Source: a virus
Taxonomy: Duplodnaviria > Heunggongvirae > Uroviricota > Caudoviricetes
DNA length: 64,000 nucleotides
IMG/VR virus record: IMGVR_UViG_3300037471_001733
Span: 22,201-86,200 of that record
Reading direction: 5' to 3' (one strand)
Shown here: in pieces, positions 1 to 64,000 of the stretch
Position numbering within the stretch: the first letter of the stretch is position 1
How the letters are laid out: every line of letters starts with the position of its first letter
The notes under the pieces: model-generated
Told to the model about the DNA's origin: nothing
Seen by the model: only the letters and a program-made list of their open reading frames with translations
Databases searched by the model: none
Program-made: the position numbers and the translations under genes

Positions 1-110
1 ACGCCGCCGGCAGGAACTGCCCACGACATGACAGGGAAAAGCACCTGCGCGGGGGCATCGCCGGCACCCTCAATGGATACAGGGCCGACAACAACGGCTT
101 GAAGGGTCAT
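1..110 (-). CDS. hypothetical virion-module protein, N-terminal fragment (continues beyond left edge)
   Basis: ATG at 110, 7 nt after upstream stop (TGAgcagccATG); open to position 1 (MTLQAVVVGPVSIEGAGD...). Confidence 0.3.
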   Translation of the reverse strand, partial: MTLQAVVVGPVSIEGAGDAPAQVLFPVMSWAVPAGG

Positions 111-116
111 GGCTGC

Positions 117-650
117 TCAGCTAATTGATGCGACCGTGCCGTCGCTGTTGTAGGTCCACGTCTGCAGCGTCACGCTGCCGCTCGTGACGGTGGAGACTTT
201 CTTTTTGCCGTTAACGGTGGTGTAGTTGACCGTGTAGGTCACGCCGTTGACGGTGTACGTCGCAACGGATTTGTCCGAGTTGTACGTATAGGTTGCGCCG
301 CTATTGATGATCCCCAGCAGCTTCAAATCGGCGGCATTGGTCGTCACCGAGAACCGCTTGGTGCCAGCTGAGAAATTGACCGGCAGCGTGGCGCTGCTAC
401 CGGACTGAGGCGATGTGCGCTCAAACGTATCGCCGCCGAGATACGTTCCCTCGCCGGTCTCCCACTGTCCGGTCGGCTGGTAGTTGGCATCCACGGCCTC
501 ATAGCGGTACGGGATGCGCGCGTTTACCGCAGCAACCGATTGCAGCGTGCGACGGCCCGGGAAAGGCGTCGTGGGGGACAGCGTGACGTTGCCAGTGCCG
601 GTACTTGTGCTCGTCTGAGCCACCGCGTCATGGAATTCCTTGATCGGCAT
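117..650 (-). CDS. hypothetical virion protein, possible fibre/receptor-binding protein (177 aa)
   Basis: Follows head-closure gene. N-terminal GTGNVTL...WETGEGTY segment recalls conserved fibre N-termini (memory only). C-terminal YTYNSD/WTYNSDG YD-like beta repeats. Confidence 0.45.
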   Translation of the reverse strand: MPIKEFHDAVAQTSTSTGTGNVTLSPTTPFPGRRTLQSVAAVNARIPYRYEAVDANYQPTGQWETGEGTYLGGDTFERTSPQSGSSATLPVNFSAGTKRFSVTTNAADLKLLGIINSGATYTYNSDKSVATYTVNGVTYTVNYTTVNGKKKVSTVTSGSVTLQTWTYNSDGTVASIS

Positions 651-654
651 GTGT

Positions 655-981
655 TCAGCTCTTCAGGTTCGTGTTCTCACAAGCCAGGTCGATGAACGCC
701 CTGTCGGAAGTCGGCATGACGGCGCGGATGTCGTAAGGCCTGCCGTCAATGAGCAATCGCATCCCGGCGTCAATACCGGTGCGATGTCGGATGCGCACGG
801 ACGCGCGCACCGTGGAGAGATCTGCGCCGCCCTTCACAGCCTCAAGGCCGTTGACGTGACGCACGTCAGCCCAAAGCCGCGCGATCTCGGTCCAATCGCC
901 GACGACCTCCTGGCCGAAGTCGTCCTTTCCGCTGGGACGCTGTTGCAACGTCACCCGGAAGTTGAAGGCGCCGGCACCCAT
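655..981 (-). CDS. head-closure / head-tail adaptor protein (SPP1 gp16 / HK97 gp7-like), 108 aa
   Basis: ATG 981 overlaps upstream stop (TAATG). FNFRVTLQQR...DDFGQ...VRIRHRTGI..GMRL.IDGRPYDI pattern typical of phage head-tail joining family; position after gp6-like gene. Confidence 0.75.
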   Translation of the reverse strand: MGAGAFNFRVTLQQRPSGKDDFGQEVVGDWTEIARLWADVRHVNGLEAVKGGADLSTVRASVRIRHRTGIDAGMRLLIDGRPYDIRAVMPTSDRAFIDLACENTNLKS

Positions 982-1550
982 TAGCCGTAGACCTTGAATG
1001 GTTCCAGCAGTCCGCACAGATACGGCAGCGCCGTCATCTGCTTGCCTGCAACAGCCTCACGGTTCGCATAGAAGGCGCCGACGTGCAGCAAGATCCACTG
1101 TCGAATGGACTGCGGCACATCTGCGGGGCTGGACCCGAAACCGGCGACGTAGCGCACGCGCACCGTGTTGATTTCGGCGCGCGTCGTCGGCCATGCCTTC
1201 TCGAAGGCTGGCACTAGGTATGCCGGCGACACGTCGTTGCTGTTGTCTAGAACGTAGTCCGCAGGGTCCAGCGTGGCTAGCACGCCGTCCTCATCCACGT
1301 ACTGCAGCGACTCGACGCCCAGCACCCTGGGCCACTCCAGGCGCAGCGCCTCGCCGAATGCGTCCGTCGTCATCTGCCACGTTGTGCTGATGAGCGTGCG
1401 CTGCATCTGGCCTTCGGCAAGTTGCCGAGCGGCGGTTATGAGGCCGCCTATCAGCAAGTCCTCTTCGTCGTGATCGACTCGAAGGTGCAGCTTTGCCTCT
1501 GCGACGCTCACCGGTTCGGTGGTCGCATCCACGAGCTTTACGGTTGACAT
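981..1550 (-). CDS. gp6-like head-tail connector protein
   Basis: N-terminus VSVAEAKLHLRVDHDEEDLLIGGLITAARQLAEG is the classic Phage_connect_1 signature. Confidence 0.8.
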   Translation of the reverse strand: MSTVKLVDATTEPVSVAEAKLHLRVDHDEEDLLIGGLITAARQLAEGQMQRTLISTTWQMTTDAFGEALRLEWPRVLGVESLQYVDEDGVLATLDPADYVLDNSNDVSPAYLVPAFEKAWPTTRAEINTVRVRYVAGFGSSPADVPQSIRQWILLHVGAFYANREAVAGKQMTALPYLCGLLEPFKVYG

Positions 1551-1553
1551 GCG

Positions 1554-3239
1554 CTACCTTCTTGGACGCTTCGTGTCGTTCAGACGTGGCGCGAAGCCGC
1601 TGCCGCTCGGAGCGCGGCGATATACCTGCGTCGTGTAGACATAAGCCGACAGTGCCGACTGCTGCGTCGCAGCACGCACTACCACTGCACTCAGAGGCGC
1701 CGAGGCAGAGGCTGCATTGACCACGACGGCCGTGACCGGAACGCTGGCGTTCTGAGCAACCTGCACGATCGTGCTCAGGTCTATCGACGTGCTCACGGGG
1801 TGGCTGGCGTCGATGTAGGCGCTCAGGCCAGAAACAGCCTCTGGCTGGCTCAGAACCCCGACACTGAGACCCGCGCTGCGGGTCATGGTGTCAAGCACCG
1901 CAGCACTGACATCAGCAGCCGCCGTGACGCTGACGGCCTCCATGACCATCAGCGACAAGCCGGCCTGCGTCGACTGTGCCGCCGCGATCACGACGTCAAG
2001 CGCCGTCTCCACCGCCTGCTCAACACTCAGTGCCGCACTCAGCGCGGCCTCGACGGCTTGGGTGACCGATACAGGAACTGACAGCTCTGCCTGGAGCAGC
2101 ATCGGCACGTTGATGCAGACATCCAGCGCTGCCGACGTGACCGGCTGATCAAGAACCGCTACCGAGACCTCGGCAAAAGCTTCAACGGGCGTTTCAATCG
2201 CCGCCGACATCTCCACCGTCAACTCGGGGATGGAGTGGATCTGCAGCGACAGATCGGCCGCTAGGGTGTTGCTGAAGAGCACACCGACGCTGAAGGGGAA
2301 ACTTACCTCCGCGTTGGACACCCGGCTGAAAACCGGCATGCCAACCTGCTCGTGCGCGTAAGTCGCCGCCCAGCCGATGTCGGCCGACCAGGCCAGCGGC
2401 AGCCCTTCGTCATAGAACGGGGTGCCAGGCGTCTGCGGCGGCACCGCACCGAGGCCGCCGAGTTCCAGCACTGCGAGACTGCGGAAGCCGGCGTCCTGTC
2501 GGATGTAGACGCTCAGCCCAGTGTTGGCTGAACGCGCCTCCAGCACTGCTGCGGACAACAGCACCTCTGCCGAGCGCGGCTCGTACACGCTGACCGACAG
2601 CGCTGCATCCAGCGAGGCGCTGCGCTGGTTGAACGCCGGCTGCACACCAAGGGGCTGGTATGCATAGATCGCCGACCAGCCGATGTCCGAGGCCCACGCT
2701 TGCGGAAGGCCCTCATCGTTGGCCGGAACCCGCGGCGTCTGCGGCGGCGCTGCTGAGATGCCGCCGGCTTCAAGTAGCGCCAGGCCGCGGAAACCGCTGG
2801 CCGTGGTGACGATCTGCGCGCTCAGTTCGGCGCTGTTCGTGCGCGCGGCCTGCACCGGCGCCGACAGCGGCGCCGACACAGAGCCGGCCTGCTGGACCGC
2901 TACGGACAGCGCCGCATCAGCCTTGGAGACCGGGACGCTGATTGCGCTAAGGCCGCCAGCCTCCAGCAACGCCAGGCCACGGAAACCGCCTTGCCGAATG
3001 TAGACGCTCAGCGGCGCGCTGAGGGTCACGCCCGTGCGCGGCGCGCTGATGCCGCCCAGCTCCAACAGCGCAACACTGCGCCAGCCGCCGTCCAGACGTA
3101 CCAGCGCGCTCAGCGGCGCGCTGGCCGTGGGCTTTGTGCTGACGGCTACCGAGAGCCCAGCCGAGGTGGTGCGCCCGGGGCCGAGCGCACTGACGCCACC
3201 CAGCTCTGGTAGCGCCAGCGAGCGAAAACCGCCCGCCAC
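1554..3239 (-). CDS. 561-aa Ala/Ser/Val/Leu-rich internally repetitive protein of unknown function (virion module)
   Basis: GTG start. Five copies of GGFR(S/G)LALLE(L/A)GG(I/L/V)SA, two ~100-aa tandem units (PPQTP..DEGLP.AW..DIGW), basic C-terminal tail RLNDTKRPRR. Confidence 0.6.
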   Translation of the reverse strand: MAGGFRSLALPELGGVSALGPGRTTSAGLSVAVSTKPTASAPLSALVRLDGGWRSVALLELGGISAPRTGVTLSAPLSVYIRQGGFRGLALLEAGGLSAISVPVSKADAALSVAVQQAGSVSAPLSAPVQAARTNSAELSAQIVTTASGFRGLALLEAGGISAAPPQTPRVPANDEGLPQAWASDIGWSAIYAYQPLGVQPAFNQRSASLDAALSVSVYEPRSAEVLLSAAVLEARSANTGLSVYIRQDAGFRSLAVLELGGLGAVPPQTPGTPFYDEGLPLAWSADIGWAATYAHEQVGMPVFSRVSNAEVSFPFSVGVLFSNTLAADLSLQIHSIPELTVEMSAAIETPVEAFAEVSVAVLDQPVTSAALDVCINVPMLLQAELSVPVSVTQAVEAALSAALSVEQAVETALDVVIAAAQSTQAGLSLMVMEAVSVTAAADVSAAVLDTMTRSAGLSVGVLSQPEAVSGLSAYIDASHPVSTSIDLSTIVQVAQNASVPVTAVVVNAASASAPLSAVVVRAATQQSALSAYVYTTQVYRRAPSGSGFAPRLNDTKRPRR

Positions 3240-3250
3240 AGTGGGCTACC

Positions 3251-3727
3251 TCAGGCGGCGCCGACGATGGGCACGGCCGCCGCGTCGGTGGTCAACGTCT
3301 GGGTGTACTGAGTCGTGGAGCCATCGGTCTTCTTGACCGTCAGCGTCGCGCCGGAAATGCTGAAGTCAGCGCGCAGGCCGGTGGTCTCAAGCCACTCGGT
3401 GCCTCCCACCAAGCTCTCGTACACGTTCGACGGAACGACCATGTAGTCATGCCACACGGGCAGCGCACCGGTTTCGTTCACTGCCACGCGCAAGCGGCCG
3501 AGAGTACCGGTGTCGGTGGCATTGATGGCCACGCTGTAGTAGCCGTTCTCCATGTGCGTTGCGGTAGTCGTTTCCGACTTTTGCGCGAAGGCTGCGGCGT
3601 TCTTGGACAGGCGGATCTTTGCTTGAGTCAGCGACAGAGCAGTCTCGGCCGTGAAACCATCGGTGCTGTCAACAAACGGACCGAGCACCAGCGTGGCGGC
3701 CGTGGATTGCTTGAGAAGAGTGCTCAT
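3251..3727 (-). CDS. hypothetical protein (158 aa), virion module
   Basis: ORF with ATGA overlap to upstream gene (3724/3727); protein-like composition; no motif recognised. Confidence 0.6.
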   Translation of the reverse strand: MSTLLKQSTAATLVLGPFVDSTDGFTAETALSLTQAKIRLSKNAAAFAQKSETTTATHMENGYYSVAINATDTGTLGRLRVAVNETGALPVWHDYMVVPSNVYESLVGGTEWLETTGLRADFSISGATLTVKKTDGSTTQYTQTLTTDAAAVPIVGAA

Positions 3728-4455
3728 TGCGCGGACCTCAGTCGGAATTGATGCATGGAACGAGGGGCCTGTGACTGGCTGCTGCCGGAGCCGAGAACTT
3801 CGATGGCGGCCAGCGTCCAGGTCTGTGAAGCGGGGGCCGTCATGCCAATCGCGTAGGTGCCAGTGGCGCCTGAATCGGCGTGGTAGCCGTGGTACACGCA
3901 GTACTCGTTGGCCAGTGTGTCGTTGTTCTGCGCAACGGCAGCAGTGCGCTGCGTGAACGTCCCGGCATTGCTGCGGTATGTCTGCGATGTCAACGCAGTG
4001 GCCGCACGGTCGCCGATGAACATCACCGCCGCCGAGTTGGCCCCGGTGGTCGTCAAGTTGACGGACGGAGCCGTGCCGGTACCGGAGCCAGAGACAACGG
4101 CACCGACGCCGCCAGCACTGCGGAACTGGTACGCCGTCGCGCCGAACACGATGCCATCGTCTCCTTCAGTGCCAGCGCCGCGCGAGACCGAGATCGTCAC
4201 GGACGCTGCCGTGGACGCAGTGGCGGTCCAGATGTAGAGCTCAGCGTGCGACGAGTCGACCGCGACGTCCGCGCGTTGCGTGTACGTGTTCGTCGCGCTG
4301 TCGCTAACGACTAGGCCGTCAATGTGCGATTTCAGGGTGCCAATGACGACGATCAGGTCGCCAACCTGCGTCGTGAGCGACATGGTCAGCGCGCTGCCGA
4401 AGGCCTGGGCCCATGTGCTCGTGTTTACGCTGGTGACAAAGGTTGGTGCTGCCAT
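3724..4455 (-). CDS. hypothetical protein (243 aa), Thr/Ser/Ala/Gly-rich beta-type, virion module
   Basis: ORF packed 3 nt after the beta-helix gene; no motif recognised. Confidence 0.6.
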   Translation of the reverse strand: MAAPTFVTSVNTSTWAQAFGSALTMSLTTQVGDLIVVIGTLKSHIDGLVVSDSATNTYTQRADVAVDSSHAELYIWTATASTAASVTISVSRGAGTEGDDGIVFGATAYQFRSAGGVGAVVSGSGTGTAPSVNLTTTGANSAAVMFIGDRAATALTSQTYRSNAGTFTQRTAAVAQNNDTLANEYCVYHGYHADSGATGTYAIGMTAPASQTWTLAAIEVLGSGSSQSQAPRSMHQFRLRSAQ

Positions 4456-4457
4456 GG

Positions 4458-5933
4458 TCAGGTTCTCTGGTAAGCGCCGCGGGTCCAGTTGCCAGCCACG
4501 CGCGGGACGCCATCCATGTCGATGTCGTACGGCGCCGCCAAGTCGATGCCGGCCGCAAAGCTGGCGGTGCTGGCGATGTGGTAATCGGCGCCGGCGTAGT
4601 TCTTGAAGATGGACGTCGGCACGCTGAAAATTGCGTTCGTTCCGGAGCCGCTGTAACTCGTGTTCGAAAACGCGTTATGCGACACCACTGAACCGCTTCC
4701 GGCCGTGATGGAGCCGCCGCTACCGATCCAGAGGTTGTTGCGCACGGTGTTGCCGCTGCCGTCCGGGAACTGGATGCCGGCGTTTCCTTCGAGGCCGCGG
4801 ATGAACGTGTTGTTGACGATCACGCAGCCAGTGCCGTTGCCGCCGTTGGTCGGGTTGCCCAGGAAGCCGATGGCGGCATCGCCGACATAGAACGTGTCGA
4901 AGACATTGCCGTACACGAAGATCGCGGGCTTGCGGCTCTGCGAGCGGTTGACGGCCACGGCGATGAGCGCGGTGCCGCCGAGCCCAGACTGGTAGCTGTT
5001 GCGCCAGACGTTGTGCCGAATGACGGTGTCGAACACCGAGAAATACACGTTGACGATTTCGCCGTGGTGCGTGCCGTTGCTCCACGCGTTCTCGCAGGCG
5101 TTGTATTCGATCACGCAGCCATCGGTCTGACGGATGAAGAAGACGTTGCTGCTGCGGTTTATGTAGTTGCGACTGAAGACGATTCCCGTACCCTGAATGT
5201 CGTTCGAGTCTGTATCGAACGTGTACGGCCGGTAGTTGCTGTCGGTCTGCGGGCCAATGCCGTAGCAGTAGCAGCGCGTGATGGTGACGTTGTTGACGGC
5301 TGTGCCGCCGAAGCGGATGTTCTGGCCGCGGGCGTTGCCGCCGGGGCCGGTGGTCGTTCCGTTGCCGCCGGACGTCGAGTGGTCGATGCGGATGCCGTAG
5401 CTGTCGCCGTCGAACCAGTTCAACTCGTTGCGCGTGCCGCCGTCAATGATCCAGTTGCTCGTGTTGATGGTGATCGGTTCGAGCTGGCTGGTGAAGTACG
5501 CCTGGCCGGTGCCGAAGGAATCTGACCAGCCCTGGTTGGTGCCGTGATCCGAGATAGTGGCCTTCTTGATCGTGATGTAGAGCGATCCGTTCGTGGCCGT
5601 GCTCAGCGTGCGCGTGGTGTAGGTACCAGACTTCAGGTAGTACGTGAATCCGCGCTGAAAATTGACTGTGCTCCAGGGCGCCACGTTGTTCCAGTCATCC
5701 CCGGATTGGTCACCAGAGGGCAGCGGACCAACGTACTTGGCATTCGTCGGCGCCTGCGCCTGCTGATCGATCTGCATTGACAGGCCGGCAGATAGAAGCC
5801 GCTGGTACCGCAATGCGAGGGAAAGCGGGCCCGACGCAATGGCGGACGCCGGCTGCGCAAACGACTCCGATGGTCGCTTGCGCTGCGGTCGCCCCATGCC
5901 GGCGCGCACTGCAATGGGCCTGCTGTACGCCAT
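4458..5933 (-). CDS. right-handed parallel beta-helix repeat protein (pectate-lyase/tailspike-like fold), 491 aa
   Basis: Repeated PbH1-like turns: NNVTITRCYCYGIG, GIVFSRNYINRSSNVFFIR, CVIEYNACEN, TVIRHNVWRNS, CVIVNNTFIRG, NTVRNNLWIGSGG, SVVSHNAFSN. Confidence 0.65.
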   Translation of the reverse strand: MAYSRPIAVRAGMGRPQRKRPSESFAQPASAIASGPLSLALRYQRLLSAGLSMQIDQQAQAPTNAKYVGPLPSGDQSGDDWNNVAPWSTVNFQRGFTYYLKSGTYTTRTLSTATNGSLYITIKKATISDHGTNQGWSDSFGTGQAYFTSQLEPITINTSNWIIDGGTRNELNWFDGDSYGIRIDHSTSGGNGTTTGPGGNARGQNIRFGGTAVNNVTITRCYCYGIGPQTDSNYRPYTFDTDSNDIQGTGIVFSRNYINRSSNVFFIRQTDGCVIEYNACENAWSNGTHHGEIVNVYFSVFDTVIRHNVWRNSYQSGLGGTALIAVAVNRSQSRKPAIFVYGNVFDTFYVGDAAIGFLGNPTNGGNGTGCVIVNNTFIRGLEGNAGIQFPDGSGNTVRNNLWIGSGGSITAGSGSVVSHNAFSNTSYSGSGTNAIFSVPTSIFKNYAGADYHIASTASFAAGIDLAAPYDIDMDGVPRVAGNWTRGAYQRT

Positions 5934-5936
5934 GAC

Positions 5937-6380
5937 TCAGCCGTCGATCTCTTCGATCGCCAGGTTGATCGTCACGTTGCCCGTGCCGCTGGCACTGCGG
6001 ATGCTGACCTGGCCGCTGACAGGCACCGGGAACTCCCAGCCGGGCGCGGCGACGTACTTGTCGATGCCGCCGTTGGCGTTGGGGCCCATGCGCCACAGGA
6101 TTGCGCCGTCCAGCGTCGGGGCTGCGGCCCAGGTCGTATAGACGCTGAAGGACGCCGCTGCGCTGGACGGGTTCAGCTTGCTGGGCGTGATCGCGCCGCC
6201 GGGCGTCGTGCCTCCGGAACTGCGCTGCACCAGGATTTCGTTGACGGCCGATGCCGTGTCCATCCCTTTGATGTCGATGACGGTGATGCGCAACGGCTTG
6301 GTGGAACTGGCGACGATGGTGAGCAGGTCGGCCGTCGTGCTGAGCGTGGTGCGGGCACGCGAAACTGAGAAGAGAGGCAT
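5937..6380 (-). CDS. hypothetical protein (147 aa), virion module
   Basis: ORF, tight spacing to neighbours; no motif recognised. Confidence 0.55.
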   Translation of the reverse strand: MPLFSVSRARTTLSTTADLLTIVASSTKPLRITVIDIKGMDTASAVNEILVQRSSGGTTPGGAITPSKLNPSSAAASFSVYTTWAAAPTLDGAILWRMGPNANGGIDKYVAAPGWEFPVPVSGQVSIRSASGTGNVTINLAIEEIDG

Positions 6381-6398
6381 TGCAGGTTCTCCAGAAGA

Positions 6399-6650
6399 TC
6401 AGGGCTGCAGGTCCTGGCGAGACACCACGACCGCCCCGCTTGCGCTATCCACGTAGACACGCACGCCGGCCAGTTCGACCACGACCCACTCGACGTTCGA
6501 CTGAGCCTCCGTCCCGACATCCCTGATGCCGCGGCGGCGGAAGATCGCGCCTTCGGTGTCATGGAGCGCGACACGGACGGAGCCGTTGGACGCTGCGCGC
6601 ATGCCGCTCTGTGCGTCTGCGTCGATTTCGAAGGGGATGGGCTGGGTCAT
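6399..6650 (-). CDS. hypothetical protein (83 aa), virion module
   Basis: ORF starting 14 nt downstream of terminator 6664-6690; no motif recognised. Confidence 0.5.
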   Translation of the reverse strand: MTQPIPFEIDADAQSGMRAASNGSVRVALHDTEGAIFRRRGIRDVGTEAQSNVEWVVVELAGVRVYVDSASGAVVVSRQDLQP

Positions 6651-6663
6651 GAGGTGTTGGCGC

Positions 6664-6690
6664 GAAAAAGCCGCCTCGTGGGCGGCTTGT
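6664..6690 (-). terminator. rho-independent terminator after the 162-aa gene
   Basis: AAGCCGCC(6668-6675)/GGCGGCTT(6681-6688) stem, 5-nt loop, T-run on minus strand (complement of aaaaa 6665-6669). Confidence 0.7.
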
Positions 6691-6727
6691 TAGGTGATCC
6701 GTATCTGAGAGCGCTATTAGTTGCGCC

Positions 6728-7216
6728 TCAGACTTCATCCCAGGAAAAGTAGACGCTGTCACCTTGCGCGAGGCCGCCCGTCGCAGTCGACTGCACTTCG
6801 CACATCAGGACCAAGTGGTCGCCCTTTTCGCCAGTGCTCGTGTACGGGCCGGCGCCAAGACTCAGCGCGGAGCCGGACGTGTAGCCAAAGAAGTTGTTGT
6901 AGCCGGTGGTAGCCGTGGCCTCGGCCGGCGTGGCGTAGGTGGTCACGGCCTTTGCCCACAGCAGAACACCGGTGCCCAGGCTGTTGGTGCCGTCGGAGTA
7001 CGCCTTGATGCCGGTGATCTGCGAGTACGTGCCGCCGGTCACCTCCAGGCGCAACCACTTCTCATACGAGAAATCGCTGCCGCTGGTCGGCTTGACCATC
7101 GGGTTGTTCAGATCGACGGCGCTGTTGTCCGCATTTTTGAACCGGATGCCACTGGCCGCGTCCGTCGCGGTTGCACCGGCCCCATTTTTTTGCACGATGC
7201 GAGTCGTTGCGGCCAT
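6728..7216 (-). CDS. hypothetical protein (162 aa), candidate abundant capsid-accessory protein
   Basis: Strong RBS (GAGGAGGccacATG), own terminators on both sides, directly downstream of capsid region; no motif recognised. Confidence 0.55.
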   Translation of the reverse strand: MAATTRIVQKNGAGATATDAASGIRFKNADNSAVDLNNPMVKPTSGSDFSYEKWLRLEVTGGTYSQITGIKAYSDGTNSLGTGVLLWAKAVTTYATPAEATATTGYNNFFGYTSGSALSLGAGPYTSTGEKGDHLVLMCEVQSTATGGLAQGDSVYFSWDEV

Positions 7217-7227
7217 GTGGCCTCCTC

Positions 7228-7256
7228 AAAAAGAAAAGCCGCCCGAAGGCGGCTTG
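7228..7256 (-). terminator. rho-independent terminator after the 145-aa gene
   Basis: AGCCGCC(7237-7243)/GGCGGCT(7248-7254) stem, cgaa loop, T-rich tail on minus strand. Confidence 0.7.
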
Positions 7257-7276
7257 ATGGTTGCAAGTGAAGCGGC

Positions 7277-7714
7277 TTAGGCCGGCGTGCTAGCCGGGTG
7301 GCCCTTGATCACGTTCACGGCGATGGGCGTGCCAGCGCCGTGGGTGCCGCTGAAATCAGCGGTGACCTTCAGGTAACGGCGTTCGCCGATGTAGGCCACC
7401 TTGGCGACGGTGGCCGCAGCGTGAGCAGCGGTCAGCGAGCGCACGATGCCGCCGGTGCCCACGCTGGAGTCAGCGTTGGTCAGAAGGCGCACGTCATCAC
7501 TGGTCACGGCGGTGTACGTGGTGTCGTCCTTCGAGTGAGTCAGCAGGAACTCGATCTTGTTGGACGTGGTGAACGTGATGCCGCCGACGCCGACACCGAT
7601 GGAGACAACGGCGCTGTCGAAGCCCTTGAGATCAATGGCAGAGGAGGTCGTGTCGCTGGACAGCGTGGCGTTGAGCGCCGGCACGATGGAGATGTTGTTA
7701 GCGAGGTCTCGCAT
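7277..7714 (-). CDS. hypothetical protein (145 aa), candidate capsid decoration/cement protein
   Basis: First gene after major capsid gene, flanked by terminators; beta-rich sequence (AIDLKGFDSAVVSIGVGVGGITF...); function inferred from position only. Confidence 0.5.
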   Translation of the reverse strand: MRDLANNISIVPALNATLSSDTTSSAIDLKGFDSAVVSIGVGVGGITFTTSNKIEFLLTHSKDDTTYTAVTSDDVRLLTNADSSVGTGGIVRSLTAAHAAATVAKVAYIGERRYLKVTADFSGTHGAGTPIAVNVIKGHPASTPA

Positions 7715-7736
7715 GACAATTCCTTTGGAAGCCTGG

Positions 7737-7770
7737 GTGAAGAAAGGCCTGTCAGTGCAGGCCTTTTTCA
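7737..7770 (-). terminator. bidirectional stem-loop terminator after major capsid gene
   Basis: AAAGGCCTG(7743-7751)/CAGGCCTTT(7758-7766), 6-nt loop, T-rich runs on both strands. Confidence 0.7.
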
Positions 7771-7785
7771 GTGGTCAGTCGTGGA

Positions 7786-9033
7786 TCAGGACGCGGAAAT
7801 TTTGAGCTTCTTCATCGCGTCGCTCTGACGCACGCCGCCACCGACGCGCTTGCGGGCGCGGTACACCACGAGGCCGTTGTCGGCTTCGGTGATGTAATCG
7901 GCCTGGAAGCCCAGGCCGATGCGATCAACGATGGTGTATGCGCGCTTGAAGTCACCCCACAGCACCGGGTAGGCGCTGGCCGCGATGTCCGGAAGGTCAG
8001 GGAACTCAACGTACGGAGCGCCCAAGATCGTGTTCGCCACGGCGTTGGCGAAGCCAGGGGTCCAGAGGTAGTTGCCTTGGCCGTCCTTAAGCTTGCGGAT
8101 GTCACGGATGGTCTTGCGGTTCAGCGCGAACATCGCGTTGGCAGCGTAGGCCGTCTTCAGCTCGAACTGCAGGTTGATCAGGCCGTCAGACGTGATCTTG
8201 GTAGCGTCGCCGCTGACCACCTCACCGATGCCAGAGGCCACCAGCAGGCCCTCCATTTGCTGAGCGGCGGAGCCAACGCCGTTGATGGACTCGGCGCCTT
8301 CCTTCACGGCCATCTGCTCGGCGACTTCCATGCGCAGCTCGCCAAGGAGGTCGTAGTCCGAATCCTCCAACATCTGTTGCGACACGCGGTTGCGCGCGAA
8401 CATTTCCGGGGCCGTGATCTCGCCCATCCCATACTTGGGATCGGTCGTGTCCGTACGGGTCTCGATTTCACCGACGCGCTTGGCGCTGCCGGTGCCGACA
8501 CGCTTGGGCCACTTGTACGAGTGGCCGCCGATAATGCGCACGGTGGCGAGTCGACGGATGGGCGACTGCTCCACGATGTCCTTGAGGATCGCGCGCTCCA
8601 GATCCGGCGGGGCAAGCAGGTAGCCGGCGGACTGGTCGTCGCCCTTCACCAGAGACGCCATGTGCGTCTTGATGACCTGCATGTCCTCCAGCGAGCGGGC
8701 CTCATGGCGGGTGCGCATCACGCGGTTGAACGCGGCTTGCAGCTTGGCGTTCTCGGCGGCGGAGTCGGCAGCGGTGGAGCCGGGGCGCTGCAGCATGGTC
8801 TGGACTTGATCCAGTTGCTCCTGCATGGCCTTCGCAGCATTCTGCTGGGCCAGCAGTTGCTGGTTCATGTTCTCGTAGCGATCCAGCGTATCGCTGATCG
8901 CCTCGACCTTGGCAGTCAGGTCGCCAACGGCCTTGCCGTCAGCCTTGGCCGAGATGAGCTTGTCGTTGTGCTCACGCAGTTGCGTGACGGCTTCCATTAC
9001 TTCCTGGATGCCATCATTGGTGATGTTGGGCAT
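7786..9033 (-). CDS. major capsid protein, HK97 family (with N-terminal delta/scaffold-like coiled coil)
   Basis: 415 aa. N-terminal coiled coil then GGYLLAPPDLERAILKDIVEQSPIRRLATV... typical HK97-fold MCP; position after ClpP-like protease. Confidence 0.9.
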   Translation of the reverse strand: MPNITNDGIQEVMEAVTQLREHNDKLISAKADGKAVGDLTAKVEAISDTLDRYENMNQQLLAQQNAAKAMQEQLDQVQTMLQRPGSTAADSAAENAKLQAAFNRVMRTRHEARSLEDMQVIKTHMASLVKGDDQSAGYLLAPPDLERAILKDIVEQSPIRRLATVRIIGGHSYKWPKRVGTGSAKRVGEIETRTDTTDPKYGMGEITAPEMFARNRVSQQMLEDSDYDLLGELRMEVAEQMAVKEGAESINGVGSAAQQMEGLLVASGIGEVVSGDATKITSDGLINLQFELKTAYAANAMFALNRKTIRDIRKLKDGQGNYLWTPGFANAVANTILGAPYVEFPDLPDIAASAYPVLWGDFKRAYTIVDRIGLGFQADYITEADNGLVVYRARKRVGGGVRQSDAMKKLKISAS

Positions 9034-9050
9034 TTGGATTCCTACAGACG

Positions 9051-9078
9051 TAAAAAAGCCCGCTCGGGGCGGGCTTCG
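9051..9078 (-). terminator. rho-independent terminator/attenuator between protease and capsid genes
   Basis: AAGCCCGC(9056-9063)/GCGGGCTT(9069-9076) stem, T6 run on minus strand. Confidence 0.65.
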
Positions 9079-9099
9079 TTGGGCTTGGGGACGGTTTGG

Positions 9100-10182
9100 C
9101 TACTTGCTGATGAGGCTCAGGATGTGGGCCTTCAGGTTCGCCAGCTCGGTTGCGCTTTGCTCGTCACGAGCAGGCGCGGCCGGAGCCGCAGGTGCGGCAG
9201 CGGCGGGTTCCCGAGACTCGTCGCGAGGCCCGGTGTGCAGCGCGGCCTTGGCCAGTGCGATGACGCACTTGGCCTCGGCCGCAGAAAGGCCAACCGCATC
9301 ACGCAGTTGGCGCTCAAGGATGCGGACCTCAGGCGTGCCGTCGTCGTCGCCGGCAGGCACGAGGTCTTGCGGGGTGTTCTTGAAGAAGGGCAGCATGGCC
9401 GAGCGCGCATGCGTCAGCGCGGCCTTCTTCTCCTTCTTCTTGGCCGGCACCATCGTGTCGGCGAATCCTTTGTCCACGGCGTCCTGGCCGCGGAACCACG
9501 TTTCGGCGTCAACCCACGAGGCGATTTCGGCGCGGTCGCCACCGGTGCGCGCGACGTAGATGTCGATGAGGCCGGCTTCCAGCGTGTCCAGCACGTCGGC
9601 TTCCTTGCGCAGGGCCTTGGCGTTGCCGGCGAGAATCGTCCACGGCGCGTGGATCATGAAGTTCGCGCCTTCAGCGATGCGGATCTCGTCGCCGGCCATC
9701 GCAATTACGGAAGCGATGCTGGCGGCAATGCCATCGACGTGCACGATGATCTTGGCCTTGTGCGTGGCCAGCGCGTTGTAGATGCTGACGCCGTCGAACA
9801 CGGACCCGCCTGGCGAGTTGATGTGTACGTGCAGCTCATCAGCATCCAGCGCGGCGAGTTCGCGCACTGTGTCCTCGGCATTAACGCCGCCGTCCCAGTA
9901 GCCGCCGATGTCGCCGTATACAAACAGCTTCGGCGCTTCGCCTTCGTCGGCGGCCAAGCGCAGGTGGCCAGGGCCCAGCGCGCGCGGCGCCAGATTCATT
10001 GCCCGCTCGGGCAGGCCGGCGAGATTGATGACGGGTTTGGTCATTGCGGCCGTCCCTTCCTCATTGCTTTCTTGTTCCTCGCCCAACTCGGAGAGGACTG
10101 CGGCCAGCGACACCTGAGCGTCGCGGATGCGAGATTCGTTGCGGGCGCTCAGCACGCGCCCGGCGTTCAGACGTTGGCCCAT
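9100..10182 (-). CDS. prohead maturation protease, ClpP/S14-like, with C-terminal scaffold-like extension
   Basis: VYGDIGGYWDGGVNAEDT...HINSPGGSVFDGVSIYNAL...VDGIAASIASVIAMAGD ClpP-fold signature; between portal and MCP. Confidence 0.85.
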   Translation of the reverse strand: MGQRLNAGRVLSARNESRIRDAQVSLAAVLSELGEEQESNEEGTAAMTKPVINLAGLPERAMNLAPRALGPGHLRLAADEGEAPKLFVYGDIGGYWDGGVNAEDTVRELAALDADELHVHINSPGGSVFDGVSIYNALATHKAKIIVHVDGIAASIASVIAMAGDEIRIAEGANFMIHAPWTILAGNAKALRKEADVLDTLEAGLIDIYVARTGGDRAEIASWVDAETWFRGQDAVDKGFADTMVPAKKKEKKAALTHARSAMLPFFKNTPQDLVPAGDDDGTPEVRILERQLRDAVGLSAAEAKCVIALAKAALHTGPRDESREPAAAAPAAPAAPARDEQSATELANLKAHILSLISK

Positions 10183-10185
10183 GGG

Positions 10186-11481
10186 CTACCCTTGGTTGCG
10201 CGCTGAAAGCGCTTGACTGGATGCCGCCAAGTCGTTGTTGTCTTGCTGTGCCGGGGCCGCGCCAGCGGGGTTGCTTGGCATGCCTAATTCCGGATCAGAG
10301 GCGTCGCCCATGTTCACGGGCGCGCGGTAGATTTCGCCGCCCTCGTACGGGTTCTGCTCCTCGTAGGCGCGGATCTCGTTCGCGTTGAGCGCGCCCATCT
10401 GCCAGAGGCGGAAGTAGTACTCGGCGCGGTCACGCGCGGCGCCGCGCATCAAGGCATTGGCGTTGAACTTCGCGTAGATACCGTCGTCCAGGTCACGCTC
10501 GCTAAGCAGGTTGCAGTCGATGCTCTGCTCGATGCGTTCGTACCAAGGCGCCAGGCAGTGCACCACGTGCGCCAGGAACATCTGCTCCGCGCTGGCGTAA
10601 GTGGCCGTCTTGTCGCTGTAGCCGACCATCAGTGGCGCGCACCTAAAAATTCTGCACACCTCTTCGATCTGGTGACGTCTCGTTTCGAGATGCTGGCTAT
10701 CAACGCCCGTCATCGACGTCGGCACAAACTTGGCGCCGCGGTCAAGAATCATCGGGCGGAATCTCGCTTCGCCTGTCATGTTCTTCTCGACCCAGTTGCG
10801 CAGAGCAAGGAACTGGTCCGGAAGCAGCTTGTCGTCCACGCTGTAGATGCCAGTGGACTGCGCGCCATTGGCATGCATCAGCGCATGCGCCTCTTCGGTC
10901 GCCATCGCAAGGCCTATGGCCTCGCGAGCCAACTGCAACGGCTTTAGGCCGTCATAGCCGTTCCAACTCAGCCCTTTGACGTGCCAGATCGCCTCAGCCG
11001 GGAAGTCCTGCGACTGCCCAGTGATCTCGCTGCTTACGCGGTACACCGGCCGGCGGAACTGGTCCACATCCACGCACACCTCGTGCGGGAGAAACGGGAT
11101 CAACTCGCGGATCTTGCCGTTGACGACGTTCTTGAACGCCACGAAACGACCGGCCAAGCACACATGCGCGGCCAGCATCTCGCGGAACTCGAAGGACGTC
11201 TGCCAAGGGTTCGGCCGGCGGTACAGCACGCGATACAGCGGGTGGTCCTTCGCCGGATCGCTGCCGCCGTCGTCACGCTCCTTGTAGAGCTTCAAGGGCA
11301 CCTGCGCGATGCCCTCGGCAATCACGCGCACGCACGCCAGGACCGTCGTCACCTGCAGCGCGGTTTCCACCGTGACGTTCTGACCCGAACGCGACGCAGG
11401 AAACCAGCCGCTCCAGAAAGGCTCAGTGAACGCCTGCGCCCGGCGCTGCCGCGGCGCCATCATCTTCGACAGGAAACTCAC
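10186..11481 (-). CDS. portal protein, HK97 family
   Basis: 431 aa; ETALQVTTVLACVRVIAEGIAQVPLKLY and overall pattern of HK97-type portals; between TerL and protease. Confidence 0.9.
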   Translation of the reverse strand: MSFLSKMMAPRQRRAQAFTEPFWSGWFPASRSGQNVTVETALQVTTVLACVRVIAEGIAQVPLKLYKERDDGGSDPAKDHPLYRVLYRRPNPWQTSFEFREMLAAHVCLAGRFVAFKNVVNGKIRELIPFLPHEVCVDVDQFRRPVYRVSSEITGQSQDFPAEAIWHVKGLSWNGYDGLKPLQLAREAIGLAMATEEAHALMHANGAQSTGIYSVDDKLLPDQFLALRNWVEKNMTGEARFRPMILDRGAKFVPTSMTGVDSQHLETRRHQIEEVCRIFRCAPLMVGYSDKTATYASAEQMFLAHVVHCLAPWYERIEQSIDCNLLSERDLDDGIYAKFNANALMRGAARDRAEYYFRLWQMGALNANEIRAYEEQNPYEGGEIYRAPVNMGDASDPELGMPSNPAGAAPAQQDNNDLAASSQALSARNQG

Positions 11482-11756
11482 TCGGCAGCCTTCCCGTCAC
11501 CGGCACGCGCGCGGATGCCCATCAGGCCCAGGCCCAGCGCCAGCAAGCCGCCGACGATGAAGCCAGCCGGCAGGGAGTACAGGCCGGTGCCATAGGCAAC
11601 AGCCCCGGCGCCGCCCAGCGCCAGCATGTCCGGCATCAGAAAGGCCAACAGTTCGCCGCCGGCCGCAATCAGGCCCAGCATGGCGCGGCCAAGGGTCAAC
11701 ATTCGGCGGGCCAGAAATGTCCTGGCACCGGCGATCTTCGTTCGCAGGTTTTTCAC
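11478..11756 (-). CDS. small membrane protein (92 aa)
   Basis: ATGA overlaps at both ends; Gly/Ala/Leu-rich with at least 2 predicted TM helices. Confidence 0.5.
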   Translation of the reverse strand: MKNLRTKIAGARTFLARRMLTLGRAMLGLIAAGGELLAFLMPDMLALGGAGAVAYGTGLYSLPAGFIVGGLLALGLGLMGIRARAGDGKAAE

Positions 11757-13513
11757 GGCGTCAGGACTTCCCAGAATGACTTTCCAGTGGACTCGGTGGT
11801 TCTGGACATCAAGCCCACGGCCATCACAGCCGCCACGATGAGGTCGATGCGGCCCGTGGCCTTTTCCTTGCTGAGCTTGCGGTTCTCGGCGTCATCCATC
11901 ACCGTCACCGCGTTGCTCGCACACCAGTTGAAAACTGGGTGGTCGTTGTGCGCCAACTCGTTGTTGAGCAGCATTCGCTCGAACTCTTCAACGGCTGGCG
12001 AAGCCTCTTTGTAACCTTGCCCGAACGCGACCATGGGCGGTAGGCTGATGCCTTCGTCGTCGGCAAGCGCCAGCAAGTCTTCGATGCGCCAGCGGTCGTA
12101 TGCGACGCCCTGGATCTCGAATGCCTCGGACAGCGCGGACAGCCGCTGCAGCACGTTGCGCTTGCTGATCGCGCGCCCCGGCGTGGTGTCCAAGTGCCCG
12201 GCAGCTTTCCACTGCACGTAGGGCACTCGATCGGTTTCGGCCTTCTTCTGCAGCCCCTCATCAGGCAGCCAGGCGAACGGCACTAGGTGCCACGGCTCGC
12301 CTTCCTCTTGCGGCTCAACCAGCAGCACCAGCCCCGTAAGGTCGGTGGTGGACGACAGGTCCAGCCCGGCCCAGGCTCGCCGGCCGCGCAGGTCTTGCCA
12401 GTTGAAGGTGCGAATCGCACTCTTCCAAACGTCGGCCGACAGCCACGGCGAATCGGCATCCGTCCACTGGCAGAAATTCAGCCGGCGGACGATCGCCTCC
12501 TTAGACGGCATGCCGCGCGCTTCGGTCACCTGCTCGCGCAGGTACTTCATGCCCGGCAGATCGGCGTCCTGCAGCGAAGGGTTGGCCTTCACCCAGCACG
12601 ACTCGTCCGAGAAAGGATCCTCGCCTTCATCTAGGGCGCACACGAAACTGAAGAACGCATCGTCCTCCAGCGTCCCCGCTGCGACCTTTGCGCCGTACTC
12701 GTGGTACGCCCAGCACGGCCCCCGTTTGTCGGAGCCGCTGTTGGTGATCATGAAGATCAGCGCCTGCCGCCGGCTCTTGGTGCCGGCGCGCATCATCTCC
12801 ACGACCGTGTTGGTCTTGTGCTCGTGCAGCTCGTCGATGAGCGCAATGTGCGGCCGCGGGCCGGACTGCCCATCGTCCGAGCTGATCGGGCGGAAGAAGC
12901 TGCCGGCCTGCAGGTAGGCCAGGTTCCACACCCGCTCGCCCGTGCCGCTCTTGGTCAGCCGCTTAGCGAGTTCCGGCGACTGGTCCACCATGGCCACCGC
13001 GTCGCGGAAGAGGATCATGGCCTGATCCTTCTTCGTCGCCGCAGCGTAGACCTCTGCGCGCGCCTCGCTGTCGGCGGTCAGGCCAAGAAGCCCAATGCCC
13101 GCCGAAAGGGGCGACTTCCCGGAGCCCTTGGCCGTCTCGACGTAGGCAACACGGAACCGCCGCCAGCCGTCAGAACCCTTCCAGCCGAACAGACTGCCGA
13201 TGACGAATTTCTGCCACGGCAGAAGCTCGAAGGGCTTTCCCTCAAAGTCGCCGCCGTTGAGCTTCAGGACGTTGCGGTAGTACCGCAGCGCCTTCAGGGC
13301 GGTCTCCAGGTCCCAATTCAGGCCGCGTGCCGGGCCTTTCTCCAGGTCGCGCAGGTGGCGCGCGCATGCCGCGCGCACATGCGGGCCGGCGATGCGTTTG
13401 CCGTCAACGACGGATTGGGCGTACTCGGTGACCGGATCGTCACCAGTCGGGACGTCAGCCGAAGAATTCCTGTAAGTGGTCTTCCTTTTGGTCGTCGTCG
13501 GCGTTTTGGACAT
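11753..13513 (-). CDS. terminase large subunit (Terminase_1 type)
   Basis: 586 aa; Walker-A-like VETAKGSGKS, LIDELHEH Walker-B-like, C-terminal nuclease region; follows TerS. Confidence 0.9.
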   Translation of the reverse strand: MSKTPTTTKRKTTYRNSSADVPTGDDPVTEYAQSVVDGKRIAGPHVRAACARHLRDLEKGPARGLNWDLETALKALRYYRNVLKLNGGDFEGKPFELLPWQKFVIGSLFGWKGSDGWRRFRVAYVETAKGSGKSPLSAGIGLLGLTADSEARAEVYAAATKKDQAMILFRDAVAMVDQSPELAKRLTKSGTGERVWNLAYLQAGSFFRPISSDDGQSGPRPHIALIDELHEHKTNTVVEMMRAGTKSRRQALIFMITNSGSDKRGPCWAYHEYGAKVAAGTLEDDAFFSFVCALDEGEDPFSDESCWVKANPSLQDADLPGMKYLREQVTEARGMPSKEAIVRRLNFCQWTDADSPWLSADVWKSAIRTFNWQDLRGRRAWAGLDLSSTTDLTGLVLLVEPQEEGEPWHLVPFAWLPDEGLQKKAETDRVPYVQWKAAGHLDTTPGRAISKRNVLQRLSALSEAFEIQGVAYDRWRIEDLLALADDEGISLPPMVAFGQGYKEASPAVEEFERMLLNNELAHNDHPVFNWCASNAVTVMDDAENRKLSKEKATGRIDLIVAAVMAVGLMSRTTESTGKSFWEVLTP

Positions 13514-13928
13514 GAACCTTGGACCTCGCGGCCGGCGTCAGCCCGAACTCGACCAGCCACGCCTTGAAGCGCCGGTCGGCATCGGCCAGCATGGCCACCG
13601 CCGGGTTCGCTTTGATGCTGCGGTCGCCCTGCGTGTTCGTTGTTTCGTAGGTAGGGCCGTCCTGGTTCACCAGTTCCTGATACCGCAGGATCTCGGCGTA
13701 CACGGCGCAGCCTCTCTCAAGGGCGTAGGCATCGGCCTCGGTTAGCACGCCCATCCGATCCAGCAGCACAGACATGCGGCCCCAGGCAACCTTGGCCTCG
13801 TCGGACAAGTGGCTGGGGCAACTAGGTATCTCGCGGCGTGGTTTGGGCTCGCTCTTGTTGAGCGCGCGCCTTCCCGGGTTGCCTGTAACTATTTTTAAGT
13901 GGCTCGGTTTTGGCCTGCGCCCCGCCAT
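13455..13928 (-). CDS. terminase small subunit, P27 family
   Basis: MAGRRPKPSHLKIVTGNPGRRALNKSEP...CPSHLSDEAKVAW matches P27-family TerS pattern. ATG 13928 chosen (AAGGA RBS, 4 nt after HNH stop); alternative ATG 13955. Confidence 0.8.
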   Translation of the reverse strand: MAGRRPKPSHLKIVTGNPGRRALNKSEPKPRREIPSCPSHLSDEAKVAWGRMSVLLDRMGVLTEADAYALERGCAVYAEILRYQELVNQDGPTYETTNTQGDRSIKANPAVAMLADADRRFKAWLVEFGLTPAARSKVHVQNADDDQKEDHLQEFFG

Positions 13929-13932
13929 ATCT

Positions 13933-14214
13933 CTATTCCTTGACTGGCCAGCCATCCACCCCGATCACCGGCCGAACTCGATGACCTAGATCTCGCGCCG
14001 TTTTGTCACGGTGACAGGGGGTACATAGCCCCTGAGCCTGGCCCGGGTCTTCGTGGAAGTCCTTGCCGCCGTTGACTAGCGCGACTTTGTGGTCCAACTG
14101 AGTTGCGGCAGCAAGTCGGCCATGGCGTGAGCACTCAGCACAAAGCGGGTTCAGCCGCAAGTAGTAGTCGCGGAACCGCTGCAGCGGGCGGCCACGCAAG
14201 CGATCAGTGGCCAT
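13933..14214 (-). CDS. HNH endonuclease (terminase-associated, HK97 gp74-like position)
   Basis: 93 aa; CAECSRHGR...LDHKVALVNGG...CTPCHRDKT HNH motif; immediately upstream of TerS. Confidence 0.85.
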   Translation of the reverse strand: MATDRLRGRPLQRFRDYYLRLNPLCAECSRHGRLAAATQLDHKVALVNGGKDFHEDPGQAQGLCTPCHRDKTARDLGHRVRPVIGVDGWPVKE

Positions 14215-14223
14215 GCGCGCCTC

Positions 14224-14263
14224 GGGAAAGAAAAGGCCCGCCTGCCGGAGAGCCGGGGCGAGC
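14224..14263 (-). terminator. rho-independent terminator downstream of the tRNA-like gene
   Basis: Extended imperfect hairpin centred on CCGG-AGAG-CCGG (14245-14256) followed on minus strand by CCTTTTCTTTCCC. Confidence 0.55.
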
Positions 14264-14272
14264 AGAAACCTG

Positions 14273-14359
14273 TGGCGCGGACGGCTGGGCTCGAACCAGC
14301 GACCTGCAGCGCTGGTCTTTGCGAACCCGCTGCTTCTCTACCGGCTGAGATACGCCCGC
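14273..14359 (-). tRNA. tRNA-like gene (87 nt) with non-canonical 28-nt anticodon arm; anticodon not assignable; possible pseudo-tRNA
   Basis: Hand fold: acceptor GCGGGCG/CGTCCGC + G + CCA, D arm TCTC-AGCCGGTA-GAGA, T arm GCTGG-TTCGAGC-CCAGC. The anticodon region GCAGCGGGTTCGCAAAGACCAGCGCTGC is 11 nt too long. Confidence 0.55.
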
Positions 14360-14363
14360 GTCG

Positions 14364-14394
14364 GAAACGAAAAAGCCCGCGCGAGGCGGGCTTT
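14364..14394 (-). terminator. rho-independent terminator after the zinc-ribbon/HNH gene
   Basis: AAGCCCGC(14373-14380)/GCGGGCTT(14386-14393), then TTTTTCGTTT on minus strand, ending 5 nt before the tRNA-like 5' end. Confidence 0.65.
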
Positions 14395-14552
14395 GAGAAA
14401 TCTGCAGAGACACCTATCCCACGGACCTGTCGGAATTGGGATAGATTCACCGGGAGGCCGTAAGCGTAGCCGGCGTGGGCCAATTGTACGGCTTGTTGTC
14501 TTGCACACGCAACAGGGGCTGTCAAGGGCTCGCGAGCGACGCCCACATATCT

Positions 14553-15449
14553 CTATAACCCCAACTGCAGTTGACCAAGAGACTTGCTTCCCTTGGACCG
14601 GTTGCACCCAAAGCACTCGCACTGCGTGTTGCTATAGCTGTGTGGACCTCCATCGCGCAGGCTGACAACGTGACCAAGCTCCGGTGCGCCCTCAATCCTC
14701 TTGCCCATCTTCGACCTCGGCGTCTTAATGCCGCAAATCTTGCAGCGCCAGCCGTCGCGCTCAAAGACAGACAGCTTGTCCACCTTCTCGTACTCGCAGC
14801 CGAACTTTCTGGCGCGACGCCGATGCGTGGTGCCGCTAGTGGCTCTGTAACGGTAGCTCAGCTGACAGGCTATCGAGCAGTACTTTTGGCGCAGGTCGCC
14901 ATAGTCCGGCGTGAACGCAACTTCGCAGAAGCCGCACTTGCGAGGCGACCGGTCGCGGCTACGCTCTTGCTTCTTCCGATTGTAAACCTTGCTCCTGCAT
15001 TTGCTGCTACAGAAGTTCGCATCCGGCATCTTGGCCATGAAGTCGCGCCCGCAGGACGGGCTGGCGCAGACCCTGGCATAGCGCAGCTTATTCTGGCCGC
15101 GCTCCTTTTTCTCCGGCGCTGGAACGCACTCATAGCAGAACTTGCGCGGCTTGCCGTTCTTAAATAGTGGCTTTGGGTGGCGGCAGCCGTTTTCATTCCG
15201 GGTCCTGCACTCGTCGGAGCAATGACTGCGGCGCAGCTTCGTCGGCTTGAAGGGCATTCCACAGTAGGCGCATAACCGCGGCGGTTTCGGAGGCACGGGC
15301 GGATTCTTCCGTGGTCGTCCAGCGCCAGGACGGCGGCCGCCAGAGTTTGGACGCGGGCCACCGCGCTTTGAACGCGACGCCTCGACCAGTGCGCATAGCG
15401 CGCCTTTGCAGCCGCCAACAGACAGCCGCCTATACTCGCCTTCAACCAT
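14553..15449 (-). CDS. multi-zinc-ribbon protein with C-terminal HNH endonuclease domain (298 aa)
   Basis: Four CxxC...(F/Y)CSxxC repeats, Lys/Arg-rich, then WRCKICG...ELGHVVSLRDGGPHSYSNTQCECFGCNRSKG HNH motif. Confidence 0.75.
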   Translation of the reverse strand: MVEGEYRRLSVGGCKGALCALVEASRSKRGGPRPNSGGRRPGAGRPRKNPPVPPKPPRLCAYCGMPFKPTKLRRSHCSDECRTRNENGCRHPKPLFKNGKPRKFCYECVPAPEKKERGQNKLRYARVCASPSCGRDFMAKMPDANFCSSKCRSKVYNRKKQERSRDRSPRKCGFCEVAFTPDYGDLRQKYCSIACQLSYRYRATSGTTHRRRARKFGCEYEKVDKLSVFERDGWRCKICGIKTPRSKMGKRIEGAPELGHVVSLRDGGPHSYSNTQCECFGCNRSKGSKSLGQLQLGL

Positions 15450-15649
15450 GCTGACTTCCTATACAAGTTGGTATGGCCAGAGACCCGGTCGTGTTGCAAG
15501 CGCGACTGGGTTTCGCCATTTTGGCCTAGAACCAACAAATCTGCTGGACAAAACCACAGTTCCCAGGGCGCCAAGAATTTCCTCTCAAAACGCGCCTCTG
15601 AACAGCAAGGTCAACCGATGGTTTACAAGCCGAGGGCTGGGAAGAACTG

Positions 15650-16200
15650 ATTGGGGTATTGGGGGGTGCGCCTCGACTCTCCCCACGCCCAGCCGCGCCA
15701 GCTGTCAGCGCACGAGCTGCCGCTCAGCACGAGCTGCGCCGCTCGATCCCTGCTGGTGCTGGTGCTGCGCGTTGTCACGAGGGGTGCGGCGCCGCCTGGC
15801 TGTCGAGTGCCTGCGGTTATGTGGCGAGGGTCTGCCGCTGCGCCAGTGCACCCGGGCCGCTGCGCGGCCGTGCTCCTGGTGGTGGCGTGCTGGAGCTCCG
15901 ACCGATCGGCGCAGGCAAGCGCCATGGTGCGAACGGTGCACGAGGGAATGCGGCGCAGTGCTGGTGCCTGCGGCTTAGTGGAGTGCTGCGGCTTTGTGGA
16001 GTGGCGCAACTAGTGGAGTGCGCCGTGCTGCAGGGCATGGCGCCATGGACAGGGGTGCAGCGCTGCTGCGCCGCTGGTGCTGTCTCACCCGTGCCGATCG
16101 GCTTCCGCTGCAGGGGCGCTGGTGCTGGAATGCAGGCACCAAAGCAAAAGGGCCGCACGAGGCGGCCCATGGCGTGGAGTGCTTTGGTCTAGGTGCTGGC
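15650..16200 (+). repeat. non-coding, strand-asymmetric GTGC(T/G)G-rich array (array L)
   Basis: About 20 GTGC vs about 5 GCAC by hand count; local tandem units (GCACGAGCTGC x2 at 15709-15745; T(A/T)GTGGAGTG x3 at 15976-16022); no credible ORF. Confidence 0.6.
16141..16169 (-). terminator. rho-independent terminator ending the leftward small-gene operon
   Basis: GGGCCGC(16150-16156)/GCGGCCC(16162-16168), then CTTTTGCTTT on minus strand, 20 nt after stop at 16189. Confidence 0.7.
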
Positions 16201-16440
16201 GGCTTTCCGCTCCCGTCCTATACGGATGGCATGGGCAAGCGCGGCCATCTCCCGACCGTTGTCGTAAGGGCCGCGCGCCACCGGCTTTTTGCTGATGCCT
16301 GCGGCTGGCAGCAGGCCAACGAAGCCGGCTTCGTCCACGAAGTCTAGATATGTCATGGCGCCGATGGTCTTGACTGCGATGACACAAGCAACGCTGCCGC
16401 CGCCGATGGTGGGGCGCATGAAAAGGTCCCCGGCTTGCAT
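16189..16440 (-). CDS. hypothetical protein (83 aa)
   Basis: ORF, last gene of leftward operon; no motif recognised. Confidence 0.5.
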   Translation of the reverse strand: MQAGDLFMRPTIGGGSVACVIAVKTIGAMTYLDFVDEAGFVGLLPAAGISKKPVARGPYDNGREMAALAHAIRIGRERKAAST

Positions 16441-16452
16441 GGCGTCCCCTCC

Positions 16453-16746
16453 TCAGTGGGCCAGCAGATGCCGCACGCTGGCGCCATCCGGTATCCGCAG
16501 CATTGCCGCCACTGCATCCACGTATTCCGGTGCAGGCCGGCGCAATTTGTACTGCTGGTCTCCATACGAGTTGGGAATGGTGCGCGATTCAATCAAGCCG
16601 CGTTCCCTAAGCGCGCGGAATGCCCGGGTGTCATCTTCTGGCGCCACCTCAGCAGCGGCGGCAATGTCATGCCATGAGGGGAGACGGATAGTCCCGTCTG
16701 CATTGGTACGGGAAGCGAGCAGGGCATACAGACGATTGAGGTTCAT
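16453..16746 (-). CDS. hypothetical protein (97 aa), possible winged-helix DNA-binding protein
   Basis: Internal ATG 16746 chosen (upstream part of ORF is Arg-rich junk overlapping previous gene); FRALRERGLIESR... wHTH-like segment. Confidence 0.45.
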   Translation of the reverse strand: MNLNRLYALLASRTNADGTIRLPSWHDIAAAAEVAPEDDTRAFRALRERGLIESRTIPNSYGDQQYKLRRPAPEYVDAVAAMLRIPDGASVRHLLAH

Positions 16747-16757
16747 GGCGCGGCCCC

Positions 16758-17132
16758 TCAGATGTCCCAGACGCCATCCACGGTCGCGCCGTGCGCCGCC
16801 TCGTGGGCGTGCGCCGCGATGGCCGCCACGAGGCGCCCGCCGGGCGTTGCTTCCAACGTATCGCCCTCGCTGCACTGGTACTGCAGGCACCGCGCCAGCG
16901 AATGGAACCATGCGGCGGTCTGATTTGGCATGGGGCGCGCCAGCAGTGCACGCAGGCCCTGCAGCGGCTGCCGATCCTCCGGGTAACGCCCCTCATAGCG
17001 GGTTGCGTGGGCGTAGTTGTTGGCTGCACGCAGCGAGATAGCCGCCTGCGCCGCATCGTCGGCGATGCCCTGGGAAACGGCCCATTGCGCCACGGTGGCC
17101 ACGTGCAGATCAGAGCAGATAAAGCAAGACAT
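16758..17132 (-). CDS. hypothetical protein (124 aa)
   Basis: ORF with GGAGATCACACCATG RBS context; no motif recognised. Confidence 0.55.
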   Translation of the reverse strand: MSCFICSDLHVATVAQWAVSQGIADDAAQAAISLRAANNYAHATRYEGRYPEDRQPLQGLRALLARPMPNQTAAWFHSLARCLQYQCSEGDTLEATPGGRLVAAIAAHAHEAAHGATVDGVWDI

Positions 17133-17182
17133 GGTGTGATCTCCTATTGCCGCTCATGCTGGCGGCGCAGCGGGTTGAAGGG

Positions 17183-17452
17183 TTAGTCCTCGCGCGGTGT
17201 CTCAATTTGATGCGGCAGGGGTCGCCCCATGCCGTCGGCGCAGTAAAGGGACGTAGAAGCACCGCACGGCAGGTATGCCGGCGCGTCAATTGGCCCGCCT
17301 GCCGTCACATCCATACATGCCCCGTACCGAAATTGCCGCCGGTCTTGATGCAGATGGATCAATTCGACCGTCTGCCGTTGGACTTGCCCGCCGGTCACAT
17401 TGTGGAAAGCGCCAGCAGCAGCGCGGCGGATGGTTTCTGATTGCATGGACAT
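17183..17452 (-). CDS. hypothetical protein (89 aa)
   Basis: Starts at conserved junction TGAGGAGCGAACCATG (17450-17465). Confidence 0.5.
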   Translation of the reverse strand: MSMQSETIRRAAAGAFHNVTGGQVQRQTVELIHLHQDRRQFRYGACMDVTAGGPIDAPAYLPCGASTSLYCADGMGRPLPHQIETPRED

Positions 17453-17462
17453 GGTTCGCTCC

Positions 17463-17681
17463 TCAGTTGAAGCCCTTGTCCGCCTCGATCTGGCGCAGGA
17501 TCTCGACTGCCTCAGCGATCGGCACGAAGTCAGACAGGGGGTCAACAATCGTTTTCTTGCCCACGGTCACCAGCACGACGCGAAACTTTCCGCGCGCCGC
17601 CTCAGTGCTGATTCCGGGCATGCCGGTGGCGGCGCGCGCGGCAAGGGTGGCGGCTCGCAATTGCTTGAGTTGCTCAAACAT
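17463..17681 (-). CDS. hypothetical protein (72 aa)
   Basis: Starts at conserved junction TGAGGAGCGAACCATG (17679-17694). Confidence 0.5.
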   Translation of the reverse strand: MFEQLKQLRAATLAARAATGMPGISTEAARGKFRVVLVTVGKKTIVDPLSDFVPIAEAVEILRQIEADKGFN

Positions 17682-17691
17682 GGTTCGCTCC

Positions 17692-17931
17692 TCAGATACC
17701 GAAAACTTGATTGATCGCAGCGCGGCGCAGTGCCTCGCAGTGCATCTGCGCCACGGGTTGATTGATCTCGTCCACCACGTCAAGTGCATCGTTAACGGCA
17801 TCCATGAGATGCGCCATGGCGATATCTTCCGGGTTTGCTTCTACGTGATTGCGCAACTGCAGGCGGGCGCTCAGCAGGTTTTCGACGATCACGTCGAATT
17901 GCTTGACATGCATGGTCACAGGGGTGGGCAT
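17692..17931 (-). CDS. hypothetical protein (79 aa)
   Basis: Starts at related junction TGAAAGGTCGAGCCATG; helical sequence. Confidence 0.5.
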   Translation of the reverse strand: MPTPVTMHVKQFDVIVENLLSARLQLRNHVEANPEDIAMAHLMDAVNDALDVVDEINQPVAQMHCEALRRAAINQVFGI

Positions 17932-17942
17932 GGCTCGACCTT

Positions 17943-18176
17943 TCAGCGCATGTTGATGTAACCCGGCATGCCGAGTGCGCGCGCCAGCACGTTTGCCGCG
18001 TGGCGGTCTGCAAGGTTGCATATCAGGTACTTGGCCTGCGCGACCGCTTCGAAGTGCGCGCTCTGCGCCTCTTCGTATTCCTGATGGGTTCGATTGCTGT
18101 CGCCGATCATGTGCACGTGGCCACCGATGGCGGGCCGCAATTCCTTGGCGATGCTGATGGCAGTTCGGATATTCAT
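17943..18176 (-). CDS. hypothetical protein (77 aa)
   Basis: Starts at conserved junction TGAGGAGCGAACCATG (18174-18189). Confidence 0.5.
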   Translation of the reverse strand: MNIRTAISIAKELRPAIGGHVHMIGDSNRTHQEYEEAQSAHFEAVAQAKYLICNLADRHAANVLARALGMPGYINMR

Positions 18177-18186
18177 GGTTCGCTCC

Positions 18187-18318
18187 TCAGTGCGCCGCAC
18201 GAATGGCGGCAATGTCTGCATGGATCAGCGCGCGGACTTGCAGGCGGCGCACGAGGGATTGATCGTTGCGCATGGGTAGCAGAACCCGCAGCGCATACAT
18301 AAGAGAGAAACGAGACAT
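18187..18318 (-). CDS. hypothetical small protein (43 aa), first gene of leftward operon
   Basis: Below ORF-track cutoff. ATG 18318, stop inside the conserved junction; MSRFSLMYALRVLLPMRNDQSLVRRLQVRALIHADIAAIRAAH. Confidence 0.4.
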   Translation of the reverse strand: MSRFSLMYALRVLLPMRNDQSLVRRLQVRALIHADIAAIRAAH

Positions 18319-18366
18319 CTCAACCCCTTGCCACTGATTACGCGCGGCGCCGTTTGGTATGTCTCT

Positions 18367-18395
18367 AATGTAGGCGATACGACTACATGATGCAA
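18367..18395 (-). promoter_or_regulatory. candidate sigma70-type promoter with embedded operator (copy A, leftward)
   Basis: Minus strand reads TTGCAT-catgtagtcgtatcgcc-TACATT (17-nt spacer); spacer carries TGTAG-N9-CTACA inverted repeat. Confidence 0.55.
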
Positions 18396-18419
18396 GCCCT
18401 TGCGCAAACTTTTTTCATG

Positions 18420-18660
18420 CGCCATGGCGGCGCGGCTGCACGTATATTGATAGTGCTGCGCCGCATAGGTGCGGCTTTGCTTTGCCTGCTCGCTTTTGCC
18501 TGCTGGTGCTGCAGCATGGGCACGAGTGCCTGCGCCATGGATGCGCCGCACTGGTCTGCGCGCCGTGCGCCGCCTCGTGCTGATCAGCTGCGCCGCCGGT
18601 CGAGCTGGTGCGCGACGTTGAGCGGCTGCCTCGTGCTGGCAATCGAGCGAGTGCGCGACC
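18420..18660 (+). repeat. non-coding GTGC(T/G)G-rich array (array R), related to array L
   Basis: About 9 GTGC on plus strand; shares exact words cctgctggtgctg (13 nt) and cgagtgcctgcg (12 nt) with 15.65-16.2 kb, same orientation. Confidence 0.55.
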
Positions 18661-18667
18661 TGGCGCA

Positions 18668-18764
18668 CCCCCTCTGATGGAAACACAGGCAACCCCCTGG
18701 AGTGGAAACACAGGCCAGGCGCACCCTCTCCACGGGAATTACGGAACCCCCTGAGATGGAAACA
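18668..18764 (+). repeat. four tandem iteron-like units CCCCCT-N4-TGGAAACA(CAGG)
   Basis: Copies at 18668-18685, 18693-18710, 18747-18764 plus degenerate 18723-18739 (CCCTCT-N4-GGGAATTA); 24-30 bp spacing; array ends 20 bp upstream of promoter copy B. Confidence 0.65.
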
Positions 18765-18784
18765 GGAATTCACAAATAAACTAC

Positions 18785-18813
18785 TTGCGTTCTGTAGTCG
18801 TTGCGCCTACATT
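18785..18813 (+). promoter_or_regulatory. candidate promoter with embedded operator (copy B, rightward)
   Basis: TTGCGT-tctgtagtcgttgcgcc-TACATT (17-nt spacer); nearly identical to copy A in inverted orientation. Confidence 0.55.
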
Positions 18814-18872
18814 GGACACATCGCAGCACTGCTGCAGCGGCGCCACCCGCGACGAGTGGCACTGGAGTTGAT

Positions 18873-19547
18873 ATGTTTGGAAAATACGGCAAGCGGATTA
18901 CCGATCCTGCGGAACTGCGCGAGTATCGTTTGAGCTATGTCCCGGCCGCGCTGCGCGACCAGTGCCAGCACGTGAAGTGCAAAACCGGCGATGCTGAGGC
19001 GTGGATCTGGAGCGACAAGGGCCGCGCCTACGCGGTGGGTTTCTCCGGTCGCGGCAAACACCCGTGGTCGCGCAATGGTGGCCAGGGAGCGGCCTACTAC
19101 TTCAAAACCCCGGAAGCGCGCCGCTCCTGGGTTGCGGAACTGTTTGCAGACGCCATGGCCGACGCAAAGCGCGCCGAGGAGCGCAAGGCGCAAAAGGCCG
19201 CAGCGCGTGCAAAGCCGCACGCCTTGCAGGTGGGAGATGTGTTGCGCTCCTCCTGGGGGTACGACCAAACCAATATCGACTATTACGAGGTCACGAAGCT
19301 TGTCGGCTCACAGATGGTCGAGGTTCGGCGCATTGCCTGCCAGTCTGAGGAAACCGCGCACATGCAAGGCGTGAGCGTTCCCGCCCCTGGCCACTACATC
19401 GGCGAGCCGAAGCGTTGCAAGGTCTCCGACTACGGCAACCGCGACTCGGTCAAGGTGTCCGAGGTGGCGCACGCCTACAAGATGACCCCGCGCATCGTCG
19501 GCGGCGTCAAGGTTTTCAACTCGTCTAGCTGGACGGCCTACGCCTGA
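18873..19547 (+). CDS. hypothetical protein (224 aa), type I associate with plasmid/ICE accessory regions (memory only)
   Basis: ATG 18873 with GGAG RBS; basic/Ala-rich linker then VGDVLRSSWGYDQTNIDYYEVTKLVG... beta domain. Confidence 0.55.
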   Translation: MFGKYGKRITDPAELREYRLSYVPAALRDQCQHVKCKTGDAEAWIWSDKGRAYAVGFSGRGKHPWSRNGGQGAAYYFKTPEARRSWVAELFADAMADAKRAEERKAQKAAARAKPHALQVGDVLRSSWGYDQTNIDYYEVTKLVGSQMVEVRRIACQSEETAHMQGVSVPAPGHYIGEPKRCKVSDYGNRDSVKVSEVAHAYKMTPRIVGGVKVFNSSSWTAYA

Positions 19548-19554
19548 TCAACCA

Positions 19555-19575
19555 GGGCCGCTCATGCGGCGGCCC
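19555..19575 (+). other. GC-rich stem-loop after the 224-aa gene (weak terminator/attenuator candidate)
   Basis: GGGCCGC(19555-19561)/GCGGCCC(19569-19575), no clear U-tract. Confidence 0.3.
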
Positions 19576-19605
19576 CCTTACGTGAATTTCACAGGAGCAC
19601 CGACC

Positions 19606-19908
19606 ATGGGCACCACGACCGGCCGACTCTTCCGCACGATCCGCAGCACGGGACGTGGAAGCGACTACTTCGGCACCTGCGACCAGTGCGGCAAGCACAT
19701 GAGCGAATGCCACGTGAGCCAAGTTCAGCGCGAATATCGGCGCGACGATGGCACCACGTACACCGGGCCCGTGACCGGCGGCGCCTATGGGCATCGTGAG
19801 TGCTTGGTCAAGCACTTCGGCGAACCCGTCCCAGCGGTGACGCGCGAATCCGTGCGAGTTTCGCCCTTTACTGATCCGGCGCGCTTCCCCAAAACGCTGC
19901 GCGCCTGA
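19606..19908 (+). CDS. hypothetical Cys/His-containing protein (100 aa)
   Basis: RBS cAGGAGcaccgaccATG; CDQCGKH...ECH...HREC possible zinc site. Confidence 0.5.
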   Translation: MGTTTGRLFRTIRSTGRGSDYFGTCDQCGKHMSECHVSQVQREYRRDDGTTYTGPVTGGAYGHRECLVKHFGEPVPAVTRESVRVSPFTDPARFPKTLRA

Positions 19909-19944
19909 CCCCTTCCGTAGATTGCACAGCAGGAGCACCACACC

Positions 19945-20340
19945 ATGGGAGCAGCAGCAGAACACCGGGGCAATGCCCTGATCCGCAGGCAGGCCGGCGC
20001 AGCGCATGCCGCGCGCCAAGCCATCGAGGACGCAGCGCGCGCCGCGCAGGTGGCCGAGGACTGCAACGAGTTTGCCCGCCAAGCGTGGGCGTATCTGCTC
20101 GACCCTTCCGGCCTGCGGCAACCCGCAGTGGAGCGCGCAAAGACTCGGCGCGGCTGGGCTAAGCGCCATGCGGAACTCAGTGCCGCGCATTGCGCATGGG
20201 TTGATGCGGACCATCGCAACGCCATGGCCTACCTTAGCGCCTGCATCCGCCGCGCGAAAGCCGCGCATGCGCTACTCACATTTGCGCTGGGCGGCTGGAC
20301 GATCCCGGATCACATTGAAGTGCCGCGCGCTGCGGCTTGA
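19945..20340 (+). CDS. hypothetical helical protein (131 aa)
   Basis: RBS cAGGAGcaccacaccATG; stop embedded in TGACCCCTTCC motif. Confidence 0.5.
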   Translation: MGAAAEHRGNALIRRQAGAAHAARQAIEDAARAAQVAEDCNEFARQAWAYLLDPSGLRQPAVERAKTRRGWAKRHAELSAAHCAWVDADHRNAMAYLSACIRRAKAAHALLTFALGGWTIPDHIEVPRAAA

Positions 20341-20349
20341 CCCCTTCCG

Positions 20350-20405
20350 GCGCACTCGCAAGGGTGCGCATTGCGATGCAGCCACGCGGAAGCATCGCAA
20401 TGCGC
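20350..20405 (+). promoter_or_regulatory. two mutually exclusive RNA hairpins (attenuator-like)
   Basis: GCGCAC(20350-55)/GTGCGC(20364-69) overlaps left arm of perfect 14-bp stem GCGCATTGCGATGC(20366-79)/GCATCGCAATGCGC(20392-405). Confidence 0.4.
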
Positions 20406-20453
20406 CAGCGCGCATAACGGCGCCGTCCCGGCTTGAGGCGGCAGGAGATTCAG

Positions 20454-22262
20454 ATGTCAGCACAAGACTTGATTGTTAGGATCAACGCAGCCGCCCAGGT
20501 GGCCCCGGAGCAACTGCCCAAAGGGGCGCAGCCGCGCGACCACATGATTGCCTTTGAGTACACCGACGCCCACGGCACGCGCGGCTGCATGCGCATCCTG
20601 AACACCCGGGCGCGGCTGCTGGCCTTCGCTGAGCAGGTGCGGAAGAACGCGGCAGCATTCGACGGCAAGCCGCGCAGCAAGCCCGCCGGGCCGCGCAAGA
20701 TTGCCGGCGCATCCCCGCTTTCCACGGCGCGCGCACTGCTCAAGGATGGCGCGCGGGTTGAAGCCCTCGCAGCGCTTGAGGCGCGCGGCGGGGAGGTGTT
20801 TTTCGGCGCCGCTGGCGTGCCTGTGCTGCATCAGGTTGCACAGCGCGTGGAGCACGAGGGCCGCCGCTGGGTTGTCACGCGCTGCGCCGTTGATGGTCTC
20901 ATCTACCTCATTCACGAGGCGTCCGGGCTGTCAGCAGGCGGCAAGGGCTTGCCTGAGATGCGCAGCATTGCGGATGCCCTGGCGCGGCTTGAGCTCGTGC
21001 ACCGGGACGAGGCGGAAAACGGCTACCGGCAGCGAATGATTGCTGCGATCGAGCAAGCGGCGGATTACGACCAGCAGGCGGCGCGCGCGGCTTTCGAGGC
21101 GTGCGATGGTCTCAAGAGCAAGGATGCCGCGCCGGTGGCTCAGGAAGCGTACCAGCAGGCGCGCGCGCTGTCGGCGGCGCAGGTGGCGCCCGATGTCGAG
21201 CCGGCAGTAGATGCAGACCCCTCCCCGGTGGAAAGCGAAGCCGAGGCGGCACCCCCTGTAGCGGAAACGCCTGCGGCAGCTGACACCCCTGCAGCGGAAA
21301 TCGAGTCCAGCGCGCCGGCGGTTGCGCCAGCATCCCCTCCGGCGGATTCACAGGCAGGCGCTGCACCCCCTGCGATGGAAAGCGCGCAGCCTGCGCCGCT
21401 TGCCACCGCGCCAGGCCGATCGGATGCGCTCATCGCGCGGGCCATCGCTTGGGTTGCCGTAGTCTGGGGAACCGCCAGCGTGCCGAGCGTTGCGGACTAC
21501 CGCGCCGGCCGGTGCGATGACACATTCCCGTGGGCGGGCGGCAGCCGCGCCGCCGGCTATCTGACATGGGCCGACCTCATTGGCGAGTGCATGGCCGCGC
21601 TGGAGCGCGACGACAGCGCCGACCAGGCGGCACGAGACGCCGCACTGCAACCACCGACCCCCATCCGTAGGAAAGGCCCGCGACAACATGAGCAGCACAC
21701 CCCATCCCGTGCAACCCGCAGTGCCAACCGGCCGCGAGTGGTGGACCCGCGGGCTGCTCGACTGGCACGCCGAGGCGCTGCACGCCGCCCAGGAGATCGC
21801 CGCGCTGCGCGAATCACTGGCTGCGGAGCGCGCAATGGTCCGCGAGCTGCAGGAGGCGCTCGCTGCCCGCCGGCAGGCCGCTTGACCCCTTCCCGGGGAA
21901 TCACGGCGCCACAAGCTTGCCGCCCCTGGCGCGACGCCAGCGAAACCCGAGACTGCACCCATAAAAACCTGGAGCACAGCATGACCTACACCGAAGCCAT
22001 CCAAGCCCTGCGCGACGCTATTGCGCAGGCCCCGAAGGGTGAAAAGCTGCAAGCCTTCCAAGCCAAGCGGGAGAAGATAATAGGGGCAATGCCCAAGGTG
22101 GAAATCTGTGGCGGCGAGCAGTGCATCCGCTATCCCAAGGGCTACCGCTTTGACTGCGGTCGCGAGGTCCACACGGACTGGATGTGGCAACCGTTTGCCA
22201 GCGAGGAAATCGCCATGCGGCCTGGCAACCTGCCGTACATCCTGCGCATGCCGGCTGCCTGA
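20454..22262 (+). CDS. long open frame; N-terminal ~400 codons look like a real two-domain protein with Pro/Ala/Glu repeat linker; 3' end probably composite
   Basis: AGGAG RBS before ATG 20454. No in-frame stop for 1.8 kb; frame turns Arg-rich (junk-like) from about 21660 to 21980, then is in frame with the 93-aa ORF. Confidence 0.4.
   Translation: MSAQDLIVRINAAAQVAPEQLPKGAQPRDHMIAFEYTDAHGTRGCMRILNTRARLLAFAEQVRKNAAAFDGKPRSKPAGPRKIAGASPLSTARALLKDGARVEALAALEARGGEVFFGAAGVPVLHQVAQRVEHEGRRWVVTRCAVDGLIYLIHEASGLSAGGKGLPEMRSIADALARLELVHRDEAENGYRQRMIAAIEQAADYDQQAARAAFEACDGLKSKDAAPVAQEAYQQARALSAAQVAPDVEPAVDADPSPVESEAEAAPPVAETPAAADTPAAEIESSAPAVAPASPPADSQAGAAPPAMESAQPAPLATAPGRSDALIARAIAWVAVVWGTASVPSVADYRAGRCDDTFPWAGGSRAAGYLTWADLIGECMAALERDDSADQAARDAALQPPTPIRRKGPRQHEQHTPSRATRSANRPRVVDPRAARLARRGAARRPGDRRAARITGCGARNGPRAAGGARCPPAGRLTPSRGITAPQACRPWRDASETRDCTHKNLEHSMTYTEAIQALRDAIAQAPKGEKLQAFQAKREKIIGAMPKVEICGGEQCIRYPKGYRFDCGREVHTDWMWQPFASEEIAMRPGNLPYILRMPAA
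21218..21382 (+). repeat. five copies of CCCC(C)T-N4-6-(T/C)GGA(A/T)(A/T) motif inside the linker-coding region
   Basis: Copies starting 21218, 21252, 21286, 21334 (degenerate), 21366; 32-48 bp spacing; encode PSPVESE/PPVAET/TPAAEIE/SPPADSQ/PPAMESA. Confidence 0.55.
21688..21885 (+). CDS. hypothetical coiled-coil protein (65 aa), nested in another frame of the long ORF
   Basis: AGGAAAGG RBS; protein-like sequence (REWWTRGLLDWHAEALHAAQEIAALRESLAAERAMVRELQEAL); stop in TGACCCCTTCC motif. Confidence 0.5.
   Translation: MSSTPHPVQPAVPTGREWWTRGLLDWHAEALHAAQEIAALRESLAAERAMVRELQEALAARRQAA
21981..22262 (+). CDS. hypothetical protein (93 aa)
   Basis: RBS ctGGAGcacagcATG; protein-like composition. 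Confidence 0.5.
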   Translation: MTYTEAIQALRDAIAQAPKGEKLQAFQAKREKIIGAMPKVEICGGEQCIRYPKGYRFDCGREVHTDWMWQPFASEEIAMRPGNLPYILRMPAA

Positions 22263-22404
22263 CGCATTGTCCGGTGGCGCAGCCTTTGGCGTTCAGCGCT
22301 ATTTGAACAAGGTGCGCGGTTTAGTTCAGGCGTACTTGAATAGCGCCCCCCCATGTAGTGAAAACAGGGCATCAACCCCATCCAGCGGATACAGGAGTCA
22401 AACC

Positions 22405-22695
22405 ATGGGAAGTATCAACCTCGGCCGCCACCACGTCGCCATCAGCGATCAATGGACGATCTACACCCCTGGCCTACCTGGCTGGCAGATGCTGGGCGTG
22501 ATCACCCGCAGCAAGGGTGGCGAGCAGATCACGAAGGCGCTGGCCCGCAGCCCGAAGGGCGAGCTCTGCGCGGTGCGTGGGCTGTCAGCCGAGCCGCTTG
22601 TCCAGCGAAAGGCTGAAGCGGCGCTGGCGGCTGCGATGCGCGAGGCCCATCCGGTGGAAACAGATGGCACCCATTCCGAGGGAAACAGGGCTTGA
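22405..22695 (+). CDS. hypothetical protein (96 aa)
   Basis: RBS acAGGAGtcaaaccATG. Confidence 0.5.
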   Translation: MGSINLGRHHVAISDQWTIYTPGLPGWQMLGVITRSKGGEQITKALARSPKGELCAVRGLSAEPLVQRKAEAALAAAMREAHPVETDGTHSEGNRA

Positions 22696-22719
22696 ATATG
22701 TAGGTTAAGCGCCTACACT
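22692..22719 (+). promoter_or_regulatory. candidate promoter with embedded operator (copy C), apparently leaderless for the 76-aa HTH gene
   Basis: TTGAAT-atgtaggttaagcgcc-TACACT (16-nt spacer), TGTAGG-N7-CCTACA palindrome in spacer; ATG 22726 lies 6 nt after the -10. Confidence 0.55.
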
Positions 22720-22725
22720 GGCATC

Positions 22726-22956
22726 ATGAGCACCTTACCGCCGCGCACGCCAGAGAACATCAAAGCCTTCCGCCAGCGTGCCGGCTGGACGCAGGAGAAG
22801 GCATGCGAGATGGCGTGCATCCACGACCGCCAAACCTGGCGTAAGTACGAAAACGGCACGCTCAAGATGAGCGAAGAGCGCTGGCGGCTGGCGCACTTTA
22901 TGGCCAACCTGCACCCCGACTTCGACGTTCGGCCGCGTACCAAGGCTGCGGCCTAG
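22726..22956 (+). CDS. XRE-family helix-turn-helix regulator (76 aa)
   Basis: IKAFRQRAGWTQEKACEMACIHDRQTWRKYENG...RWRLAHFMANLHPDF typical XRE/MqsA-like HTH pattern. Confidence 0.65.
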   Translation: MSTLPPRTPENIKAFRQRAGWTQEKACEMACIHDRQTWRKYENGTLKMSEERWRLAHFMANLHPDFDVRPRTKAAA

Positions 22957-22989
22957 CCTTCGCCCTCTGAGTACCGCCGGGAGGCGGCG

Positions 22990-23334
22990 TCAACCGTTTG
23001 GGTTCTGTGCCAGCCAAGCCCGGATCATCGCCTTGACCGCGGCGTGCAGGCCGTGTGGCGCGTAGACGCCACGCACTTCCTCGATACCTCTTTCCTTGAG
23101 CAGGGCCCTTCTTGCTCGATTCCTCTCTGTCGAGCTCTTCCCCGAAGGGGCTTTCGCGGTGGCGTTCATGAGCAGTTCCGTGCCATCGATTTTCTTCTCA
23201 GGCAAGGAGCAGGGGGCCAGTTCGCACTCTGCGGGAGCATTTGAGGGGGGCGGTTTGTTCTCGACCATTTGGCATTGACCCGTCGCGCGCGACGGTCCAT
23301 CATTCTTCGCTTTTCGACGATCAGAAGCCGCCAT
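22990..23334 (-). CDS. small basic DNA-binding-type regulator (start uncertain; 55-114 aa)
   Basis: C-terminus STERNRARRALLKERGIEEVRGVYAPHGLHAAVKAMIRAWL resembles small plasmid/phage basic-region regulators; alternative ATG at 23169. Confidence 0.45.
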   Translation of the reverse strand: MAASDRRKAKNDGPSRATGQCQMVENKPPPSNAPAECELAPCSLPEKKIDGTELLMNATAKAPSGKSSTERNRARRALLKERGIEEVRGVYAPHGLHAAVKAMIRAWLAQNPNG

Positions 23335-23568
23335 AAGTTGTGATGCGGCCGGAGTGCGCTAGTTGCAAGAACTATCAATTGGCATTCTCAAGGCGCAAGC
23401 GTGTCTTGCCAAGACTTTGTTGCACAGAGAGCGGCATGGATGCCGCTTTTGCGTTTGTGCAATCACCTCGAAAGGTTCCTGCCAGAGGATGCCGCCGATT
23501 GCCCACTATGGGGCAGGAACCAGTTCCACAATCGAAGCGCCACGCACTACGAAGAGTGGAGTTGCGCC

Positions 23569-24279
23569 ATGGACTGCGGCAAGAGAAGAACATGGGAGTG
23601 TGGCGTGACAACGAACTCTAAGAGGCTTTCTGGTAGACCATCTTTTAATTGGTCTATACCTGAGCCAGAAGAAGTTAAAGAAGTTAGATTGAAAGCCAAT
23701 TTGTCTCAGAGAGAAGCTTGTAATCTTTCTGGGATTAAAGAAGTAATGACTTGGAGTAATTGCGAAACTAGGAGAGCCGATGGCACTCCTAAGGCCCGCA
23801 TGGACCCAATTAGATGGGAATATTTCCTTCTAATAGTTGGACAACATTCCAAATTCGTTATTCTTCCGAGACTCGGGGTTGAACAGCCAAGAGAGGCGGC
23901 AGCTTTAACTAGGAAAGGTCCGTCTCTGCCTGGGGAGAACATTACTTTCGCAGTCGAGAGCCGAACTAGTGAAGACGAGTGGCGCTTGGTAGAAGGCGGA
24001 CAGTTCACAGCTCTGACTGCGGCATGTGTGGCCATAGACACGATGGTTGCCTGCAGGAACCTAAATGAACTAAGGGTGTCGCGTTACTCAGGTGGCGACT
24101 TCGTGATGGCAGTGCATGGGCCTGGTGTCTCTATGGACGAAGGCCCGAAGCGTTTTACCCATGCAAAGGCTGCGCCATCTCGAAGGACTGGGACTGACAG
24201 GAACGGAGCAGACCCAGGAGACCCAGATAATGATGGAAATGGAAGCAGAAATTCCAATGGTTTCGACCCTCAGGATTGA
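23569..24279 (+). CDS. low-GC HTH-fusion protein (236 aa): N-terminal XRE-type HTH, C-terminal ~130-aa unknown domain, acidic/Gly/Asn tail
   Basis: VKEVRLKANLSQREACNLSGIKEVMTWSNCE...PIRWEYFLLIVGQH HTH pattern; AT-rich codons (AGA, TTA, AAA) unlike rest of window. Confidence 0.6.
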   Translation: MDCGKRRTWECGVTTNSKRLSGRPSFNWSIPEPEEVKEVRLKANLSQREACNLSGIKEVMTWSNCETRRADGTPKARMDPIRWEYFLLIVGQHSKFVILPRLGVEQPREAAALTRKGPSLPGENITFAVESRTSEDEWRLVEGGQFTALTAACVAIDTMVACRNLNELRVSRYSGGDFVMAVHGPGVSMDEGPKRFTHAKAAPSRRTGTDRNGADPGDPDNDGNGSRNSNGFDPQD

Positions 24280-24306
24280 CATTCCCCGAAATAGGGAAGC
24301 CCAGGA

Positions 24307-25227
24307 TCAGCCACCTTGGGCATGCAGGAACCTTCGCATTTCTCGCTCCACCTCGCCGAGCATCTCGCTCATGCGGTCAAGCATGTGGCCCGCAAAGCGG
24401 CGCTGGACATCGGTCTCGCCAAGCGACTCACGAACCAGGCCGGTGCCTCGGCAGAAGCGGCACTTCATCTGCAGCGCAGAGCCGTAGGCACCCTGGGTAT
24501 CCTTCCCTCCTTTCTTGCCGACGCGCGGCTGCGATTGAAGTACCGATCCGACGCCGCAGCACGGACCACAACGGGGATTGAGCCAACTGCGCAGCACGCG
24601 GCCTGTGATCGCCGCCACAGCCTTGTCGGACAGGCTGCTTTGCTGGGCTGCCTTGGTGACCCGTCGATGCCATTCTTGATGCCGAGCTCGCAACTGCTCG
24701 TCGGTCTCGCCCTGCCGCCGTCTCGGTTCGGCCGGCAGCCGGAGTCCCTGCAGCGGGAACTTTGAGGCTTCGATGGTTGCCCAGCGGAACAGCGCGTCGC
24801 GCGCCGACTCCAGCGTCCTCAGCTTCGACAACATCAGCGCTTGCTCGGAGATCGCCTCGCGCTTAGCTTGGTCGCGCAGCGCTTCAAGGTCGGCGATCTT
24901 CTGCTCAAGCACCTCCTTGTCCTGCGCCGCCTGGCTCAGCATCAGCCGCGAAACCTCCTTCGCTGCCGACTTGATCGCCTCCTCCAGTTGGATCTGACGC
25001 CTCAAGGCCAGCGCGTGATCGCCTTTCACGCCGTCCCACTCGACGTGCAGTCTGAGCAGCAGTGGCGCAAGCGCACGCTCGGCATTGCCGCGATACCGGC
25101 TCTCGACGCAGCCGGCGGCGATGAGCAAGTCGACGTCCGTGATGCGTAGTCTGTTGACTTTCAAGCGCTTGGCAGTGATGGCCTGGCCGTACCGCTCTTC
25201 AATGGTGATAGGGGCGTCGGAAGTCAC
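24307..25227 (-). CDS. coiled-coil protein with two DnaJ-type CxxCxGxG zinc knuckles; possible Q-like antiterminator
   Basis: RCGPCCGVGS...KCRFCRGTG resembles lambda Q CRDCHGTG...CGRCKGVG (memory); last gene of the early operon. Confidence 0.35.
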   Translation of the reverse strand: MTSDAPITIEERYGQAITAKRLKVNRLRITDVDLLIAAGCVESRYRGNAERALAPLLLRLHVEWDGVKGDHALALRRQIQLEEAIKSAAKEVSRLMLSQAAQDKEVLEQKIADLEALRDQAKREAISEQALMLSKLRTLESARDALFRWATIEASKFPLQGLRLPAEPRRRQGETDEQLRARHQEWHRRVTKAAQQSSLSDKAVAAITGRVLRSWLNPRCGPCCGVGSVLQSQPRVGKKGGKDTQGAYGSALQMKCRFCRGTGLVRESLGETDVQRRFAGHMLDRMSEMLGEVEREMRRFLHAQGG

Positions 25228-25278
25228 AGCGAATCCTCTCGGTCCTGCTTCAAATTTCCAGATTGACGGAGACGCCGG

Positions 25279-25749
25279 TCACGGCTTTTTGGCGGATTGC
25301 ACGGCTTCTTGGTAGATGGACTCGTAGATGCCGCGCAGCCAGGTGGTCACGATGGTCTTGGCCAGGAGCAGCACGTCACCAATGACGTTGCTGGCCATGC
25401 TGATGGGCCACACGATCATCCAGTGCACGATACGGCCAGCTTGGCGCGCGGGAGACAGGTGGGCGTAGCTTTCCCGTCCGGGGTTGTTGTCCACAGCATC
25501 GCGCACGAAGCGGCGGTAGCGCCAGATGCTCCAAACCACGCCGATCAGCACATAGCCTATGGCCCCGTAGAGCACGTGTTGCGGCGGCACCTGGAAGAAC
25601 AGATAGGCCACGAAGCCGGCGATCACCGCGAAGAAAAGCGCAAAGCCGGTGGACTCCATGGCCTCGCAGAAGATGGCCACGAGGACCAGCGCAGAGAGGG
25701 CGATCCAGTTGAGCAGGTAGCCTGTGACCAGGCCCATCACAAATTCCAT
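25279..25749 (-). CDS. integral membrane protein (156 aa, about 4 TM)
   Basis: Hydrophobic helices LVTGYLLNWIALSALVLVAIF, FALFFAVIAGFVAYLFF, YGAIGYVLIGVVWSIW, IVHWMIVWPISMA. Confidence 0.6.
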   Translation of the reverse strand: MEFVMGLVTGYLLNWIALSALVLVAIFCEAMESTGFALFFAVIAGFVAYLFFQVPPQHVLYGAIGYVLIGVVWSIWRYRRFVRDAVDNNPGRESYAHLSPARQAGRIVHWMIVWPISMASNVIGDVLLLAKTIVTTWLRGIYESIYQEAVQSAKKP

Positions 25750-25805
25750 GTCGATTCCTTCCAGAGTTTTCGATCAGGGCATGGCCCTGCTGATATTCGG
25801 CACGA

Positions 25806-26099
25806 TCAGGCGTATTCGCTTCCGATTTGGCCCGGAGCGTCCGAGGCTGAACATTGATTTTTGTGATTGCTAGCCGAGGGACATCTAGCGAACCCGCAGT
25901 GTCCGCAAAGGTTCCTGCGCAGCACCGTGATGCCAGGCGGCAGCCACGAGATCGGTCCCGGGCCGGCAAGCCTAGCTTTGAGCCGCCGCGCCTCGTCGAC
26001 ATCGCATTGGCGGCACCAGCACGCCCCGAACTGCTTGCGCATGGGGCTGCCTCGGCCTGAATTCGGGCGCTTACCGCGGGGCATCAGCCCTCCCTGCAT
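25806..26099 (-). CDS. Cys-rich small protein (start uncertain)
   Basis: CWCRQCD...CGHCGFARC zinc-ribbon-like; alternative ATGs at 26084 and 26042. Confidence 0.4.
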   Translation of the reverse strand: MQGGLMPRGKRPNSGRGSPMRKQFGACWCRQCDVDEARRLKARLAGPGPISWLPPGITVLRRNLCGHCGFARCPSASNHKNQCSASDAPGQIGSEYA

Positions 26100-26421
26100 C
26101 GAGGCGCAGCAGGTGATGGGCGCCGCGCGGCTCGCTTGATCTGGGCACGTCGTCTTGCCGCTGGAGATGGCGCACGATGCGCTCGGCCCAGGGCTCCATC
26201 AGGATGACGACCGTGCCGTAGAGCGTCTCGCGCAGCGGCTCCCGCGTCTTGAGGTCGACAACAAATCTGCCGGCGCTGTCAGCGACATAGCGCACCAACT
26301 CACGCCGCTCCTCGTCGGCCGTCAACACGTAGCTGCGTTCTATGCCGTCAAGCAGCACCCTCACCTTTCCTGGGCAGCCGCCGATGTATGCAGGGTCCGT
26401 GGGGTCTAGGCTCAGTCGCAC
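26071..26421 (-). CDS. hypothetical protein (116 aa)
   Basis: ORF overlapping upstream gene by 10 nt; no motif recognised. Confidence 0.5.
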   Translation of the reverse strand: MRLSLDPTDPAYIGGCPGKVRVLLDGIERSYVLTADEERRELVRYVADSAGRFVVDLKTREPLRETLYGTVVILMEPWAERIVRHLQRQDDVPRSSEPRGAHHLLRLDAGRADAPR

Positions 26422-27008
26422 GCGTCACCCTCTCCGTCGCTGTCCAGATTGCGCTGCCACTTGGCCAGCCGTGCTTCGAGCTCCAGCGTTCCGGACAGGT
26501 TGCTCCAGCCTGGGTGTGACAGCTCCAACTCGGGCCCGCCCTCACCCACTAGGCGCCAGCCTCCCTCGTGAACGCCTCCTCGCTCCCAAAGTGCCACGCT
26601 GGTTATGTCGTCTCCGCCTGCGCCGTCGATGCCGACCTTGTACGGGTACGGCTCGCCCAGGTGATGCCGCTGAAACGCCTTCATGTGGCCCACCTCGCCG
26701 GGCGCACCGGTGATAGCGGCGATGTAGGCATCCACCAGCTCCTGCACTCGCAGCGGTTCGCCCACCTTCAGCGTGCCTGCTGGGACCGTGCCCAGCACCA
26801 TCGTGCATGGCCCATCGGGCACCGGCACCCACTTCTTGACCACCTCCACAGGCTCGCCGTTGACCCGTACCGAGAAGATGGTCCGCTTGGCCGGCGCGCG
26901 TTCGGGTTCTGACTCAGGCGCCAGCATCGGCGCCGGGGGCAGCGGGTGGCGCAGCACGGTGGCCCTGAGGGTGTGCTGCCACAGCAGGCGCTTGATGGTC
27001 TTGCTCAT
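26412..27008 (-). CDS. hypothetical protein (198 aa)
   Basis: ATGA overlap with upstream gene; no motif recognised. Confidence 0.55.
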   Translation of the reverse strand: MSKTIKRLLWQHTLRATVLRHPLPPAPMLAPESEPERAPAKRTIFSVRVNGEPVEVVKKWVPVPDGPCTMVLGTVPAGTLKVGEPLRVQELVDAYIAAITGAPGEVGHMKAFQRHHLGEPYPYKVGIDGAGGDDITSVALWERGGVHEGGWRLVGEGGPELELSHPGWSNLSGTLELEARLAKWQRNLDSDGEGDACD

Positions 27009-27271
27009 GCTGCGACACCTTTCTGGACAAAAGGCTTCTGAGCCTGGACTTCCTCCACGTAGAAGCGTCTGAATTCCGTCTCATCCGGGGAGAGATAGCG
27101 GACTCGGACCGTCGCCGCAGCGTCTTGCTTGGCGATGTTCTCCCGATAGCGGTCCCACTCTTTGGCGATGGCAATGTTTTCGAGGAACTGCTTGTCAAAG
27201 CTCCAACTGAGCACATCAAAGGTGCCCCAGTTCTCGCCCACCTCGCACAACAGGTAAATCGTTTCCATCAC
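27005..27271 (-). CDS. hypothetical protein (88 aa)
   Basis: ATGA overlap; acidic/aromatic globular-looking sequence. Confidence 0.55.
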   Translation of the reverse strand: MMETIYLLCEVGENWGTFDVLSWSFDKQFLENIAIAKEWDRYRENIAKQDAAATVRVRYLSPDETEFRRFYVEEVQAQKPFVQKGVAA

Positions 27272-27564
27272 CAGTTTCCTTCCTCGCTGCCTCGCGCGTC
27301 CGCCTGGATCACCTGCAGCGACTCCCTATTGCTGAGAATCAGTGTGCGGATACCCGGCGGCAGGTGCTCTGCGAGCCACTTCTTTGCGCCGTTGTGCATG
27401 TCGGCGGACAGGGTGGGCGTGTTGATGCGCAGCACAAGCACGTCACCAGGCTTCAGCGTGAGCTTTGCTGCCTCGGTGATGAGTGGGAACGTCGGCTCTG
27501 GCTCGATACGGCGCCGCTCCCACAAAACTTCCGGGTTCTGGTTCAGGGTGGCCGGCATGGTCAA
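27268..27564 (-). CDS. hypothetical protein (98 aa)
   Basis: ATGA overlap; no motif recognised. Confidence 0.55.
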   Translation of the reverse strand: MTMPATLNQNPEVLWERRRIEPEPTFPLITEAAKLTLKPGDVLVLRINTPTLSADMHNGAKKWLAEHLPPGIRTLILSNRESLQVIQADARGSEEGNW

Positions 27565-28172
27565 GCCTCCACAGGACGGCGCTGCAGGCTTGGCAAAGCC
27601 AGCGCGCCACGGTTGCGCTTGATGATCCAGTACGTCAGCAGCACACCACCCAGCACGGACGCCAGTACCAGGCCGATGGCCAGCAAAGCAAGCGCCGCCT
27701 TCGGGTCGTCAATATCGAGGTCCAAGTCCTTGAACAAGCTGCCGGCGCCATCGAGCGCGCCGCCCATGTTCTGGAATGCGTCGTATGTGTTCTTGAGGTT
27801 GGCGAACGTGTTCCAAGACGTGATGGCGAGATTGGTCAAGGACCGCTCGCGCCACAACTCAATCCACGAATGGATCATGATCACCCAACCGCTCATGAGC
27901 GCCGGGATGATGACGAGGACGTACCAAAGCCCCGACATCTGCTTTGCGTACTCCTTGGGCAGACAGCCGGCGGCTATTGCTATGCCGGACAGCATCAGCA
28001 TGAGTACGGCCGAGAAGCCCACTGCAGACTGCACTGCGCCGCTCCAGACAACGAGGCGCATCCAGCCGCCGAGGGCTTTTACCTCATCCCAGACTTTGCC
28101 GCAGACGCGAGCGTTCCAGTACGAGATGCCTATGGTCAGCAGGATCAGGCCGACAAGAAGAAGTGTGTTCAA
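27561..28172 (-). CDS. integral membrane protein (203 aa, about 5 TM)
   Basis: Multiple hydrophobic helices (LLLVGLILLTIGISYW, VGFSAVLMLMLSGIAIAAG, LWYVLVIIPALMSGWVIMI, ALALLAIGLVLASVLGGVLLTYWI). Confidence 0.6.
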   Translation of the reverse strand: MNTLLLVGLILLTIGISYWNARVCGKVWDEVKALGGWMRLVVWSGAVQSAVGFSAVLMLMLSGIAIAAGCLPKEYAKQMSGLWYVLVIIPALMSGWVIMIHSWIELWRERSLTNLAITSWNTFANLKNTYDAFQNMGGALDGAGSLFKDLDLDIDDPKAALALLAIGLVLASVLGGVLLTYWIIKRNRGALALPSLQRRPVEA

Positions 28173-28414
28173 GCAAAGACTCCGAAAGTGAGACGAGACA
28201 GAAGGGACGCTTTGGGGCGGGCCGGCGGCGTCACCGCTTCCTTGATGAGCCGCGCAATCTCTTCAGGTGACTCGCGCACATGCACATACTTGCCATGCGT
28301 CAGGTAGACGGCGGTCAATGTGCTAGAGCTGCGATGGACGTGCGTTATGTGCTCGGCGATGAGCCATTCATCTAGGCCGCAGTCACTGGTGAACTTTATG
28401 GGGTGCATGTTCAA
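28169..28414 (-). CDS. hypothetical protein (81 aa)
   Basis: ATGA overlap downstream; no motif recognised. Confidence 0.5.
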   Translation of the reverse strand: MNMHPIKFTSDCGLDEWLIAEHITHVHRSSSTLTAVYLTHGKYVHVRESPEEIARLIKEAVTPPARPKASLLSRLTFGVFA

Positions 28415-28461
28415 ACTCCTATTTGAGAAGGTCTACTCGGCCGGTGAGCACAAATTGCGCT

Positions 28462-28731
28462 TCATCCATACAGCTTCCTGATGGTTTCGTTGAGCACCGA
28501 CAGTTCGGTGGCCTTGTAGACGGCCCACATGCGCTTCTCCCCATGCCAGCCATTCCGACTACCTTGATGGCAGTCTTTGCACAGCGGCAGAACCAAAAAA
28601 TGTCGGCCTTGCTCGATGTGATGGGCGTCACTTGGGCCGGGATGACCGCACACGCCGCAGGACAACTCCTTCACGCGCGCGATGTGATCAGACTCAGAAG
28701 CCGTGATCGCCTTGGCGTTCTTGGTCCTCAC
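28462..28731 (-). CDS. HNH-type nuclease-like small protein (Ref/DUF968-like), 89 aa
   Basis: GTGA start-stop overlap at 28731; CGVCGHPGPSDAHHI...LPLCKDCHQGSRNGWH motif. Confidence 0.5.
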   Translation of the reverse strand: MRTKNAKAITASESDHIARVKELSCGVCGHPGPSDAHHIEQGRHFLVLPLCKDCHQGSRNGWHGEKRMWAVYKATELSVLNETIRKLYG

Positions 28732-29372
28732 CTCTGCTTTTCCTTCCACGCCATAAAGGGCTGCCGAAAGCGCTTGTTGAAGCACTCCCAAGCGGTGGAG
28801 TCGACGTCAAGGTGCGATCTAGATTCGACCCCGCAGATTTCACGCACCACCATGGCGGACAGTTCCGCCCGACTCTTGGAACCCGGTCCGGATTGGTCTA
28901 ACGCCCAGAGCCAAACGGTCTCCGTGGTTGGCTCGCGTTGGAGCCACTGCTGGAACTGCTCGTCGTTGCACCACTGCGCCGCGAGCGCTGCCTTGCTGCC
29001 GCCGCGGGCCTCCATGCGCTGCTTGGCTTCGCGCTCGCGCATCGGCATGGTCTTGAGCGCAGCCAAGGCCAGTGCTGCGCCAGGTGTGCCGAACTGCTTG
29101 AAAGCCGCTCGGGCGAAGCGCGGGTCGATGTCGACACTGAGCCTCAACGCGCCTTTGGCCATGGTCTGCACCGGGCCGCTTGCGCCTTCGATGGCCTCGG
29201 CTTCGTCCTTGCTGCGGAGTGCGATCAACGCCATGGGCGTGCCCCTACTGCCGAACAGATCGAAGGCCGCCTGTGCGAGCTCTGCCGCGATATTCACGGG
29301 CAGTCGCAGAGTTCCGTCGCCCATCGTGCGCCCTGCTCCGCTGGTGGCCTCGATGATCCCTTCTTCGCTCAC
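28728..29372 (-). CDS. hypothetical protein (214 aa) with internal duplication
   Basis: GTGA overlap at 29372; two ~45-aa repeats (LRLPVNIAAELAQAAFDLFGSRGTPMALIAL / LRLSVDIDPRFARAAFKQFGTPGAALALAAL). Confidence 0.55.
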   Translation of the reverse strand: MSEEGIIEATSGAGRTMGDGTLRLPVNIAAELAQAAFDLFGSRGTPMALIALRSKDEAEAIEGASGPVQTMAKGALRLSVDIDPRFARAAFKQFGTPGAALALAALKTMPMREREAKQRMEARGGSKAALAAQWCNDEQFQQWLQREPTTETVWLWALDQSGPGSKSRAELSAMVVREICGVESRSHLDVDSTAWECFNKRFRQPFMAWKEKQR

Positions 29373-29554
29373 AGCACCTCCCCGAATGCGCCAGCCAGCG
29401 CCCAGCCCAGGCCGGCGCCGGACGCCGCCGCAAAGTCGCGCGTCAGTTGGCTCCACGCGGACGGGTCCAACTGCCAAGCGGAGAACGCTGCCACGAGATA
29501 GCTGATGCCGGCGCCAATAGCGAACCCGGCTGTGGCCTTGATCGCGGTTTTCAT
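29369..29554 (-). CDS. small membrane protein (61 aa)
   Basis: Internal ATG 29554; MKTAIKATAGFAIGAGISYLVAAF... two hydrophobic segments. Confidence 0.5.
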   Translation of the reverse strand: MKTAIKATAGFAIGAGISYLVAAFSAWQLDPSAWSQLTRDFAAASGAGLGWALAGAFGEVL

Positions 29555-29796
29555 GCGGCACCCCTCGTCGCGCAGCTGCGCCCGGCATAGACCTGCTCCA
29601 GCGCGTCGTTGGGCTTGGCGTCGCGCCACTCGGTGCTCGTGCTGATCACGCGCGGCTCCCGGTCGGGCAGCAGCGAGACAAGGTCCATGCGCTCGCACAG
29701 CACTTCGACCTGGAGCACCACACGCCCGTACCAAGTGCGGCGCGGGCGGACGCGGCCGGTCAGCGAGCGGTGGTATATGGGAGGCAGCGCGGCCAT
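29551..29796 (-). CDS. hypothetical protein (81 aa)
   Basis: ATGA overlap downstream; no motif recognised. Confidence 0.45.
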   Translation of the reverse strand: MAALPPIYHRSLTGRVRPRRTWYGRVVLQVEVLCERMDLVSLLPDREPRVISTSTEWRDAKPNDALEQVYAGRSCATRGAA

Positions 29797-29798
29797 GG

Positions 29799-30161
29799 TC
29801 AGGCGCCCTCCTGCACGCCGTAGAAGGCTGCCAAGATCAGTCGATGGATGTAGGCGTCTGCTACCCCGATATCGACCTCCTCAACGCCACCATCCGCGTA
29901 CAACGTCCCGGGGATGAAGCCGGCCGCGATCAGTGGCTGGTAGAGGTCGTAGCACCAGTCGCTGTTGCCGAACGGGCGCTTGCCGCTGAACCCATCCTGC
30001 TCGTCCCACAGCGTCTGCAGCAACTTGCACAGGTAGTCGCGCACGCGCAAGTTTGCGCCCGCGTCAGAGTCGAAGCGCAGATCCAGCGCGGCCAACAGCC
30101 CCTTGTCGGCCTGCTGCTCCGGCATTGGCACGTACTGCACACCGTCGATCACAACCGTCAT
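29799..30161 (-). CDS. hypothetical protein (120 aa)
   Basis: ATGA overlap upstream; globular-looking sequence. Confidence 0.55.
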   Translation of the reverse strand: MTVVIDGVQYVPMPEQQADKGLLAALDLRFDSDAGANLRVRDYLCKLLQTLWDEQDGFSGKRPFGNSDWCYDLYQPLIAAGFIPGTLYADGGVEEVDIGVADAYIHRLILAAFYGVQEGA

Positions 30162-30361
30162 ACCTCCTCCACCTCATGCAGGAAAGACAGCGAATGGACA
30201 GCCACGTCCGCCACCCCGTACTGCTTCGCAATCTGCTGCTTCAGGTCGTCGAAGTGCTGCTGCGAGTCGATGCGCAGCCGGGCGACGAAGATGCCGTCCA
30301 GATCTATCGTGCGGCTGCGGCCCATGTCGGCCACGGCGTGGTAGTGATACGCATACGCCAT
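30158..30361 (-). CDS. hypothetical protein (67 aa)
   Basis: Internal ATG 30361 (TGATG junction with upstream stop). Confidence 0.45.
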   Translation of the reverse strand: MAYAYHYHAVADMGRSRTIDLDGIFVARLRIDSQQHFDDLKQQIAKQYGVADVAVHSLSFLHEVEEV

Positions 30362-30579
30362 CACTCGGCTCCCTTGTCGGCCTGCTTCGACTTGTCCAAG
30401 TAATCGGCCCACTGGATGAGTTGCAGGCCCAAGAATCTGGCGCATTCCGTGGTCATGAACACAGCGCTTTGGGATGTGCCGCCAGTACTCAGCAGCACCT
30501 TCTCGTCCTTGCCCTCGCAGACGCCAATGCCGACAGAGACGGCTCCCTTGTTTTGCGGCGGGTGGAAACCGTGGCTCAT
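30361..30579 (-). CDS. hypothetical protein (72 aa)
   Basis: ATGA overlap upstream; no motif recognised. Confidence 0.5.
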   Translation of the reverse strand: MSHGFHPPQNKGAVSVGIGVCEGKDEKVLLSTGGTSQSAVFMTTECARFLGLQLIQWADYLDKSKQADKGAE

Positions 30580-30761
30580 TCGTTAGCTCCTTTGTTGGCC
30601 TTCTGCGCCTCGTACTCCGCCCGCGTCACCGGCTCGGGCAGCCGCTTGCACACAGGCGCACCGCGCACGCGCTCGTGGGTGAGCTCGACGCCGTAGCGGA
30701 TGACCAGCTTGCCGCCGCAGTGACGGCAGACCTGGCCGTTGTTGTCGGGGCCGCTGCTCAC
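30576..30761 (-). CDS. zinc-ribbon protein (61 aa)
   Basis: CRHCGGKL...C motif; ATGA overlaps both sides. Confidence 0.5.
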   Translation of the reverse strand: MSSGPDNNGQVCRHCGGKLVIRYGVELTHERVRGAPVCKRLPEPVTRAEYEAQKANKGANE

Positions 30762-31447
30762 TGGTTGGGCCCTTTGATGCTTGCCGGTAGGCTGTAGAGC
30801 TGCAGTTCCTGCGCGTTCTCAACCATGAGATCCAGTGCGGCCGACTGCGCTGGCGTCGGGCCGGGCGCCTCACCGTTGAGGATTTGGTCGATGGCCTCGC
30901 CGTAGTACGAGCCCTTGTATGGCTGGTTATCGCGCTGGCGCTGCGGGTTGCGCCGCGGCGGCACTTGGCCGCTGCGCCTTTGAGACAGCGCCTCGCGCAA
31001 CTGCGTCGGCGTCATCATGCTGGCGCTGAGCACAGGTTTGTCGCCGCACCGGCTGCCGTCGCACTCCCCGCAGCACTCGCCATTTGCATCGGCCGCCTCC
31101 TTGGCCCTCCGCTCCTGCAGCGCCTTGAACGCAGCCTCGCCCGCAATGACATATGGCGTGAACACTCCGTACCCATGACGCTCTTCGGCTGGCGGCACCT
31201 GCGCGGTATGCAGCGGTCGCTGCACTGGGTTGGACGATGCCGGCCACTGGCGAGGCGGGACCATGCCTTGCGGCCTTGGGATCGGATGCGGCGGCACATG
31301 GCCGCGGTAGTCCATCAAGGCCATTGAGTCCTGCAGATCGAGCCACGCGCGAAGCGCCAGGACGATGGCCGCGAAGGCCAGAGCAACCACCGCGACAAGG
31401 ATGTACGGCGCGGCCGGCGATGTAGCGAAGTCGATGAACCAGCCCAT
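30758..31447 (-). CDS. N-terminally membrane-anchored protein (229 aa) with Pro-rich linker and CCGECDGSRCG cluster
   Basis: TM helix PYILVAVVALAFAAIVLAL; no family recognised. Confidence 0.55.
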   Translation of the reverse strand: MGWFIDFATSPAAPYILVAVVALAFAAIVLALRAWLDLQDSMALMDYRGHVPPHPIPRPQGMVPPRQWPASSNPVQRPLHTAQVPPAEERHGYGVFTPYVIAGEAAFKALQERRAKEAADANGECCGECDGSRCGDKPVLSASMMTPTQLREALSQRRSGQVPPRRNPQRQRDNQPYKGSYYGEAIDQILNGEAPGPTPAQSAALDLMVENAQELQLYSLPASIKGPNQ

Positions 31448-31456
31448 GGCGCACCC

Positions 31457-32305
31457 TTACCTGACGGACACCAGAGGCTGCGCGCCGTACGGGACCATGA
31501 TCGTGGTGTTGCCGTCCTTCGCGGCAATCGCGCGCTGGGCCTCGATCTCACGCATCTTCAGCACCTGCGGCGTGATGCTGGCAGCAAGGATCTCGTTGGC
31601 TTTGGCAGTGGCCTGCGCGCGCAATACATCAGCCTTGGCGATGCGCTCCACTACCTCCATCTGCCGTGCCGTCTCAGCCTTCTCCAGCGCCAGTTCCTTC
31701 TGCTTGGCCTCGATTTCCTTGTCCTTGGCTGCGGCGTTGCGGATGGCCTGCTCAATGGCAGGGTCCGTCACCATGTTGCGCACGTTGATGTTGGTGATGA
31801 CGAAGGCCTCCTTGTCGGTGTCGTCCAGCGCCTTTTGCAGTGCCTTCTGGATCGCTTGGCCGACCTCGTTGCGCTTGGTGTGCATCGTGGTGGCATCGAA
31901 GTCCGCAAACGCCTTGTAGATGGCTTCGCGCCCCTCGCGGCTCACGCGGTTGAATCCGACGACCGAATCTCCGTTGTCAAGCTTGCGGACATCGCCCTGG
32001 TACTTGATGAACAGGGCCGCGACCTTGGCCGGGTTGACGCGGAAGTAGATGTCGAGGTCCACGTCCTGCATGGAGAGGTTGTCCTTCGACTTCGGCGCCA
32101 TGTTGTCGAACGACACGGCGATTTCCTTGGTCGTGAACTCGTCCACCGTCTTGAACATCGTGAAGTACACGCCCTGAGGAAGTGTCTCGGGGCTGACCTT
32201 GCCGATGGTCCGCTCGACGCCCACGTTGCCGGTGTCGATCTGCGTGCAGGCGCCCAGCAGCATGACGATGCCCATCAGGGCCAGGGAGAACAGTCGCTTG
32301 ATCAC
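31457..32305 (-). CDS. SPFH/band-7 (prohibitin/HflC-like) lipoprotein, 282 aa
   Basis: GTG 32305 gives signal peptide IKRLFSLALMGIVMLLGAC (lipobox LGAC). IDTGNVGVERTIGKV...KDNLSMQDVDLDIYFRVNP SPFH core, C-terminal coiled coil. Confidence 0.75.
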   Translation of the reverse strand: MIKRLFSLALMGIVMLLGACTQIDTGNVGVERTIGKVSPETLPQGVYFTMFKTVDEFTTKEIAVSFDNMAPKSKDNLSMQDVDLDIYFRVNPAKVAALFIKYQGDVRKLDNGDSVVGFNRVSREGREAIYKAFADFDATTMHTKRNEVGQAIQKALQKALDDTDKEAFVITNINVRNMVTDPAIEQAIRNAAAKDKEIEAKQKELALEKAETARQMEVVERIAKADVLRAQATAKANEILAASITPQVLKMREIEAQRAIAAKDGNTTIMVPYGAQPLVSVR

Positions 32306-32316
32306 AGGTTCTTCTT

Positions 32317-32508
32317 TCAAAGCAGGTTGGTGGACGGGAGGTAATAGGCCGACGCAACGAGCGCCAGCAGGACGAGCACGAGCGCGCCGAGACGCAGACC
32401 GTGCCGGGTGACAAGGCGCGCGGCTTGGCTGCGCTCCTTGTGGTCGAAGAACTGCCAGGCGCCGTAGCCGAGCACCAGCAGCACGATGAGCAGGAGCAGG
32501 TGTTTCAC
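32317..32508 (-). CDS. small membrane protein (63 aa, 2 TM)
   Basis: MKHLLLLIVLLVLGYGAW...LGALVLVLLALVASAYY; ATGA overlap upstream. Confidence 0.55.
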   Translation of the reverse strand: MKHLLLLIVLLVLGYGAWQFFDHKERSQAARLVTRHGLRLGALVLVLLALVASAYYLPSTNLL

Positions 32509-32696
32509 TGGACCATCTCCGGTGCAAGGTGAAGGTTTGCGGTCAGTGCGGGCCGCATCTCGACCTCGTGTTCTGACTCAGTGGCGCATGCAGTGGCGCC
32601 GCCCACCGCGCGCAGCACGAGGCACGCGCCGACAGCGCCGCTGGCCACGCCGACAAGGGCGAACAGGCTGACAGCGAACAAGACGGGATGCTTCAT
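32505..32696 (-). CDS. small secreted/membrane protein (63 aa)
   Basis: Internal ATG 32696 (ATGA overlap); MKHPVLFAVSLFALVGVASGAVGACLVL. Confidence 0.5.
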   Translation of the reverse strand: MKHPVLFAVSLFALVGVASGAVGACLVLRAVGGATACATESEHEVEMRPALTANLHLAPEMVQ

Positions 32697-32899
32697 TGCT
32701 GCACCTGCACAAAGACCGAACAAACGGCCCGCAGTTGGTCCGAAACCACCCCCGCCGGATCTAGCTTTTCCTCCTGCCCAGCCGGCTGTTCCTTGGCTTG
32801 GACCCCCTTGCAAAACCTGTCACGCGCAGGCCGGCGGTCCAGTTGAATGAGGTCGCGGGGAAGGACGTAGAAGGGAGGGACGATTGGGAACTTCAACAT
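32693..32899 (-). CDS. hypothetical protein (68 aa)
   Basis: Internal ATG 32899 with AAGAGG RBS. Confidence 0.45.
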   Translation of the reverse strand: MLKFPIVPPFYVLPRDLIQLDRRPARDRFCKGVQAKEQPAGQEEKLDPAGVVSDQLRAVCSVFVQVQQ

Positions 32900-32931
32900 C
32901 GGGGGGCCTCTTGGGAACGAATCGGACGCAG

Positions 32932-33255
32932 TTACTTCAGTTTCGAAGCGCCGGACAGATGCCGGAACTTGGCCGCGATCAGCAGGCACTGCTGCTCAAC
33001 CCAGCCCATGAATCGCCACATGCGCGACGGCGCGAAAAGCTTTGCCTCTGGACCGCAAGGTCCGTCGGATGCACGCATCTCGCCCACCCGCATGGCCCAC
33101 GCATTGCCCTGCTGGTACTTGCTGCGCGACTTCAGATGGAAAGTGCCTGTGTACTGGTCCATGACATGGTCAAAGCCGTCCCAGTGCTCCTGGCAGTACG
33201 CGGCGCCATTGCGGCGACTGATGTGCAGGTGCTTGCAGCCGGTGCAGGGCTTCAT
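32932..33255 (-). CDS. hypothetical Cys/His/Trp-rich protein (107 aa)
   Basis: ORF; TGATG-type junction with upstream gene. Confidence 0.5.
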   Translation of the reverse strand: MKPCTGCKHLHISRRNGAAYCQEHWDGFDHVMDQYTGTFHLKSRSKYQQGNAWAMRVGEMRASDGPCGPEAKLFAPSRMWRFMGWVEQQCLLIAAKFRHLSGASKLK

Positions 33256-33728
33256 CAGACGTCCTCCTCAATCCAGCCGCCACCATCCTTCTTGGGGCGC
33301 GGGAAGATCACCTTGAACACAAGCGGATAGGCGTCAGCCGCAACACGCATCTTCACTTTCGCGTCGTCCTGATAGACAGCCTTGGCGCCCTTCACGTCGC
33401 GGAGCTCAAGCCTCCCATCGGCAGCCAACACCGCGAAGTCGGGCGTGAGGAATGTGTTGTCCGCGAGACGCAGCTTCACACCCTCAAAGCGGAACCACAG
33501 CACGCGGCCGGCGACGCGCTCAGCCTCAAGGTACTTGGCGTACTTGGCCTCAAGCGGGTTCATCTCGCCGGTCTTGAGCCTGCCAAGCGCGTACAGCCCG
33601 GCCTTTGTGCTGGCCGGCTTGGCTGGCGCTGGCGGCGCCTTAGCGGCCGGCGTCGACACGGGCTTGCCCTGCTTGGCCTTGTGCTCAGCCAACTGCTCCT
33701 CTGACCAGCGAAGCATCGTGCCCATCAC
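33255..33728 (-). CDS. PD-(D/E)XK-type nuclease-like protein (DUF1064-like), 157 aa
   Basis: MNPLEAKYAKYLEAERVAGRVLWFRFEGVKLRL..NTFLTPDFAVLAADGRLELRDVKG matches the DUF1064 pattern (EA.Y..L...G.I..f.l..YTPDF....G..EVKG). Confidence 0.6.
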   Translation of the reverse strand: MMGTMLRWSEEQLAEHKAKQGKPVSTPAAKAPPAPAKPASTKAGLYALGRLKTGEMNPLEAKYAKYLEAERVAGRVLWFRFEGVKLRLADNTFLTPDFAVLAADGRLELRDVKGAKAVYQDDAKVKMRVAADAYPLVFKVIFPRPKKDGGGWIEEDV

Positions 33729-33955
33729 GCACCGCCTTTCGGATCAGCGGCGAGACCACGCCAAGGGGCGTTCTGCCAGCCGCTGAGGGCCCGGCGGAAC
33801 TCGACGGCCTCGGCTTTGTCGGGCCCGGAGAAATTCCATTGGCGGCCGTCCCACCATCCCCAATACAAATCGCCCTCGATGTCGCGCTGGTACAGGCCAG
33901 GGCGCACCGGCTGGACGTCTGCCGAATACCACGGCGTGAGCTTCTGATTACTCAA
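33725..33955 (-). CDS. hypothetical Trp-rich protein (76 aa)
   Basis: ATGA overlaps; LYWGWWDGRQWNF. Confidence 0.5.
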   Translation of the reverse strand: MSNQKLTPWYSADVQPVRPGLYQRDIEGDLYWGWWDGRQWNFSGPDKAEAVEFRRALSGWQNAPWRGLAADPKGGA

Positions 33956-34149
33956 TCGCCCTCTCCTTCGCTTTCGTCGTCCGGTTCAAAACCAAGCGGC
34001 ATCACGCCCGCCTCAAGGCACATCACGACATCGCATTCGTCGCACCTGGCCGTGCCGTCAAACTCGTCGTTCGTATGCATCTCGATCAGCGTCAGAGGGC
34101 GACCGCATGACTTGCAGTTCGGCTCCATGTGCAGGGCTTCGGCGGTCAT
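33952..34149 (-). CDS. zinc-ribbon protein (65 aa)
   Basis: CKSCGRPL...CDECDVVMC; acidic tail. Confidence 0.5.
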   Translation of the reverse strand: MTAEALHMEPNCKSCGRPLTLIEMHTNDEFDGTARCDECDVVMCLEAGVMPLGFEPDDESEGEGD

Positions 34150-34373
34150 GCGTGACCGCCTTCCTTGTCGAGTTCCACGACCGCCGCGGCCACGTCATAG
34201 GCCCCGCCGTCCTGGTTCATTGCGCGCCGGCCGGTGGCCACATCAATCAGCGTCCAACCGCGCATGGTCGATGTGACCCGCAGCAGGCGCCCGTCGCGCA
34301 GCTTCACGCGCACGCCGTCTGCGATGTGGCCGCGCATCGGGTGGAATGCCGCGGACTCCACAAAGTCGCTCAT
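34146..34373 (-). CDS. hypothetical protein (75 aa)
   Basis: Internal ATG 34373 (ATGA overlap). Confidence 0.45.
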   Translation of the reverse strand: MSDFVESAAFHPMRGHIADGVRVKLRDGRLLRVTSTMRGWTLIDVATGRRAMNQDGGAYDVAAAVVELDKEGGHA

Positions 34374-34606
34374 GCCGGCGCCCTCCATTGCACCCAGGCA
34401 CCCCGGGCGTAGACCACCGAGTACGCCGTGGCCAACGGGATCAGGCCCCATGCCTCAACCTGCCATGCGAAAACCATCCAGAAGGGCTGGCCTGCCAAGC
34501 CGATCAGCGGCGCCCACTTCCGGCCGCGTGCGCTGTGCCCCATCGAGAGCCACATCGCCGTAAGGCCGAACAGAGCCAGTGCGGACTGGATCAGCGCACT
34601 GCTCAC
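34370..34606 (-). CDS. small membrane protein (78 aa)
   Basis: GTGA overlap at 34606; SALIQSALALFGLTAMWLSMG...GQPFWMVFAWQVEAWGLIPLATAYSVVY. Confidence 0.5.
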   Translation of the reverse strand: MSSALIQSALALFGLTAMWLSMGHSARGRKWAPLIGLAGQPFWMVFAWQVEAWGLIPLATAYSVVYARGAWVQWRAPA

Positions 34607-34815
34607 GTCGCCGACCTCGCCGCCTGCAGGGCAACCATCAGCGCGTCCAGTTCTTCCCACCGCGCCGACACCGCGAAGCGCAAGGCCAGATCCTTGCCGG
34701 TCGCGATGACGTTGGCGCCTTCGAGGTTGCTCCACTGCATCACCGACACCGTGAAGCCGTCGCGGCCCTCAAGGAATACCTCGGTGGTCGGGTTCTTGAG
34801 CGTCTCCAGCTTCAT
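34603..34815 (-). CDS. hypothetical protein (70 aa)
   Basis: ATGA overlap upstream. Confidence 0.5.
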   Translation of the reverse strand: MKLETLKNPTTEVFLEGRDGFTVSVMQWSNLEGANVIATGKDLALRFAVSARWEELDALMVALQAARSAT

Positions 34816-35015
34816 GCGGCGGTCCTCACAGGCTCAGGCGCCAGGTCAGCTTCCGGGATGAGCCCTTCGCAGACCGTGCCGCCGATCACCACGACCCACC
34901 AAAAGCGCTGGGCGCCGTCCAATAGGTCGATGAGCCGGCAGCGCTTGCCGGCGTTGCCGAGCTCGCTGCGCAGAATGATTGCGGTGTCGCCCGGTTTCAC
35001 GCCGTCACCTCGCAA
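34812..35015 (-). CDS. hypothetical protein (67 aa), paralog-like of next gene
   Basis: KPGDTAIILRSELGNAGKRC resembles KPNDIAIIVRTDPGMTALLGK of 34997-35323. Confidence 0.45.
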   Translation of the reverse strand: MRGDGVKPGDTAIILRSELGNAGKRCRLIDLLDGAQRFWWVVVIGGTVCEGLIPEADLAPEPVRTAA

Positions 35016-35323
35016 GGTTTGCTGGTGTCGCGCAGCACCTCGTCCTGGCCATCCGAGTCGCGCAGCGGGCGCAGCCAGTCATCTGGCACGGCGCCGATCT
35101 TCACTGTCCGCCCAGCCTCGTAGAGCTTGCCGTTCTGCTGAGCCGTCACCGGCAGCACGACCGGGATGTGTTCCTTGAGCCACCAGCAGGTCTTGCTGCG
35201 GTACTCCATGGTCCGGTCCACTTGGACGACCTTGCCGAGAAGCGCCGTCATGCCCGGGTCCGTCCGCACGATGATGGCAATGTCATTGGGCTTGCAGTTG
35301 AGCGCCACAGCTTCGCTCCTCAC
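34997..35323 (-). CDS. hypothetical protein (108 aa)
   Basis: GTG start in TGAGGAGCGAAGCTGTG context (GTGA overlap with 45-aa ORF). Confidence 0.5.
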   Translation of the reverse strand: MRSEAVALNCKPNDIAIIVRTDPGMTALLGKVVQVDRTMEYRSKTCWWLKEHIPVVLPVTAQQNGKLYEAGRTVKIGAVPDDWLRPLRDSDGQDEVLRDTSKPCEVTA

Positions 35324-35457
35324 GCACGCGCCAGCGCAGCCTTGCGCGCGTCAGCCCACTGTGTGGCGTCCCGGTGCATACCGAGACCCCAGCAGGTCAG
35401 CGACACCAATGCCCGCTCGATCAGGCCCCACAAGAAATCGAACAGCGGCCAGCGCAT
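35320..35457 (-). CDS. hypothetical small hydrophobic protein (45 aa)
   Basis: Below ORF-track cutoff; TGATG junction upstream and GTGA junction downstream; MRWPLFDFLWGLIERALVSLTCWGLG... Confidence 0.4.
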   Translation of the reverse strand: MRWPLFDFLWGLIERALVSLTCWGLGMHRDATQWADARKAALARA

Positions 35458-36125
35458 CACGCGCCTCTCGTGGCGTCGATGCCGTGGGGCGGCGGGGCGC
35501 CTACACCGTCGCGTATCGCCGCATCAACAGCCGCATCGAACGCTGCACCCTCTGGGACATGCTGGCCGGGCCAGTACGCCGCCTCCATCTCGTCCAGATC
35601 AGCATGGCGCAGCCAGCGATACCGGGCTGCATCCAGGGCATCCTGTTGCGCCGGCTGCGCGGCGCTCAGAAGCAGCGGCTGCAGGCTGGCGAACTGATCC
35701 TCGTCCAGCAGTGCCGCCAGGCGCGCGCCCAGCTTGCGCAGCGGCTCCGGACTACTGGCGATCATGTGCTGAACCACGCACTCCGCCTGCTCGATCACCT
35801 GCGGTGAAGGCTCGCCGTCGTCGTTGGGCTCGCTGCGCTTTGCGGGCTGCCACGCCTGCGCGCCTGCTTGATCCGGCGCGACGCACACCAGCACAACCCG
35901 GGCAGCGCCGCCGCAGTGCGCGGCTTGGGCCTCTGCCTCCTCGTGCGTCAGCAGGTGCTGGCCGTAGGTATCTGGGCCGTAGGCCACGACATAGCCGATG
36001 GGCTTGCCCCACAGGCTGCGCCGCGGCGGGGCCGCAGGCACAGGCGGCCTCTGGCTGGGGGCGTCAGGATTCACGTTGGAGAACTTGCGGTGGTCCATAG
36101 CTATTAATCCAGGTTCGGTACTCAT
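35457..36125 (-). CDS. hypothetical protein (222 aa)
   Basis: ORF; no motif recognised. Confidence 0.55.
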   Translation of the reverse strand: MSTEPGLIAMDHRKFSNVNPDAPSQRPPVPAAPPRRSLWGKPIGYVVAYGPDTYGQHLLTHEEAEAQAAHCGGAARVVLVCVAPDQAGAQAWQPAKRSEPNDDGEPSPQVIEQAECVVQHMIASSPEPLRKLGARLAALLDEDQFASLQPLLLSAAQPAQQDALDAARYRWLRHADLDEMEAAYWPGQHVPEGAAFDAAVDAAIRDGVGAPPPHGIDATRGA

Positions 36126-36194
36126 TGCGTCAGCCCAATCTCGGCACGCGGATAGCGCAAGTTGTGCTTCTTGGCCGCATGAATCTCAGGTTCA

Positions 36195-36299
36195 TCACAG
36201 CCCTCCCAGTACAGGCACGCCCAGCGTGACGAGCGTTATGGCCGCCAGCAGCGCAGAAGCGGCGACAACGGCCACGGCGTGGATTGCTGCGCGTGTCAT
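36195..36299 (-). CDS. hypothetical single-TM peptide (34 aa)
   Basis: ATGA overlap with upstream stop; MTRAAIHAVAVVAASALLAAITLVTLGVPVLGGL. Confidence 0.3.
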   Translation of the reverse strand: MTRAAIHAVAVVAASALLAAITLVTLGVPVLGGL

Positions 36300-36583
36300 T
36301 GATCGCTCCACGCAGCCGCCCGCAGATCGCGTATCGCAGCGTCCTTGGCTTTGTCCAGGCCGACGTAGCAGCGGTCGGTGGAGTCCACCACGTATAAGTC
36401 CGCATCGACGCCGGGCTCCCTCGCGTAGCCCTTGAAGCGCAGCGACAGCAGCACCAGCACCTCTCCGTCATCTGTGGCCACCAACGCATAGGAGCCAAAG
36501 CCGTAGTCGTGCCATGCGGCGTCATCTATGCGCGCCAGGCGCTCCTGCGTGGCGCAGGATTGATCCAGAACCGGGGTGTTCAA
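36296..36583 (-). CDS. hypothetical protein (95 aa)
   Basis: ATGA overlap upstream. Confidence 0.5.
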   Translation of the reverse strand: MNTPVLDQSCATQERLARIDDAAWHDYGFGSYALVATDDGEVLVLLSLRFKGYAREPGVDADLYVVDSTDRCYVGLDKAKDAAIRDLRAAAWSDQ

Positions 36584-37467
36584 GCAGGGACTCCTTCCGC
36601 TTCCGCCGCAGCCTTCGCGGCCTCGTTAGCAACCATCTCCGCGCACTCGCGCACGAGCTGCGCGGGGCTCTGCGACAAGACGGCTTCGGCAACAGAGCAG
36701 TACGTCTCCAGCGTCGCCACCACCAGATCCAGTTCGCTGTTGTCGTCGGGCTTGGTCAGGTCGCGCAGCCGGCGCAAAGTGGCGGCCACCATGCGGCCGA
36801 CGCCATGCATCTGCGCCTTGAGCACCGTCTTGCCACTCGCGTCCTTCACGCCATCCGGCTTCGGGCTCGCCGCAGTGACGACGTTCTTGTCCATGTAGAC
36901 CCGGCGCAGCACCTCCTGCTCTGCGCGCACCAGCACGCCGCGGGTGCAGTTCGGGTGCTCGCGCTGCGCGTCGTGCACGAGCAGTAGCCCGGCCACAGCT
37001 TCCAGGCCCAGGCGGTCCAGCGGGCACACACCGGGCTTGCCCAGCGGCGCCAGCGGATCAACCTGCTTGCCGGGCTTGGGCTTCGGGCAGAACCGCTTCA
37101 GTTCTTCGAGCACGCGCTGCGCGGTGACGACGGCGAATTCGTGTTCGGCGCCCAGCCCCCAGTTGCAGAGCACGACAGCGATGTTCGCGGCGCCAGCAAG
37201 GATCTGGGCATGGCGCACTTGGCCGTTGCCGGCAGCAATGGCAGACAGAGCACCGTGCTGGCGCAGCGACACCTCAACGAGCTTGCGCTGCTGCAGCGGC
37301 CAGTTCCCCATCTGCAGTCGGACGATGGGCTCGCGGCGCAGGCATCGGGCCCGCAGCGCCAGCGGCTGGCGCCACAGCACAGGCCGCGGCTTGGGCACGA
37401 GATGCAGTTGCGGAACAGGCCGGGCCTTCGGCTGCTCGGTGCGCTTGTTCATTGCGGCAGACCTCAT
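36580..37467 (-). CDS. hypothetical protein (295 aa)
   Basis: ATG 37467 chosen (ATGA overlap); alternative ATG 37452; no motif recognised. Confidence 0.55.
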   Translation of the reverse strand: MRSAAMNKRTEQPKARPVPQLHLVPKPRPVLWRQPLALRARCLRREPIVRLQMGNWPLQQRKLVEVSLRQHGALSAIAAGNGQVRHAQILAGAANIAVVLCNWGLGAEHEFAVVTAQRVLEELKRFCPKPKPGKQVDPLAPLGKPGVCPLDRLGLEAVAGLLLVHDAQREHPNCTRGVLVRAEQEVLRRVYMDKNVVTAASPKPDGVKDASGKTVLKAQMHGVGRMVAATLRRLRDLTKPDDNSELDLVVATLETYCSVAEAVLSQSPAQLVRECAEMVANEAAKAAAEAEGVPA

Positions 37468-37940
37468 TCCCCGCCCTCCACTCGGAACATCCAGCGCGAC
37501 GCATCGACACAGGCCATGTCGCCACACGTCCCATCCGACTGGCGCGCGCAGTTGCTGCACGACTTCTCATCCGCCGGCACATCCTCGGCGCGCATTTCCT
37601 GCCAGCGCTGCAGGGTGTCGATGGCCTCGGCTACGTCCTTGGCCTGATCCTTGGCGCCGCGTAGGCCAGCGCACAGCAGCTTCTTAATGCTGTGCTGCAG
37701 GCAAGGCGACGTGACGCCGAACAACTCCAAGACCCGGTACACATCGACCGTCTGGAGCTTCGAAACGTCCTTGAAGTAGTGCGGGTGCTTCCGCAGCGAG
37801 ATCGGCGCTCCTGCGGGCTCCTGAGCGGCCGCAGGGGTATCGGCGCGTGGCTCATGATCGTCGCACCACCAGATTTCAGGCCCGCGCATTTGGCAATTGG
37901 CCTTCTGGCACGTCGCGCAGTTGCGTTGCGTCGCGCTCAT
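37464..37940 (-). CDS. DUF3310-like protein (158 aa) with Cys clusters at both ends
   Basis: ATG 37940 (ATGA overlap); HPHYFKDVSKLQTVDVYRVLELFG...IKKLLCAGLRGAKDQAKDVAEAIDTLQRW matches DUF3310 pattern. Confidence 0.5.
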   Translation of the reverse strand: MSATQRNCATCQKANCQMRGPEIWWCDDHEPRADTPAAAQEPAGAPISLRKHPHYFKDVSKLQTVDVYRVLELFGVTSPCLQHSIKKLLCAGLRGAKDQAKDVAEAIDTLQRWQEMRAEDVPADEKSCSNCARQSDGTCGDMACVDASRWMFRVEGGE

Positions 37941-38482
37941 GCGGCGATACCTCCCCAGGAAAACACGGACGCGCCGTTCATGGCTTCTGCCCAGTTGTGC
38001 CCGCGGCAAATTTGCGTCACCGACGAATACGGCATGCCGGTCCGCTCAGCGATGCTCTTCAACGACATTCCGGCGCTCCTCAGTTCGCGCAGCTCTCGCG
38101 CCTTCTCCATGGAGTACCGCTTGGCTTTCGCGCGCACTCCTGCCGTCTTGGCAGCCCTTACGGCGGGAGTTCTGTACACACCGCGCTTCGCGTGCTCGGC
38201 GTTGCACTCGGCGCGCGTCGCCAGCTTCAGATGACACAGGCACCGCTGGTGGAAACAGCCCGGCATTACCAGAAAGCCATCAGGGATCGGTCCTTTGGTT
38301 TTCTGCCAGAGCCACCTGCGGACGTTCGTGCCACGCAAGCCCTGCACCGACGCTTGAGGGACCCCCATGCGCATTGATCCCTTCCAGAGGCGGCACTCAC
38401 CCTCTTCGACCGTGCGCGCGTCCAGCCACGCGCCAATCCACGCCTGAACGTGCGCGTCATGAGGTTTCTTTGGCTTGGTCAT
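37937..38482 (-). CDS. HNH_3-like (degenerate) endonuclease domain + C-terminal HTH, 181 aa
   Basis: ATG 38482 (ATGA overlap); CRLWKGS...GPIPDGFLVMPGCFHQRCLCHLKLATRAECN; C-terminal LRSAGMSLKSIAERTGMPYSSVTQICRG HTH. Confidence 0.55.
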   Translation of the reverse strand: MTKPKKPHDAHVQAWIGAWLDARTVEEGECRLWKGSMRMGVPQASVQGLRGTNVRRWLWQKTKGPIPDGFLVMPGCFHQRCLCHLKLATRAECNAEHAKRGVYRTPAVRAAKTAGVRAKAKRYSMEKARELRELRSAGMSLKSIAERTGMPYSSVTQICRGHNWAEAMNGASVFSWGGIAA

Positions 38483-38727
38483 GCCGCGACCACCGCGCGC
38501 ACCAGCGCCTTGAAATGCTTCACGTGCGCGTCGTGCTTGACCACCTTGGCGGCAGCAGTGCACTCCGGGCAGTGCAGGAGCACCCTGCGGTAGCGGCTGC
38601 AGCCTTCGATGCTGCTGAGCTGCTTGTGGCAGCCGTCGCAGCGCGCCGTGACAGCGTGACCGGGGCCGGCGGGCTTGTAGCGGACGTCCTGCGCGCCGCG
38701 CACGGACTCATAGCGGGTGGCGGTCAT
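38479..38727 (-). CDS. zinc-ribbon protein (82 aa)
   Basis: CDGCHK...CPEC. Confidence 0.5.
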   Translation of the reverse strand: MTATRYESVRGAQDVRYKPAGPGHAVTARCDGCHKQLSSIEGCSRYRRVLLHCPECTAAAKVVKHDAHVKHFKALVRAVVAA

Positions 38728-39125
38728 GCGGCACCCCCAGTCGCCTTGGCAATGACGGCTCGGGCGTTCGCCTCAGCCTTGGAAGCCGCCAGCATGGCGC
38801 GCTCGTGTGCAACACGTTCCCGGCCAGCGTCGCCGAAGTTCTCGTGCGCCACCGTGTACGCCATGGCGGCCTTCGCCTCGGCGTTGCGCGTCGTCAGCAC
38901 GTCTTGGAGCGCCGCCAGCAACTCAGGCGCGGCAGCGAACAAGTCCGGCCCGTAGCTGCCGAAGTAGCCGGAGAAGTTGACGTAGAAGTCATTCCACGAC
39001 TGGCTGCCATCGGTGTTGGAGAAGCTGCTGGCGTTCTCGATTCGGAACTGGTCGCGGGTCTCGCCCTCTGGCGCGCAGGAGGTGACACGCAATGGCCCTG
39101 GCGTGAGTTTTGGTTTTGCGGTCAT
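38724..39125 (-). CDS. Ead/Ea22-like C-terminal-domain protein (133 aa)
   Basis: ATG 39125 (ATGA overlap); APELLAALQDVL...ANARAVIAKATGGAA; paralogous ending to 46401-46769. Confidence 0.5.
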   Translation of the reverse strand: MTAKPKLTPGPLRVTSCAPEGETRDQFRIENASSFSNTDGSQSWNDFYVNFSGYFGSYGPDLFAAAPELLAALQDVLTTRNAEAKAAMAYTVAHENFGDAGRERVAHERAMLAASKAEANARAVIAKATGGAA

Positions 39126-39967
39126 GCAGAGGCTCCCTTGGCACCGGCCGCGCTCATGGCGGCGTCGATGGCCTCGCGCGAGAGTCCGTTGCCGGCAACG
39201 ATCCCCTCGCGCCGCAGCCCGGCCCAGTCGCCAACCCGACGGATCAGCCAGTCCAGGCGCGTGGCGTCGGGATGGGGCTGCACCAGCGGAGGTGCGAACT
39301 GCCGCTCCGCATAGAGGCGGATCACCTCGTTCTGCTGGTCGATCTCGTTGCGCAGGCGCTTGTTCTCGGCGATCACCTGAGCCAGCAGCCGCTGCTGGCA
39401 CTCCTCGACTCCGCTGCTGTCGCAGGTGTCGCAGTCATCGCACGGCTTGGCCGGCTCGGGCTGCGCCACCGAGGCGCCAGCCGGCTTCAGCAGCGCGTCA
39501 TCAAGCAGCACGAGGGCGTCGCCAATGGCCGGAACGTACTCCGCCGCAGGCACGACGAGCGTTTGCCGCGTGCGACGCAGAGCGACACGCAGCCGCTCAA
39601 GATCCGCCTCACGCTGATTCAGCGCAGCCCACAGCGCCCGCACCTCAGCGTTGTTGTGGTCCCGCTCGCAGTTGAGGCAGGCATCGCCAGGGATGCGCGT
39701 TTTCCAGCCGCAGACCTCGCATGCCTCCAGCGCCTGTTGGTCGTAGGTCTCAGCCTGCTGACCATCGTCAGCCGCACCGCGTGCCCGGATGGCAGCCTCA
39801 AGATCAACCGGCCCACCGTACATCGCCACCAGATCAATGCACGCCTCGCGCTCGGCTTCCGTCACCAGCGCAGCGAAGCGCTCCAGAACCGGCACGACAT
39901 CGGGACTAGGCTCCAGGCGCTCGGGATGAGCCTCGCGGGCCAGCTTCACAACCTCCTCGCGCGTCAT
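39122..39967 (-). CDS. Ead/Ea22-like coiled-coil protein (281 aa)
   Basis: N-terminus MTREEVVKLAREAHPE...LERFAALVTEAEREACIDLV typical of Ead/Ea22-like family (memory); Cys cluster CEVCGW..CLNC. Confidence 0.45.
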   Translation of the reverse strand: MTREEVVKLAREAHPERLEPSPDVVPVLERFAALVTEAEREACIDLVAMYGGPVDLEAAIRARGAADDGQQAETYDQQALEACEVCGWKTRIPGDACLNCERDHNNAEVRALWAALNQREADLERLRVALRRTRQTLVVPAAEYVPAIGDALVLLDDALLKPAGASVAQPEPAKPCDDCDTCDSSGVEECQQRLLAQVIAENKRLRNEIDQQNEVIRLYAERQFAPPLVQPHPDATRLDWLIRRVGDWAGLRREGIVAGNGLSREAIDAAMSAAGAKGASA

Positions 39968-40302
39968 GCCTTCGCTCCTTCGTCATCGCCACACATGCGC
40001 AGCCAGTCAGCCATGGCAATGAACCGCGGCCCCCAATCGTCAGCCGGCAGGTCAGGCTCATGCTCGTCGTCGTGCCAGTAGATCCAGCCGCCGATGGCCG
40101 CCGACAGTTCACGCAGCCGCTGCAGCGACTCCTCAGGCACCACGTCTTGGCCGTAGCTGCGATCCGGCGCGGTCTCCGTCGCCATGGCCCACAGCGAGAA
40201 CTCGTTGCCCATGATCCATCCAGCGCAATAGCAGTCCTCGCTGATGTCGCTCATCAGCTCGTAGAGCTCGTTCTGCTGAGGGGTCAGGTTTTGCTCGCTC
40301 AT
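39964..40302 (-). CDS. hypothetical acidic protein (112 aa)
   Basis: ATGA overlaps both sides. Confidence 0.5.
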   Translation of the reverse strand: MSEQNLTPQQNELYELMSDISEDCYCAGWIMGNEFSLWAMATETAPDRSYGQDVVPEESLQRLRELSAAIGGWIYWHDDEHEPDLPADDWGPRFIAMADWLRMCGDDEGAKA

Positions 40303-40820
40303 GCCTTGGCTCCTTCAGCGGGCTCGTCTTTTCGGCGTTGGTCAGCTTCGCCAGCCAAGTGCAGGCCATGAATCGCTAGCGCCTCACGAATCCTGGCGAT
40401 GGATGTGGGTCCAATGCCGCCGAACCGGCGCCGAGTCAGGTCCGCAGGAGTGAGCCTCGTCAGGGCGCCAATCGTTCGCACGCCATTGCGGTCCAAGGAG
40501 CCGGTCACCCTGGGCGTGAGGCCATCAAGCGCGGCGGGCGAGAAGGCCAGGAAGCCGACGTCATCAGGGTGCGGGCCCTGCTCGTGGCGCGGCTCGATGA
40601 GCGGCGGACGGGCCGGAGACGGCGCAGGAGCGGGCTCGGGCGCCGGCACAGGGATCGTGAAGCTCACCGGCTTCAGGCGCACCTTCAGCATCTCGTCGGC
40701 CACCATGTACGACACGATGGCAACCTGCTCCGGGCTGATGTCGCCGCCGTAGGCGCCCAGCAGGGACTGCATGGCACCCTCAGCGAGCTTGTCGCGCAGC
40801 TTGGTCAATTGCTTGCTCAT
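40299..40820 (-). CDS. protein with C-terminal RNA polymerase alpha-CTD-like helix-hairpin-helix domain (173 aa)
   Basis: LTPRVTGSLDRNGVRTIGALTRLTPADLTRRRFGGIGPTSIARIREALAIHGLHL parallels RpoA CTD (LSVRSANCLK..I.YIGDL....E.LL...N.G.KSL.EI...L...GL.L). Confidence 0.55.
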   Translation of the reverse strand: MSKQLTKLRDKLAEGAMQSLLGAYGGDISPEQVAIVSYMVADEMLKVRLKPVSFTIPVPAPEPAPAPSPARPPLIEPRHEQGPHPDDVGFLAFSPAALDGLTPRVTGSLDRNGVRTIGALTRLTPADLTRRRFGGIGPTSIARIREALAIHGLHLAGEADQRRKDEPAEGAKA

Positions 40821-41599
40821 GCTCCAGCCCTCCGCGCAGTCGGCCGGTAACTCTCCCAAGGAAACGGCACCCAGCGACACGTCTCGGCCAGTCGATCAAA
40901 GGTGCGCTCACCAACGAACTGCTTGAAGCCCGCCGAGTTCTGGTTCGTGAGCAGGATGGTCGGCTTGACATCGCGGTAACGGCCGTCCAGCACGTCGAAG
41001 ACGATGTTCTGCTCGCTATCGGTGCCGTACTGCACGCCAACCTCGTCGATGACCAGCAGGTCCAGGTCCGTCAGGTAGCGCAGCACCTGCGTCTCGCTCT
41101 TCTCGCTGTCGCGCCGCCACGTCTCGCGGATCATGCGGATCAGGTCCATGCAGGTCACGTAGCGCACATCCGGCGAAAGCAGCGACTGCAGGACAGCGCC
41201 AGCGAGGTGGCTTTTGCCGGTGCCCGGCTTGCCGGCCAAGATCAGCCCGGAGCCCTTGCGCGAGTGCTCGGCAAAGTTCTCCGCGAAATCGCGCGTCACC
41301 GTCAGCGCATGGCGCTTCTCGTCGGTGTCGGCCACGAAGTTGTCGAACGTGCGGCCGATGAAGCGCGTCGGGATCATGGCGCTGGCCAGCATCCGGCTAT
41401 GGCGCTCTTCAGCGTCGCGGCGCTTTTGCTCAGCCTCGGCCGCGCGGTCCTCCTTGGCCTTGGCCTCTTCGCAGGCAGGACAGCGCGACCAGATGCGGCC
41501 GAAGATGTTGCGGCTCGTGTAGTCCCCGTGCTCGAGGCAAGAGGCTGCGCGCTCTTCCACCTGGCGCCTCACGGTGTCAGACAAGCGATCCATCGTCAT
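40817..41599 (-). CDS. DnaC/IstB-like AAA+ helicase-loader (260 aa)
   Basis: GLILAGKPGTGKSHLAGAV Walker A, DLLVIDEVG Walker B; follows replication initiator. Confidence 0.8.
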   Translation of the reverse strand: MTMDRLSDTVRRQVEERAASCLEHGDYTSRNIFGRIWSRCPACEEAKAKEDRAAEAEQKRRDAEERHSRMLASAMIPTRFIGRTFDNFVADTDEKRHALTVTRDFAENFAEHSRKGSGLILAGKPGTGKSHLAGAVLQSLLSPDVRYVTCMDLIRMIRETWRRDSEKSETQVLRYLTDLDLLVIDEVGVQYGTDSEQNIVFDVLDGRYRDVKPTILLTNQNSAGFKQFVGERTFDRLAETCRWVPFPWESYRPTARRAGA

Positions 41600-42632
41600 C
41601 CACGCCTTCGCGGTAGTCCTTGGAGTCAAAACCAGCGTGCTTGCTGGCACCTTGGCTGCCGGCGACCGGCAGTTCGTCCATCCAGCGCCCCTGGTTCAAC
41701 CAAGTAGACGGATGCGGGATGTACTTGCCGCCATCGCGCGTCCAGTCAGTGGACTGCTTCTGCACCTTGATGGCATTCAGCATCGTGGCCAGCAGCTCAA
41801 CTCCAACTTGGCGCTTTTCAAAGGCGCGACGTGCCGCGTCAATGCCGACCTTCCTCGGGTATGCGCTCCAGAAATCCTCGAATCGACCGTCACCCCCAGG
41901 GGGGTTAGGGGGGTATTGGTTCCCTTGACGGTTAATTGACGGTTCTCCGTACCGTTTTTGGGACTGCTTCTCGGGAAAAACGGTACCGCTTCCACGGAAA
42001 AACGGTACTGCTTCACCATCCTCCGAAGCTGTACCGTTTTTGGCATAGCTTCCCAGACGTCGAGTCCGCTCCGCGATTGTTGCCGCGCGCAACTTGCTGG
42101 GAGTGCCTTCGTTCTTGCACAGCGGGTCCAAGTCGTACTGGCGGAACAGCCTCATTTCTGCCGCGCTGGCCTCCTCCGGCGTTTCAAACACCTCCAACAC
42201 CTCGCGCACCAGCAGGCGGCCGGCAGCGATCTGCTCGCGCGGCCACTTGCCGCTTCCACGATAGGCGTCTGCCTCGGGGTCTCCGCAAAAAGAGCGCTTA
42301 CCCAGGTAGAAATTGCCCGTCTCCGGGTCTGTCACTCGGTACGTGTAGTGCGTGGCTGACGCCGTAGGCAGGCCAAGCAGCCGATAGACCGGGATGGAGC
42401 CGGTCACACCAACGCGCTTGCCCGTGTCCATAAGCAGACCGGCGTCTTGCAAGTTCTTGATGTTCTTGATGAGAGTCTTGCGGTCGCAGCAGGTGTCCTG
42501 CTCCAGCCGCAGGATGCTCGGGTAACAGAACCCGAACTCGTCGGCGTAGTTGGCAAGGCAGACCATCAAGAACTTTTCGCTGGACTTCGGCATGTCCAGC
42601 TTGAAGGCGTAGGCGAGGGCTGGGATGCTCAC
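41577..42632 (-). CDS. replication initiator/replisome organiser (wHTH N-domain, DnaD-like C-domain) with embedded GIY-YIG-like module
   Basis: GTGA overlap at 42632. KFLMVCLANYADEFGFCYPSILRL wHTH; YTYRVTDPETGNFYLGKRS...YRGSGK...EEASAAEMRLFRQY GIY-YIG-like; FEDFWSAYPRKVG...PSTWLNQGRWMDE C-domain. Confidence 0.7.
   Translation of the reverse strand: MSIPALAYAFKLDMPKSSEKFLMVCLANYADEFGFCYPSILRLEQDTCCDRKTLIKNIKNLQDAGLLMDTGKRVGVTGSIPVYRLLGLPTASATHYTYRVTDPETGNFYLGKRSFCGDPEADAYRGSGKWPREQIAAGRLLVREVLEVFETPEEASAAEMRLFRQYDLDPLCKNEGTPSKLRAATIAERTRRLGSYAKNGTASEDGEAVPFFRGSGTVFPEKQSQKRYGEPSINRQGNQYPPNPPGGDGRFEDFWSAYPRKVGIDAARRAFEKRQVGVELLATMLNAIKVQKQSTDWTRDGGKYIPHPSTWLNQGRWMDELPVAGSQGASKHAGFDSKDYREGVDDDGSLV
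41926..42045. repeat. iteron cluster inside the replication gene (candidate origin of replication)
   Basis: AAAAACGGTAC at 41976-86 and 41998-42008; inverted GTACCGTTTTT at 41949-59 and 42031-41; TTGACGGTT x2 at 41926-45; G-tracts at 41899-41913. Confidence 0.6.
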
Positions 42633-42895
42633 AGCGGACCTCCCCGCACGTTCCATTGCCGCGCAGCCTCTACTGCAGCCTCCATGGCGTCTTCCAGCAC
42701 CACATCGGGCCCGTGCGACTCGCACTGCCAGCACTCGACCTTGGCGTTGAATGCCAGGTCGCCGTTGTTGTCCGTGGTCGGGCTGACCTCAGCGCATGCG
42801 TTGCCGTCGTTGCAGAACGGGCACGGCTTCAGGCCGGCGTTGATTTTTTCCAGCTCAGCGTTGAACCGTTTGCTGTTGAAACGGGGGTTGCTCAT
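42629..42895 (-). CDS. lar: Lar-family restriction-alleviation protein (88 aa)
   Basis: LKPCPFCNDGN...VECWQCESHGP...EAAVEAARQWNVRG matches Lar-family pattern (CPFCG...C..C...eAi.aWNrR). Confidence 0.65.
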   Translation of the reverse strand: MSNPRFNSKRFNAELEKINAGLKPCPFCNDGNACAEVSPTTDNNGDLAFNAKVECWQCESHGPDVVLEDAMEAAVEAARQWNVRGGPL

Positions 42896-43083
42896 GCGCG
42901 CCCCCTTTGCTCTACACTTCTCTCCACAGCTTCCTCTGCGTGATAGAGGTTGCGAAATGAGGCCTCGGCTGTTGGCGCAGTCGAGGCCTCGCCACTTGCA
43001 GCGCTGCTTTTGATGCAGCCGCCATCGGCACGGCGAGCGAAGTCGCCATGTCCGAGGTCAGCGTGAGCAGCGCGCAAAAACAT
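42892..43083 (-). CDS. hypothetical protein (63 aa)
   Basis: ATGA overlap downstream with lar; weak composition. Confidence 0.35.
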   Translation of the reverse strand: MFLRAAHADLGHGDFARRADGGCIKSSAASGEASTAPTAEASFRNLYHAEEAVERSVEQRGRA

Positions 43084-43092
43084 GGAATTCCT

Positions 43093-43368
43093 TCAGCCGG
43101 CGCGGCGCCATCCAAGCGCCACAGCCAACTCGCGGAAGAAGGACGGGCGCTCAGGCTTGGCGCGGGGCGTTTGGGGCTCTTGCGGGGCCTGGCGCTTGGC
43201 TTCGCGGGCCTTCCTCTCGGCGTCTTGCTCGGCCCACTGCTTGCGCAGGTACTCGGCCTGCCAGTTGGCAAAAGCAACGTGTGCCTGCGCCGCGCGGAAC
43301 TCTTCGAGACGCTCCGCGCGCTGCGCGAGCCGGGCCTTGTAGGCGGGGACGGGGCGGCTGGGCTTCAT
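43093..43368 (-). CDS. hypothetical basic coiled-coil protein (91 aa)
   Basis: ATGA overlap upstream with HNH stop. Confidence 0.5.
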   Translation of the reverse strand: MKPSRPVPAYKARLAQRAERLEEFRAAQAHVAFANWQAEYLRKQWAEQDAERKAREAKRQAPQEPQTPRAKPERPSFFRELAVALGWRRAG

Positions 43369-43970
43369 AGGAGGGGCTGACCAAAGTGACGGGCGAGGTA
43401 GTCATTCAGGGCCGCACTCCAGTAGTGCGCGTCCTTTACCTTGTCCTTTTCCTGCTCACACAACTCGCAGGGCACCGGCGGCGGCGCACCGTAGGCTTCA
43501 AACGGGTGCGGGAAGACTCCCGGGCCGCGCCGGAGATTGCAGGCACGGCAGACGGGCTGGACGAAGAGCAGATGGTTGTAGTCGCGGTGCTCGTAGTCCT
43601 GGGCCTGCTCACCACAGTCGACACACTTCAGGGTATGGACCCTCGGGAGCAGGCCCTTCCTCACCGCGCAGCTCACCGTGGCGTGGGCCCTGGTCAAGAT
43701 GGCTTGCTTGATGTTGAAGCGCAGGCTGCGGCACTTGTCACATCGCTGCGGTCGCAGCCAACCGCCCATGCCCTTCAGATAGCCGGGCGCAGCAACATCG
43801 GTCGACTGAAACGTTGCCAAGCAGTCTCTGCAGCACTGATGCTTGGGCTCGCTCGCGGCCACTCGCCTCTTCGGCGGCGGGCAGTTCCCGCAGAACTTGG
43901 CCGAGTAGTGCCGGTTGATGATCTTTCCGGAGCAGCGCGGACACAGGCGGTCGTTGGGGTCGAGCCTCAT
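43365..43970 (-). CDS. HNH endonuclease with N-terminal zinc ribbons (201 aa)
   Basis: CPRCSGK..C, C..C repeats; C-terminal CVDCGEQAQDYEHRDYNHLLFVQPVCRACNLRRG HNH motif. Confidence 0.75.
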   Translation of the reverse strand: MRLDPNDRLCPRCSGKIINRHYSAKFCGNCPPPKRRVAASEPKHQCCRDCLATFQSTDVAAPGYLKGMGGWLRPQRCDKCRSLRFNIKQAILTRAHATVSCAVRKGLLPRVHTLKCVDCGEQAQDYEHRDYNHLLFVQPVCRACNLRRGPGVFPHPFEAYGAPPPVPCELCEQEKDKVKDAHYWSAALNDYLARHFGQPLL

Positions 43971-44286
43971 GACTGCCCCCTTTTGGTGGTGTTACCGCAG
44001 TGTTCAAAGACCTGAACGCGGCCTTCTACGGGGTGTGCTTTGCAAGAAACTGTTGCGGTGCAGCACGGTGCTGCTGGAGCGAAATGCTCCGTGCTTCGGT
44101 TGGTGCGGTGCGAGGGGAAATGCGCCCTCTGGATGACAGGCCCGGCGATCTTCGACCATTCGGTCGAGTCGTTGCAGATTTGTACACTTAATGGTTTAAG
44201 GACATTGGCCCATGTACATGACGCGGTGTACCTTTGCCCCATGGAAACGCAGCAATTCGTGACGCGCATCACAGGGAGCGGGTTCA

Positions 44287-44652
44287 TTACACCGGCTCCG
44301 TTGCATCTGCGGGCACAGCAGATGCGCCTTGGCCATCAGTCCAAATCTCTTTCCCGTCGTCAGGATGCAAATGGAATCGCGTGACCTTGCCGCCGGTATT
44401 CCGCTCAATCAGTACAGACAATTTCGGGTTGCTGGGACTCAGCCCGTACATGACGTTGCGGAGGCGACCGAGGGAGACACCACAGCTGGCAGCGAACTCT
44501 TTCCTAGCTTTCGCGTTGGGCAAAGCTTTGACGAAGTCGTACAGCGGGGTGATGTACAGACTGCGGTCGCGTCCATTGACCTTCGTAGCGGTGTAGGTTC
44601 CGGTGCACATAACACCGAATCCTACACTGATGAATGCATACCTAGCAAACAC
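44287..44652 (-). CDS. Cro/YdaS-like HTH regulator (start uncertain: ATG 44652 or 44610)
   Basis: ARKEFAASCGVSLGRLRNVMYG...LSVLIERNTGGKVTRFHLHPDD matches YdaS/Cro-type pattern; first gene of the leftward early operon. Confidence 0.7.
   Translation of the reverse strand: MFARYAFISVGFGVMCTGTYTATKVNGRDRSLYITPLYDFVKALPNAKARKEFAASCGVSLGRLRNVMYGLSPSNPKLSVLIERNTGGKVTRFHLHPDDGKEIWTDGQGASAVPADATEPV
44593..44626. promoter_or_regulatory. 34-bp imperfect palindrome in the cro-like/cI-like divergent region (operator candidate)
   Basis: TGTAGGTTCCGGTG-cacataa-CACCGAATCCTACA; outer TGTAGG/CCTACA, inner CGGTG/CACCG; -10-like TACACT at 44623-28 (plus) and TAGGAT (minus). Confidence 0.55.
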
Positions 44653-44685
44653 CGTTCGTGGCCTGCCGCGCAGTCCACTACTGGT

Positions 44686-45180
44686 GTGAGTGACGACCGC
44701 TTAATCCGTATCAGCAATCTGCGCAGGGTGTGCGCCGAGCGCAGGCTCAAGACCGCCGATCTACACCGGCTCCTGCCCTATGCCCGCTACACCTACTGGC
44801 GTGACGTACTGGAGGGCGACAAGCCCTTTGGAGAGAAGGCAGCGCGCAAGGTAGAAGCCAAGCTCGGCCTGCCCGACCGGTGGCTGGACACGCCGCGGGA
44901 CCCTGTTGAGTTCCGCGAGGTGTTACCCAGCGTGCCCGACGACGACGAAGACGAGCACCCAGATGAAGGGGGCCATGAATCGCACTGGCGCCACATCGCG
45001 GAGCTGTTTGCCGATATCTGCACGGAGCAGGACATCAAGATGCTGCCGTCCACCTTCTTGCTGATCGTTGATGCCGGCGTCCAGCGCGTGAATGAAGCGG
45101 CCGACAAGCGCAAGGCTTCCGAGGTTTTCAGCAAGCTTCTTCGCGTACTACAGCACGGCAAAGACCAAAATAGGGGCTAA
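44686..45180 (+). CDS. CI-type repressor-like HTH protein without recognisable S24 peptidase domain (164 aa)
   Basis: GTG 44686. RISNLRRVCAERRLKTADLHRLL HTH and FGEKAARKVEAKLGLPDRWLD signature of phage CI/C2 N-domains; divergent from cro-like gene. Confidence 0.6.
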   Translation: MSDDRLIRISNLRRVCAERRLKTADLHRLLPYARYTYWRDVLEGDKPFGEKAARKVEAKLGLPDRWLDTPRDPVEFREVLPSVPDDDEDEHPDEGGHESHWRHIAELFADICTEQDIKMLPSTFLLIVDAGVQRVNEAADKRKASEVFSKLLRVLQHGKDQNRG

Positions 45181-45281
45181 TACCTCTTTTCGTAAAACCG
45201 CACCCCCGGGCTTTGCCTTGGCGTAACGAATTACGGAACCTGTAGTTCTTGCAGTAGTCTTCACCACTATGAACCGCACGG

Positions 45282-45596
45282 GTGTTGCGGTTTGGAGCAG
45301 TGGTGGGATCGGTCTGGAACGAAGAAAAGCACGGCAGCCGCCTTCTCGTGGCCGCTAACGAGGGACATGCCCCGGCGCCGACGGAACCCCCGTCGATCAC
45401 GGCGGGGCTGCTGCAGCAGAGATTGCGCAGCAACGCTCCAATCAAGGCCATGAGCAACGCCGCGGCTGATGCCCTGGTCGGGCTGCTCGCTGGCGACACC
45501 GACGCCGCTACGGTGCGCGCGTGGATCGCTGATCTTGACGCCATGGTGCGCAAGGAGATCGTCTTGCCCTCCCAGGGGCCCGTCGGGCTCGCCTAA
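45282..45596 (+). CDS. hypothetical protein (about 104 aa) in rex-like position downstream of the repressor
   Basis: GTG-start ORF between cI-like gene and terminator 45617-45643; start uncertain. Confidence 0.4.
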   Translation: MLRFGAVVGSVWNEEKHGSRLLVAANEGHAPAPTEPPSITAGLLQQRLRSNAPIKAMSNAAADALVGLLAGDTDAATVRAWIADLDAMVRKEIVLPSQGPVGLA

Positions 45597-45616
45597 CCAA
45601 CCCCTTTAAGCAAGCA

Positions 45617-45643
45617 AGAAGCCGCCTTCGGGCGGTTTTCTTG
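45617..45643 (+). terminator. rho-independent terminator ending the repressor transcription unit
   Basis: AAGCCGCC-ttcg-GGCGGTTT stem (45619-45638) followed by TTTTCTT. Confidence 0.75.
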
Positions 45644-45645
45644 GC

Positions 45646-45711
45646 ACACCGTACTGTGTATTTTATCAGTACGTATTTACTTAGGTAATCGAAAAGCACA
45701 CCGTTTTGTGT
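45646..45711. promoter_or_regulatory. operator-like palindromes upstream of the rightward early promoter
   Basis: ACACCGTACTGTGT (45646-59) and ACACCGTTTTGTGT (45698-45711, touching the -35); GTACTG-N10-CAGTAC (45651-72); lower-GC tract. Confidence 0.5.
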
Positions 45712-45740
45712 TGACCGTCGCCGGGCTGCGGTGTTGTAAT
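45711..45740 (+). promoter_or_regulatory. candidate early promoter (PL-equivalent)
   Basis: TTGACC (45711-16), 18-nt spacer, TGTAAT (45735-40). Confidence 0.5.
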
Positions 45741-45781
45741 GACTCCAACGCGCTACACCAAAAAGCGCAATGGAGACGGCA

Positions 45782-46111
45782 ATGAACACCAGTGGCAGCG
45801 GCTACTCCTTCCAGAGTTTTCTGGGGGCGATCCCGGTAACTGTCTTCTATTGGGTAGAAGACGGTTTCGTGACGCCGATGACCTGCGATGTCGGCGGGAA
45901 GGTTGCATCGCTGCTGGATGACGGAGACCACTTCTCTCCGGTGCAGCTTCGCGTTTGGCAGCGCGCCGCCGAAGCCGACTACAGCCGCCGCACTGGCGCC
46001 GACTTCGAGCCCGATCCCACCGACTTCTTCAGCGACCCCGCAGGATGCGCCACGCGCTCGCTGGCCAGCTACTTCGACCGCGTTGATGCGGCTGCTCGGT
46101 GGGGTGCGTGA
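45782..46111 (+). CDS. hypothetical protein (109 aa)
   Basis: GGAG RBS 8 nt before ATG 45782. Confidence 0.5.
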   Translation: MNTSGSGYSFQSFLGAIPVTVFYWVEDGFVTPMTCDVGGKVASLLDDGDHFSPVQLRVWQRAAEADYSRRTGADFEPDPTDFFSDPAGCATRSLASYFDRVDAAARWGA

Positions 46112-46404
46112 TGACCACCCTCTACGCCGAATTCTCTGCCTTCGCCGCAGAGTTCAAAGCCGCCCGCCCCGAGCGCTTCGGCCGCCGTTCTGAACGCGCT
46201 AAACGCTCTGAAGCACCGTTCCGTGGCGTTCCTGCGCGCCTGGACGTTGATGCTGCGCGCGCTGAGCTGAGGGAACTGGTTGCGCGTCACGACGCGCGCT
46301 ATGAGTACAGCGACGACTACTCCGTCTGGGCTCGCGGTCAGGCTGAAGCCCAGCGGATCGCGGATCTGCGGTCGGCGATCGCCAAGGCTGGGGCAGCGGC
46401 ATGA
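46111..46404 (+). CDS. hypothetical protein (97 aa)
   Basis: TGATG junction. Confidence 0.5.
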   Translation: MTTLYAEFSAFAAEFKAARPERFGRRSERAKRSEAPFRGVPARLDVDAARAELRELVARHDARYEYSDDYSVWARGQAEAQRIADLRSAIAKAGAAA

Positions 46405-46769
46405 ACGGCGCACATCTGACTAGCCAGCGGGCCATCAATGGGCCGTCGAAGCCGACAGCCGATGCTCCTGAAGGCGGCGACTACGCCATCGTTGTTGACG
46501 GACAGATCATCGCTGAGGTGTTCTACCGGTCATCGCCCACGCACACGCATGACGCGTGCGCCACTGCCCGCCTGTTCTCTGCCGCGCAGGACCTTCTGGA
46601 CGCCCTGCAAGACCTCCTGCGCGCCAACACCGAGGCGGCGAACTTCTCGATGAGCATGGTCACCGACCGCGAGGAGTTCGATGGCTTCCTGCGCGAGTGC
46701 GAGGCCAAGGTGGATGCGGCTGAGACGAAGGCTCGGGCTGCGATTGCAAAAGCGACTGGAGGCGTGTGA
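46401..46769 (+). CDS. Ead/Ea22-like C-terminal-domain protein (122 aa)
   Basis: AAQDLLDALQDLL...KARAAIAKATGGV; paralogous ending to 38724-39125. Confidence 0.5.
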   Translation: MNGAHLTSQRAINGPSKPTADAPEGGDYAIVVDGQIIAEVFYRSSPTHTHDACATARLFSAAQDLLDALQDLLRANTEAANFSMSMVTDREEFDGFLRECEAKVDAAETKARAAIAKATGGV

Positions 46770-47251
46770 TGCGCGGCGTGTTTGCCGACCTGCGTGACCG
46801 AGTGTTTGGCCGCCTGGTAGTTGTGGACATGCATGACAAGCTGCCCACCGGCCAAGTGCTGTGGCTGTGCCTGTGCGAGTGCGGTGAAACGAAGGCTGTT
46901 CAGAGCGGCCACTTGACAAGCGGCCGCATCAGTTCCTGCGGCTGCCTGAAGCGCGAGAGTCAGCCTGCGCACCTGTGGACCGCCGAGAACATCGCCAAGT
47001 CCAGTGCTGCCCGCCTGACCAAGCGCGCAGCACGCTTTGAGCAGGCCCGCCGCCGTGTATGGGGGCTTCTCACTCCTGTTGAGAGCATCGACCGCCAAGG
47101 TGAGGAGTTCTGGCGTTGCGCGTGTGTGTGTGGTGGAGAAAGAACTGCCTGGGCAGCCGACATACGCCGCGGCAAGACCATCTCTTGCGGCTGCAGTCGG
47201 CGTGGCTTGTCCTACGGCAAGGCTCATGACGGAGTCGCGACATGCGCGTGA
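46769..47251 (+). CDS. Cys-repeat protein (160 aa)
   Basis: Two repeats of W.C.C.CG....V....(L/I)..G...SCGC. Confidence 0.5.
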   Translation: MRGVFADLRDRVFGRLVVVDMHDKLPTGQVLWLCLCECGETKAVQSGHLTSGRISSCGCLKRESQPAHLWTAENIAKSSAARLTKRAARFEQARRRVWGLLTPVESIDRQGEEFWRCACVCGGERTAWAADIRRGKTISCGCSRRGLSYGKAHDGVATCA

Positions 47252-47649
47252 TGCTCATCGCCTGCTCGAAGGCCAAGCGCCCGCACGAAGCGGTTGCGGC
47301 CGAGCTCTACCAGGGCGACCTGTTCAAGAAGGCTCGCGCACTGGCCGAGAATCGCGGGGCCCGCTGGTTTGTGCTTTCGGCCAAGCATGGAGTGGTTTCG
47401 CCCGACCGCGTGCTGCACCCCTACGACGACACACTGGCGCATGCCACGCGGGACCGCCTCGCCGCCTGGAATGCGCTGGTGCTGTCTCAACTGGTCGAGG
47501 CCAAGCTGCTGGCTGAGCCGCTGGAGATCCTGGCTGGCCGCTGCTACCGCGGCTGGGCTTCATGCCTGGATGCGACTGTTCCGATGCGCGGTATGGGCAT
47601 CGGCAAGCAGAAGGCGTGGCTTGCCGAGCAACTGCGGAGGGCTGCGTGA
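47242..47649 (+). CDS. DUF6884-like protein (135 aa)
   Basis: VMLIACSKAKR...ELYQGDLFKKARALAE..GARWFVLSAKHGVVSPDRVLHPYDDTL matches DUF6884 pattern (memory). Confidence 0.5.
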   Translation: MRVMLIACSKAKRPHEAVAAELYQGDLFKKARALAENRGARWFVLSAKHGVVSPDRVLHPYDDTLAHATRDRLAAWNALVLSQLVEAKLLAEPLEILAGRCYRGWASCLDATVPMRGMGIGKQKAWLAEQLRRAA

Positions 47650-47822
47650 TGGCCCGCCGAGACGGTTTAGCACGCGGCTCCAAGTGGCTACTGCCCAGCG
47701 GCCGCGTGGCAACGGTGGATGTCCTGAAGGGCTACCACGTCACGCTGCGGTACGCGGACGACACGGACGAGTCTGTGGAACTGCTGCTGTCGTTCCTGAC
47801 GCAACACGGCATCGAAGTATGA
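47649..47822 (+). CDS. hypothetical protein (57 aa)
   Basis: TGATG junction. Confidence 0.45.
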   Translation: MARRDGLARGSKWLLPSGRVATVDVLKGYHVTLRYADDTDESVELLLSFLTQHGIEV

Positions 47823-48043
47823 GCAGCCTCACCGAAGCCACGCTGGCCGAAGGCGACTTCACTGCCCGCGAGCGCGCACTGTTGCAGGCGCTCCAGCCGT
47901 TCGCTTACTACGGAAGCCTCGACGGCACCGTGCATCACTTTGCCGCGCTGTTCCCTGTGCACGAGCGCGAGCGGATCAAGGAAGAGTTTGCGCGGGCAAC
48001 CCGCGTGTACCGGAAGGCGACTTCCGCCAAGGAGGAATCGTGA
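47819..48043 (+). CDS. hypothetical protein (74 aa)
   Basis: ATGA overlap. Confidence 0.45.
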   Translation: MSSLTEATLAEGDFTARERALLQALQPFAYYGSLDGTVHHFAALFPVHERERIKEEFARATRVYRKATSAKEES

Positions 48044-48456
48044 ATGCTGTCATCGAATCTTGGTTCCCATCGAGGGCGAAGAAGCCCGCGAAGCCACAGC
48101 AAACCCGCCTAGGCCGTCGCCGGATGCTAGACCTCAACACCATCGCGCCGGCTGCGGTCCCCGGCCCGTACATCAAGCGCGCTGGCGACCGCTGCCTGTA
48201 CGCCGAAGTCGGCGGTGAGATGGTGCTGCTGGGCATGGCGTTCCAAGGTCTGCACCCGACGATCACCCCGGCGATGAGCGAAGCGACTGCGCAGCAGTTC
48301 AAGGCGGCCCCGGACCTGTTTGCGGTGACGCTGGAGCTGGCGCGGCTGGCCGACCAGGCGCACGAGCTTGATGAGCAGGCGCTGCGCCAGCGCGTTGCTG
48401 CGCTGTTCGACCCGGCTGAGGTTGCGCTGGCCCGTGCGACTGGCCTGCTGGGGTGA
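48040..48456 (+). CDS. hypothetical protein (138 aa)
   Basis: GTGA overlap; APDLFAVTLELARLA Ead-like segment. Confidence 0.5.
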   Translation: MNAVIESWFPSRAKKPAKPQQTRLGRRRMLDLNTIAPAAVPGPYIKRAGDRCLYAEVGGEMVLLGMAFQGLHPTITPAMSEATAQQFKAAPDLFAVTLELARLADQAHELDEQALRQRVAALFDPAEVALARATGLLG

Positions 48457-48459
48457 GTC

Positions 48460-48675
48460 ATGAGCGCGCAACTCCACCAATCTGCGATCCGCATCCTGTT
48501 TGCGGCCCGACAAGCTGACCCGCTGCAGGTTGATGCGCTGATCGCTCGGCACGAGCGTGAGTGCGTCGCCGAGATGGCCGAAGAGGCAGCGGCTGGCCAA
48601 CTGACGTGCCCGCCGTGCACGAGAAATTGCAGCCAGGGCCTCACCTGTCCTGCCCGTCAACAGAAAAATGGTTAA
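48460..48675 (+). CDS. hypothetical protein (71 aa) with C-terminal Cys cluster
   Basis: ORF; CPPCTRNCSQGLTCP. Confidence 0.45.
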   Translation: MSAQLHQSAIRILFAARQADPLQVDALIARHERECVAEMAEEAAAGQLTCPPCTRNCSQGLTCPARQQKNG

Positions 48676-48685
48676 GGAGCCGACC

Positions 48686-48943
48686 ATGGACCAGAACAGC
48701 GCCATCCTTTATCGCCGCGCCCGCGAAGAAGACTTTGTGGACACGGAGCCGGCAGCGTTCGACGGCCACATCCCGCTGTCCGAGTGCAGCGAGGAAACGC
48801 AGTCCCTCTGGGCCGAGCACCAGATAGCGGCCTGCGCGCGCTGCCGGTATGGCTGCAACCCGCCGCTGCCGAGTTGTACTGGCGGCATCGGCATCAAGGA
48901 GATCTTGGGATTTCTGTTCTATCCCCTGGCGCGGAGGGCTTGA
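48686..48943 (+). CDS. hypothetical Cys-containing protein (85 aa)
   Basis: AAGGAG RBS 7 nt before ATG 48686. Confidence 0.5.
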   Translation: MDQNSAILYRRAREEDFVDTEPAAFDGHIPLSECSEETQSLWAEHQIAACARCRYGCNPPLPSCTGGIGIKEILGFLFYPLARRA

Positions 48944-48944
48944 A

Positions 48945-49103
48945 ATGCTGGATCACTACTTCCTGGCCGGCGACGGCCCCAAGGAACTGATCGACCGTGA
49001 GTTTGTGCGCACGCGCAACGACCGGGCACGGTCGCTGGTGTGGGACGTGCTCGCCTTTGTCGGCGGCATCGGCCTGTTCGTGCTGTCTTACCTCAGCCGC
49101 TGA
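48945..49103 (+). CDS. small C-terminally membrane-anchored protein (52 aa)
   Basis: LVWDVLAFVGGIGLFVLSYL TM helix. Confidence 0.4.
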   Translation: MLDHYFLAGDGPKELIDREFVRTRNDRARSLVWDVLAFVGGIGLFVLSYLSR

Positions 49104-49112
49104 AAGCAAACC

Positions 49113-49604
49113 ATGACCGAAAAACAAACAATCACCGAAGAGTCCGGTATCCACAATGAGTGGTACGAAGAGGCCAAGAAAGTCACGCTGGAAACTCTGC
49201 CGGCCTTCGTCACCAAGCTGTGCAACGACTACTCGCACGACTACGGGACCATCTGCCACGCCATGGCTGCCGCGATGACGGCGGCCATGAACGCAGTGGA
49301 CAGTTCGCCTACCGGTGGCATCACCGGATTCCAGGCCGGCTGCGTCATGTGGATGGTGCTGAAGCACGCATTCCACAAGGATGGGCCGATGTCTCTCGTG
49401 GACTGGACGAACCTGCTTTATCCGCAGTACGCCGATCGCTTCACCACGATTCCCAAGCAATCCTGGGAACGAGTTCGCGAGATAGCGCAGAAGAAACTCA
49501 GTGAAGACGACAAGCGTTACTGGTCGCTAGGCGTGCTGTCTCACATGCAGTCCATCGCTGAACACGGTATCCCGCCCTTCGGGCTGAAGGTTGCCGCCAA
49601 CTGA
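49113..49604 (+). CDS. hypothetical protein (163 aa)
   Basis: ORF; lower-GC codon choice at N-terminus; no motif recognised. Confidence 0.55.
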   Translation: MTEKQTITEESGIHNEWYEEAKKVTLETLPAFVTKLCNDYSHDYGTICHAMAAAMTAAMNAVDSSPTGGITGFQAGCVMWMVLKHAFHKDGPMSLVDWTNLLYPQYADRFTTIPKQSWERVREIAQKKLSEDDKRYWSLGVLSHMQSIAEHGIPPFGLKVAAN

Positions 49605-49658
49605 GCTACGGGCGCACCGGCTGCCCTGACGCCGGCATCCAACCTCTCGGAGACCGCC

Positions 49659-50366
49659 ATGACGTATCGTGCAGTTGACCCTTTGACCGGCAAGTCCATA
49701 GGCCTCGGCAACTACAAGCCGCGGCCTGAACTGGAGAAGCGCTTGGCCGAGCAGGTGCAGCGCAAGACCAGCGAAGGCACGTTCAAGACCGGCGCCGATG
49801 GGCGCACAACGTTCGTGCCCAAGTTCATTGAGGAGGCAGCTGCGCATGCGGTCACCGCCGCACCGTTGACGCAGTTCAAGCCGGGCGACCGCGCGCGAGT
49901 CATCGCCTCTGCTGCTGAGCTGCACGAGGCCGGCTTCAGCGCGGGCTTCTCCGCATTTCTTGCTGGGCGCGAAGTTGTGATTGAGGAAGAGGCCCGGTGC
50001 GGGTTTGGTCAGGCCCGTCACCTCGTGAGCTTTACCTACACAGATAGTTGGGGCGACTCGGCCAGCGTCAGGGCGGTGTTCCTGAGTCGCATCCATGAAG
50101 CCGAGGGCGACGACGAGCGAGAAGCCATGGGCCTGACCTCGGCTGAGGCTGGCGTGCTGTCGCCTAGCGAGGCCGCTCGGGAATTTGATCCGTTCGCGGA
50201 GCCGTTGGGCATTGGCGACTACGTGGAATGCGTACGCGAAGACAGCATGCTCTTTGGCTGTCGCGGAGAGGTTGACCAAATCGACGGCACATGGGTGCAC
50301 GTGCTTGGGCTTGGCGGGTGGGATGCCGACCATCGCCACTTCCTGAAGCTCATCGCCAAGGCCTGA
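49659..50366 (+). CDS. hypothetical protein (235 aa)
   Basis: ORF; no motif recognised. Confidence 0.55.
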   Translation: MTYRAVDPLTGKSIGLGNYKPRPELEKRLAEQVQRKTSEGTFKTGADGRTTFVPKFIEEAAAHAVTAAPLTQFKPGDRARVIASAAELHEAGFSAGFSAFLAGREVVIEEEARCGFGQARHLVSFTYTDSWGDSASVRAVFLSRIHEAEGDDEREAMGLTSAEAGVLSPSEAAREFDPFAEPLGIGDYVECVREDSMLFGCRGEVDQIDGTWVHVLGLGGWDADHRHFLKLIAKA

Positions 50367-50432
50367 CCATCTAACTGATCCATGCCCGGCGCGGGCTGCG
50401 CGCCAATTCCACAGAAGACGGAGACGGAAACC

Positions 50433-51374
50433 ATGACTACTGCACTCGCTCTCATGAGCAACCGCCTGGCGCAACGCTTCGGCATGGTCGAAGACGCCGA
50501 GTTGATTCCTGTGCTCAAGGCAACTGCGTTCAAAGGTCAGGTCAGTGACGCGCAGATGACGGCGCTGCTGATCGTTGCCGATCAATACGGCCTGAATCCG
50601 TGGACCAAGGAAATCTACGCTTTCCCAGACCCGCAGAACGGCATCGTGCCGGTGGTCAGCGTTGACGGCTGGAGCCGCATCATCAATGAGCACCCCGCCT
50701 TCGACGGCATTGAGTTCGAGTTGTCCGGCAAGGGCGATGACATGGAGATGCTGTGCCGCATCTTCCGCAAGGACCGCAGCCGCCCGATCGCAGTGACGGA
50801 GTACTTGACCGAGTGCAAGCGTGAAACGAAGCCTTGGAAGTCTCACCCGCGACGCATGCTGCGTCACAAGGCTGAGATCCAATGCGCCCGATTGGCCTTC
50901 GGCTTCGCTGGGCTCCACGACCACGACGAGGCGGAGCGCATTGTGGAAGCATCGTCTGGCGCACCGAAGAACATGGGGGCAGCCCAGGTGGTCGAGGCCG
51001 CCGCAGCTGCGGAAATGCCGCTCGGCCTGCTGGAGTCAGCCGAGAGCGCTGCGACCGAAGGGGTGGCCATCTATCAGGAATTCTGGAAGTCAACCGGCCC
51101 GGAAAACCGCAAGGCGCTGGCTGGCCACCATGCGCGGCTGAAGCAAGCAGCCATTGACGCCGACGCGGCGCGCACGGTGGAGATGCCCACGACCGGCGGC
51201 CAAGCCGAGCAGCCCACGCTGGACCTGGTGGCGCTGGAGCGGCGCATCGGCAGCTGCAACGACGCTCAGGTGTTGCTGCTCATTGCCGACGACGTGGCCA
51301 CGCTGCCCGAGGGTGAGGATCGCGCGCGGCTGGAGAAGTTGATCGCGGTGCGCGGCGAAGCGCTGGAGGGCTGA
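50433..51374 (+). CDS. bet: single-strand annealing protein, lambda Bet (Red-beta) homolog
   Basis: Long near-identical blocks to lambda Bet from memory: LLIVADQYGLNPWTKEIYAFPD.QNGIVPVV.VDGWSRIINE, HP.RMLRHKA.IQCARLAFGFAG..D.DEAERI. Confidence 0.9.
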   Translation: MTTALALMSNRLAQRFGMVEDAELIPVLKATAFKGQVSDAQMTALLIVADQYGLNPWTKEIYAFPDPQNGIVPVVSVDGWSRIINEHPAFDGIEFELSGKGDDMEMLCRIFRKDRSRPIAVTEYLTECKRETKPWKSHPRRMLRHKAEIQCARLAFGFAGLHDHDEAERIVEASSGAPKNMGAAQVVEAAAAAEMPLGLLESAESAATEGVAIYQEFWKSTGPENRKALAGHHARLKQAAIDADAARTVEMPTTGGQAEQPTLDLVALERRIGSCNDAQVLLLIADDVATLPEGEDRARLEKLIAVRGEALEG

Positions 51375-51377
51375 TCT

Positions 51378-52064
51378 ATGGCGCTAATCGTCCACACCGA
51401 CCCGCAGGGTAGTGAGGCGTGGCTCGCGGCACGCCGCGGCATCCCGACCGGCAGCCGTTTCAAGGATTGCCGTGACTACCTAAAGCCCACGGCAGCCGAG
51501 GTCAAGGCCGGCGCCACGCGCGGCAAGCCCTCCGCGAAGCTGCTGGGCTATGCGATGGATCTGGCGCGCGAGCGGGTCGGTGGCCATGTGCCTCCCGTGT
51601 TCCAGACCGCCGCGATGCGTACCGGCCATATCGAGGAGCCAAAAGCACGACTCGCCTACGAGGAAGAGACCGGCAACATCGTGATCGAAGCCGGCTTCAT
51701 CACGACGGAAGACCGGCGCTGGGGCGTGTCGGTGGACGGCCTCGTGAAGCCCAAGGGTGGAATCGAGGTGAAGACTATGGTGAGCAGCGCCACGCTGTTC
51801 AAGGCCGTGGTCGAAGGCGACATCAGTGAGTACATCGACCAGATCAACGGCGCGATCCTGCTGCTTGAACTGGACTGGCTCGACCTTGTGCTCTGGGCGC
51901 CCGACCTGGCGCACCTGGGGCGCGGGCTCACCATCCGCCGCATCTGGCGTGACGAAGCTGCGATCCGAGCACTGGAAGCGGACCTGCTGACCTTCGTGGC
52001 GCTGGTCAATGACTTCGAGGCCGCGCTGCGTGCGCCGGCAGTGGAAACCGAAGGAGCCTTCTGA
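51378..52064 (+). CDS. YqaJ-type (lambda-Exo-fold) recombination exonuclease
   Basis: QGSEAWLAARRGIPTGSRF N-terminus, ...SVDGL....GIEVKT PD-(D/E)XK core; directly downstream of bet as in lambda. Confidence 0.75.
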   Translation: MALIVHTDPQGSEAWLAARRGIPTGSRFKDCRDYLKPTAAEVKAGATRGKPSAKLLGYAMDLARERVGGHVPPVFQTAAMRTGHIEEPKARLAYEEETGNIVIEAGFITTEDRRWGVSVDGLVKPKGGIEVKTMVSSATLFKAVVEGDISEYIDQINGAILLLELDWLDLVLWAPDLAHLGRGLTIRRIWRDEAAIRALEADLLTFVALVNDFEAALRAPAVETEGAF

Positions 52065-52321
52065 TGGCAATCGACAAGTCCCTGCGCGGCGGCCAGTTCG
52101 AGACCGTCTACAGGAAGGACACGATTTCGCTCGAATGGGTGCAGCCGGGTCCAGACAGGAAGTCGCTAGTGCTCGCAACCGTCGATACGCAATTGTGCGA
52201 CGAAGATTTTGCGCTTGAGCAGGCGTTTGCGGAGTTTCAGCGGCACCTGATGTCTTCGTTCCTCAAGCACAGGCTGGGCTTTGTCTCGGTTAGGCCGGGA
52301 GACGGGCCGGACACGCACTAG
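52064..52321 (+). CDS. hypothetical protein (85 aa)
   Basis: TGATG junction with exonuclease gene. Confidence 0.5.
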   Translation: MAIDKSLRGGQFETVYRKDTISLEWVQPGPDRKSLVLATVDTQLCDEDFALEQAFAEFQRHLMSSFLKHRLGFVSVRPGDGPDTH

Positions 52322-52341
52322 ACACTTTTCGGGCGATCCCA

Positions 52342-52397
52342 GCGTGATGAGCTTTTTCCAATCTTCGTCTCCTCCCTAGCGGGCTTGCTCATCACGC
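52342..52397 (+). promoter_or_regulatory. perfect 11-bp inverted repeat with 34-nt pyrimidine-rich loop in the leader of the deazaguanine cassette
   Basis: GCGTGATGAGC (52342-52) / GCTCATCACGC (52387-97); loop contains TCTCCTCCC. Confidence 0.45.
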
Positions 52398-52484
52398 GCA
52401 GCTTCGGCTGCCGCCTTTCTTCTTTCTGCGGCGAACAACAGCACGACGGGGTCTGCTTCCTCCCTGTACTCCTCCTTACCCGTC

Positions 52485-53357
52485 GTGCGGCGGCGTGTGC
52501 TGCCAGCCGCTCTTTCTTTTGATGGCAACTGCGAAAACCCCGGGGCTACGAGCGCGGCCAGCAGAGCCGCGCCGCCAGCCCCACCAACCAACTACAGCGA
52601 GATTCACGTGATCCACTACCACGGACTGCCGATTACGCCGGACACGGCAGCAGAGCGTGCTATTGCTGGCGGCCATGCGTTTGTGTCATTCGCGCACCCT
52701 GAGCAATTGGGTCTCGCTGCGGCTGTGGCGCAATCATTCGCCATTGATAACGGCGCGTTCTCGGCTTGGCGGGCCGGCCGTCCGGTAACGGACTGGACGC
52801 CTTTCTACGAATGGGCTGCCGCAGCCAAGCGCATCCCTGGCTGCGACTTCGCCGTCATACCTGATGTCATTGACGGCACTGAGGCTGACAACGATGCGTT
52901 GCTTGCCGAGTGGCCGCTGCCCAACTGGTTCGGGGCGCCCGTGTGGCACATGAACGAGGGCCTGGATCGCCTGGAGCGCTTGGCCACCGTCTTCCCTCGC
53001 GTGTGCATCGGCAGTTCTGGCGAGTTCGCAATGGTGGGAACGCCGACGTGGTGGGGCCAGATCGCCCGCGCCATGCGTGTTGTGTGCGACGACGATGGGC
53101 GCCCGATGTGCAGGCTCCATGGCCTGCGCATGCTGGACCCGGAAGTGTTCAAGCATCTCCCGTTTTCCAGCGCAGACAGCACGAATATCGGCCGCAACAT
53201 TGGCATCGATCAAGCTTGGCGCGGCACCTATACGCCGCCGACGAAAGAGGCGCGGGCAGCTGTCATGCGCTCGCGCATTGAGGCTGAGAACGCGCCAGCA
53301 CGCTGGGCGTTTCGCATCCCCGAGTTCCATCCTGAAGACCAAGGGAGCCTGCTGTGA
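52485..53357 (+). CDS. dpdA: DpdA-like DNA-guanine transglycosylase candidate (TGT superfamily); start uncertain (GTG 52485 or GTG 52608)
   Basis: IDNGAFSAW resembles the TGT DSGGFQ loop; ATGA-type coupling into queC; assignment rests mainly on context with queC/E/D. Confidence 0.55.
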   Translation: MRRRVLPAALSFDGNCENPGATSAASRAAPPAPPTNYSEIHVIHYHGLPITPDTAAERAIAGGHAFVSFAHPEQLGLAAAVAQSFAIDNGAFSAWRAGRPVTDWTPFYEWAAAAKRIPGCDFAVIPDVIDGTEADNDALLAEWPLPNWFGAPVWHMNEGLDRLERLATVFPRVCIGSSGEFAMVGTPTWWGQIARAMRVVCDDDGRPMCRLHGLRMLDPEVFKHLPFSSADSTNIGRNIGIDQAWRGTYTPPTKEARAAVMRSRIEAENAPARWAFRIPEFHPEDQGSLL

Positions 53358-53890
53358 GCAAAGTTATCCTGTTGTCCGGCGGCCTGGATTCCGCCCTGTG
53401 CTTGGCTCGCTACGGCGCCGACTTGGCCATTGGCTTCAATTACGGACAGCCGCATGCGATTGAGTTGGCCCATGCCGAGCGCATTGCAAGGCAGCACGGC
53501 GTGCCTTTCGAGATCCATGCGCTGCCGACCATGCCGCGCGTCAACGACGTCGTCTTCGCCGGCCGCAATGCGGTGATGCTGACGGCAGCCGCAGCCATTG
53601 CTCAGGCGCGCGGCCACGACGCGGTGTTGATCGGCTGCAACTTCTCGGATGCCACCCGGTTTCCTGACTGCCGGCCGGAATTCATTCGCAACATCAGCAA
53701 GGCGCTTGAGTCGGCATATGGCGTAAGCGTCTGCGCGCCGCTGCTGTTGTCCACCAAGACGCAGATAGTGGCAGAGGCCAAGCAACGCGGCATCACGGAC
53801 ACCTGGACCTGTTACGCGCCCACAACTGATGGTCAGCAGTGCGGCCAGTGCTACTCCTGCCAGGGCATCGCCTCAGCGAGCGCGTCATGA
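53354..53890 (+). CDS. queC: 7-cyano-7-deazaguanine (preQ0) synthase QueC, compact form (178 aa)
   Basis: MSKVILLSGGLDSALC PP-loop, FAGRNAVMLTAAA, C-terminal C..(10)..CGQCYSC zinc motif. Confidence 0.8.
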   Translation: MSKVILLSGGLDSALCLARYGADLAIGFNYGQPHAIELAHAERIARQHGVPFEIHALPTMPRVNDVVFAGRNAVMLTAAAAIAQARGHDAVLIGCNFSDATRFPDCRPEFIRNISKALESAYGVSVCAPLLLSTKTQIVAEAKQRGITDTWTCYAPTTDGQQCGQCYSCQGIASASAS

Positions 53891-54507
53891 CCTATACCGT
53901 CAAGGAGATCTTCTACACGCTGCAGGGCGAGGGCTTGCACGCCGGGCGCCCAGCGGTGTTCTGCCGCTTCGCCGGGTGCAACCTGTGGAGCGGGCGTGAG
54001 CAGGACAGGAGCAAGGCGGCATGCCGTTTCTGCGACACCGAGTTCCGCGGCGGCACGAAGTACCGCACGCCCGAGGATTTGGCTGATGCCATTGAGCAGG
54101 CGTGGGCGCCGCAGGTGGTGGCCCGACGCATGGTGGTGCTCACCGGCGGCGAGCCGGCGCTGCAGGTGGATCAGGCGCTTGTGCACTTGCTGCAGGCCCG
54201 CGGGTTCTATGTCGCCATCGAGACGAACGGCACCAAGGAACTGCCGCAGGGTCTGGATTGGGTGTGCGTGAGCCCCAAGGGCGATGAGCCGCTGCGTGTG
54301 GTGCATGGCAACGAGCTGAAGCTGGTGTACCCGCAGATGCTGGCACTGCCGCAGCGGTTTGAGGAGTTGGCCTTCGACCACTTCCTTCTGCAGCCCATGG
54401 ACGGCCCGTTCCTTGAGGCCAACACCCAGGCTGCCATCGAGTTCTGCATGGGCAACCCAAAGTGGCGGCTCTCGGTGCAGACCCACAAGTACATCGGAGT
54501 GCGCTGA
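53887..54507 (+). CDS. queE: 7-carboxy-7-deazaguanine synthase QueE (radical SAM)
   Basis: ATGA overlap; EIFYTLQGEGLHAGRPAVFCRFAGCNLWSG...CRFCDT, VLTGGEP, IETNGT, LLQPMDG...W.LS.QTHK. Confidence 0.85.
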   Translation: MTYTVKEIFYTLQGEGLHAGRPAVFCRFAGCNLWSGREQDRSKAACRFCDTEFRGGTKYRTPEDLADAIEQAWAPQVVARRMVVLTGGEPALQVDQALVHLLQARGFYVAIETNGTKELPQGLDWVCVSPKGDEPLRVVHGNELKLVYPQMLALPQRFEELAFDHFLLQPMDGPFLEANTQAAIEFCMGNPKWRLSVQTHKYIGVR

Positions 54508-54509
54508 CC

Positions 54510-54965
54510 ATGCCCACCACCATCATGAAACGCCTGGAGTTCGACGCCGGGCACCGCATCCCCAACCACGCCAGCAAGTGCCGCAACCTGCACGGCCACA
54601 GGTACGCGCTGGAAATCACGCTGGTGGGCGAGCCCATCGACGCCCCCGGCACCAGCAGCCACGGGATGCTGGAGGACTTCAGCGACGTGAAGCGCTTGGC
54701 GATGGAGCACCTCGTGGAGCCCTGGGACCACGCTTTCCTGGTGTACGAGGGCGACACGCAGGTGCTGGCGCTGCTGGCCGCGCTGCCCGGCCACAAGACC
54801 GTGGTGCTGCCGCGCGTGCCCACGGCCGAGAACCTCGTGGCGCTGGCCTTTGAAACGCTGGCGCCGATCTACACCGACCGCTTCGGCAACGGGCTGCGCC
54901 TGGAGCGCGTGCGCCTGTGGGAAACGCCGACGTGCTGGGCGGACTTCAGTTCCACAACCAACTGA
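54510..54965 (+). CDS. queD: 6-carboxy-5,6,7,8-tetrahydropterin synthase QueD
   Basis: LEFDAGHRIPNHASKCRNLHGHRY...WDHAFL...ENL pattern of PTPS/QueD. Confidence 0.8.
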   Translation: MPTTIMKRLEFDAGHRIPNHASKCRNLHGHRYALEITLVGEPIDAPGTSSHGMLEDFSDVKRLAMEHLVEPWDHAFLVYEGDTQVLALLAALPGHKTVVLPRVPTAENLVALAFETLAPIYTDRFGNGLRLERVRLWETPTCWADFSSTTN

Positions 54966-54973
54966 CGAGCACC

Positions 54974-56038
54974 ATGTTCAAAAACTTGACCTTGTTGCGC
55001 ATCAGCAGCGACTGGCTGCCCGATGCCATCGCTGCCGAGGACCAGCTGGCGCGCGAGCCCTTCACCGCCTGCGGTGCGACACAACCCGCGAGTGCTGGCT
55101 GGGTGCCGCCGCGAGGTGTGCCGCATGCGCCGCTGCTGGAGGTCATCGGCGGCCATTGGATTCTGTCGTTGATGTCAGAGCGCCGGCTGCTGCCCGGATC
55201 TGTCATCAAGGACCGCGTTGCCGAGATGACTGCCGAGTTCGAGAAGGCCAACGGCTACAAGGTCGGCAAGCGCCAGCGCAAGGAACTGGTGGCGCAGGCC
55301 GAGCAGGAGTTGCTGCCGAAGGCATTCACGAAACGCTCGCTGACCAAGGTGTGGCTCGACCCCCGCGCCCGCCTCCTAGCGGTCGACACCGGCAGCGCCA
55401 GCGCGGCCGAGTCTGTGGTTTCGATGCTGGTCAAGAGCCTGGACGGCTTTGGTGTGCAGCCTGTGACGACTTGGCTGGCGCCGGCCGGCGCGATGGCGGC
55501 TTGGATCAGCGAAGGCTGCGCGCCAAGCGGCTTCAGCCTGGACCGCGAGTGCGAGCTCAAGTCCACGGACGAGATGAAGAGCGTCGTCCGCTACGCCCGC
55601 CACTCGCTGGACAACGATGACGTGCGCCGCCACATCGCATCCGGCAAGCGCCCGACGCGCCTGGCGCTGTCCTGGGGCGACCGCGTGGCGTTCACCTTGA
55701 CCGATGGGCTTGTGCTCAAGCGCATCGAGTTTCTTGACGTCGCCATGGAAGGCCGCTCCGAAGTGGACGCGGCAGAGGCCTTTGACGCTGATGCTGCTAT
55801 CGCCTGCGGCGAGCTCAGCCGCCTGATACCGGATCTGCTGGCGGCGCTTGGTAACGAGGCTGAGCAGTCGCGCATCCACGAGGAAGAATCCAGCCCCAAG
55901 GCTGCGCTACAGGACCCCGCAGTGCCGAATTTGGACCACATCAGTACATCAGCGCTCTACTTGGCAGCGCAGGTGGAGCAGCAGATGGCTCCGATACGCG
56001 CGGCCCTGTCCGAGACTGCAGGAGCCGCCAAGGCATGA
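54974..56038 (+). CDS. rdgC: recombination-associated protein RdgC homolog (354 aa)
   Basis: MFKNLTLLRISSDWLP...AREPFTACGATQPASAGWVPP...ERRLLPGSVIKD typical RdgC N-terminus. Confidence 0.75.
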   Translation: MFKNLTLLRISSDWLPDAIAAEDQLAREPFTACGATQPASAGWVPPRGVPHAPLLEVIGGHWILSLMSERRLLPGSVIKDRVAEMTAEFEKANGYKVGKRQRKELVAQAEQELLPKAFTKRSLTKVWLDPRARLLAVDTGSASAAESVVSMLVKSLDGFGVQPVTTWLAPAGAMAAWISEGCAPSGFSLDRECELKSTDEMKSVVRYARHSLDNDDVRRHIASGKRPTRLALSWGDRVAFTLTDGLVLKRIEFLDVAMEGRSEVDAAEAFDADAAIACGELSRLIPDLLAALGNEAEQSRIHEEESSPKAALQDPAVPNLDHISTSALYLAAQVEQQMAPIRAALSETAGAAKA

Positions 56039-56616
56039 GCCTGCACATCGTCCCGATCACGCTTGAGCAGGCCAAGAGGTTCGTGCGCCGGCACCACCGC
56101 CACAACAAGCCGCCCACGGGCTGGAAGTTCGGCGTGGGCCTGTGCCACAGCGCCGGGCCGCTAGTGGGAGTGGCGACCGCTGGGCGCCCGGTGTCGCGCG
56201 AGATCCAGGAGCGCGAGCCGCTGACGCTGGAGGTCAACCGCACGTGCACGGACGGCACGCGCAACGCCAACTCGATGCTCTACGGCGCGATCTGGCGCGC
56301 GGCCAAGGCCCTGGGCTACACGCGCGCCATCACCTACATCCAAGGCAACGAGACGGGCGCCTCGCTCAAGGCTGCGGGCTGGGTGAAGGTGCGCGACCTA
56401 GATGCGCGCGGCTCCTGGAAGGAGTCGAGCAAGAAGTTGGCGCACCTGCGCGACGACGAGGGCACGGGCGGCGTGGCGCGGCAGCTGTGGGAAATCCGCG
56501 CTGCGACCGCCGGCCCAGTGGTGCTGCCCGACCTGGGCGCCGACGACGATCTGACAGACGACACAGAAGACCCCACGGGCGACTTGTTCGCCGAAGCTGA
56601 AGGAGAGCCCGCATGA
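56035..56616 (+). CDS. XF1762-family / GNAT-fold-like protein (193 aa) with acidic tail
   Basis: ATGA overlap; ITLEQAKRFVRRHHRHNKPP.GWKFGVG...LVGVATAGRPVSR...LEVNRTC...NANSMLYGA..RAAKALGY...TY....E.GASLKAAGW. Confidence 0.55.
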   Translation: MSLHIVPITLEQAKRFVRRHHRHNKPPTGWKFGVGLCHSAGPLVGVATAGRPVSREIQEREPLTLEVNRTCTDGTRNANSMLYGAIWRAAKALGYTRAITYIQGNETGASLKAAGWVKVRDLDARGSWKESSKKLAHLRDDEGTGGVARQLWEIRAATAGPVVLPDLGADDDLTDDTEDPTGDLFAEAEGEPA

Positions 56617-56774
56617 CCATCGTCGCCCGCCAACCCATCCGCCAAGCCTTCAAGGCCGCCCTCAAGATCGACCCGCACAAGACGCTGGAGCAGTGCATCG
56701 AGGACGCCATCCAGACCGTCGCCAAGGAGCGACGCCTGCCGGCCGAGTTGGTGCGGCAGGCCATTGAGGACTGA
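56613..56774 (+). CDS. hypothetical small protein (53 aa)
   Basis: Below ORF-track cutoff; ATGA overlap; MTIVARQPIRQAFKAALKIDPHKTLEQCIEDAIQTVAKERRLPAELVRQAIED. Confidence 0.4.
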   Translation: MTIVARQPIRQAFKAALKIDPHKTLEQCIEDAIQTVAKERRLPAELVRQAIED

Positions 56775-56778
56775 CACC

Positions 56779-57249
56779 ATGAGCACGAATCCCATTGCCT
56801 CCATCACCGAGTGGATGGATGGAGCAGGCCACGGACCCGAGAGCCTGCCGCTGTACTTCGCTCTGACGCTGGAAGAAGGCGGGCAGGAGATGCTGGACCC
56901 GGTGTCGCTGCTGCACCCCAACGACAGGGTTGAGCCCACCGAAAGGCTTGGACTGATGCTGAAGAACCTGAGCCGAATGATCCGCAACGGCGATGTGCGC
57001 TTGGATGTGGCCAACCGCGCGGAGCTACTGGATGCAGCGCTGGACACCGCCTGGGTTGCCCTGTGCCTGGCGCGCACGCTCACCGGCGACAGGCTGGGAG
57101 AGGCTTGGGCGGAACTGCATCGCAGCAACGTGACGGACAAGCAGCAGGACGGCGTGTTCGTCAAGGACGCATCAGGCAAGGTCTGCAAGCCGAATGGCTA
57201 CAGAGGCCCGAACTTCGCGCAGTTCCTATTAGCGGCAAAGACTAGTTGA
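56779..57249 (+). CDS. all-alpha MazG/HisE-like nucleoside-triphosphate pyrophosphohydrolase (156 aa)
   Basis: LTLEEGGQEMLD, LLDAALDTAWVALCLA, AWAELHRSNVTDK...KDASGKVCKPNGYRGPNFAQFL match the phage MazG-like NTP-PPase pattern. Confidence 0.6.
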   Translation: MSTNPIASITEWMDGAGHGPESLPLYFALTLEEGGQEMLDPVSLLHPNDRVEPTERLGLMLKNLSRMIRNGDVRLDVANRAELLDAALDTAWVALCLARTLTGDRLGEAWAELHRSNVTDKQQDGVFVKDASGKVCKPNGYRGPNFAQFLLAAKTS

Positions 57250-57335
57250 TTTGTGTGACTATGCGTCGAGAAATGCCTTATCCACAGGCTTTTTAATACA
57301 CTCAGTCAGTGCCGCGTTGACCCAGGAGCCTGCCC

Positions 57336-57665
57336 TTGAACCAAGACGACAAGCCAATCCGAGAAGCCCGTGCGGCGCTTCTGGAACTGCGCGGCCTCGG
57401 CATCGAAAAGCCTGCGCGTGCACAGCAACTGTTCGCGCGCATCGGGCTGGCGCTGGATGCCGTTGCTGCGGACCAGCACATGAGCCTGTTCCTCGCCGCC
57501 TATGCCGTGCTTCAGCAGCGCCAGCACGGAGGCGTCACGCCGCACGGATGGGAGCAGTTGTGGAATGCGGCTGACGCGCTGCTGGGGCACTACGGGATCA
57601 CCGGACCGGCAGACGTGGATGCGCTGCAGGAGCAACTTGACGAACGAATGGAGCAGCCGGCTTGA
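57336..57665 (+). CDS. hypothetical protein (109 aa), TTG start
   Basis: AGGAG 7 nt upstream of TTG 57336; follows an AT-richer intergenic gap. Confidence 0.45.
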   Translation: MNQDDKPIREARAALLELRGLGIEKPARAQQLFARIGLALDAVAADQHMSLFLAAYAVLQQRQHGGVTPHGWEQLWNAADALLGHYGITGPADVDALQEQLDERMEQPA

Positions 57666-58108
57666 ACTACATGATCGACCAGCCCTCTTGGGCGGATGCG
57701 CCAGCGTGGGCCACGCATCTGCTGCGCCATGACACCAATTTTCCGCACGAGGTCTACGCCTGGGCATGCGATGGCGGTGACAGACGCCTTTATGCCGGCC
57801 CGGCTGGGCATGTCAATGCGCGACTGCAGCTTGTTGTTGGCGAGCACGACGACCTGTGGAAGATGATCGAAACGCGGCCGGCAGCGCCAGCCGCCGACAT
57901 AGGGCACTGCGGCCAGTGCCACTTCGCCGGCCCCGTGGAGATGAGGATGTGCCTATGCCGGCGCCACGCCCCAACAGGCGTGCGCAATCCGCCGCATGTA
58001 GTTGACATTCGGAGCGGCTGCCTGTCGTCGGCGGCGCCAGCGTTTCCGCTCATGGCCGCAGAGCGCGACTGGTGCGGCGACTTTCGGCGCCGGGAGGCTG
58101 GAGCATGA
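57662..58108 (+). CDS. hypothetical Cys/His-rich protein (148 aa)
   Basis: TTGA overlap (alternative ATG 57671); HCGQCHF...CLCRRH. Confidence 0.5.
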   Translation: MNYMIDQPSWADAPAWATHLLRHDTNFPHEVYAWACDGGDRRLYAGPAGHVNARLQLVVGEHDDLWKMIETRPAAPAADIGHCGQCHFAGPVEMRMCLCRRHAPTGVRNPPHVVDIRSGCLSSAAPAFPLMAAERDWCGDFRRREAGA

Positions 58109-58461
58109 GCAACGACACCTATCTGACCATCGTGTACCGCGGCATCCAGGCCGGCGACGAAGCCCGCGCACTGACCGAGCACCCGAAAGCCTCGGTGCTC
58201 GCATGGGGGCATCAACTGCTCAAGCGCGACATCCTGCAGGAGACGGTGGACTGCCAAGCCGCCGAGATCGCGTCGCTCAAAGCCGCGCTGGAGCACTCGC
58301 AGCGTGCCGGCGGAACGCAGCAGCAACCTGGCGATCAGATGGCAAGGCTGCGCGAACTGTCAGCACTGGATGATCGGATCAACGCGCTGCGCGACAAGCG
58401 CGACACGCTGCTGCGCTTGATTGCGGAAAGCCACGCGGGCACCACCGGGAGCGCGGCATGA
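58105..58461 (+). CDS. hypothetical coiled-coil protein (118 aa)
   Basis: ATGA overlap. Confidence 0.5.
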   Translation: MSNDTYLTIVYRGIQAGDEARALTEHPKASVLAWGHQLLKRDILQETVDCQAAEIASLKAALEHSQRAGGTQQQPGDQMARLRELSALDDRINALRDKRDTLLRLIAESHAGTTGSAA

Positions 58462-59000
58462 GAAACGAGAACGCTAATCCCGCGCCGGCCATCCAAGTCG
58501 CCGAAATCGTGGAGATACTGCCCACACGCATCTGGATCGAGTCCGATTTTTTGGGCGGGCGCCATGTCGTGCTGCAGCACCAGGACTGCGAGCAGTTCAC
58601 CTACGCGAGCTTTGGCTACGACTGGCGCTACACCAGCAACGCCGGCACGTATGAAGCCGCGCGGCAGATTGCGCTGGCGCTCGGAGCGCAAGAACCGATT
58701 GAGGAGCGCACGCGCGGCCTGGAGCCGCCTGACTCGACGGCGATGCAGTACCTGGCGCTCACGGACGCCATGCACTACGAGGCCGGCCCGCAACTGCTGT
58801 CGCCGGAGGAATACGCCGCCGCGCTGTACGCCGATGCCGCACGCTACCGCTGGCTCATGGGCGACTGCGACGGCGACGCGCAGGACGACGTGATTCAGTG
58901 GCTCGCCAAGACGGTAGCCAGCAAGGGCTGCATTGATGCGCTCATCGACAACGCCAGGATGGACCCGGCCACAGGCGCCATTGAGGGAGCGCAGCCATGA
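58458..59000 (+). CDS. hypothetical protein (180 aa)
   Basis: ATGA overlap. Confidence 0.55.
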   Translation: MRNENANPAPAIQVAEIVEILPTRIWIESDFLGGRHVVLQHQDCEQFTYASFGYDWRYTSNAGTYEAARQIALALGAQEPIEERTRGLEPPDSTAMQYLALTDAMHYEAGPQLLSPEEYAAALYADAARYRWLMGDCDGDAQDDVIQWLAKTVASKGCIDALIDNARMDPATGAIEGAQP

Positions 59001-59668
59001 GCACCGTCACCATCAGCCGCGCCACGCTAGAGCGCTGGGAGGGTTTGCTGTTCGCTGCCCACCAAGGCATTGCGCACAAGTCGGTAGTGCGTGATGTGCG
59101 CGGCGAGATGCAGACCACGTTGGCGGACGCGGACACCATCGCACACAGCGAGTGGAAGTGCGGCAACGAGTTCCTGCCATACCACCCGCAGGCATCACAC
59201 GCACCGCCCGACTACAGGGATGGCTGGAATGCCTGCTTTAAGGCGGCAATGGCGCTGCGCCAGCCCATCCCCGAATCCATGCTCACCGGTCCAGCGCTTG
59301 GCGAGGCCATCGAGGCAGCGCGCGCCAAGAAAGGCGTCACCAAGAAGGCCATGGCCGACCACTTCGGCGTTGAGCCGCCGTCGATTCAGGGCTGGGTCAA
59401 CTGCGGCACCATCAGCAAGGAAAAGCTGCCGAAGCTTTGGGCGTACTTCAGCGACGTGGTCGGCCCGGAGCATTGGGGGCTTAGCGCCTACGCGGCGCCG
59501 GTCTCGCGATTCAGCGACGCGGATGTCAAGCAAATCATGGCGCTGGTCCACGACGCCAAGAACGCCTCCGTGATGATTGGCAAGGGCTGCGACTACGCCG
59601 CCTGGTATCGCAAGGCAGAGAAAGCTACCGATGAAATTGAGGCGCTGCTGCGCGCTGCTGGAGGTTGA
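58997..59668 (+). CDS. HTH (XRE/Cro-type) domain protein (223 aa)
   Basis: GVTKKAMADHFGVEPPSIQGWVNCGTISKEKLPKLWAYF central HTH. Confidence 0.55.
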   Translation: MSTVTISRATLERWEGLLFAAHQGIAHKSVVRDVRGEMQTTLADADTIAHSEWKCGNEFLPYHPQASHAPPDYRDGWNACFKAAMALRQPIPESMLTGPALGEAIEAARAKKGVTKKAMADHFGVEPPSIQGWVNCGTISKEKLPKLWAYFSDVVGPEHWGLSAYAAPVSRFSDADVKQIMALVHDAKNASVMIGKGCDYAAWYRKAEKATDEIEALLRAAGG

Positions 59669-59669
59669 C

Positions 59670-59780
59670 ATGGACGAGACCCTGCACACCGGCCTGACGC
59701 TCGCTGCCCTCATCGGAGCCATCCTGTTTCTGGCGTGGGCCTGGACCCGCGAGGACCGGCGCGACGAGCGCGGGGACTGA
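59670..59780 (+). CDS. single-TM peptide (36 aa)
   Basis: MDETLHTGLTLAALIGAILFLAWAWTREDRRDERGD. Confidence 0.4.
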   Translation: MDETLHTGLTLAALIGAILFLAWAWTREDRRDERGD

Positions 59781-59782
59781 CG

Positions 59783-60076
59783 ATGCCCGATGCCCTGCTT
59801 TTCCTCGCAGACGTGCTCCTGCTGGCGCTGGTGATCGTCGGCATGTGCCTACTGCACAGCCAGCAGAAGAACCGCGAGAAGGTCGATGCTGCCGTGCGCG
59901 AACTCAACACAGCCGTGCAACGGGTGTTGGACGCGCGCGACAAGATCATTGAACTCGGCTACGAGCAGGACCGCAAGGCCGCCGAGCTGCGCCAGTACCT
60001 CAACGGCTTCGCGGGCTGGCTGTCGCTGCAGCGGGCCATTCACGATGCGGCCGAAGCCGCCACCAAGAAGGACTGA
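59783..60076 (+). CDS. N-terminally membrane-anchored coiled-coil protein (97 aa)
   Basis: ALLFLADVLLLALVIVGMCLL TM helix. Confidence 0.5.
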   Translation: MPDALLFLADVLLLALVIVGMCLLHSQQKNREKVDAAVRELNTAVQRVLDARDKIIELGYEQDRKAAELRQYLNGFAGWLSLQRAIHDAAEAATKKD

Positions 60077-60078
60077 GC

Positions 60079-60519
60079 ATGGCCGTATCCGCGATTCAAC
60101 CGAAGCGCCCCAAAACCTCTGGCTGGGTTCCGGTGCCAGCATGGCAACAGCAGAAGCGGCACATTGAGCTGGTGTGCGACTTCCCTTCTGAGGCGTGGCT
60201 GCACCGCAGCAGCGGCATCTACGTGATCAGTTCTGTGGAAGTGGCTCACGACCCAGGGCAGCCCGACCTTGGGCCGGAATACCACCTGAGTATGAGCCGC
60301 AATGGTGGGCGCTGCACCAGCGGCGATGCGCTGTGGGTGCTGTCCTGCTTCGACGTGTCCGACGCGAAGGAAGACAACCATGTGCCCAACGGCATCGCCA
60401 GGAATTGGTGGCGCCCGGTGGCCGACAACCTCAGCGGCTACGAGTGCCCGTGCCAGGATGAAGAGCCGGCGATGCGAGAGGACAAGGGCGACTATGTTTG
60501 GCGCGGAGTGACGCGGTGA
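60079..60519 (+). CDS. hypothetical protein (146 aa)
   Basis: ORF; no motif recognised. Confidence 0.55.
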   Translation: MAVSAIQPKRPKTSGWVPVPAWQQQKRHIELVCDFPSEAWLHRSSGIYVISSVEVAHDPGQPDLGPEYHLSMSRNGGRCTSGDALWVLSCFDVSDAKEDNHVPNGIARNWWRPVADNLSGYECPCQDEEPAMREDKGDYVWRGVTR

Positions 60520-60758
60520 GCCTGTTCACCGTTCTGACGCCCGCTGAGGCTGAGTTGATGCAGACCGAAATCCGCCTGCTGCGCGAAACCGTGAAAGGCC
60601 TATCCACCGTGCTCAACATCGCCCGCACGCATAAATGCGGCAGCGTGGGCGACTACATCCCGACAAATGCAGGCAGCCAAGTACGGTGTGCAGATGCGCT
60701 GGCCATGGCGCATACAGCGCTGCTACTTGGGACCAGGAAACCGCTGGAGAAAAACTGA
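60516..60758 (+). CDS. hypothetical protein (80 aa)
   Basis: GTGA overlap. Confidence 0.45.
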   Translation: MSLFTVLTPAEAELMQTEIRLLRETVKGLSTVLNIARTHKCGSVGDYIPTNAGSQVRCADALAMAHTALLLGTRKPLEKN

Positions 60759-61036
60759 TGACCACCACCCAGACACCCGAGATGCTGGACGAGCTGCTGC
60801 GCGTCACGACCCCGGCGCAACCTCGGATCGACTACGACACGCTGCGTGCGCGGTACGAGTGGCTGTGCAGCAACCTGGGCAAGCTCTACAGGGTTGAAGC
60901 CCTTCGACGCGCTGGTGCCGCAGACGGCGACCCCGTGGACGCCACGAGATTCGAGTTCAGGAAGTGGGATGGCTGCGTGTTTGACCCGGCCAGCGTGGAT
61001 GCATTGGTGGCGAAGGCTATGAAGGGGGAAGGCTGA
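60758..61036 (+). CDS. hypothetical protein (92 aa)
   Basis: TGATG junction. Confidence 0.5.
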   Translation: MTTTQTPEMLDELLRVTTPAQPRIDYDTLRARYEWLCSNLGKLYRVEALRRAGAADGDPVDATRFEFRKWDGCVFDPASVDALVAKAMKGEG

Positions 61037-61227
61037 TGGCGAGCCCATACGCCAGATGCACCTGCCCCCTGGGAAGCACCTGCTCCTGTGGTGCCCTGAC
61101 CTACGGCGACCTACAGAACCACGAGGTCAAGATGCTGCGCGAGGCCGTGACGAAGCTGCGCAATAAGGCAAAGGCCGCGGCGCCGGCAGACACGCAGGCG
61201 GCGCTGGGGCTGGAGGGCAAGCCTTGA
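61036..61227 (+). CDS. hypothetical Cys-containing protein (63 aa)
   Basis: TGATG junction; CTCPLGSTCSCG. Confidence 0.45.
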   Translation: MASPYARCTCPLGSTCSCGALTYGDLQNHEVKMLREAVTKLRNKAKAAAPADTQAALGLEGKP

Positions 61228-61424
61228 ACAGCCGCAGCACCCGCTGGCACGCTCGCGTCGGCATGGCATGGCTTGCCGCCTCATTCCTCTGCGACTTCGG
61301 CCGCTTGGCCGTTGACAGGCTCAGCACTGTGGACAGCGTGCTCTTTGGCGCGCAATTGGTCTGCATCGCGGTATCGGCCGCTCATGCCGTCGCGTCGATC
61401 GCTACATGGAGGTCGCAACCTTGA
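61224..61424 (+). CDS. small membrane protein (66 aa), TTG start
   Basis: TTGA overlap; two hydrophobic segments. Confidence 0.4.
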   Translation: MNSRSTRWHARVGMAWLAASFLCDFGRLAVDRLSTVDSVLFGAQLVCIAVSAAHAVASIATWRSQP

Positions 61425-61738
61425 AGCTGCGTCAACTCAAGCGGAAGCACGTCGGGCGCCTGCGCCTGCGCATCGTCATGGCGCGCATGGCCGCGCTGAG
61501 GATCGAGTGGGACCGCGCCTTAGACGACATGGCCGGCGCGATGGCAAAGGCCATCCTTGGCTATGGCGAGGCGATCAAGCAGCGCCTGCTACTGGTCTTC
61601 AACAAGACCGGCGATCTCGTGGCCCACAGCGATACCGCTTGCCAACCGGACACGCCGATGACCATGGGCCTGATCCCCGCCAACACGCAAATCAAAGGCC
61701 ACATCGCCAGTGCGCCGCTGGAAATGCATGACCGATAG
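61406..61738 (+). CDS. hypothetical protein (about 105-110 aa; start ATG 61406 or TTG 61421)
   Basis: TTGA overlap option at 61421. Confidence 0.45.
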   Translation: MEVATLKLRQLKRKHVGRLRLRIVMARMAALRIEWDRALDDMAGAMAKAILGYGEAIKQRLLLVFNKTGDLVAHSDTACQPDTPMTMGLIPANTQIKGHIASAPLEMHDR

Positions 61739-62237
61739 CAACTTCCCCGACACCCCTACCCTGCGCGACGAGTTCGCTCTGCACGCCCCCATTGATTTCA
61801 ACGCGGCGCTGCGCCTATGGGGCGATGCGGACGCTGACTTGGTCAACGACGCGAACCGGGTCACGTTCATGATGCTCTGGGCGATGCACCGGTACGACTA
61901 CGCCGACGCCATGCTGGCTCAGCGCGACGAGCCACAGCGTGAGCCCGGGCAGCCGTTGCCATCCGGTGAGGACCGGCGCCTGGACCGCAAGCTGGTGACG
62001 CTCGACTTCTGGGACTACCGCGTCACGAAGCCTCTGGCCACCGCCGGCATCGAGACCCTGCGACAGCTGCTGGCGCTGGACATCTACCAGCTCGACGCCA
62101 TCAAGGGCATCGGGCCGGACGGGCTGCGCGACATCATCGACCGGCTCAACCGCGAGGGGCTGCGCCTGGCGCCAAAGGCAGCGCCAGCATTCGTGGACGA
62201 TGCGCCTGGGATCGGCGAAGAGACGATTGGGGGCTGA
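61728..62237 (+). CDS. protein with C-terminal RNA polymerase alpha-CTD-like helix-hairpin-helix domain (169 aa)
   Basis: YRVTKPLATAGIETLRQLLALDIYQLDAIKGIGPDGLRDIIDRLNREGLRL parallels the RpoA CTD pattern. Confidence 0.55.
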   Translation: MTDSNFPDTPTLRDEFALHAPIDFNAALRLWGDADADLVNDANRVTFMMLWAMHRYDYADAMLAQRDEPQREPGQPLPSGEDRRLDRKLVTLDFWDYRVTKPLATAGIETLRQLLALDIYQLDAIKGIGPDGLRDIIDRLNREGLRLAPKAAPAFVDDAPGIGEETIGG

Positions 62238-62239
62238 TC

Positions 62240-62425
62240 ATGTTCTGGAATGCACTTCTGCTAGTAGTGTTCTGCGTCGCGCTGCCGATTTTCGCTGGCA
62301 TGCTGAGAGAGGGAGCATCCCCGAAAGAGCTTGGCCAATTCGTGACCTCGCAATGGGGCATGACCATCTTCTTCCCGATTGGGATGGTCCTGTTCGTGAT
62401 TTGGCTGCTTGAGTACAGGCCTTGA
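62240..62425 (+). CDS. small membrane protein (61 aa, 2 TM)
   Basis: FWNALLLVVFCVALPIFAGML...MTIFFPIGMVLFVIWLL. Confidence 0.5.
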   Translation: MFWNALLLVVFCVALPIFAGMLREGASPKELGQFVTSQWGMTIFFPIGMVLFVIWLLEYRP

Positions 62426-62555
62426 GTGCACCGACCACCGGCTGGCCGCCGCCCGCGCTGGCGCAGGACGACTGCTTTGAGCTTTTCCGGTGGTTCGCGT
62501 CCAAGCCTGACGCGCGGCGGCTGGTGCGCGAGCACTGCGCGCGCATCGCTGCGAA

Positions 62556-62957
62556 TCAGGGGCGCGCCTTGCGCTCAATGTCCTCAGCCGTTTCCGGCCG
62601 GCGCGCGATCCAGCCCTGCGGCTCGTCGTGCTCGCTGACAGTGGGTTTCGCGGGCAGGGATTCGCCCGGGGCGGTTGGGGCCGGCATCCAGTGCGTGACG
62701 TTGAACATTTCATAGCCGCAGCTCATCCACTGGCCGTCGATGTAGAGGCCCAGCAGCTTGCGCGTCGGGTTGCGCAGGTCGGGCGAATAGAAGATCACGT
62801 CCTCGCGGTCCACCGGCAGCCGCTCGCTGACCGGAATCCAAGGTTCCGGCTGCGTCTGCGGGGCGGCGGCCAGCACGCTTTCCGCCCAATCCAGCAGCTT
62901 CAGTTCGTCCGCGTAGAACAGTTCGACGGACAGCTTCGGAAGCGTCGGTGTAGTCAT
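62556..62957 (-). CDS. DUF551-domain protein (133 aa)
   Basis: WIPVSERLPVDREDVIFY...GLYIDGQWMS....FNVTHWMPAP is the DUF551 pattern. Confidence 0.65.
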   Translation of the reverse strand: MTTPTLPKLSVELFYADELKLLDWAESVLAAAPQTQPEPWIPVSERLPVDREDVIFYSPDLRNPTRKLLGLYIDGQWMSCGYEMFNVTHWMPAPTAPGESLPAKPTVSEHDEPQGWIARRPETAEDIERKARP

Positions 62958-62986
62958 TGGTACTCCAGAAAATCAGATTCGTGGGC

Positions 62987-63484
62987 TTATCTGATGGTTA
63001 TTTCCGCGCTTTTCAGCATGGCGCGCAGTTCTTCAACCTCGATCCGGCAGGTTTGCTCCGGCGGTCGGCCTTGCCCGGTTTCTCTGAAGTGAATGGCGCT
63101 CTCCATAGCGGTGAGGCACCGTTGAGCAAGGTCGTGCCAGCCTTGCGGCTCCGGCTGCGCCTGCGGGGCGGCGGCCAGGATTGCGATGGCGGCCTCCACC
63201 CGGTCGTCGGGGTACTGGGTGGTGTCACGCAGCTTGGCCTCCGCTTCCAGCGCACGGCGCTTCCAGTCCAGCAAATCCTCCCGGGCGCCTTCGTAGGCGT
63301 CGCGGAAGTCGTTGGGCTGCGCCTGCGGGGCGGCGTCCTCCAGTTCCCGTAGCGCCGAAATCATCGCGGCGCGGGCCTCGTTGGTGGCGGCGTCGGACCA
63401 CGCGCCGGCATTGCCTGCCCGCCACTTGGCTTCAGCGTAGGTGTCCAGCAGGGCAATCAGCTTGTTGGTGGTGGGTCGGTTCAT
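62987..63484 (-). CDS. hypothetical coiled-coil protein (165 aa), Ead/Ea22-like organisation
   Basis: Contains AAPQAQP linkers shared with the DUF551 gene; RBS context GGATTACGAACCATG. Confidence 0.5.
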   Translation of the reverse strand: MNRPTTNKLIALLDTYAEAKWRAGNAGAWSDAATNEARAAMISALRELEDAAPQAQPNDFRDAYEGAREDLLDWKRRALEAEAKLRDTTQYPDDRVEAAIAILAAAPQAQPEPQGWHDLAQRCLTAMESAIHFRETGQGRPPEQTCRIEVEELRAMLKSAEITIR

Positions 63485-63559
63485 GGTTCGTAATCCAGAT
63501 AATTTGACGTAGGGCTAGGGTAGTTAAGGACCTCTTATCTCAAATAAGAAAAATCGTGT

Positions 63560-64000
63560 TCAAGTCGGGAAGGCGGTGTGCTCCACGCCATCCAGCAGGC
63601 GGCCGGCGGCCTTCTTGCCAACGTGGATTGCCGTGTCGCCGTCAGGCAGCGAGCGGCAGCGCACGGTCGGCCCGTAGACCTGGGCCAGCCGCTGCACTTC
63701 GCTCGCATCGCTGCCAGCACCCAGCCATTCTCCCCACTGCTTGAACAGGAACGGCACGCCGGCAGCTGCGCATTGGTCGCGCAGATCTCGGGCCCACTGC
63801 AGGTGCATCGGCCGCGCCTTCGGGCCGCTCTCGCCGCCGACGATGACCCAGCTGATGAGCGACAGCATCGCGGCGCTGGCACCGCTCTCCCCCCAGGGGC
63901 GCACTGTCCGCCGCAGGTCTACCGGTCCCAGCAGAGGCTCCATGGACAGGAACCGCACGCGCGCTGGCGTGGCCAGCAGCTTCGGCGCGTCGCGGTCGGC
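63560..64000 (-). CDS. phage Gp37/Gp68 family protein (DUF5131), C-terminal part; N-terminus beyond right edge
   Basis: VRFLSMEPLLGPVDL...WVIVGGESGPKARPMHLQWARDLRDQCAAAGVPFLFKQWGEW matches the DUF5131 signature; frame open to 64000. Confidence 0.7.
   Translation of the reverse strand, partial: ADRDAPKLLATPARVRFLSMEPLLGPVDLRRTVRPWGESGASAAMLSLISWVIVGGESGPKARPMHLQWARDLRDQCAAAGVPFLFKQWGEWLGAGSDASEVQRLAQVYGPTVRCRSLPDGDTAIHVGKKAAGRLLDGVEHTAFPT

What the first reader, a model, noticed from the sequence alone, without database searches (positions are those of the whole stretch)
4458..5933. Parallel beta-helix (depolymerase-fold) protein encoded in the head module
Several PbH1-like coils are visible (NNVTITRCYCYG, GIVFSRNYINRS, CVIEYNACEN, TVIRHNVWRN, CVIVNNTFIRG, NTVRNNLWIG, SVVSHNAFSN). 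These are typical of polysaccharide lyase/hydrolase tailspikes.

Such enzymes are normally tail-associated. A copy lying between capsid and connector genes suggests either a capsid-displayed glycan-binding/degrading protein or a rearranged adsorption module.
Basis: partly seen in the sequence, partly recalled or inferred. Interest (0 to 1): 0.5.

Follow-up and report, generated by a model that had tools for sequence, protein, structure and literature searches.

The report
Phage depolymerase-like beta-helix beside neck genes
A tailed phage carries a sugar-chain-cutting type protein, related to enzymes that bacteria encode in their slime-synthesis gene clusters, in a swappable gene block between its capsid and neck genes; it is most likely an extra host-recognition device, not a capsid coat.

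Summary

It belongs to a large family without its own Pfam model (2,844 representatives at E<=1e-30). Most members are secreted proteins. All 5 cellular homologues examined lie in Wzx/Wzy-type polysaccharide synthesis clusters.

In the phage copies the signal peptide is replaced by a conserved module of about 63 aa. Among relatives this module stays 74-81% identical while the helix body falls to 20-37%, as in swapped receptor-binding proteins.

The module contains two 14-aa units of the repeat that fills the neighbouring 561-aa protein.

The seven-gene block starts just downstream of a strong terminator after the capsid genes. It stays 90-95% identical in a relative whose capsid protein is only 21% identical. 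That argues against a capsid-lattice coat. Two weak homology links point to podophage fibres, which mount around the adaptor.

Best reading: a virion-borne polysaccharide depolymerase or adhesin in a relocated accessory adsorption module, probably mounted near the neck. Enzyme activity and virion position are untested.

The parts
4458..5933 (-). Target gene: 491-aa beta-helix protein (N-terminal module plus PL9-like right-handed beta-helix)
5745..5933 (-). Residues 1-63: phage-specific N-terminal module that replaces the Sec signal peptide of cellular homologues; the proposed virion anchor
   Evidence: It is 74-81% identical in P0002 and P0019 while the body is 20-37%. Differences from relatives fall mostly on third codon positions. 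It has no hydrophobic h-region, whereas most family members shown (about 55 of 64 by my count) have one. pLDDT below 55.
5760..5837 (-). Two 14-aa units (ASGPLSLALRYQ and LSAGLSMQIDQQ) of the repeat type that fills the 561-aa neighbour
   Evidence: A PSSM of the 23 repeat units of the 561-aa protein was scanned over 57 other window proteins (12,082 positions). The two best hits are both here, 14 residues apart.
4458..5744 (-). Residues 64-491: N-terminal cap (YVG...RG.TYY...ITIKKAT..DHGT), about 10 beta-helix coils, and C-terminal cap (PY.D..G..R....W.RGA)
   Evidence: Secondary structure and pLDDT; conserved columns
4541..5390 (-). Exchanged core of the helix body (recombination cassette)
   Evidence: In blastn, homology to L005 stops at 5391 and resumes at 4540. 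Homology to L003 stops at 5784. Homology to L018 resumes at 4540.
4905..5216 (-). Codons of the conserved polar residues of the helix body (D240, E276, H290, E292, R306, N308, T321, Y341, N343); candidate substrate groove
   Evidence: These residues are 77-100% conserved across 64 family members and all are kept in the window copy. Their position in the fold was not checked.
7236..7255 (-). Intrinsic terminator after the capsid and 145-aa genes; upstream boundary of the block
   Evidence: 8-bp stem with 6 G-C pairs followed by a T run. Homology with L016 begins at 7259.
7277..7714 (-). 145-aa protein (phrog_5707) that co-varies with the capsid protein; probable head decoration or cement protein; not part of the block
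   Evidence: replaced by an unrelated 149-aa protein wherever the capsid protein is replaced
6728..7216 (-). Block gene 1, 162 aa, conserved, function unknown
   Evidence: 86-94% identical in L001, L003 and L016; 74% in the Azohydromonas aeria prophage
6399..6650 (-). Block gene 2, 83 aa
5937..6380 (-). Block gene 3, 147 aa, conserved; its stop codon lies 3 nt before the target's ATG
   Evidence: 90-94% identical in relatives; spacing
3724..4455 (-). Block gene 5, 243 aa: a second exchangeable protein with a conserved C-terminal tail (RSMHQFRLR)
   Evidence: In L003 the body is replaced by an unrelated 200-aa protein, and only the last 15 residues still match.
3251..3727 (-). Block gene 6, 158 aa; its N-terminal 114 aa have a homologue in the tail-fibre region of a podophage-like genome
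   Evidence: 46% identity to Microcystis phage Mvi-Yong1342-1 XAN61292. That gene lies near a tail-fibre PHROG gene and before the lysin gene.
1554..3239 (-). Block gene 7, 561-aa repeat protein: 5 copies of GGFRSLALLELGGISA and 23 LSxxV units, many 14 aa apart
   Evidence: Only two other protein clusters found. An analogous 434-aa repeat protein occupies the same slot in L018.
981..1550 (-). Head-tail adaptor (gp6-like)
   Evidence: PF05135 at 1.8e-7; phrog_442 at 6e-27
655..1017 (-). Head completion protein
   Evidence: PF05521 at 2.6e-23
7786..9033 (-). Major capsid protein (HK97 type)
   Evidence: PF05065 at 1.4e-60

Best explanation
The gene encodes a virion-borne polysaccharide-recognising protein, probably a depolymerase. 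It consists of a PL9-like right-handed beta-helix from a family of secreted enzymes that bacteria encode in their exopolysaccharide, capsule or O-antigen synthesis clusters.

In this phage lineage the signal peptide has been replaced by an N-terminal module of about 63 aa. That module tethers the enzyme to a conserved set of partner proteins encoded in the same seven-gene block (7216-1554). One partner is a 561-aa repeat protein whose 14-aa repeat unit the module copies twice.

The block is an accessory adsorption module inserted next to the neck genes. Its products most likely sit around the head-tail junction, as podophage fibres and collar whiskers do. There the enzyme would bind and possibly cut the host's surface polysaccharide during first contact. 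The minimal tail tip would then carry out irreversible binding.

Specificity is changed by recombinational exchange of the helix body behind the constant anchor.

Shown here: the fold, the family context, loss of the signal peptide, the mosaic pattern, the shared repeats, the terminator and the gene order.

Inferred: enzyme activity, virion association, and the neck as the mounting site.
For: Fold and family:
- 10 of 64 family members hit PF13229 Beta_helix.
- The family has 2,844 representatives at E<=1e-30.

Link to polysaccharide:
- All 5 cellular homologues examined lie among glycosyltransferase, Wzx, Wzy, Bac_transf, acyltransferase and Asn-synthase genes.
- Most members (about 55 of 64 by my count) carry a signal peptide; the phage copies do not.
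- All nine conserved polar residues of the helix body are kept in the window copy.

Behaviour like a receptor-binding protein:
- Identity to P0002 is 81% in the N-terminal module, 62% in the cap and 37% in the body. For P0019 the values are 74%, 52% and 20%.
- DNA homology breaks inside the gene while the flanking genes stay 86-94% identical.
- The N-terminal codons are under purifying selection.
- In other viral contigs family members lie beside tail-fibre or minor-tail genes.
- The copy in the Azohydromonas aeria prophage has a body 42% identical to that bacterium's own secreted family member. It is only 32% identical to the window protein overall.

Tethering:
- The two best matches of the 561-aa protein's repeat PSSM in the rest of the window both lie in the target's N-terminus.
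- In the L018 lineage a different N-terminus again resembles that lineage's own repeat protein.
- The genes from the 147-aa gene to the adaptor are separated by 11 nt or less, or overlap.

Not a lattice coat, probably neck:
- A terminator at 7255-7236 separates the capsid and 145-aa genes from the block.
- In L016 the block is 90-95% identical although the capsid protein is 21% identical and the portal 30%.
- In L018 the same slot holds a PF23140 protein (GP4 fibre I gp80, 1.4e-22). GP4 fibres attach through a ring around the head-tail adaptor (PMC11445570). Related whiskers mount on a collar at the interface between the adaptor and head-completion proteins (PMC12609058).
- The N-terminal part of the 158-aa protein has a homologue in a podophage-like fibre region.
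- In relative L035, only a 300-aa and a 640-aa gene lie between the tape measure gene and the holin and endolysin genes.
Against: - Nothing here shows that the protein is in the virion, or where.
- Gene order is only a weak guide to assembly site.
- The GP4-fibre hit is in a relative (L018), not in the window, and the window's 162-aa protein shows no significant similarity to it.
- No collar or Ig-like adapter protein was identified.
- The closest solved fold (PL9) is monomeric, and trimerisation was not tested.
- No catalytic residues could be matched to PL9 or any other family. The protein could bind glycan without cutting it.
- The portal, which contacts the adaptor directly, is also swapped in L016 while the adaptor stays 67% identical. 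Independence from the capsid type therefore does not prove there is no contact with the head.
- The tail-tip argument comes from a relative with a different head cassette, because the window ends before its own tail genes.
Confidence: 0.5

Rival explanations
1. Capsid-displayed enzyme. The beta-helix protein and its neighbours decorate the capsid surface as head fibres or spikes on hexons or vertices, as the beta-helix protein LH3 does on atadenovirus capsids.
Against: The block starts just downstream of a strong post-capsid terminator, so high copy number is unlikely. The block is 90-95% identical in L016, where the capsid protein is 21% identical and the 145-aa neighbour is unrelated. It is the 145-aa gene, not the block, that co-varies with the capsid protein. 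Attachment at the vertices alone is not excluded.
Confidence: 0.12
2. Tail-tip receptor-binding protein encoded out of place. The products of the block assemble on the distal tail or baseplate as side spikes, and only the genes have moved.
For: In other viral contigs family members lie beside tail-fibre genes. The relative's tail tip has only two genes after the tape measure gene, so additional receptor-binding proteins must be encoded elsewhere. The N-terminal part of the 640-aa tail-tip protein resembles a Klebsiella phage tailspike N-terminus, which could be a docking platform.
Against: The block is translationally coupled to the adaptor and head-completion genes. Both outside homology links are to podophage fibres, which mount around the adaptor. 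A second insertion, containing a Big_13/SWM-repeat protein of about 810 aa, also flanks the neck genes.
Confidence: 0.2
3. Not a virion component. It is either a soluble enzyme released at lysis that strips polysaccharide around the burst, or a lysogenic-conversion gene that modifies the host's polysaccharide.
For: Cellular homologues act as free secreted proteins in polysaccharide synthesis loci. Relatives occur as prophages.
Against: It has no signal peptide. The conserved N-terminal module is under purifying selection and shares repeats with a neighbouring protein. The gene sits inside the late structural operon with gaps of 2-3 nt to its neighbours. The pattern of a constant N-terminus with an exchanged body is that of virion-anchored receptor-binding proteins.
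Confidence: 0.08
4. Lectin only. The beta-helix binds the host glycan but has lost catalysis, so it acts as an adhesin. This can be true together with any of the proposed locations.
For: No catalytic motif of a characterised lyase or hydrolase family could be matched. Non-catalytic beta-helix adhesins such as PfbA are among the structural neighbours. WceF, an enzyme encoded in a polysaccharide cluster, shows lectin-like behaviour and slow cleavage (PMC7949094).
Against: All nine polar residues conserved across the cellular and phage members are retained. The nearest folds are mostly enzymes.
Confidence: 0.25

Closest known systems
PL9 pectate lyase Pel9A (PDB 1ru4) and PL9 rhamnogalacturonan lyase (5olq)
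   Different: Only 15-16% identity. A family profile finds no PDB sequence at E<=1. The calcium-binding and catalytic residues could not be compared. The likely substrate is bacterial surface polysaccharide, not pectin.
Phage tailspike and depolymerase proteins (for example P22/HK620/9NA tailspikes, Klebsiella and Acinetobacter capsule depolymerases)
   Different: The gene lies between the capsid and adaptor genes of a siphophage, not in the tail-fibre module. The anchor is a low-complexity module of about 63 aa with two 14-aa repeats, not a folded particle-binding domain. Trimer formation is unknown. It has no sequence match in 50,697 phage records.
Beta-helix glycanases encoded in polysaccharide clusters, such as Pantoea stewartii WceF (PMC7949094) and Vibrio RbmB (9ozd)
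   Different: Homology to WceF was not tested. The window copy is phage-borne and lacks a signal peptide.
Neck-mounted fibres: podophage GP4 fibres I-III with their adapter ring and rope protein, Bas63 collar whiskers, phi29 gp12 appendages, lactococcal neck passage structure
   Different: No gp80 domain, collar or adapter was detected in the window itself. Mounting at the neck is inferred, not shown.

Membership tests
Right-handed parallel beta-helix (pectin-lyase-like) superfamily | Single-stranded right-handed beta-helix fold | tested here: met
Right-handed parallel beta-helix (pectin-lyase-like) superfamily | Match to Pfam Beta_helix (PF13229) or a related model | tested here: inconclusive
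   The window protein has no Pfam hit. 10 of 64 homologues hit PF13229 (best 3e-9) and 2 hit NosD.
Polysaccharide lyase family 9 | Detectable sequence homology to PL9 members | tested here: not met
   Neither phmmer nor the family profile finds 1ru4 or 5olq among PDB sequences. Identity is 15-16% in the structural alignment.
Polysaccharide lyase family 9 | Calcium-binding aspartates and catalytic lysine at the equivalent positions (as I recall from the Pel9A structure paper) | not testable with these tools
   Model coordinates and residue-level structural alignments are not returned. The conserved body residues are D240, E276, H290, E292, R306 and Y341, with no conserved lysine in the helix body.
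Phage tailspike / virion depolymerase | Conserved N-terminal virion-anchoring part with an exchangeable receptor-binding body | tested here: met
   N-terminal module 74-81% identical versus body 20-37%; DNA homology breakpoints inside the gene
Phage tailspike / virion depolymerase | Presence in the virion | not testable with these tools
   Needs virion proteomics or cryo-EM
Phage tailspike / virion depolymerase | Homotrimer | not tested
   No multimer prediction was available. The nearest solved fold is monomeric.
Phage tailspike / virion depolymerase | Cleavage of host surface polysaccharide | not testable with these tools
   Indirect support only: cellular homologues lie in polysaccharide clusters and the conserved polar residues are retained.
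Capsid decoration protein | Co-variation with the major capsid protein it binds | tested here: not met
   In L016 the target is 91% identical and the neighbouring block genes 90-95%, while the capsid protein is 21% identical.
Capsid decoration protein | Co-expression with the capsid gene at high level | tested here: not met
   A strong terminator at 7255-7236 lies between the capsid/145-aa genes and the block. This is a sequence prediction only.
GP4-type fibre / collar-whisker system | Gp80 (PF23140) fibre domain | tested here: not met
   No hit in any window protein. It is present only in the L018 relative. The window's 162-aa protein is not significantly similar to it.
GP4-type fibre / collar-whisker system | Ig-like adapter or collar ring protein | tested here: inconclusive
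   The 83-aa and 147-aa proteins have no family hit.

The most novel reading that the evidence does not exclude
The seven-gene block is a previously undescribed modular display apparatus on a siphophage, mounted at the head-tail junction or elsewhere on the head side. Conserved scaffold proteins (162, 83, 147 and 158 aa) and a repeat-rich rope protein (561 aa) would hold exchangeable glycan-active cargo proteins. Each cargo would be tethered by a short docking peptide: the beta-helix enzyme by an N-terminal peptide that copies the rope's own 14-aa repeat, and the 243-aa slot protein by a conserved 15-aa C-terminal tail. The enzyme bodies would be recruited from the host clade's own polysaccharide-cluster enzymes.
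Probability: 0.3. Interest if true: 0.7.

Novelty: new variant of a known kind. Interest (0 to 1): 0.45.

Why it matters
Phage depolymerases are usually sought in tail-fibre modules. Here a depolymerase-type protein, and apparently most of the phage's accessory adsorption proteins, are encoded beside the neck genes, where annotation pipelines do not look for host-range determinants.

The family itself has no dedicated Pfam model. It is large (2,844 representatives at E<=1e-30) and is tied to Wzx/Wzy polysaccharide clusters. It is therefore a candidate new family of exopolysaccharide-processing enzymes, and this case suggests phages can draw on host-type enzymes.

A short peptide anchor shared with a repeat protein, if real, would be a simple handle for swapping cargo on virions.

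A prophage with the same block exists in a named bacterial strain, Azohydromonas aeria CFCC 13393, so these ideas can be tested directly.

Tried and rejected
Searches on the target that found nothing:
- Single-sequence AF2 gave no usable model (pLDDT 29).
- Pfam, PHROGs, NCBIfam and PDB sequence searches gave no hit. The family profile against PDB sequences also gave none.
- tblastn against 50,697 phage records found nothing.
- A scan of species-representative bacterial genomes with the target found no close relative.
- The afdb50 fold library was unavailable.

Searches on the neighbours:
- Pfam at E<=5 gave nothing useful for the 83, 145, 162, 147, 243, 158, 561 and 177-aa proteins.
- PDB sequence searches on five of them gave only chance-level hits.
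- tblastn of the 147-aa and 162-aa proteins against phage records found nothing.
- The 561-aa protein has only two other clusters in 5.8 billion sequences.
- BLASTP among all block proteins of the different lineages found no hidden paralogy.
- The 162-aa protein is not significantly similar to the GP4 gp80-like protein of L018.
- The idea that the 200-aa replacement in L003 is a LamG-type lectin got no Pfam support.

Other checks:
- The closest cultured phage by capsid protein, Rhizobium phage RHph_X2_25 (38%), has only homing endonucleases and small ORFs in the capsid-to-connector gap. It is therefore no model for the block.
- A literature search for head-fibre depolymerases found no precedent.

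Rejected ideas:
- That the N-terminal 52-63 residues are untranslated and the true start is Met53. Rejected because of the codon-position pattern of differences and the conservation across lineages.
- That the family is rare. The word-indexed search found about 65 clusters, but the exhaustive search found thousands.
Full report
**1. What is at the coordinates**

The ORF 4458-5933 is on the minus strand. It encodes 491 aa, starts with ATG, and has GC3 0.85 like its neighbours. The plus-strand frame is full of stops.

The genes around it, all on the minus strand, are as follows:
- small terminase, 13455-13955
- large terminase, 11753-13513
- portal, 10186-11481
- prohead protease, 9100-10182
- major capsid protein, 7786-9033 (PF05065, 1e-60)
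- a 145-aa protein, 7277-7714 (phrog_5707)
- ORFs of 162, 83 and 147 aa
- the target
- ORFs of 243, 158 and 561 aa
- gp6-like head-tail adaptor, 981-1550 (PF05135)
- head completion protein, 655-1017 (PF05521)
- a 177-aa ORF

**2. Fold**

The protein has no hit in Pfam, PHROGs, NCBIfam, PDB sequences or 50,697 phage records. AF2 on the single sequence failed (pLDDT 29). A homologue search gave 58 clusters, then a few more with a profile.

With the 64-sequence alignment A2, AF2 gave pLDDT 85.7 and pTM 0.85. Residues 1-60 and the loop 189-199 are of low confidence. The rest is a stack of short strands.

The beta-helix observation is confirmed.

**3. The family and what its cellular members do**

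An exhaustive HMMER search of 1.84 billion representatives found 2,844 proteins at E<=1e-30 and 6,362 at E<=1e-10. This is a large family without its own Pfam model.

Most of the 64 aligned members (about 55 by my count) have a classical Sec signal peptide that ends just before the conserved N-terminal cap (..AANHYVR..). Some carry extra Ig, LamG or fibronectin domains.

I looked at the genomic context of five cellular homologues: P0003, P0007, P0015, P0029 and P0037. All five lie inside polysaccharide synthesis clusters. These contain GT2 and GT4 glycosyltransferases, Wzx-type flippase (Polysacc_synt), Wzy_C polymerase, Bac_transf, acyltransferases and Asn-synthase-like amidotransferases, often in pairs.

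This parallels the known case of WceF, a tailspike-like beta-helix glycanase encoded in the stewartan cluster (PMC7949094). By inference, the cellular family processes the polysaccharide made by its own cluster.

Nine polar residues of the helix body are 77-100% conserved across the family: D240, E276, H290, E292, R306, N308, T321, Y341 and N343. All are present in the window protein.

**4. What is special about the phage copies**

The window protein, P0001, P0002, P0019, the copy in the Azohydromonas aeria prophage and a few others lack the signal peptide. In its place they carry a non-hydrophobic N-terminal module of about 63 aa.

This module is translated and constrained. Against three relatives, 21-25 of the 35-46 nucleotide differences in its first 57 codons fall on third positions, and 16-20 of the changed codons are synonymous.

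Identity to the window protein by region:

| Relative | N-terminal module (1-57) | Cap (58-165) | Body (166-440) |
|---|---|---|---|
| P0002 | 81% | 62% | 37% |
| P0019 | 74% | 52% | 20% |
| P0001 | 68% (its called start lacks 12 residues) | 76% | 98.9% |

At the DNA level, homology to L003 stops 50 codons into the gene (at 5784) and resumes in the 158-aa gene. Homology to L005 stops at 5391 and resumes at 4540. Homology to L018 also resumes at 4540. The flanking genes stay 86-94% identical throughout.

A constant anchor with an exchanged body is the hallmark of receptor-binding proteins and tailspikes. In other viral contigs, family members without this module lie next to tail-fibre or minor-tail PHROG genes.

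**5. Link to the neighbouring repeat protein**

The 561-aa protein (1554-3239) has five copies of GGFRSLALLELGGISA and 23 LSxxV units, many spaced 14 aa apart. Nothing else in the window has these features, and only two other clusters exist in the protein collection.

I built a PSSM from its 23 units and scanned 57 other window proteins (12,082 positions). The two best hits were both in the target's N-terminus: LSAGLSMQIDQQ at 17.8 bits and ASGPLSLALRYQ at 12.3 bits. They are 14 residues apart.

In the L018 lineage both the target's N-terminus and the repeat protein in the same slot (434 aa) are different. They again resemble each other (AVLAGTGTLRSL versus AVLAGSGTTRTS). The two repeat proteins also share a C-terminal Y-x-R-A-P-x-G-S-G-F motif. 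The L018 resemblance was seen by eye and was not tested statistically.

The 243-aa slot behaves in a similar way. In L003 its body is replaced by an unrelated 200-aa protein, and only the last 15 residues (RSMHQFRLR) are kept.

I infer that short conserved peptides dock exchangeable proteins onto a conserved scaffold.

**6. Capsid, neck or tail?**

Several results bear on where the protein sits.

(a) A strong intrinsic terminator lies at 7255-7236 on the minus strand, between the 145-aa gene and the 162-aa gene. It has an 8-bp stem with 6 G-C pairs, then a T run. The block therefore starts just downstream of the usual post-capsid attenuator.

(b) In L015 and L016 the terminases are 82-86% identical, but the portal is 30% identical, the protease 47% and the capsid protein 21%. 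The 145-aa gene is replaced by an unrelated 149-aa gene. DNA homology resumes at 7259, that is, at the terminator. The block proteins are 94%, 77%, 93%, 91%, 95%, 90% and 67% identical in gene order. The 145-aa protein tracks the capsid protein; the block does not.

(c) From the 147-aa gene through the adaptor, the genes are separated by 11 nt or less, or overlap.

(d) In L018 the slot just after the 145-aa gene holds a 215-aa protein that matches PF23140, podophage GP4 fibre I gp80 (1.4e-22). GP4 fibres attach through a 15-copy adapter ring around the head-tail adaptor (PMC11445570). Related whiskers of phage Bas63 mount on a collar at the interface between the adaptor and head-completion proteins (PMC12609058).

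(e) The first 114 residues of the 158-aa protein are 46% identical to a protein of Microcystis phage Mvi-Yong1342-1. That gene lies just after an 849-aa ORF, near a gene that hits tail-fibre PHROGs, and before the lysin gene. No tape measure gene is annotated in the parts of that genome I read.

(f) In relatives, a second insertion lies between the head completion gene and the gp10-like gene. It encodes proteins of about 180, 124 and 181 aa and an 810-833-aa Big_13/SWM-repeat protein.

(g) In L035, which is the same contig as L015, the tail region runs: major tail protein, two small ORFs, a 1,391-aa tape measure, a 300-aa protein (phrog_6278), a 640-aa protein, then holin and endolysin. The tail tip is minimal, and the accessory fibres are encoded around the neck genes.

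Taken together, a high-copy capsid-lattice coat is unlikely. A relocated accessory adsorption module is the best description. The neck is the most likely mounting site, but this is an inference from gene position and two weak homology links.

**7. Host clade and a testable relative**

Among 80 prophage loci recovered with the large terminase, only one carries the block: Azohydromonas aeria CFCC 13393 (Burkholderiales). Its identities to the window proteins are:
- large terminase 84%, capsid protein 70%
- 162-aa protein 74%, 83-aa protein 58%, 147-aa protein 59%
- target 32%, 158-aa protein 45%
- a protein resembling the 561-aa repeat protein is also present

In the others the adaptor follows the head genes directly where it was found. 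In L116, for example, about 4.5 kb separates the end of the terminase gene from the adaptor gene, against 10.2 kb in the window. The block is therefore a lineage-specific insertion of about 5.7 kb.

The prophage's beta-helix protein has the same type of N-terminal module. Its body, however, is 42% identical (E 6e-82) to A. aeria's own secreted family member P0025, and only 32% identical to the window protein overall. This fits helix bodies being drawn from, or converging on, the host clade's own enzymes.

**8. Comparison with known systems, and verdict**

- By fold the protein is a PL9-like beta-helix. Membership of PL9 is not supported by sequence, and the catalytic residues could not be tested.
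- By behaviour it is a tailspike-type receptor-binding protein.
- By ancestry it belongs with beta-helix proteins encoded in polysaccharide clusters, as WceF and RbmB are.

The new elements are these: an uncharacterised enzyme family; a peptide-type anchor shared with a repeat protein; and the placement of this and other exchangeable proteins beside the neck genes of a siphophage with a minimal tail tip. Enzyme activity, oligomeric state and virion position remain untested.

I rate it a new variant of a known kind, of moderate interest.

Noticed in passing
window 1554-3239 (-): An orphan 561-aa protein built from five GGFRSLALLELGGISA motifs, 23 LSxxV units (many 14 aa apart), two PPQTP...DEGLP.AW..DIGW motifs and a basic C-terminus. 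Only two other clusters were found in 5.8 billion proteins.
   Followed up: partly
window 7236-7255 (-): A strong intrinsic terminator between the 145-aa and 162-aa genes. It coincides with the recombination junction where relatives L015 and L016 carry a different portal-protease-capsid cassette.
   Followed up: yes
window 3724-4455 (-); L003 3886-4488: The gene downstream of the target is also modular. An unrelated 200-aa body in L003 keeps only the last 15 residues (..RSMHQFRLR..) of the 243-aa protein.
   Followed up: partly
window 5868-5933 (-) and 1554-1625 (-): The target's N-terminus (AYSRP..AGMGRPQRKRP) loosely resembles the C-terminus of the 561-aa protein (VYRRAPSGSGFAPRLNDTKRPRR). 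A similar Y-T-R-P/A motif pair occurs in L018. The motif is too short to test statistically.
   Followed up: no
L015/L016 (IMGVR_UViG_3300037313_000802 and IMGVR_UViG_3300037420_001397): The whole head-morphogenesis cassette (portal, protease, capsid protein, small downstream protein) is swapped between phages. Their terminases are 82-86% identical and most of their fibre-block proteins 90-95%.
   Followed up: partly
L035 11494-20207: In a close relative only two genes (300 and 640 aa) lie between the 1,391-aa tape measure gene and the holin and endolysin genes, an unusually small tail tip. The N-terminal part of the 640-aa protein resembles a Klebsiella phage tailspike N-terminus.
   Followed up: partly
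L001 8158-10590; L018 17931-20432: A second insertion between the head completion gene and the gp10-like gene encodes an 810-833-aa protein with Big_13 and SWM_repeat (flagellar-system-associated) domains, plus three small ORFs. The window ends inside this insertion, within the 124-aa gene at 6-86.
   Followed up: no
L019 8504-13354: A low-GC (36%) viral contig has a 1,616-aa ORF with three tandem matches to this beta-helix family, next to a tail-fibre gene. Some representatives in the protein library have up to 7 matched stretches (P0068, 3,875 aa).
   Followed up: no
L115 (Azohydromonas aeria CFCC 13393, NZ_VIDQ01000012.1, 80506-102251): A prophage in a named bacterial strain carries the same block. 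It has an extra stretch of about 1 kb between the 162-aa and 83-aa genes, holding at least one 86-aa ORF. The bacterium also encodes a secreted family member (P0025).
   Followed up: partly
window 14553-15449 (-): An HNH endonuclease gene lies about 600 nt from the small terminase gene. As I recall, this arrangement is typical of HNH-assisted cos packaging.
   Followed up: no
window 20001-24000: A local composition swing: GC 0.69 at 20-22 kb, where there is a 609-aa ORF at 20433-22262, then 0.58 at 22-24 kb, against about 0.63-0.65 elsewhere.
   Followed up: no
L006-L010: The cellular homologues recur in one cluster type: Asn-synthase-like amidotransferases (paired in L006, L007, L009 and L010), GT2 genes, and in some loci DUF354 and a Wzx-type flippase. 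This suggests an amidated or uronic-acid-containing polysaccharide as the substrate.
   Followed up: no

Follow-up and report, generated by a model that had tools for sequence, protein, structure and literature searches.

The tRNA genes of phages are commonly taken to supplement codon usage or to replace tRNAs cut by host defenses. Phage 933W has ileZ-argN-argO near stx. In Stx phages, the late region contains tRNAs close to stx (PMC7946995). The tRNA-like gene described here appears to share place and orientation with the tRNA genes of lambdoid phages (e.g., those next to stx), behind a promoter-proximal terminator and ahead of the late genes (PMC7946995), and relatives of the phage hold ordinary tRNAs, a Gly-UCC and initiator-type Met species, at the same spot. 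Unlike the lambdoid tRNAs, however, the present gene carries a hairpin of 28 nt where an anticodon arm has 17 nt, has no anticodon, and cannot supplement decoding, and unlike in the lambdoid late leader, no Q homologue is recognized here among the upstream ORFs tested.

Transfer RNA shapes that act in RNA processing are known from the mascRNA of MALAT1, the tRNA-like parts of the TMERs of murine gammaherpesvirus 68, and mitochondrial tRNA punctuation. Our working model likens the present RNA to these, as a non-decoding tRNA shape within a longer transcript that would be handled by RNase P and 3' enzymes, although the known cases come from eukaryotes, viruses or organelles and have no sequence relationship to the gene studied here, the processing of which is predicted. 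Frameshift-suppressor tRNAs with 8-nt anticodon loops form another point of reference, for example sufD, a tRNA-Gly derivative. Like sufD, the present gene has a body of the tRNA-Gly type and a terminal loop of 8 nt, but its stem of 9 to 10 bp plus a bulge, versus 5 bp, is predicted to be too long to reach the decoding center from the acceptor end, and its loop is not conserved between orthologues. The bacterial YrlA RNAs, which are Y-RNA-like tRNA mimics, copy the D/T elbow of tRNA and replace the anticodon arm by a long helix (PMC4201824). Likewise, our RNA keeps the elbow and has a longer helix for an anticodon arm; yet YrlA ends in the long helix, with its "acceptor" closed by a loop, whereas our gene ends in a normal acceptor stem with CCA, and the element has no match to the Y RNA families in Rfam. 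Finally, irregular tRNA-like genes such as tRNA-Other of Bacillus cereus, and allo-tRNA-like sequences, break the cloverleaf and may be regulatory rather than decoding (PMC5389517). The present gene is also tRNA-shaped and breaks cloverleaf rules, but it does so in an elongated anticodon arm, whereas those sequences deviate in their loops or in an acceptor/T branch of 8/4 or 9/3. Our literature searches retrieved no account of long-armed tRNA look-alikes of phages as a class, nor of tRNA decoys.

A long-armed tRNA look-alike in a probable operon leader

The window, the whole 64,000-nt stretch of viral (prophage) DNA that was analyzed, carries the element in the probable leader of a co-oriented operon that comprises an HNH gene, the genes for both terminase subunits (TerS and TerL) and the portal, and the remaining structural genes. 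Read along the minus strand, the order is a 298-aa HNH gene, a promoter-like block, a leader hairpin, a terminator, the tRNA-like gene, a bulged hairpin, a 93-aa HNH gene, TerS, TerL, and portal:

14553 to 15449, minus strand: gene for a 298-aa HNH endonuclease, preceding the promoter-like block; missing at the equivalent place in relative L243.
14483 to 14525, minus strand: promoter-like block, a putative promoter, with TTGACA (14525-14520), TTGCGT (14512-14507), an 18-nt spacer, and TACAAT (14488-14483).
14411 to 14447, minus strand: leader hairpin with the CTATCCC/GGGATAG inverted repeat; absent as a conserved feature in relatives.
14361 to 14394, minus strand: intrinsic terminator with a 9-bp stem, a 5-nt loop, and the tail TTTTTCGTTTCCG; ends 1 to 2 nt 5' of the tRNA-like gene.
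14273 to 14359, minus strand: tRNA-like gene, 87 nt, with a tRNA-Gly-type body, a 28-nt extended anticodon arm, and encoded G73-CCA.
14306 to 14333, minus strand: expanded anticodon arm, GCAGCGGGTTCGCAAAGACCAGCGCTGC (17 nt expected).
14225 to 14262, minus strand: G+C-rich hairpin with a bulge (about 14262-14235) and, after it, CCTTTTCTTTCCC; a weaker, terminator-like element.
13933 to 14214, minus strand: small HNH endonuclease gene, 93 aa, the first gene 3' of the tRNA-like gene.
13455 to 13955, minus strand: terminase small subunit gene (P27-type, Terminase_4); likely true start at the ATG at 13928.

An earlier note on this DNA had the tRNA-like gene begin shortly after a terminator T-tract. 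This terminator is real: a terminator scan placed its 9-bp stem at 14394-14372, followed by TTTTTCGTTTCC. It is kept in the relatives L002, L003, L120, and L243, and in a blastn search of the gap against phage records, 127 of the 127 matches fell on the terminator and none on the tRNA-like gene. The 17-mer of the terminator tail is a generic, widespread sequence. For the second terminator that had been proposed downstream, a hairpin with a T tract is plausible, but it is weaker, was not called by a consensus terminator scan, is not conserved in relatives, and is absent in L002; of the picture of a gene boxed in by terminators, conservation is limited to the upstream one. The 7-bp inverted repeat CTATCCC/GGGATAG is present as reported (arms at 14444-14438 and 14420-14414) and extends into a longer, 10-bp hairpin that is not conserved in L120. 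The promoter-like block is kept in three relatives (L120, L243, and L003), and a strict sigma-70 scan called no promoter at this position. By analogy, block, leader, and terminator would together resemble a lambdoid late leader. Q-family antiterminators had no family match among four open reading frames (ORFs) at 16189-18221 or among the upstream ORFs of L019, L002, and L243, although a divergent regulator may be encoded there. Since no Q-type antiterminator was recognized upstream and there was no strict sigma-70 call, we treat a late operon under antitermination as an analogy only.

The 87-nt minus-strand gene has the sequence and coordinates that were first described for it. Its acceptor stem has 7 bp (GCGGGCG/CGTCCGC, with one G.U pair), the D arm reads TCTC-AGCCGGTA-GAGA with A14, G18, G19, and A21, the variable loop is AGGTC, and the T arm, GCTGG-TTCGAGC-CCAGC, is followed by G73-CCA; U8, A9, and A26 are also found. 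As read from the sequence, the set of tertiary-contact bases (U8, A14, G18, G19, A21, G53-C61, T54, T55, C56, and A58) is complete here as well as in L002 and L120. The Rfam tRNA family RF00005, with a gathering score of 29 bits, matches the element end to end (48.7 bits; model positions 1 to 71; E 3.9e-9 in a 1.1-kb search), a match that disappears through the speed filters when the whole window is the search space. Acceptor stem, encoded CCA, and canonical D and T arms were thus correctly recognized at the outset. The same holds for the anticodon arm, which is 11 nt longer than the expected 17 nt. Its 28 nt are laid out as GCAGCG-GGT-TCGCAAAG-ACC-AG-CGCTGC and fold into 6 bp, an AG bulge, 3 to 4 bp, and a loop of 6 to 8 nt; the Rfam alignment has 18 nt where the loop of the model has 7 nt. 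No seven-base loop with U33 and R37 can be placed, which agrees with the earlier failure to assign an anticodon. Default ARAGORN found zero tRNAs in the window, and neither ARAGORN, with its tmRNA search included, nor Rfam found a tmRNA there. Given the end-to-end Rfam match with an 18-nt loop and the ARAGORN null, we regard the first description of the element as accurate; that a canonical cloverleaf had been misfolded is ruled out, as default ARAGORN made no call and no canonical arm can be restored. The predicted nearest-neighbor MFE structure of the window copy is an alternative fold, at -40.8 kcal/mol versus -36.4 kcal/mol for the cloverleaf (4.4 higher); for the L002 and L120 copies, the cloverleaf is the predicted MFE.

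Recurrence at the locus and conservation of the fold

Among 80 viral loci gathered through TerS, only about 10 carry a tRNA or look-alike of any kind at this spot, which lies always just behind a strong terminator and ahead of the HNH and terminase genes. L002, whose TerS is 82% identical, carries the orthologous element at the same place, with a 29-nt arm and G73 but ending in CCC rather than CCA; ARAGORN labels it SeC. L003, whose TerS ranks as most similar of those in the viral loci (83%), shows the same terminator and directly after it the HNH gene, with no element. The closest relative by its small HNH protein (88%) is L120, represented by the same phage in a second sample as L243. Here, the same promoter-like block and terminator are followed by a canonical tRNA-Gly(UCC) and, 1 base later, by a second gene that is a look-alike. 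The body of this look-alike is very similar to that in the window (GCGGACG..., T stem GCTGG/CCAGC, U73-CCA), and its 25-nt arm, an 8-bp stem with a 9-nt loop, is unrelated. Further expanded forms occur in TerS relatives that are more distant: in L014 (7-bp stem, 8-nt loop), in L019, L027, and L028 (27 nt at the loop position, the hairpin being preserved by a G.U to G-C change), and in L066 and L067 (class-II-like body with a 51-nt middle). All expanded forms of the relatives begin 1 to 10 nt past the terminator tail, and the tertiary-contact bases are intact in every look-alike copy. Initiator-type (Met) tRNAs occupy the spot in L044 and L079. With our own scanner, we found 47 class-I-sized tRNAs in 1.9 Mb of retrieved loci; the aberrant forms were all expansions, with no contractions. 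The window gene is one of several long-armed tRNA-likes that recur at a single fixed spot across a group of temperate phages.

A few other tRNA calls from these searches are recorded for completeness. L013 has a tRNA-Trp upstream of HNH-TerS with no terminator directly before it. A 95-nt "tRNA-Arg" called by ARAGORN in L221 lies within coding sequence and was discarded as a false positive. Other odd tRNA-likes were seen in unrelated contigs (L188, L218, and L112), so irregular phage tRNA-likes are not restricted to this group.

The comparison of the window copy with L002 bears on selection. The RNAs differ at 11 of 88 positions (12.5%), whereas 4-fold sites differ at rates of 0.335 in TerL, 0.443 in TerS, and 0.632 in HNH; at the lowest of these rates (0.335), finding 11 or fewer differences has a binomial probability of 6e-6. 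From the promoter-like block to the terminator, the leaders of the two phages are unalignable. This gap between the RNA and the 4-fold sites of its neighboring genes (34 to 63%) shows that the fold is under selection. Since the extended arm is common to both, it predates their split, and the constraint has acted on the long-armed form; the fold, long arm included, is thus kept by selection. Pairing is consistent with this. Of the 25 cloverleaf pairs, 24 hold: four changed on both sides (10-25, 29-41, 30-40, and 51-63; the extended arm contains two of these) and a further two on one side, with 27-43 as the single broken pair, and the pairing signal is lost when partner columns are slid by 1 to 3. 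The covariation rests on two sequences, with a weak shuffle control in which the observed values are equaled or exceeded in 18 of 500 shuffles, so the rate of change is the stronger argument. Within the element, the body changes slowly and the arm fast: about a third of the arm positions differ between the two with pairing kept, and in L120 the arm is wholly replaced.

As to where the gene came from, scanning metagenomes for its 3' half retrieved canonical tRNAs with an identical T arm and 3' acceptor strand, mostly Gly(CCC/GCC) with U73; one metagenomic tRNA-Thr(GGU) in a tRNA cluster has an identical acceptor stem and T arm together with G73 and CCA. In addition, the anticodon stem of the window copy (GCAGC/GCTGC) resembles that of the Gly(UCC) gene of L120 (GCAGT/GCTGC). 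By the Gly majority among the T-arm/acceptor matches and this likeness in the anticodon stem, the body is tRNA-Gly-like, and the look-alike is probably derived from a tRNA-Gly-type gene. Exact and degenerate searches of viral contigs with the arm sequence returned only L002/L081, and in a one-genome-per-species collection, 20 of 20 matches proved to be chance or ordinary tRNAs upon rescoring with model R1, from which we conclude that the long-arm subfamily is rare. TerL has its nearest homologues in Burkholderiales (Azohydromonas, Noviherbaspirillum, and Alicycliphilus), and of the isolated phages, one of Ralstonia and one of Halomonas come closest (64 to 66%).

Candidate readings of the element

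The gene is a non-decoding tRNA look-alike. Its anticodon arm being a longer hairpin, it is unable to read codons, and a canonical decoding tRNA is ruled out by the 28-nt arm, the lack of a U33/R37 loop, and the lack of an anticodon common to the orthologues, whose terminal loops are UCGCAAAG and CAGCCAAG. Conceivably, an intron- or insert-bearing tRNA could be matured to a working decoder, and the intron mode of ARAGORN indeed calls Glu(ttc) with a 9-nt intron in the window. However, this intron is set at 39/40 rather than 37/38 and leaves the loop GGUUCGC with G33 on a 6-bp stem, and in L002 the same mode calls Gly(gcc) with the intron ahead of the anticodon. Across the -i and -ps modes, the calls disagree between orthologues (Glu versus Gly/SeC), and because 87%-identical orthologues cannot differ in both anticodon and intron site, we consider them forced fits. 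Brute-force excision likewise yielded no solution with a 5-bp stem and a U33/R37 seven-base loop in the window copy or in six other expanded forms, and the 11-nt insert has no intron match in Rfam. Moreover, 11 nt is far below the size of a self-splicing intron, and the archaeal splicing endonuclease is not known from bacteria. A decoder matured in this way is thus hardly credible, and among the four options that the earlier note had left standing, a tRNA mimic or insert-bearing, non-decoding tRNA fits.

Equally hard to credit is a DNA-level site (cos for the terminase/HNH proteins, or attP) that is tRNA-like in appearance only. It would suit the adjoining HNH and terminase genes, and as the small HNH gene directly adjoins TerS here, cos must lie elsewhere than between the two; the 340-bp gap that holds the element had been proposed. 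In L002, L014, and L019, a conserved cos-like motif, GTGC.C...CCGCGAAAT...TTTTTT, is found between HNH and TerS, and in L120/L243 it precedes the promoter-like block by about 130 nt; from its position, our guess is that this motif is cos. It has no match in the window, where a diverged counterpart (weak, aligned to L243) lies near 15560-15625, upstream of the 298-aa HNH gene and outside the gap. Given that L002 has both the look-alike in the gap and a separate cos-like motif, the two are distinct elements. L003, which has the same abutting HNH-TerS layout, lacks the element, and the pairing-preserving changes point to constraint at the RNA level. An att-site tRNA fragment, another of the earlier suggestions, was rejected in view of the complete cloverleaf, which is not a 3' tRNA fragment, the HNH and terminase neighbors, and the lack of an integrase among the 20 neighboring window ORFs tested. 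True att-type tRNA fragments were seen in L109 and L119.

The remaining readings concern an RNA that does not decode. A former phage tRNA-Gly with an anticodon-loop insertion, heading to loss as a decaying pseudogene with no present function, might explain why ARAGORN rejects the window copy, why its predicted MFE is not the cloverleaf, why L003 has lost the element, and why odd tRNA-likes turn up in the unrelated phage contigs. We consider this improbable, as the extended arm is older than the L002 split and has since changed far less than neutral sites, with four compensatory changes against one broken pair and intact tertiary contacts throughout; an inert pseudo-tRNA, as once suggested, is argued against by this conservation. 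Very unlikely, in our estimate, is a non-ribosomal aminoacyl carrier that would be charged via acceptor-stem identity and donate outside translation, or serve as a synthetase sink. The Gly-type acceptor (G1-C72, C2-G71, and G3-C70) and U73 in the L120 copy speak for it, and the canonical T arm makes binding of EF-Tu or a transferase conceivable; but the discriminator varies (G73 in the window and in L002, U73 in L120), L002 lacks CCA, no transferase gene is found among the neighboring ORFs tested, and the identity elements of GlyRS at C35 and C36 are absent. As the main rival we consider a tRNA mimic acting in trans, a decoy or competitive inhibitor of a tRNA-binding factor that retains acceptor, T arm, and elbow and presents a non-standard anticodon arm. 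Its target could be the host anticodon nuclease of an antiphage system or another elbow- or acceptor-binding protein. The conserved body with an arm that varies from one close relative to the next (28 nt in the window, 29 nt in L002, and 25 nt in L120), the accessory presence and absence resembling that of counterdefense cargo, and the fact that aberrant forms are all structured expansions are in line with such a role. So is the abundance of tRNA-cleaving defenses, many of which cut anticodon loops and some of which sense anticodon-loop shape, with phages responding by variant tRNAs (bioRxiv 10.64898/2026.07.14.737667). Weighing against it, no partner was found, RNA-repair, ligase, and tRNA-related genes are missing among the 20 neighboring window ORFs tested, and our literature search turned up no precedent for a non-decoding phage tRNA decoy; a decoy needs a high copy number, whereas this gene sits behind a terminator; and antisense targets of the loop in the same phages amounted to scattered 8-mers at no consistent place. 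We therefore rate the trans-acting mimic as rather unlikely. Its extension to a family, in which temperate phages of Burkholderiales-type hosts carry late-expressed mimics with tRNA-Gly bodies and fast-evolving long arms as trans decoys or inhibitors against, e.g., anticodon-loop nucleases, we regard as doubtful.

The joint explanation that we favor, tentatively, is that of a non-decoding, tRNA-Gly-derived look-alike in the leader of the packaging/structural operon that would be made by read-through and serve as a processing module in cis. The gene would be transcribed only upon read-through of the terminator by RNA polymerase, as are lambdoid tRNA genes past the late promoter. RNase P is predicted to cut the 5' end and the tRNA 3' enzymes to trim to the encoded CCA; with an intact acceptor/T minihelix, elbow, and RCCA end, the RNA is a plausible substrate for both. 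Such processing would act as "punctuation," separating the terminator-bearing leader RNA from the packaging-gene mRNA. The long arm, predicted to be about 4 bp too long to span the distance from the decoding center to the peptidyl-transferase center, would keep the look-alike out of the ribosomal decoding site. Possibly, the look-alike persists because its bulky arm renders a former tRNA harmless rather than mis-decoding. Cis processing is in our view the most likely role, but several observations weigh against it. The element is dispensable, as judged by its absence from L003 and from all but about 10 of the 80 loci; in the window copy, the cloverleaf lies 4.4 kcal/mol above the MFE; and CCA is not conserved (CCC in L002). 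An accessory element with a fast-changing arm suits a role in host interaction at least as well, and a cis role does not by itself give a reason for the well-formed long hairpins in the arms.

Given a fold that does not decode and yet is kept by selection, and long arms that recur at one place, the tRNA shape seems to be used outside translation in these phages, possibly to signal RNA processing within the packaging-gene transcript or, as a mimic, to engage tRNA-binding proteins. Because standard tRNA finders miss or mislabel them (as SeC, Pro, Ile, or Glu), long-armed look-alikes go unannotated. Should the mimic reading be true, it would add an RNA-based player to the conflict between phage and host over tRNAs, and a family of such decoys would represent an RNA-based counterdefense of a sort not yet described.

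Expanded tRNA look-alikes in related phages

Several phages with a related terminase small subunit (TerS) also carry tRNA-like genes with an expanded anticodon region, and the closest relative of the window phage, recovered from two samples (L120 and L243), carries a tandem pair:

L019 3001-3093, L027 900-992, L028 3000-3092: tRNA-like, expanded anticodon region
L014 2554-2636: tRNA-like, expanded anticodon region
L066/L067 1691-1791: tRNA-like, expanded anticodon region
L120 313-473, L243 2027-2187: tRNA-Gly(UCC) and look-alike pair

The middles of the expanded forms measure 43 nt (L019/L027/L028), 33 nt (L014) and 51 nt (L066/L067), and each gene lies immediately 3' of a terminator tail ending in TTTTTCGTTTC. 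A change between L019 and L027 preserves the inner hairpin. In the closest relative, a canonical tRNA-Gly(UCC) is followed one base downstream by the look-alike, whose anticodon arm has an 8-bp stem and a 9-nt loop; by distorting the D arm, default ARAGORN mislabels it tRNA-Ile(gat). Both independent samples have the pair in identical form, while the flanks show a few SNPs.

Within the tRNA-like gene of the window (14273-14359), the 5' part of the anticodon arm, CAGCGGGTTCG, is similar to TCGCTGGTTCG, the 5' strand of the T arm plus the start of its loop. In the predicted lowest-energy fold, this likeness allows the 5' part of the arm to pair with the 3' T stem, and the cloverleaf lies 4.4 kcal/mol above that predicted minimum. 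Part of the T arm may have been duplicated, or the likeness could reflect a competing fold; the orthologous look-alike in L002 shows no such likeness between its arm and T arm.

Irregular tRNA-like sequences also occur in contigs unrelated to the window phage:

L112 4312-4446: irregular tRNA-like, Arg(UCU)-type anticodon arm ~63 nt away from an acceptor-plus-D arm
L218, minus strand: irregular tRNA-like, 129 nt, 77-nt middle in a class-II body
L188 9464-9552, minus strand: irregular tRNA-like, A33, long variable hairpin, Met-like

L109 and the second match in L119 are tRNA-Gly 3' fragments that begin within the anticodon stem, the pattern that att-site duplications would give. Such att-type fragments are partial, whereas the tRNA-like gene of the window forms a complete cloverleaf.

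A widespread terminator tail

Window 14361-14377, minus strand: terminator tail GGGCTTTTTCGTTTCCG

A sequence scan found exact copies of this tail in at least 120 IMG/VR contigs (loci L124-L242), where only a handful would be expected by chance on a rough estimate. The many hairpins that precede it are mutually unrelated, and the positions 3' of the T run are strikingly constant across contigs. The tail also accounts for the 127 blastn matches in Vibrio, Ralstonia, Pseudomonas and Xanthomonas phages.

Candidate cos motif and an HNH gene

Window 15620-16100, minus strand; L243 1204-1690: G+C-rich stretch, ~480 nt
L120 6-42, L243 1718-1755, L002 ~3958-3995: conserved motif (GTGCGCAGGCCCGCAAATTGGGGCGGTTTTTTCGG in L120)
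Window 14553-15449, minus strand: HNH endonuclease, 298 aa

The GTGCGCAGGCCCGCAAATTGGGGCGGTTTTTTCGG-type motif, a candidate cos or terminase site, lies in the HNH-TerS interval of some relatives, whereas other relatives have it upstream of the promoter-like block. Its diverged counterpart in the window is located by alignment only (~15560-15625, minus strand). The G+C-rich stretch can be aligned between the window and L243, and contains no convincing ORF; it abounds in CAGCAC and CCAGC and, in the window, includes an 18-nt unit repeated three times (15968-16021). Elsewhere in the window, the minus-strand phage genes are followed by a long series of co-oriented plus-strand ORFs (45000-62000); these may belong to the same prophage, as its other arm, or form a second phage-like module.

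The 298-aa HNH endonuclease has several CxxC pairs across its N-terminal two thirds, and its gene separates the promoter-like block from the putative cos-like region. No gene occupies the matching position in L243, which suggests a mobile HNH insertion.
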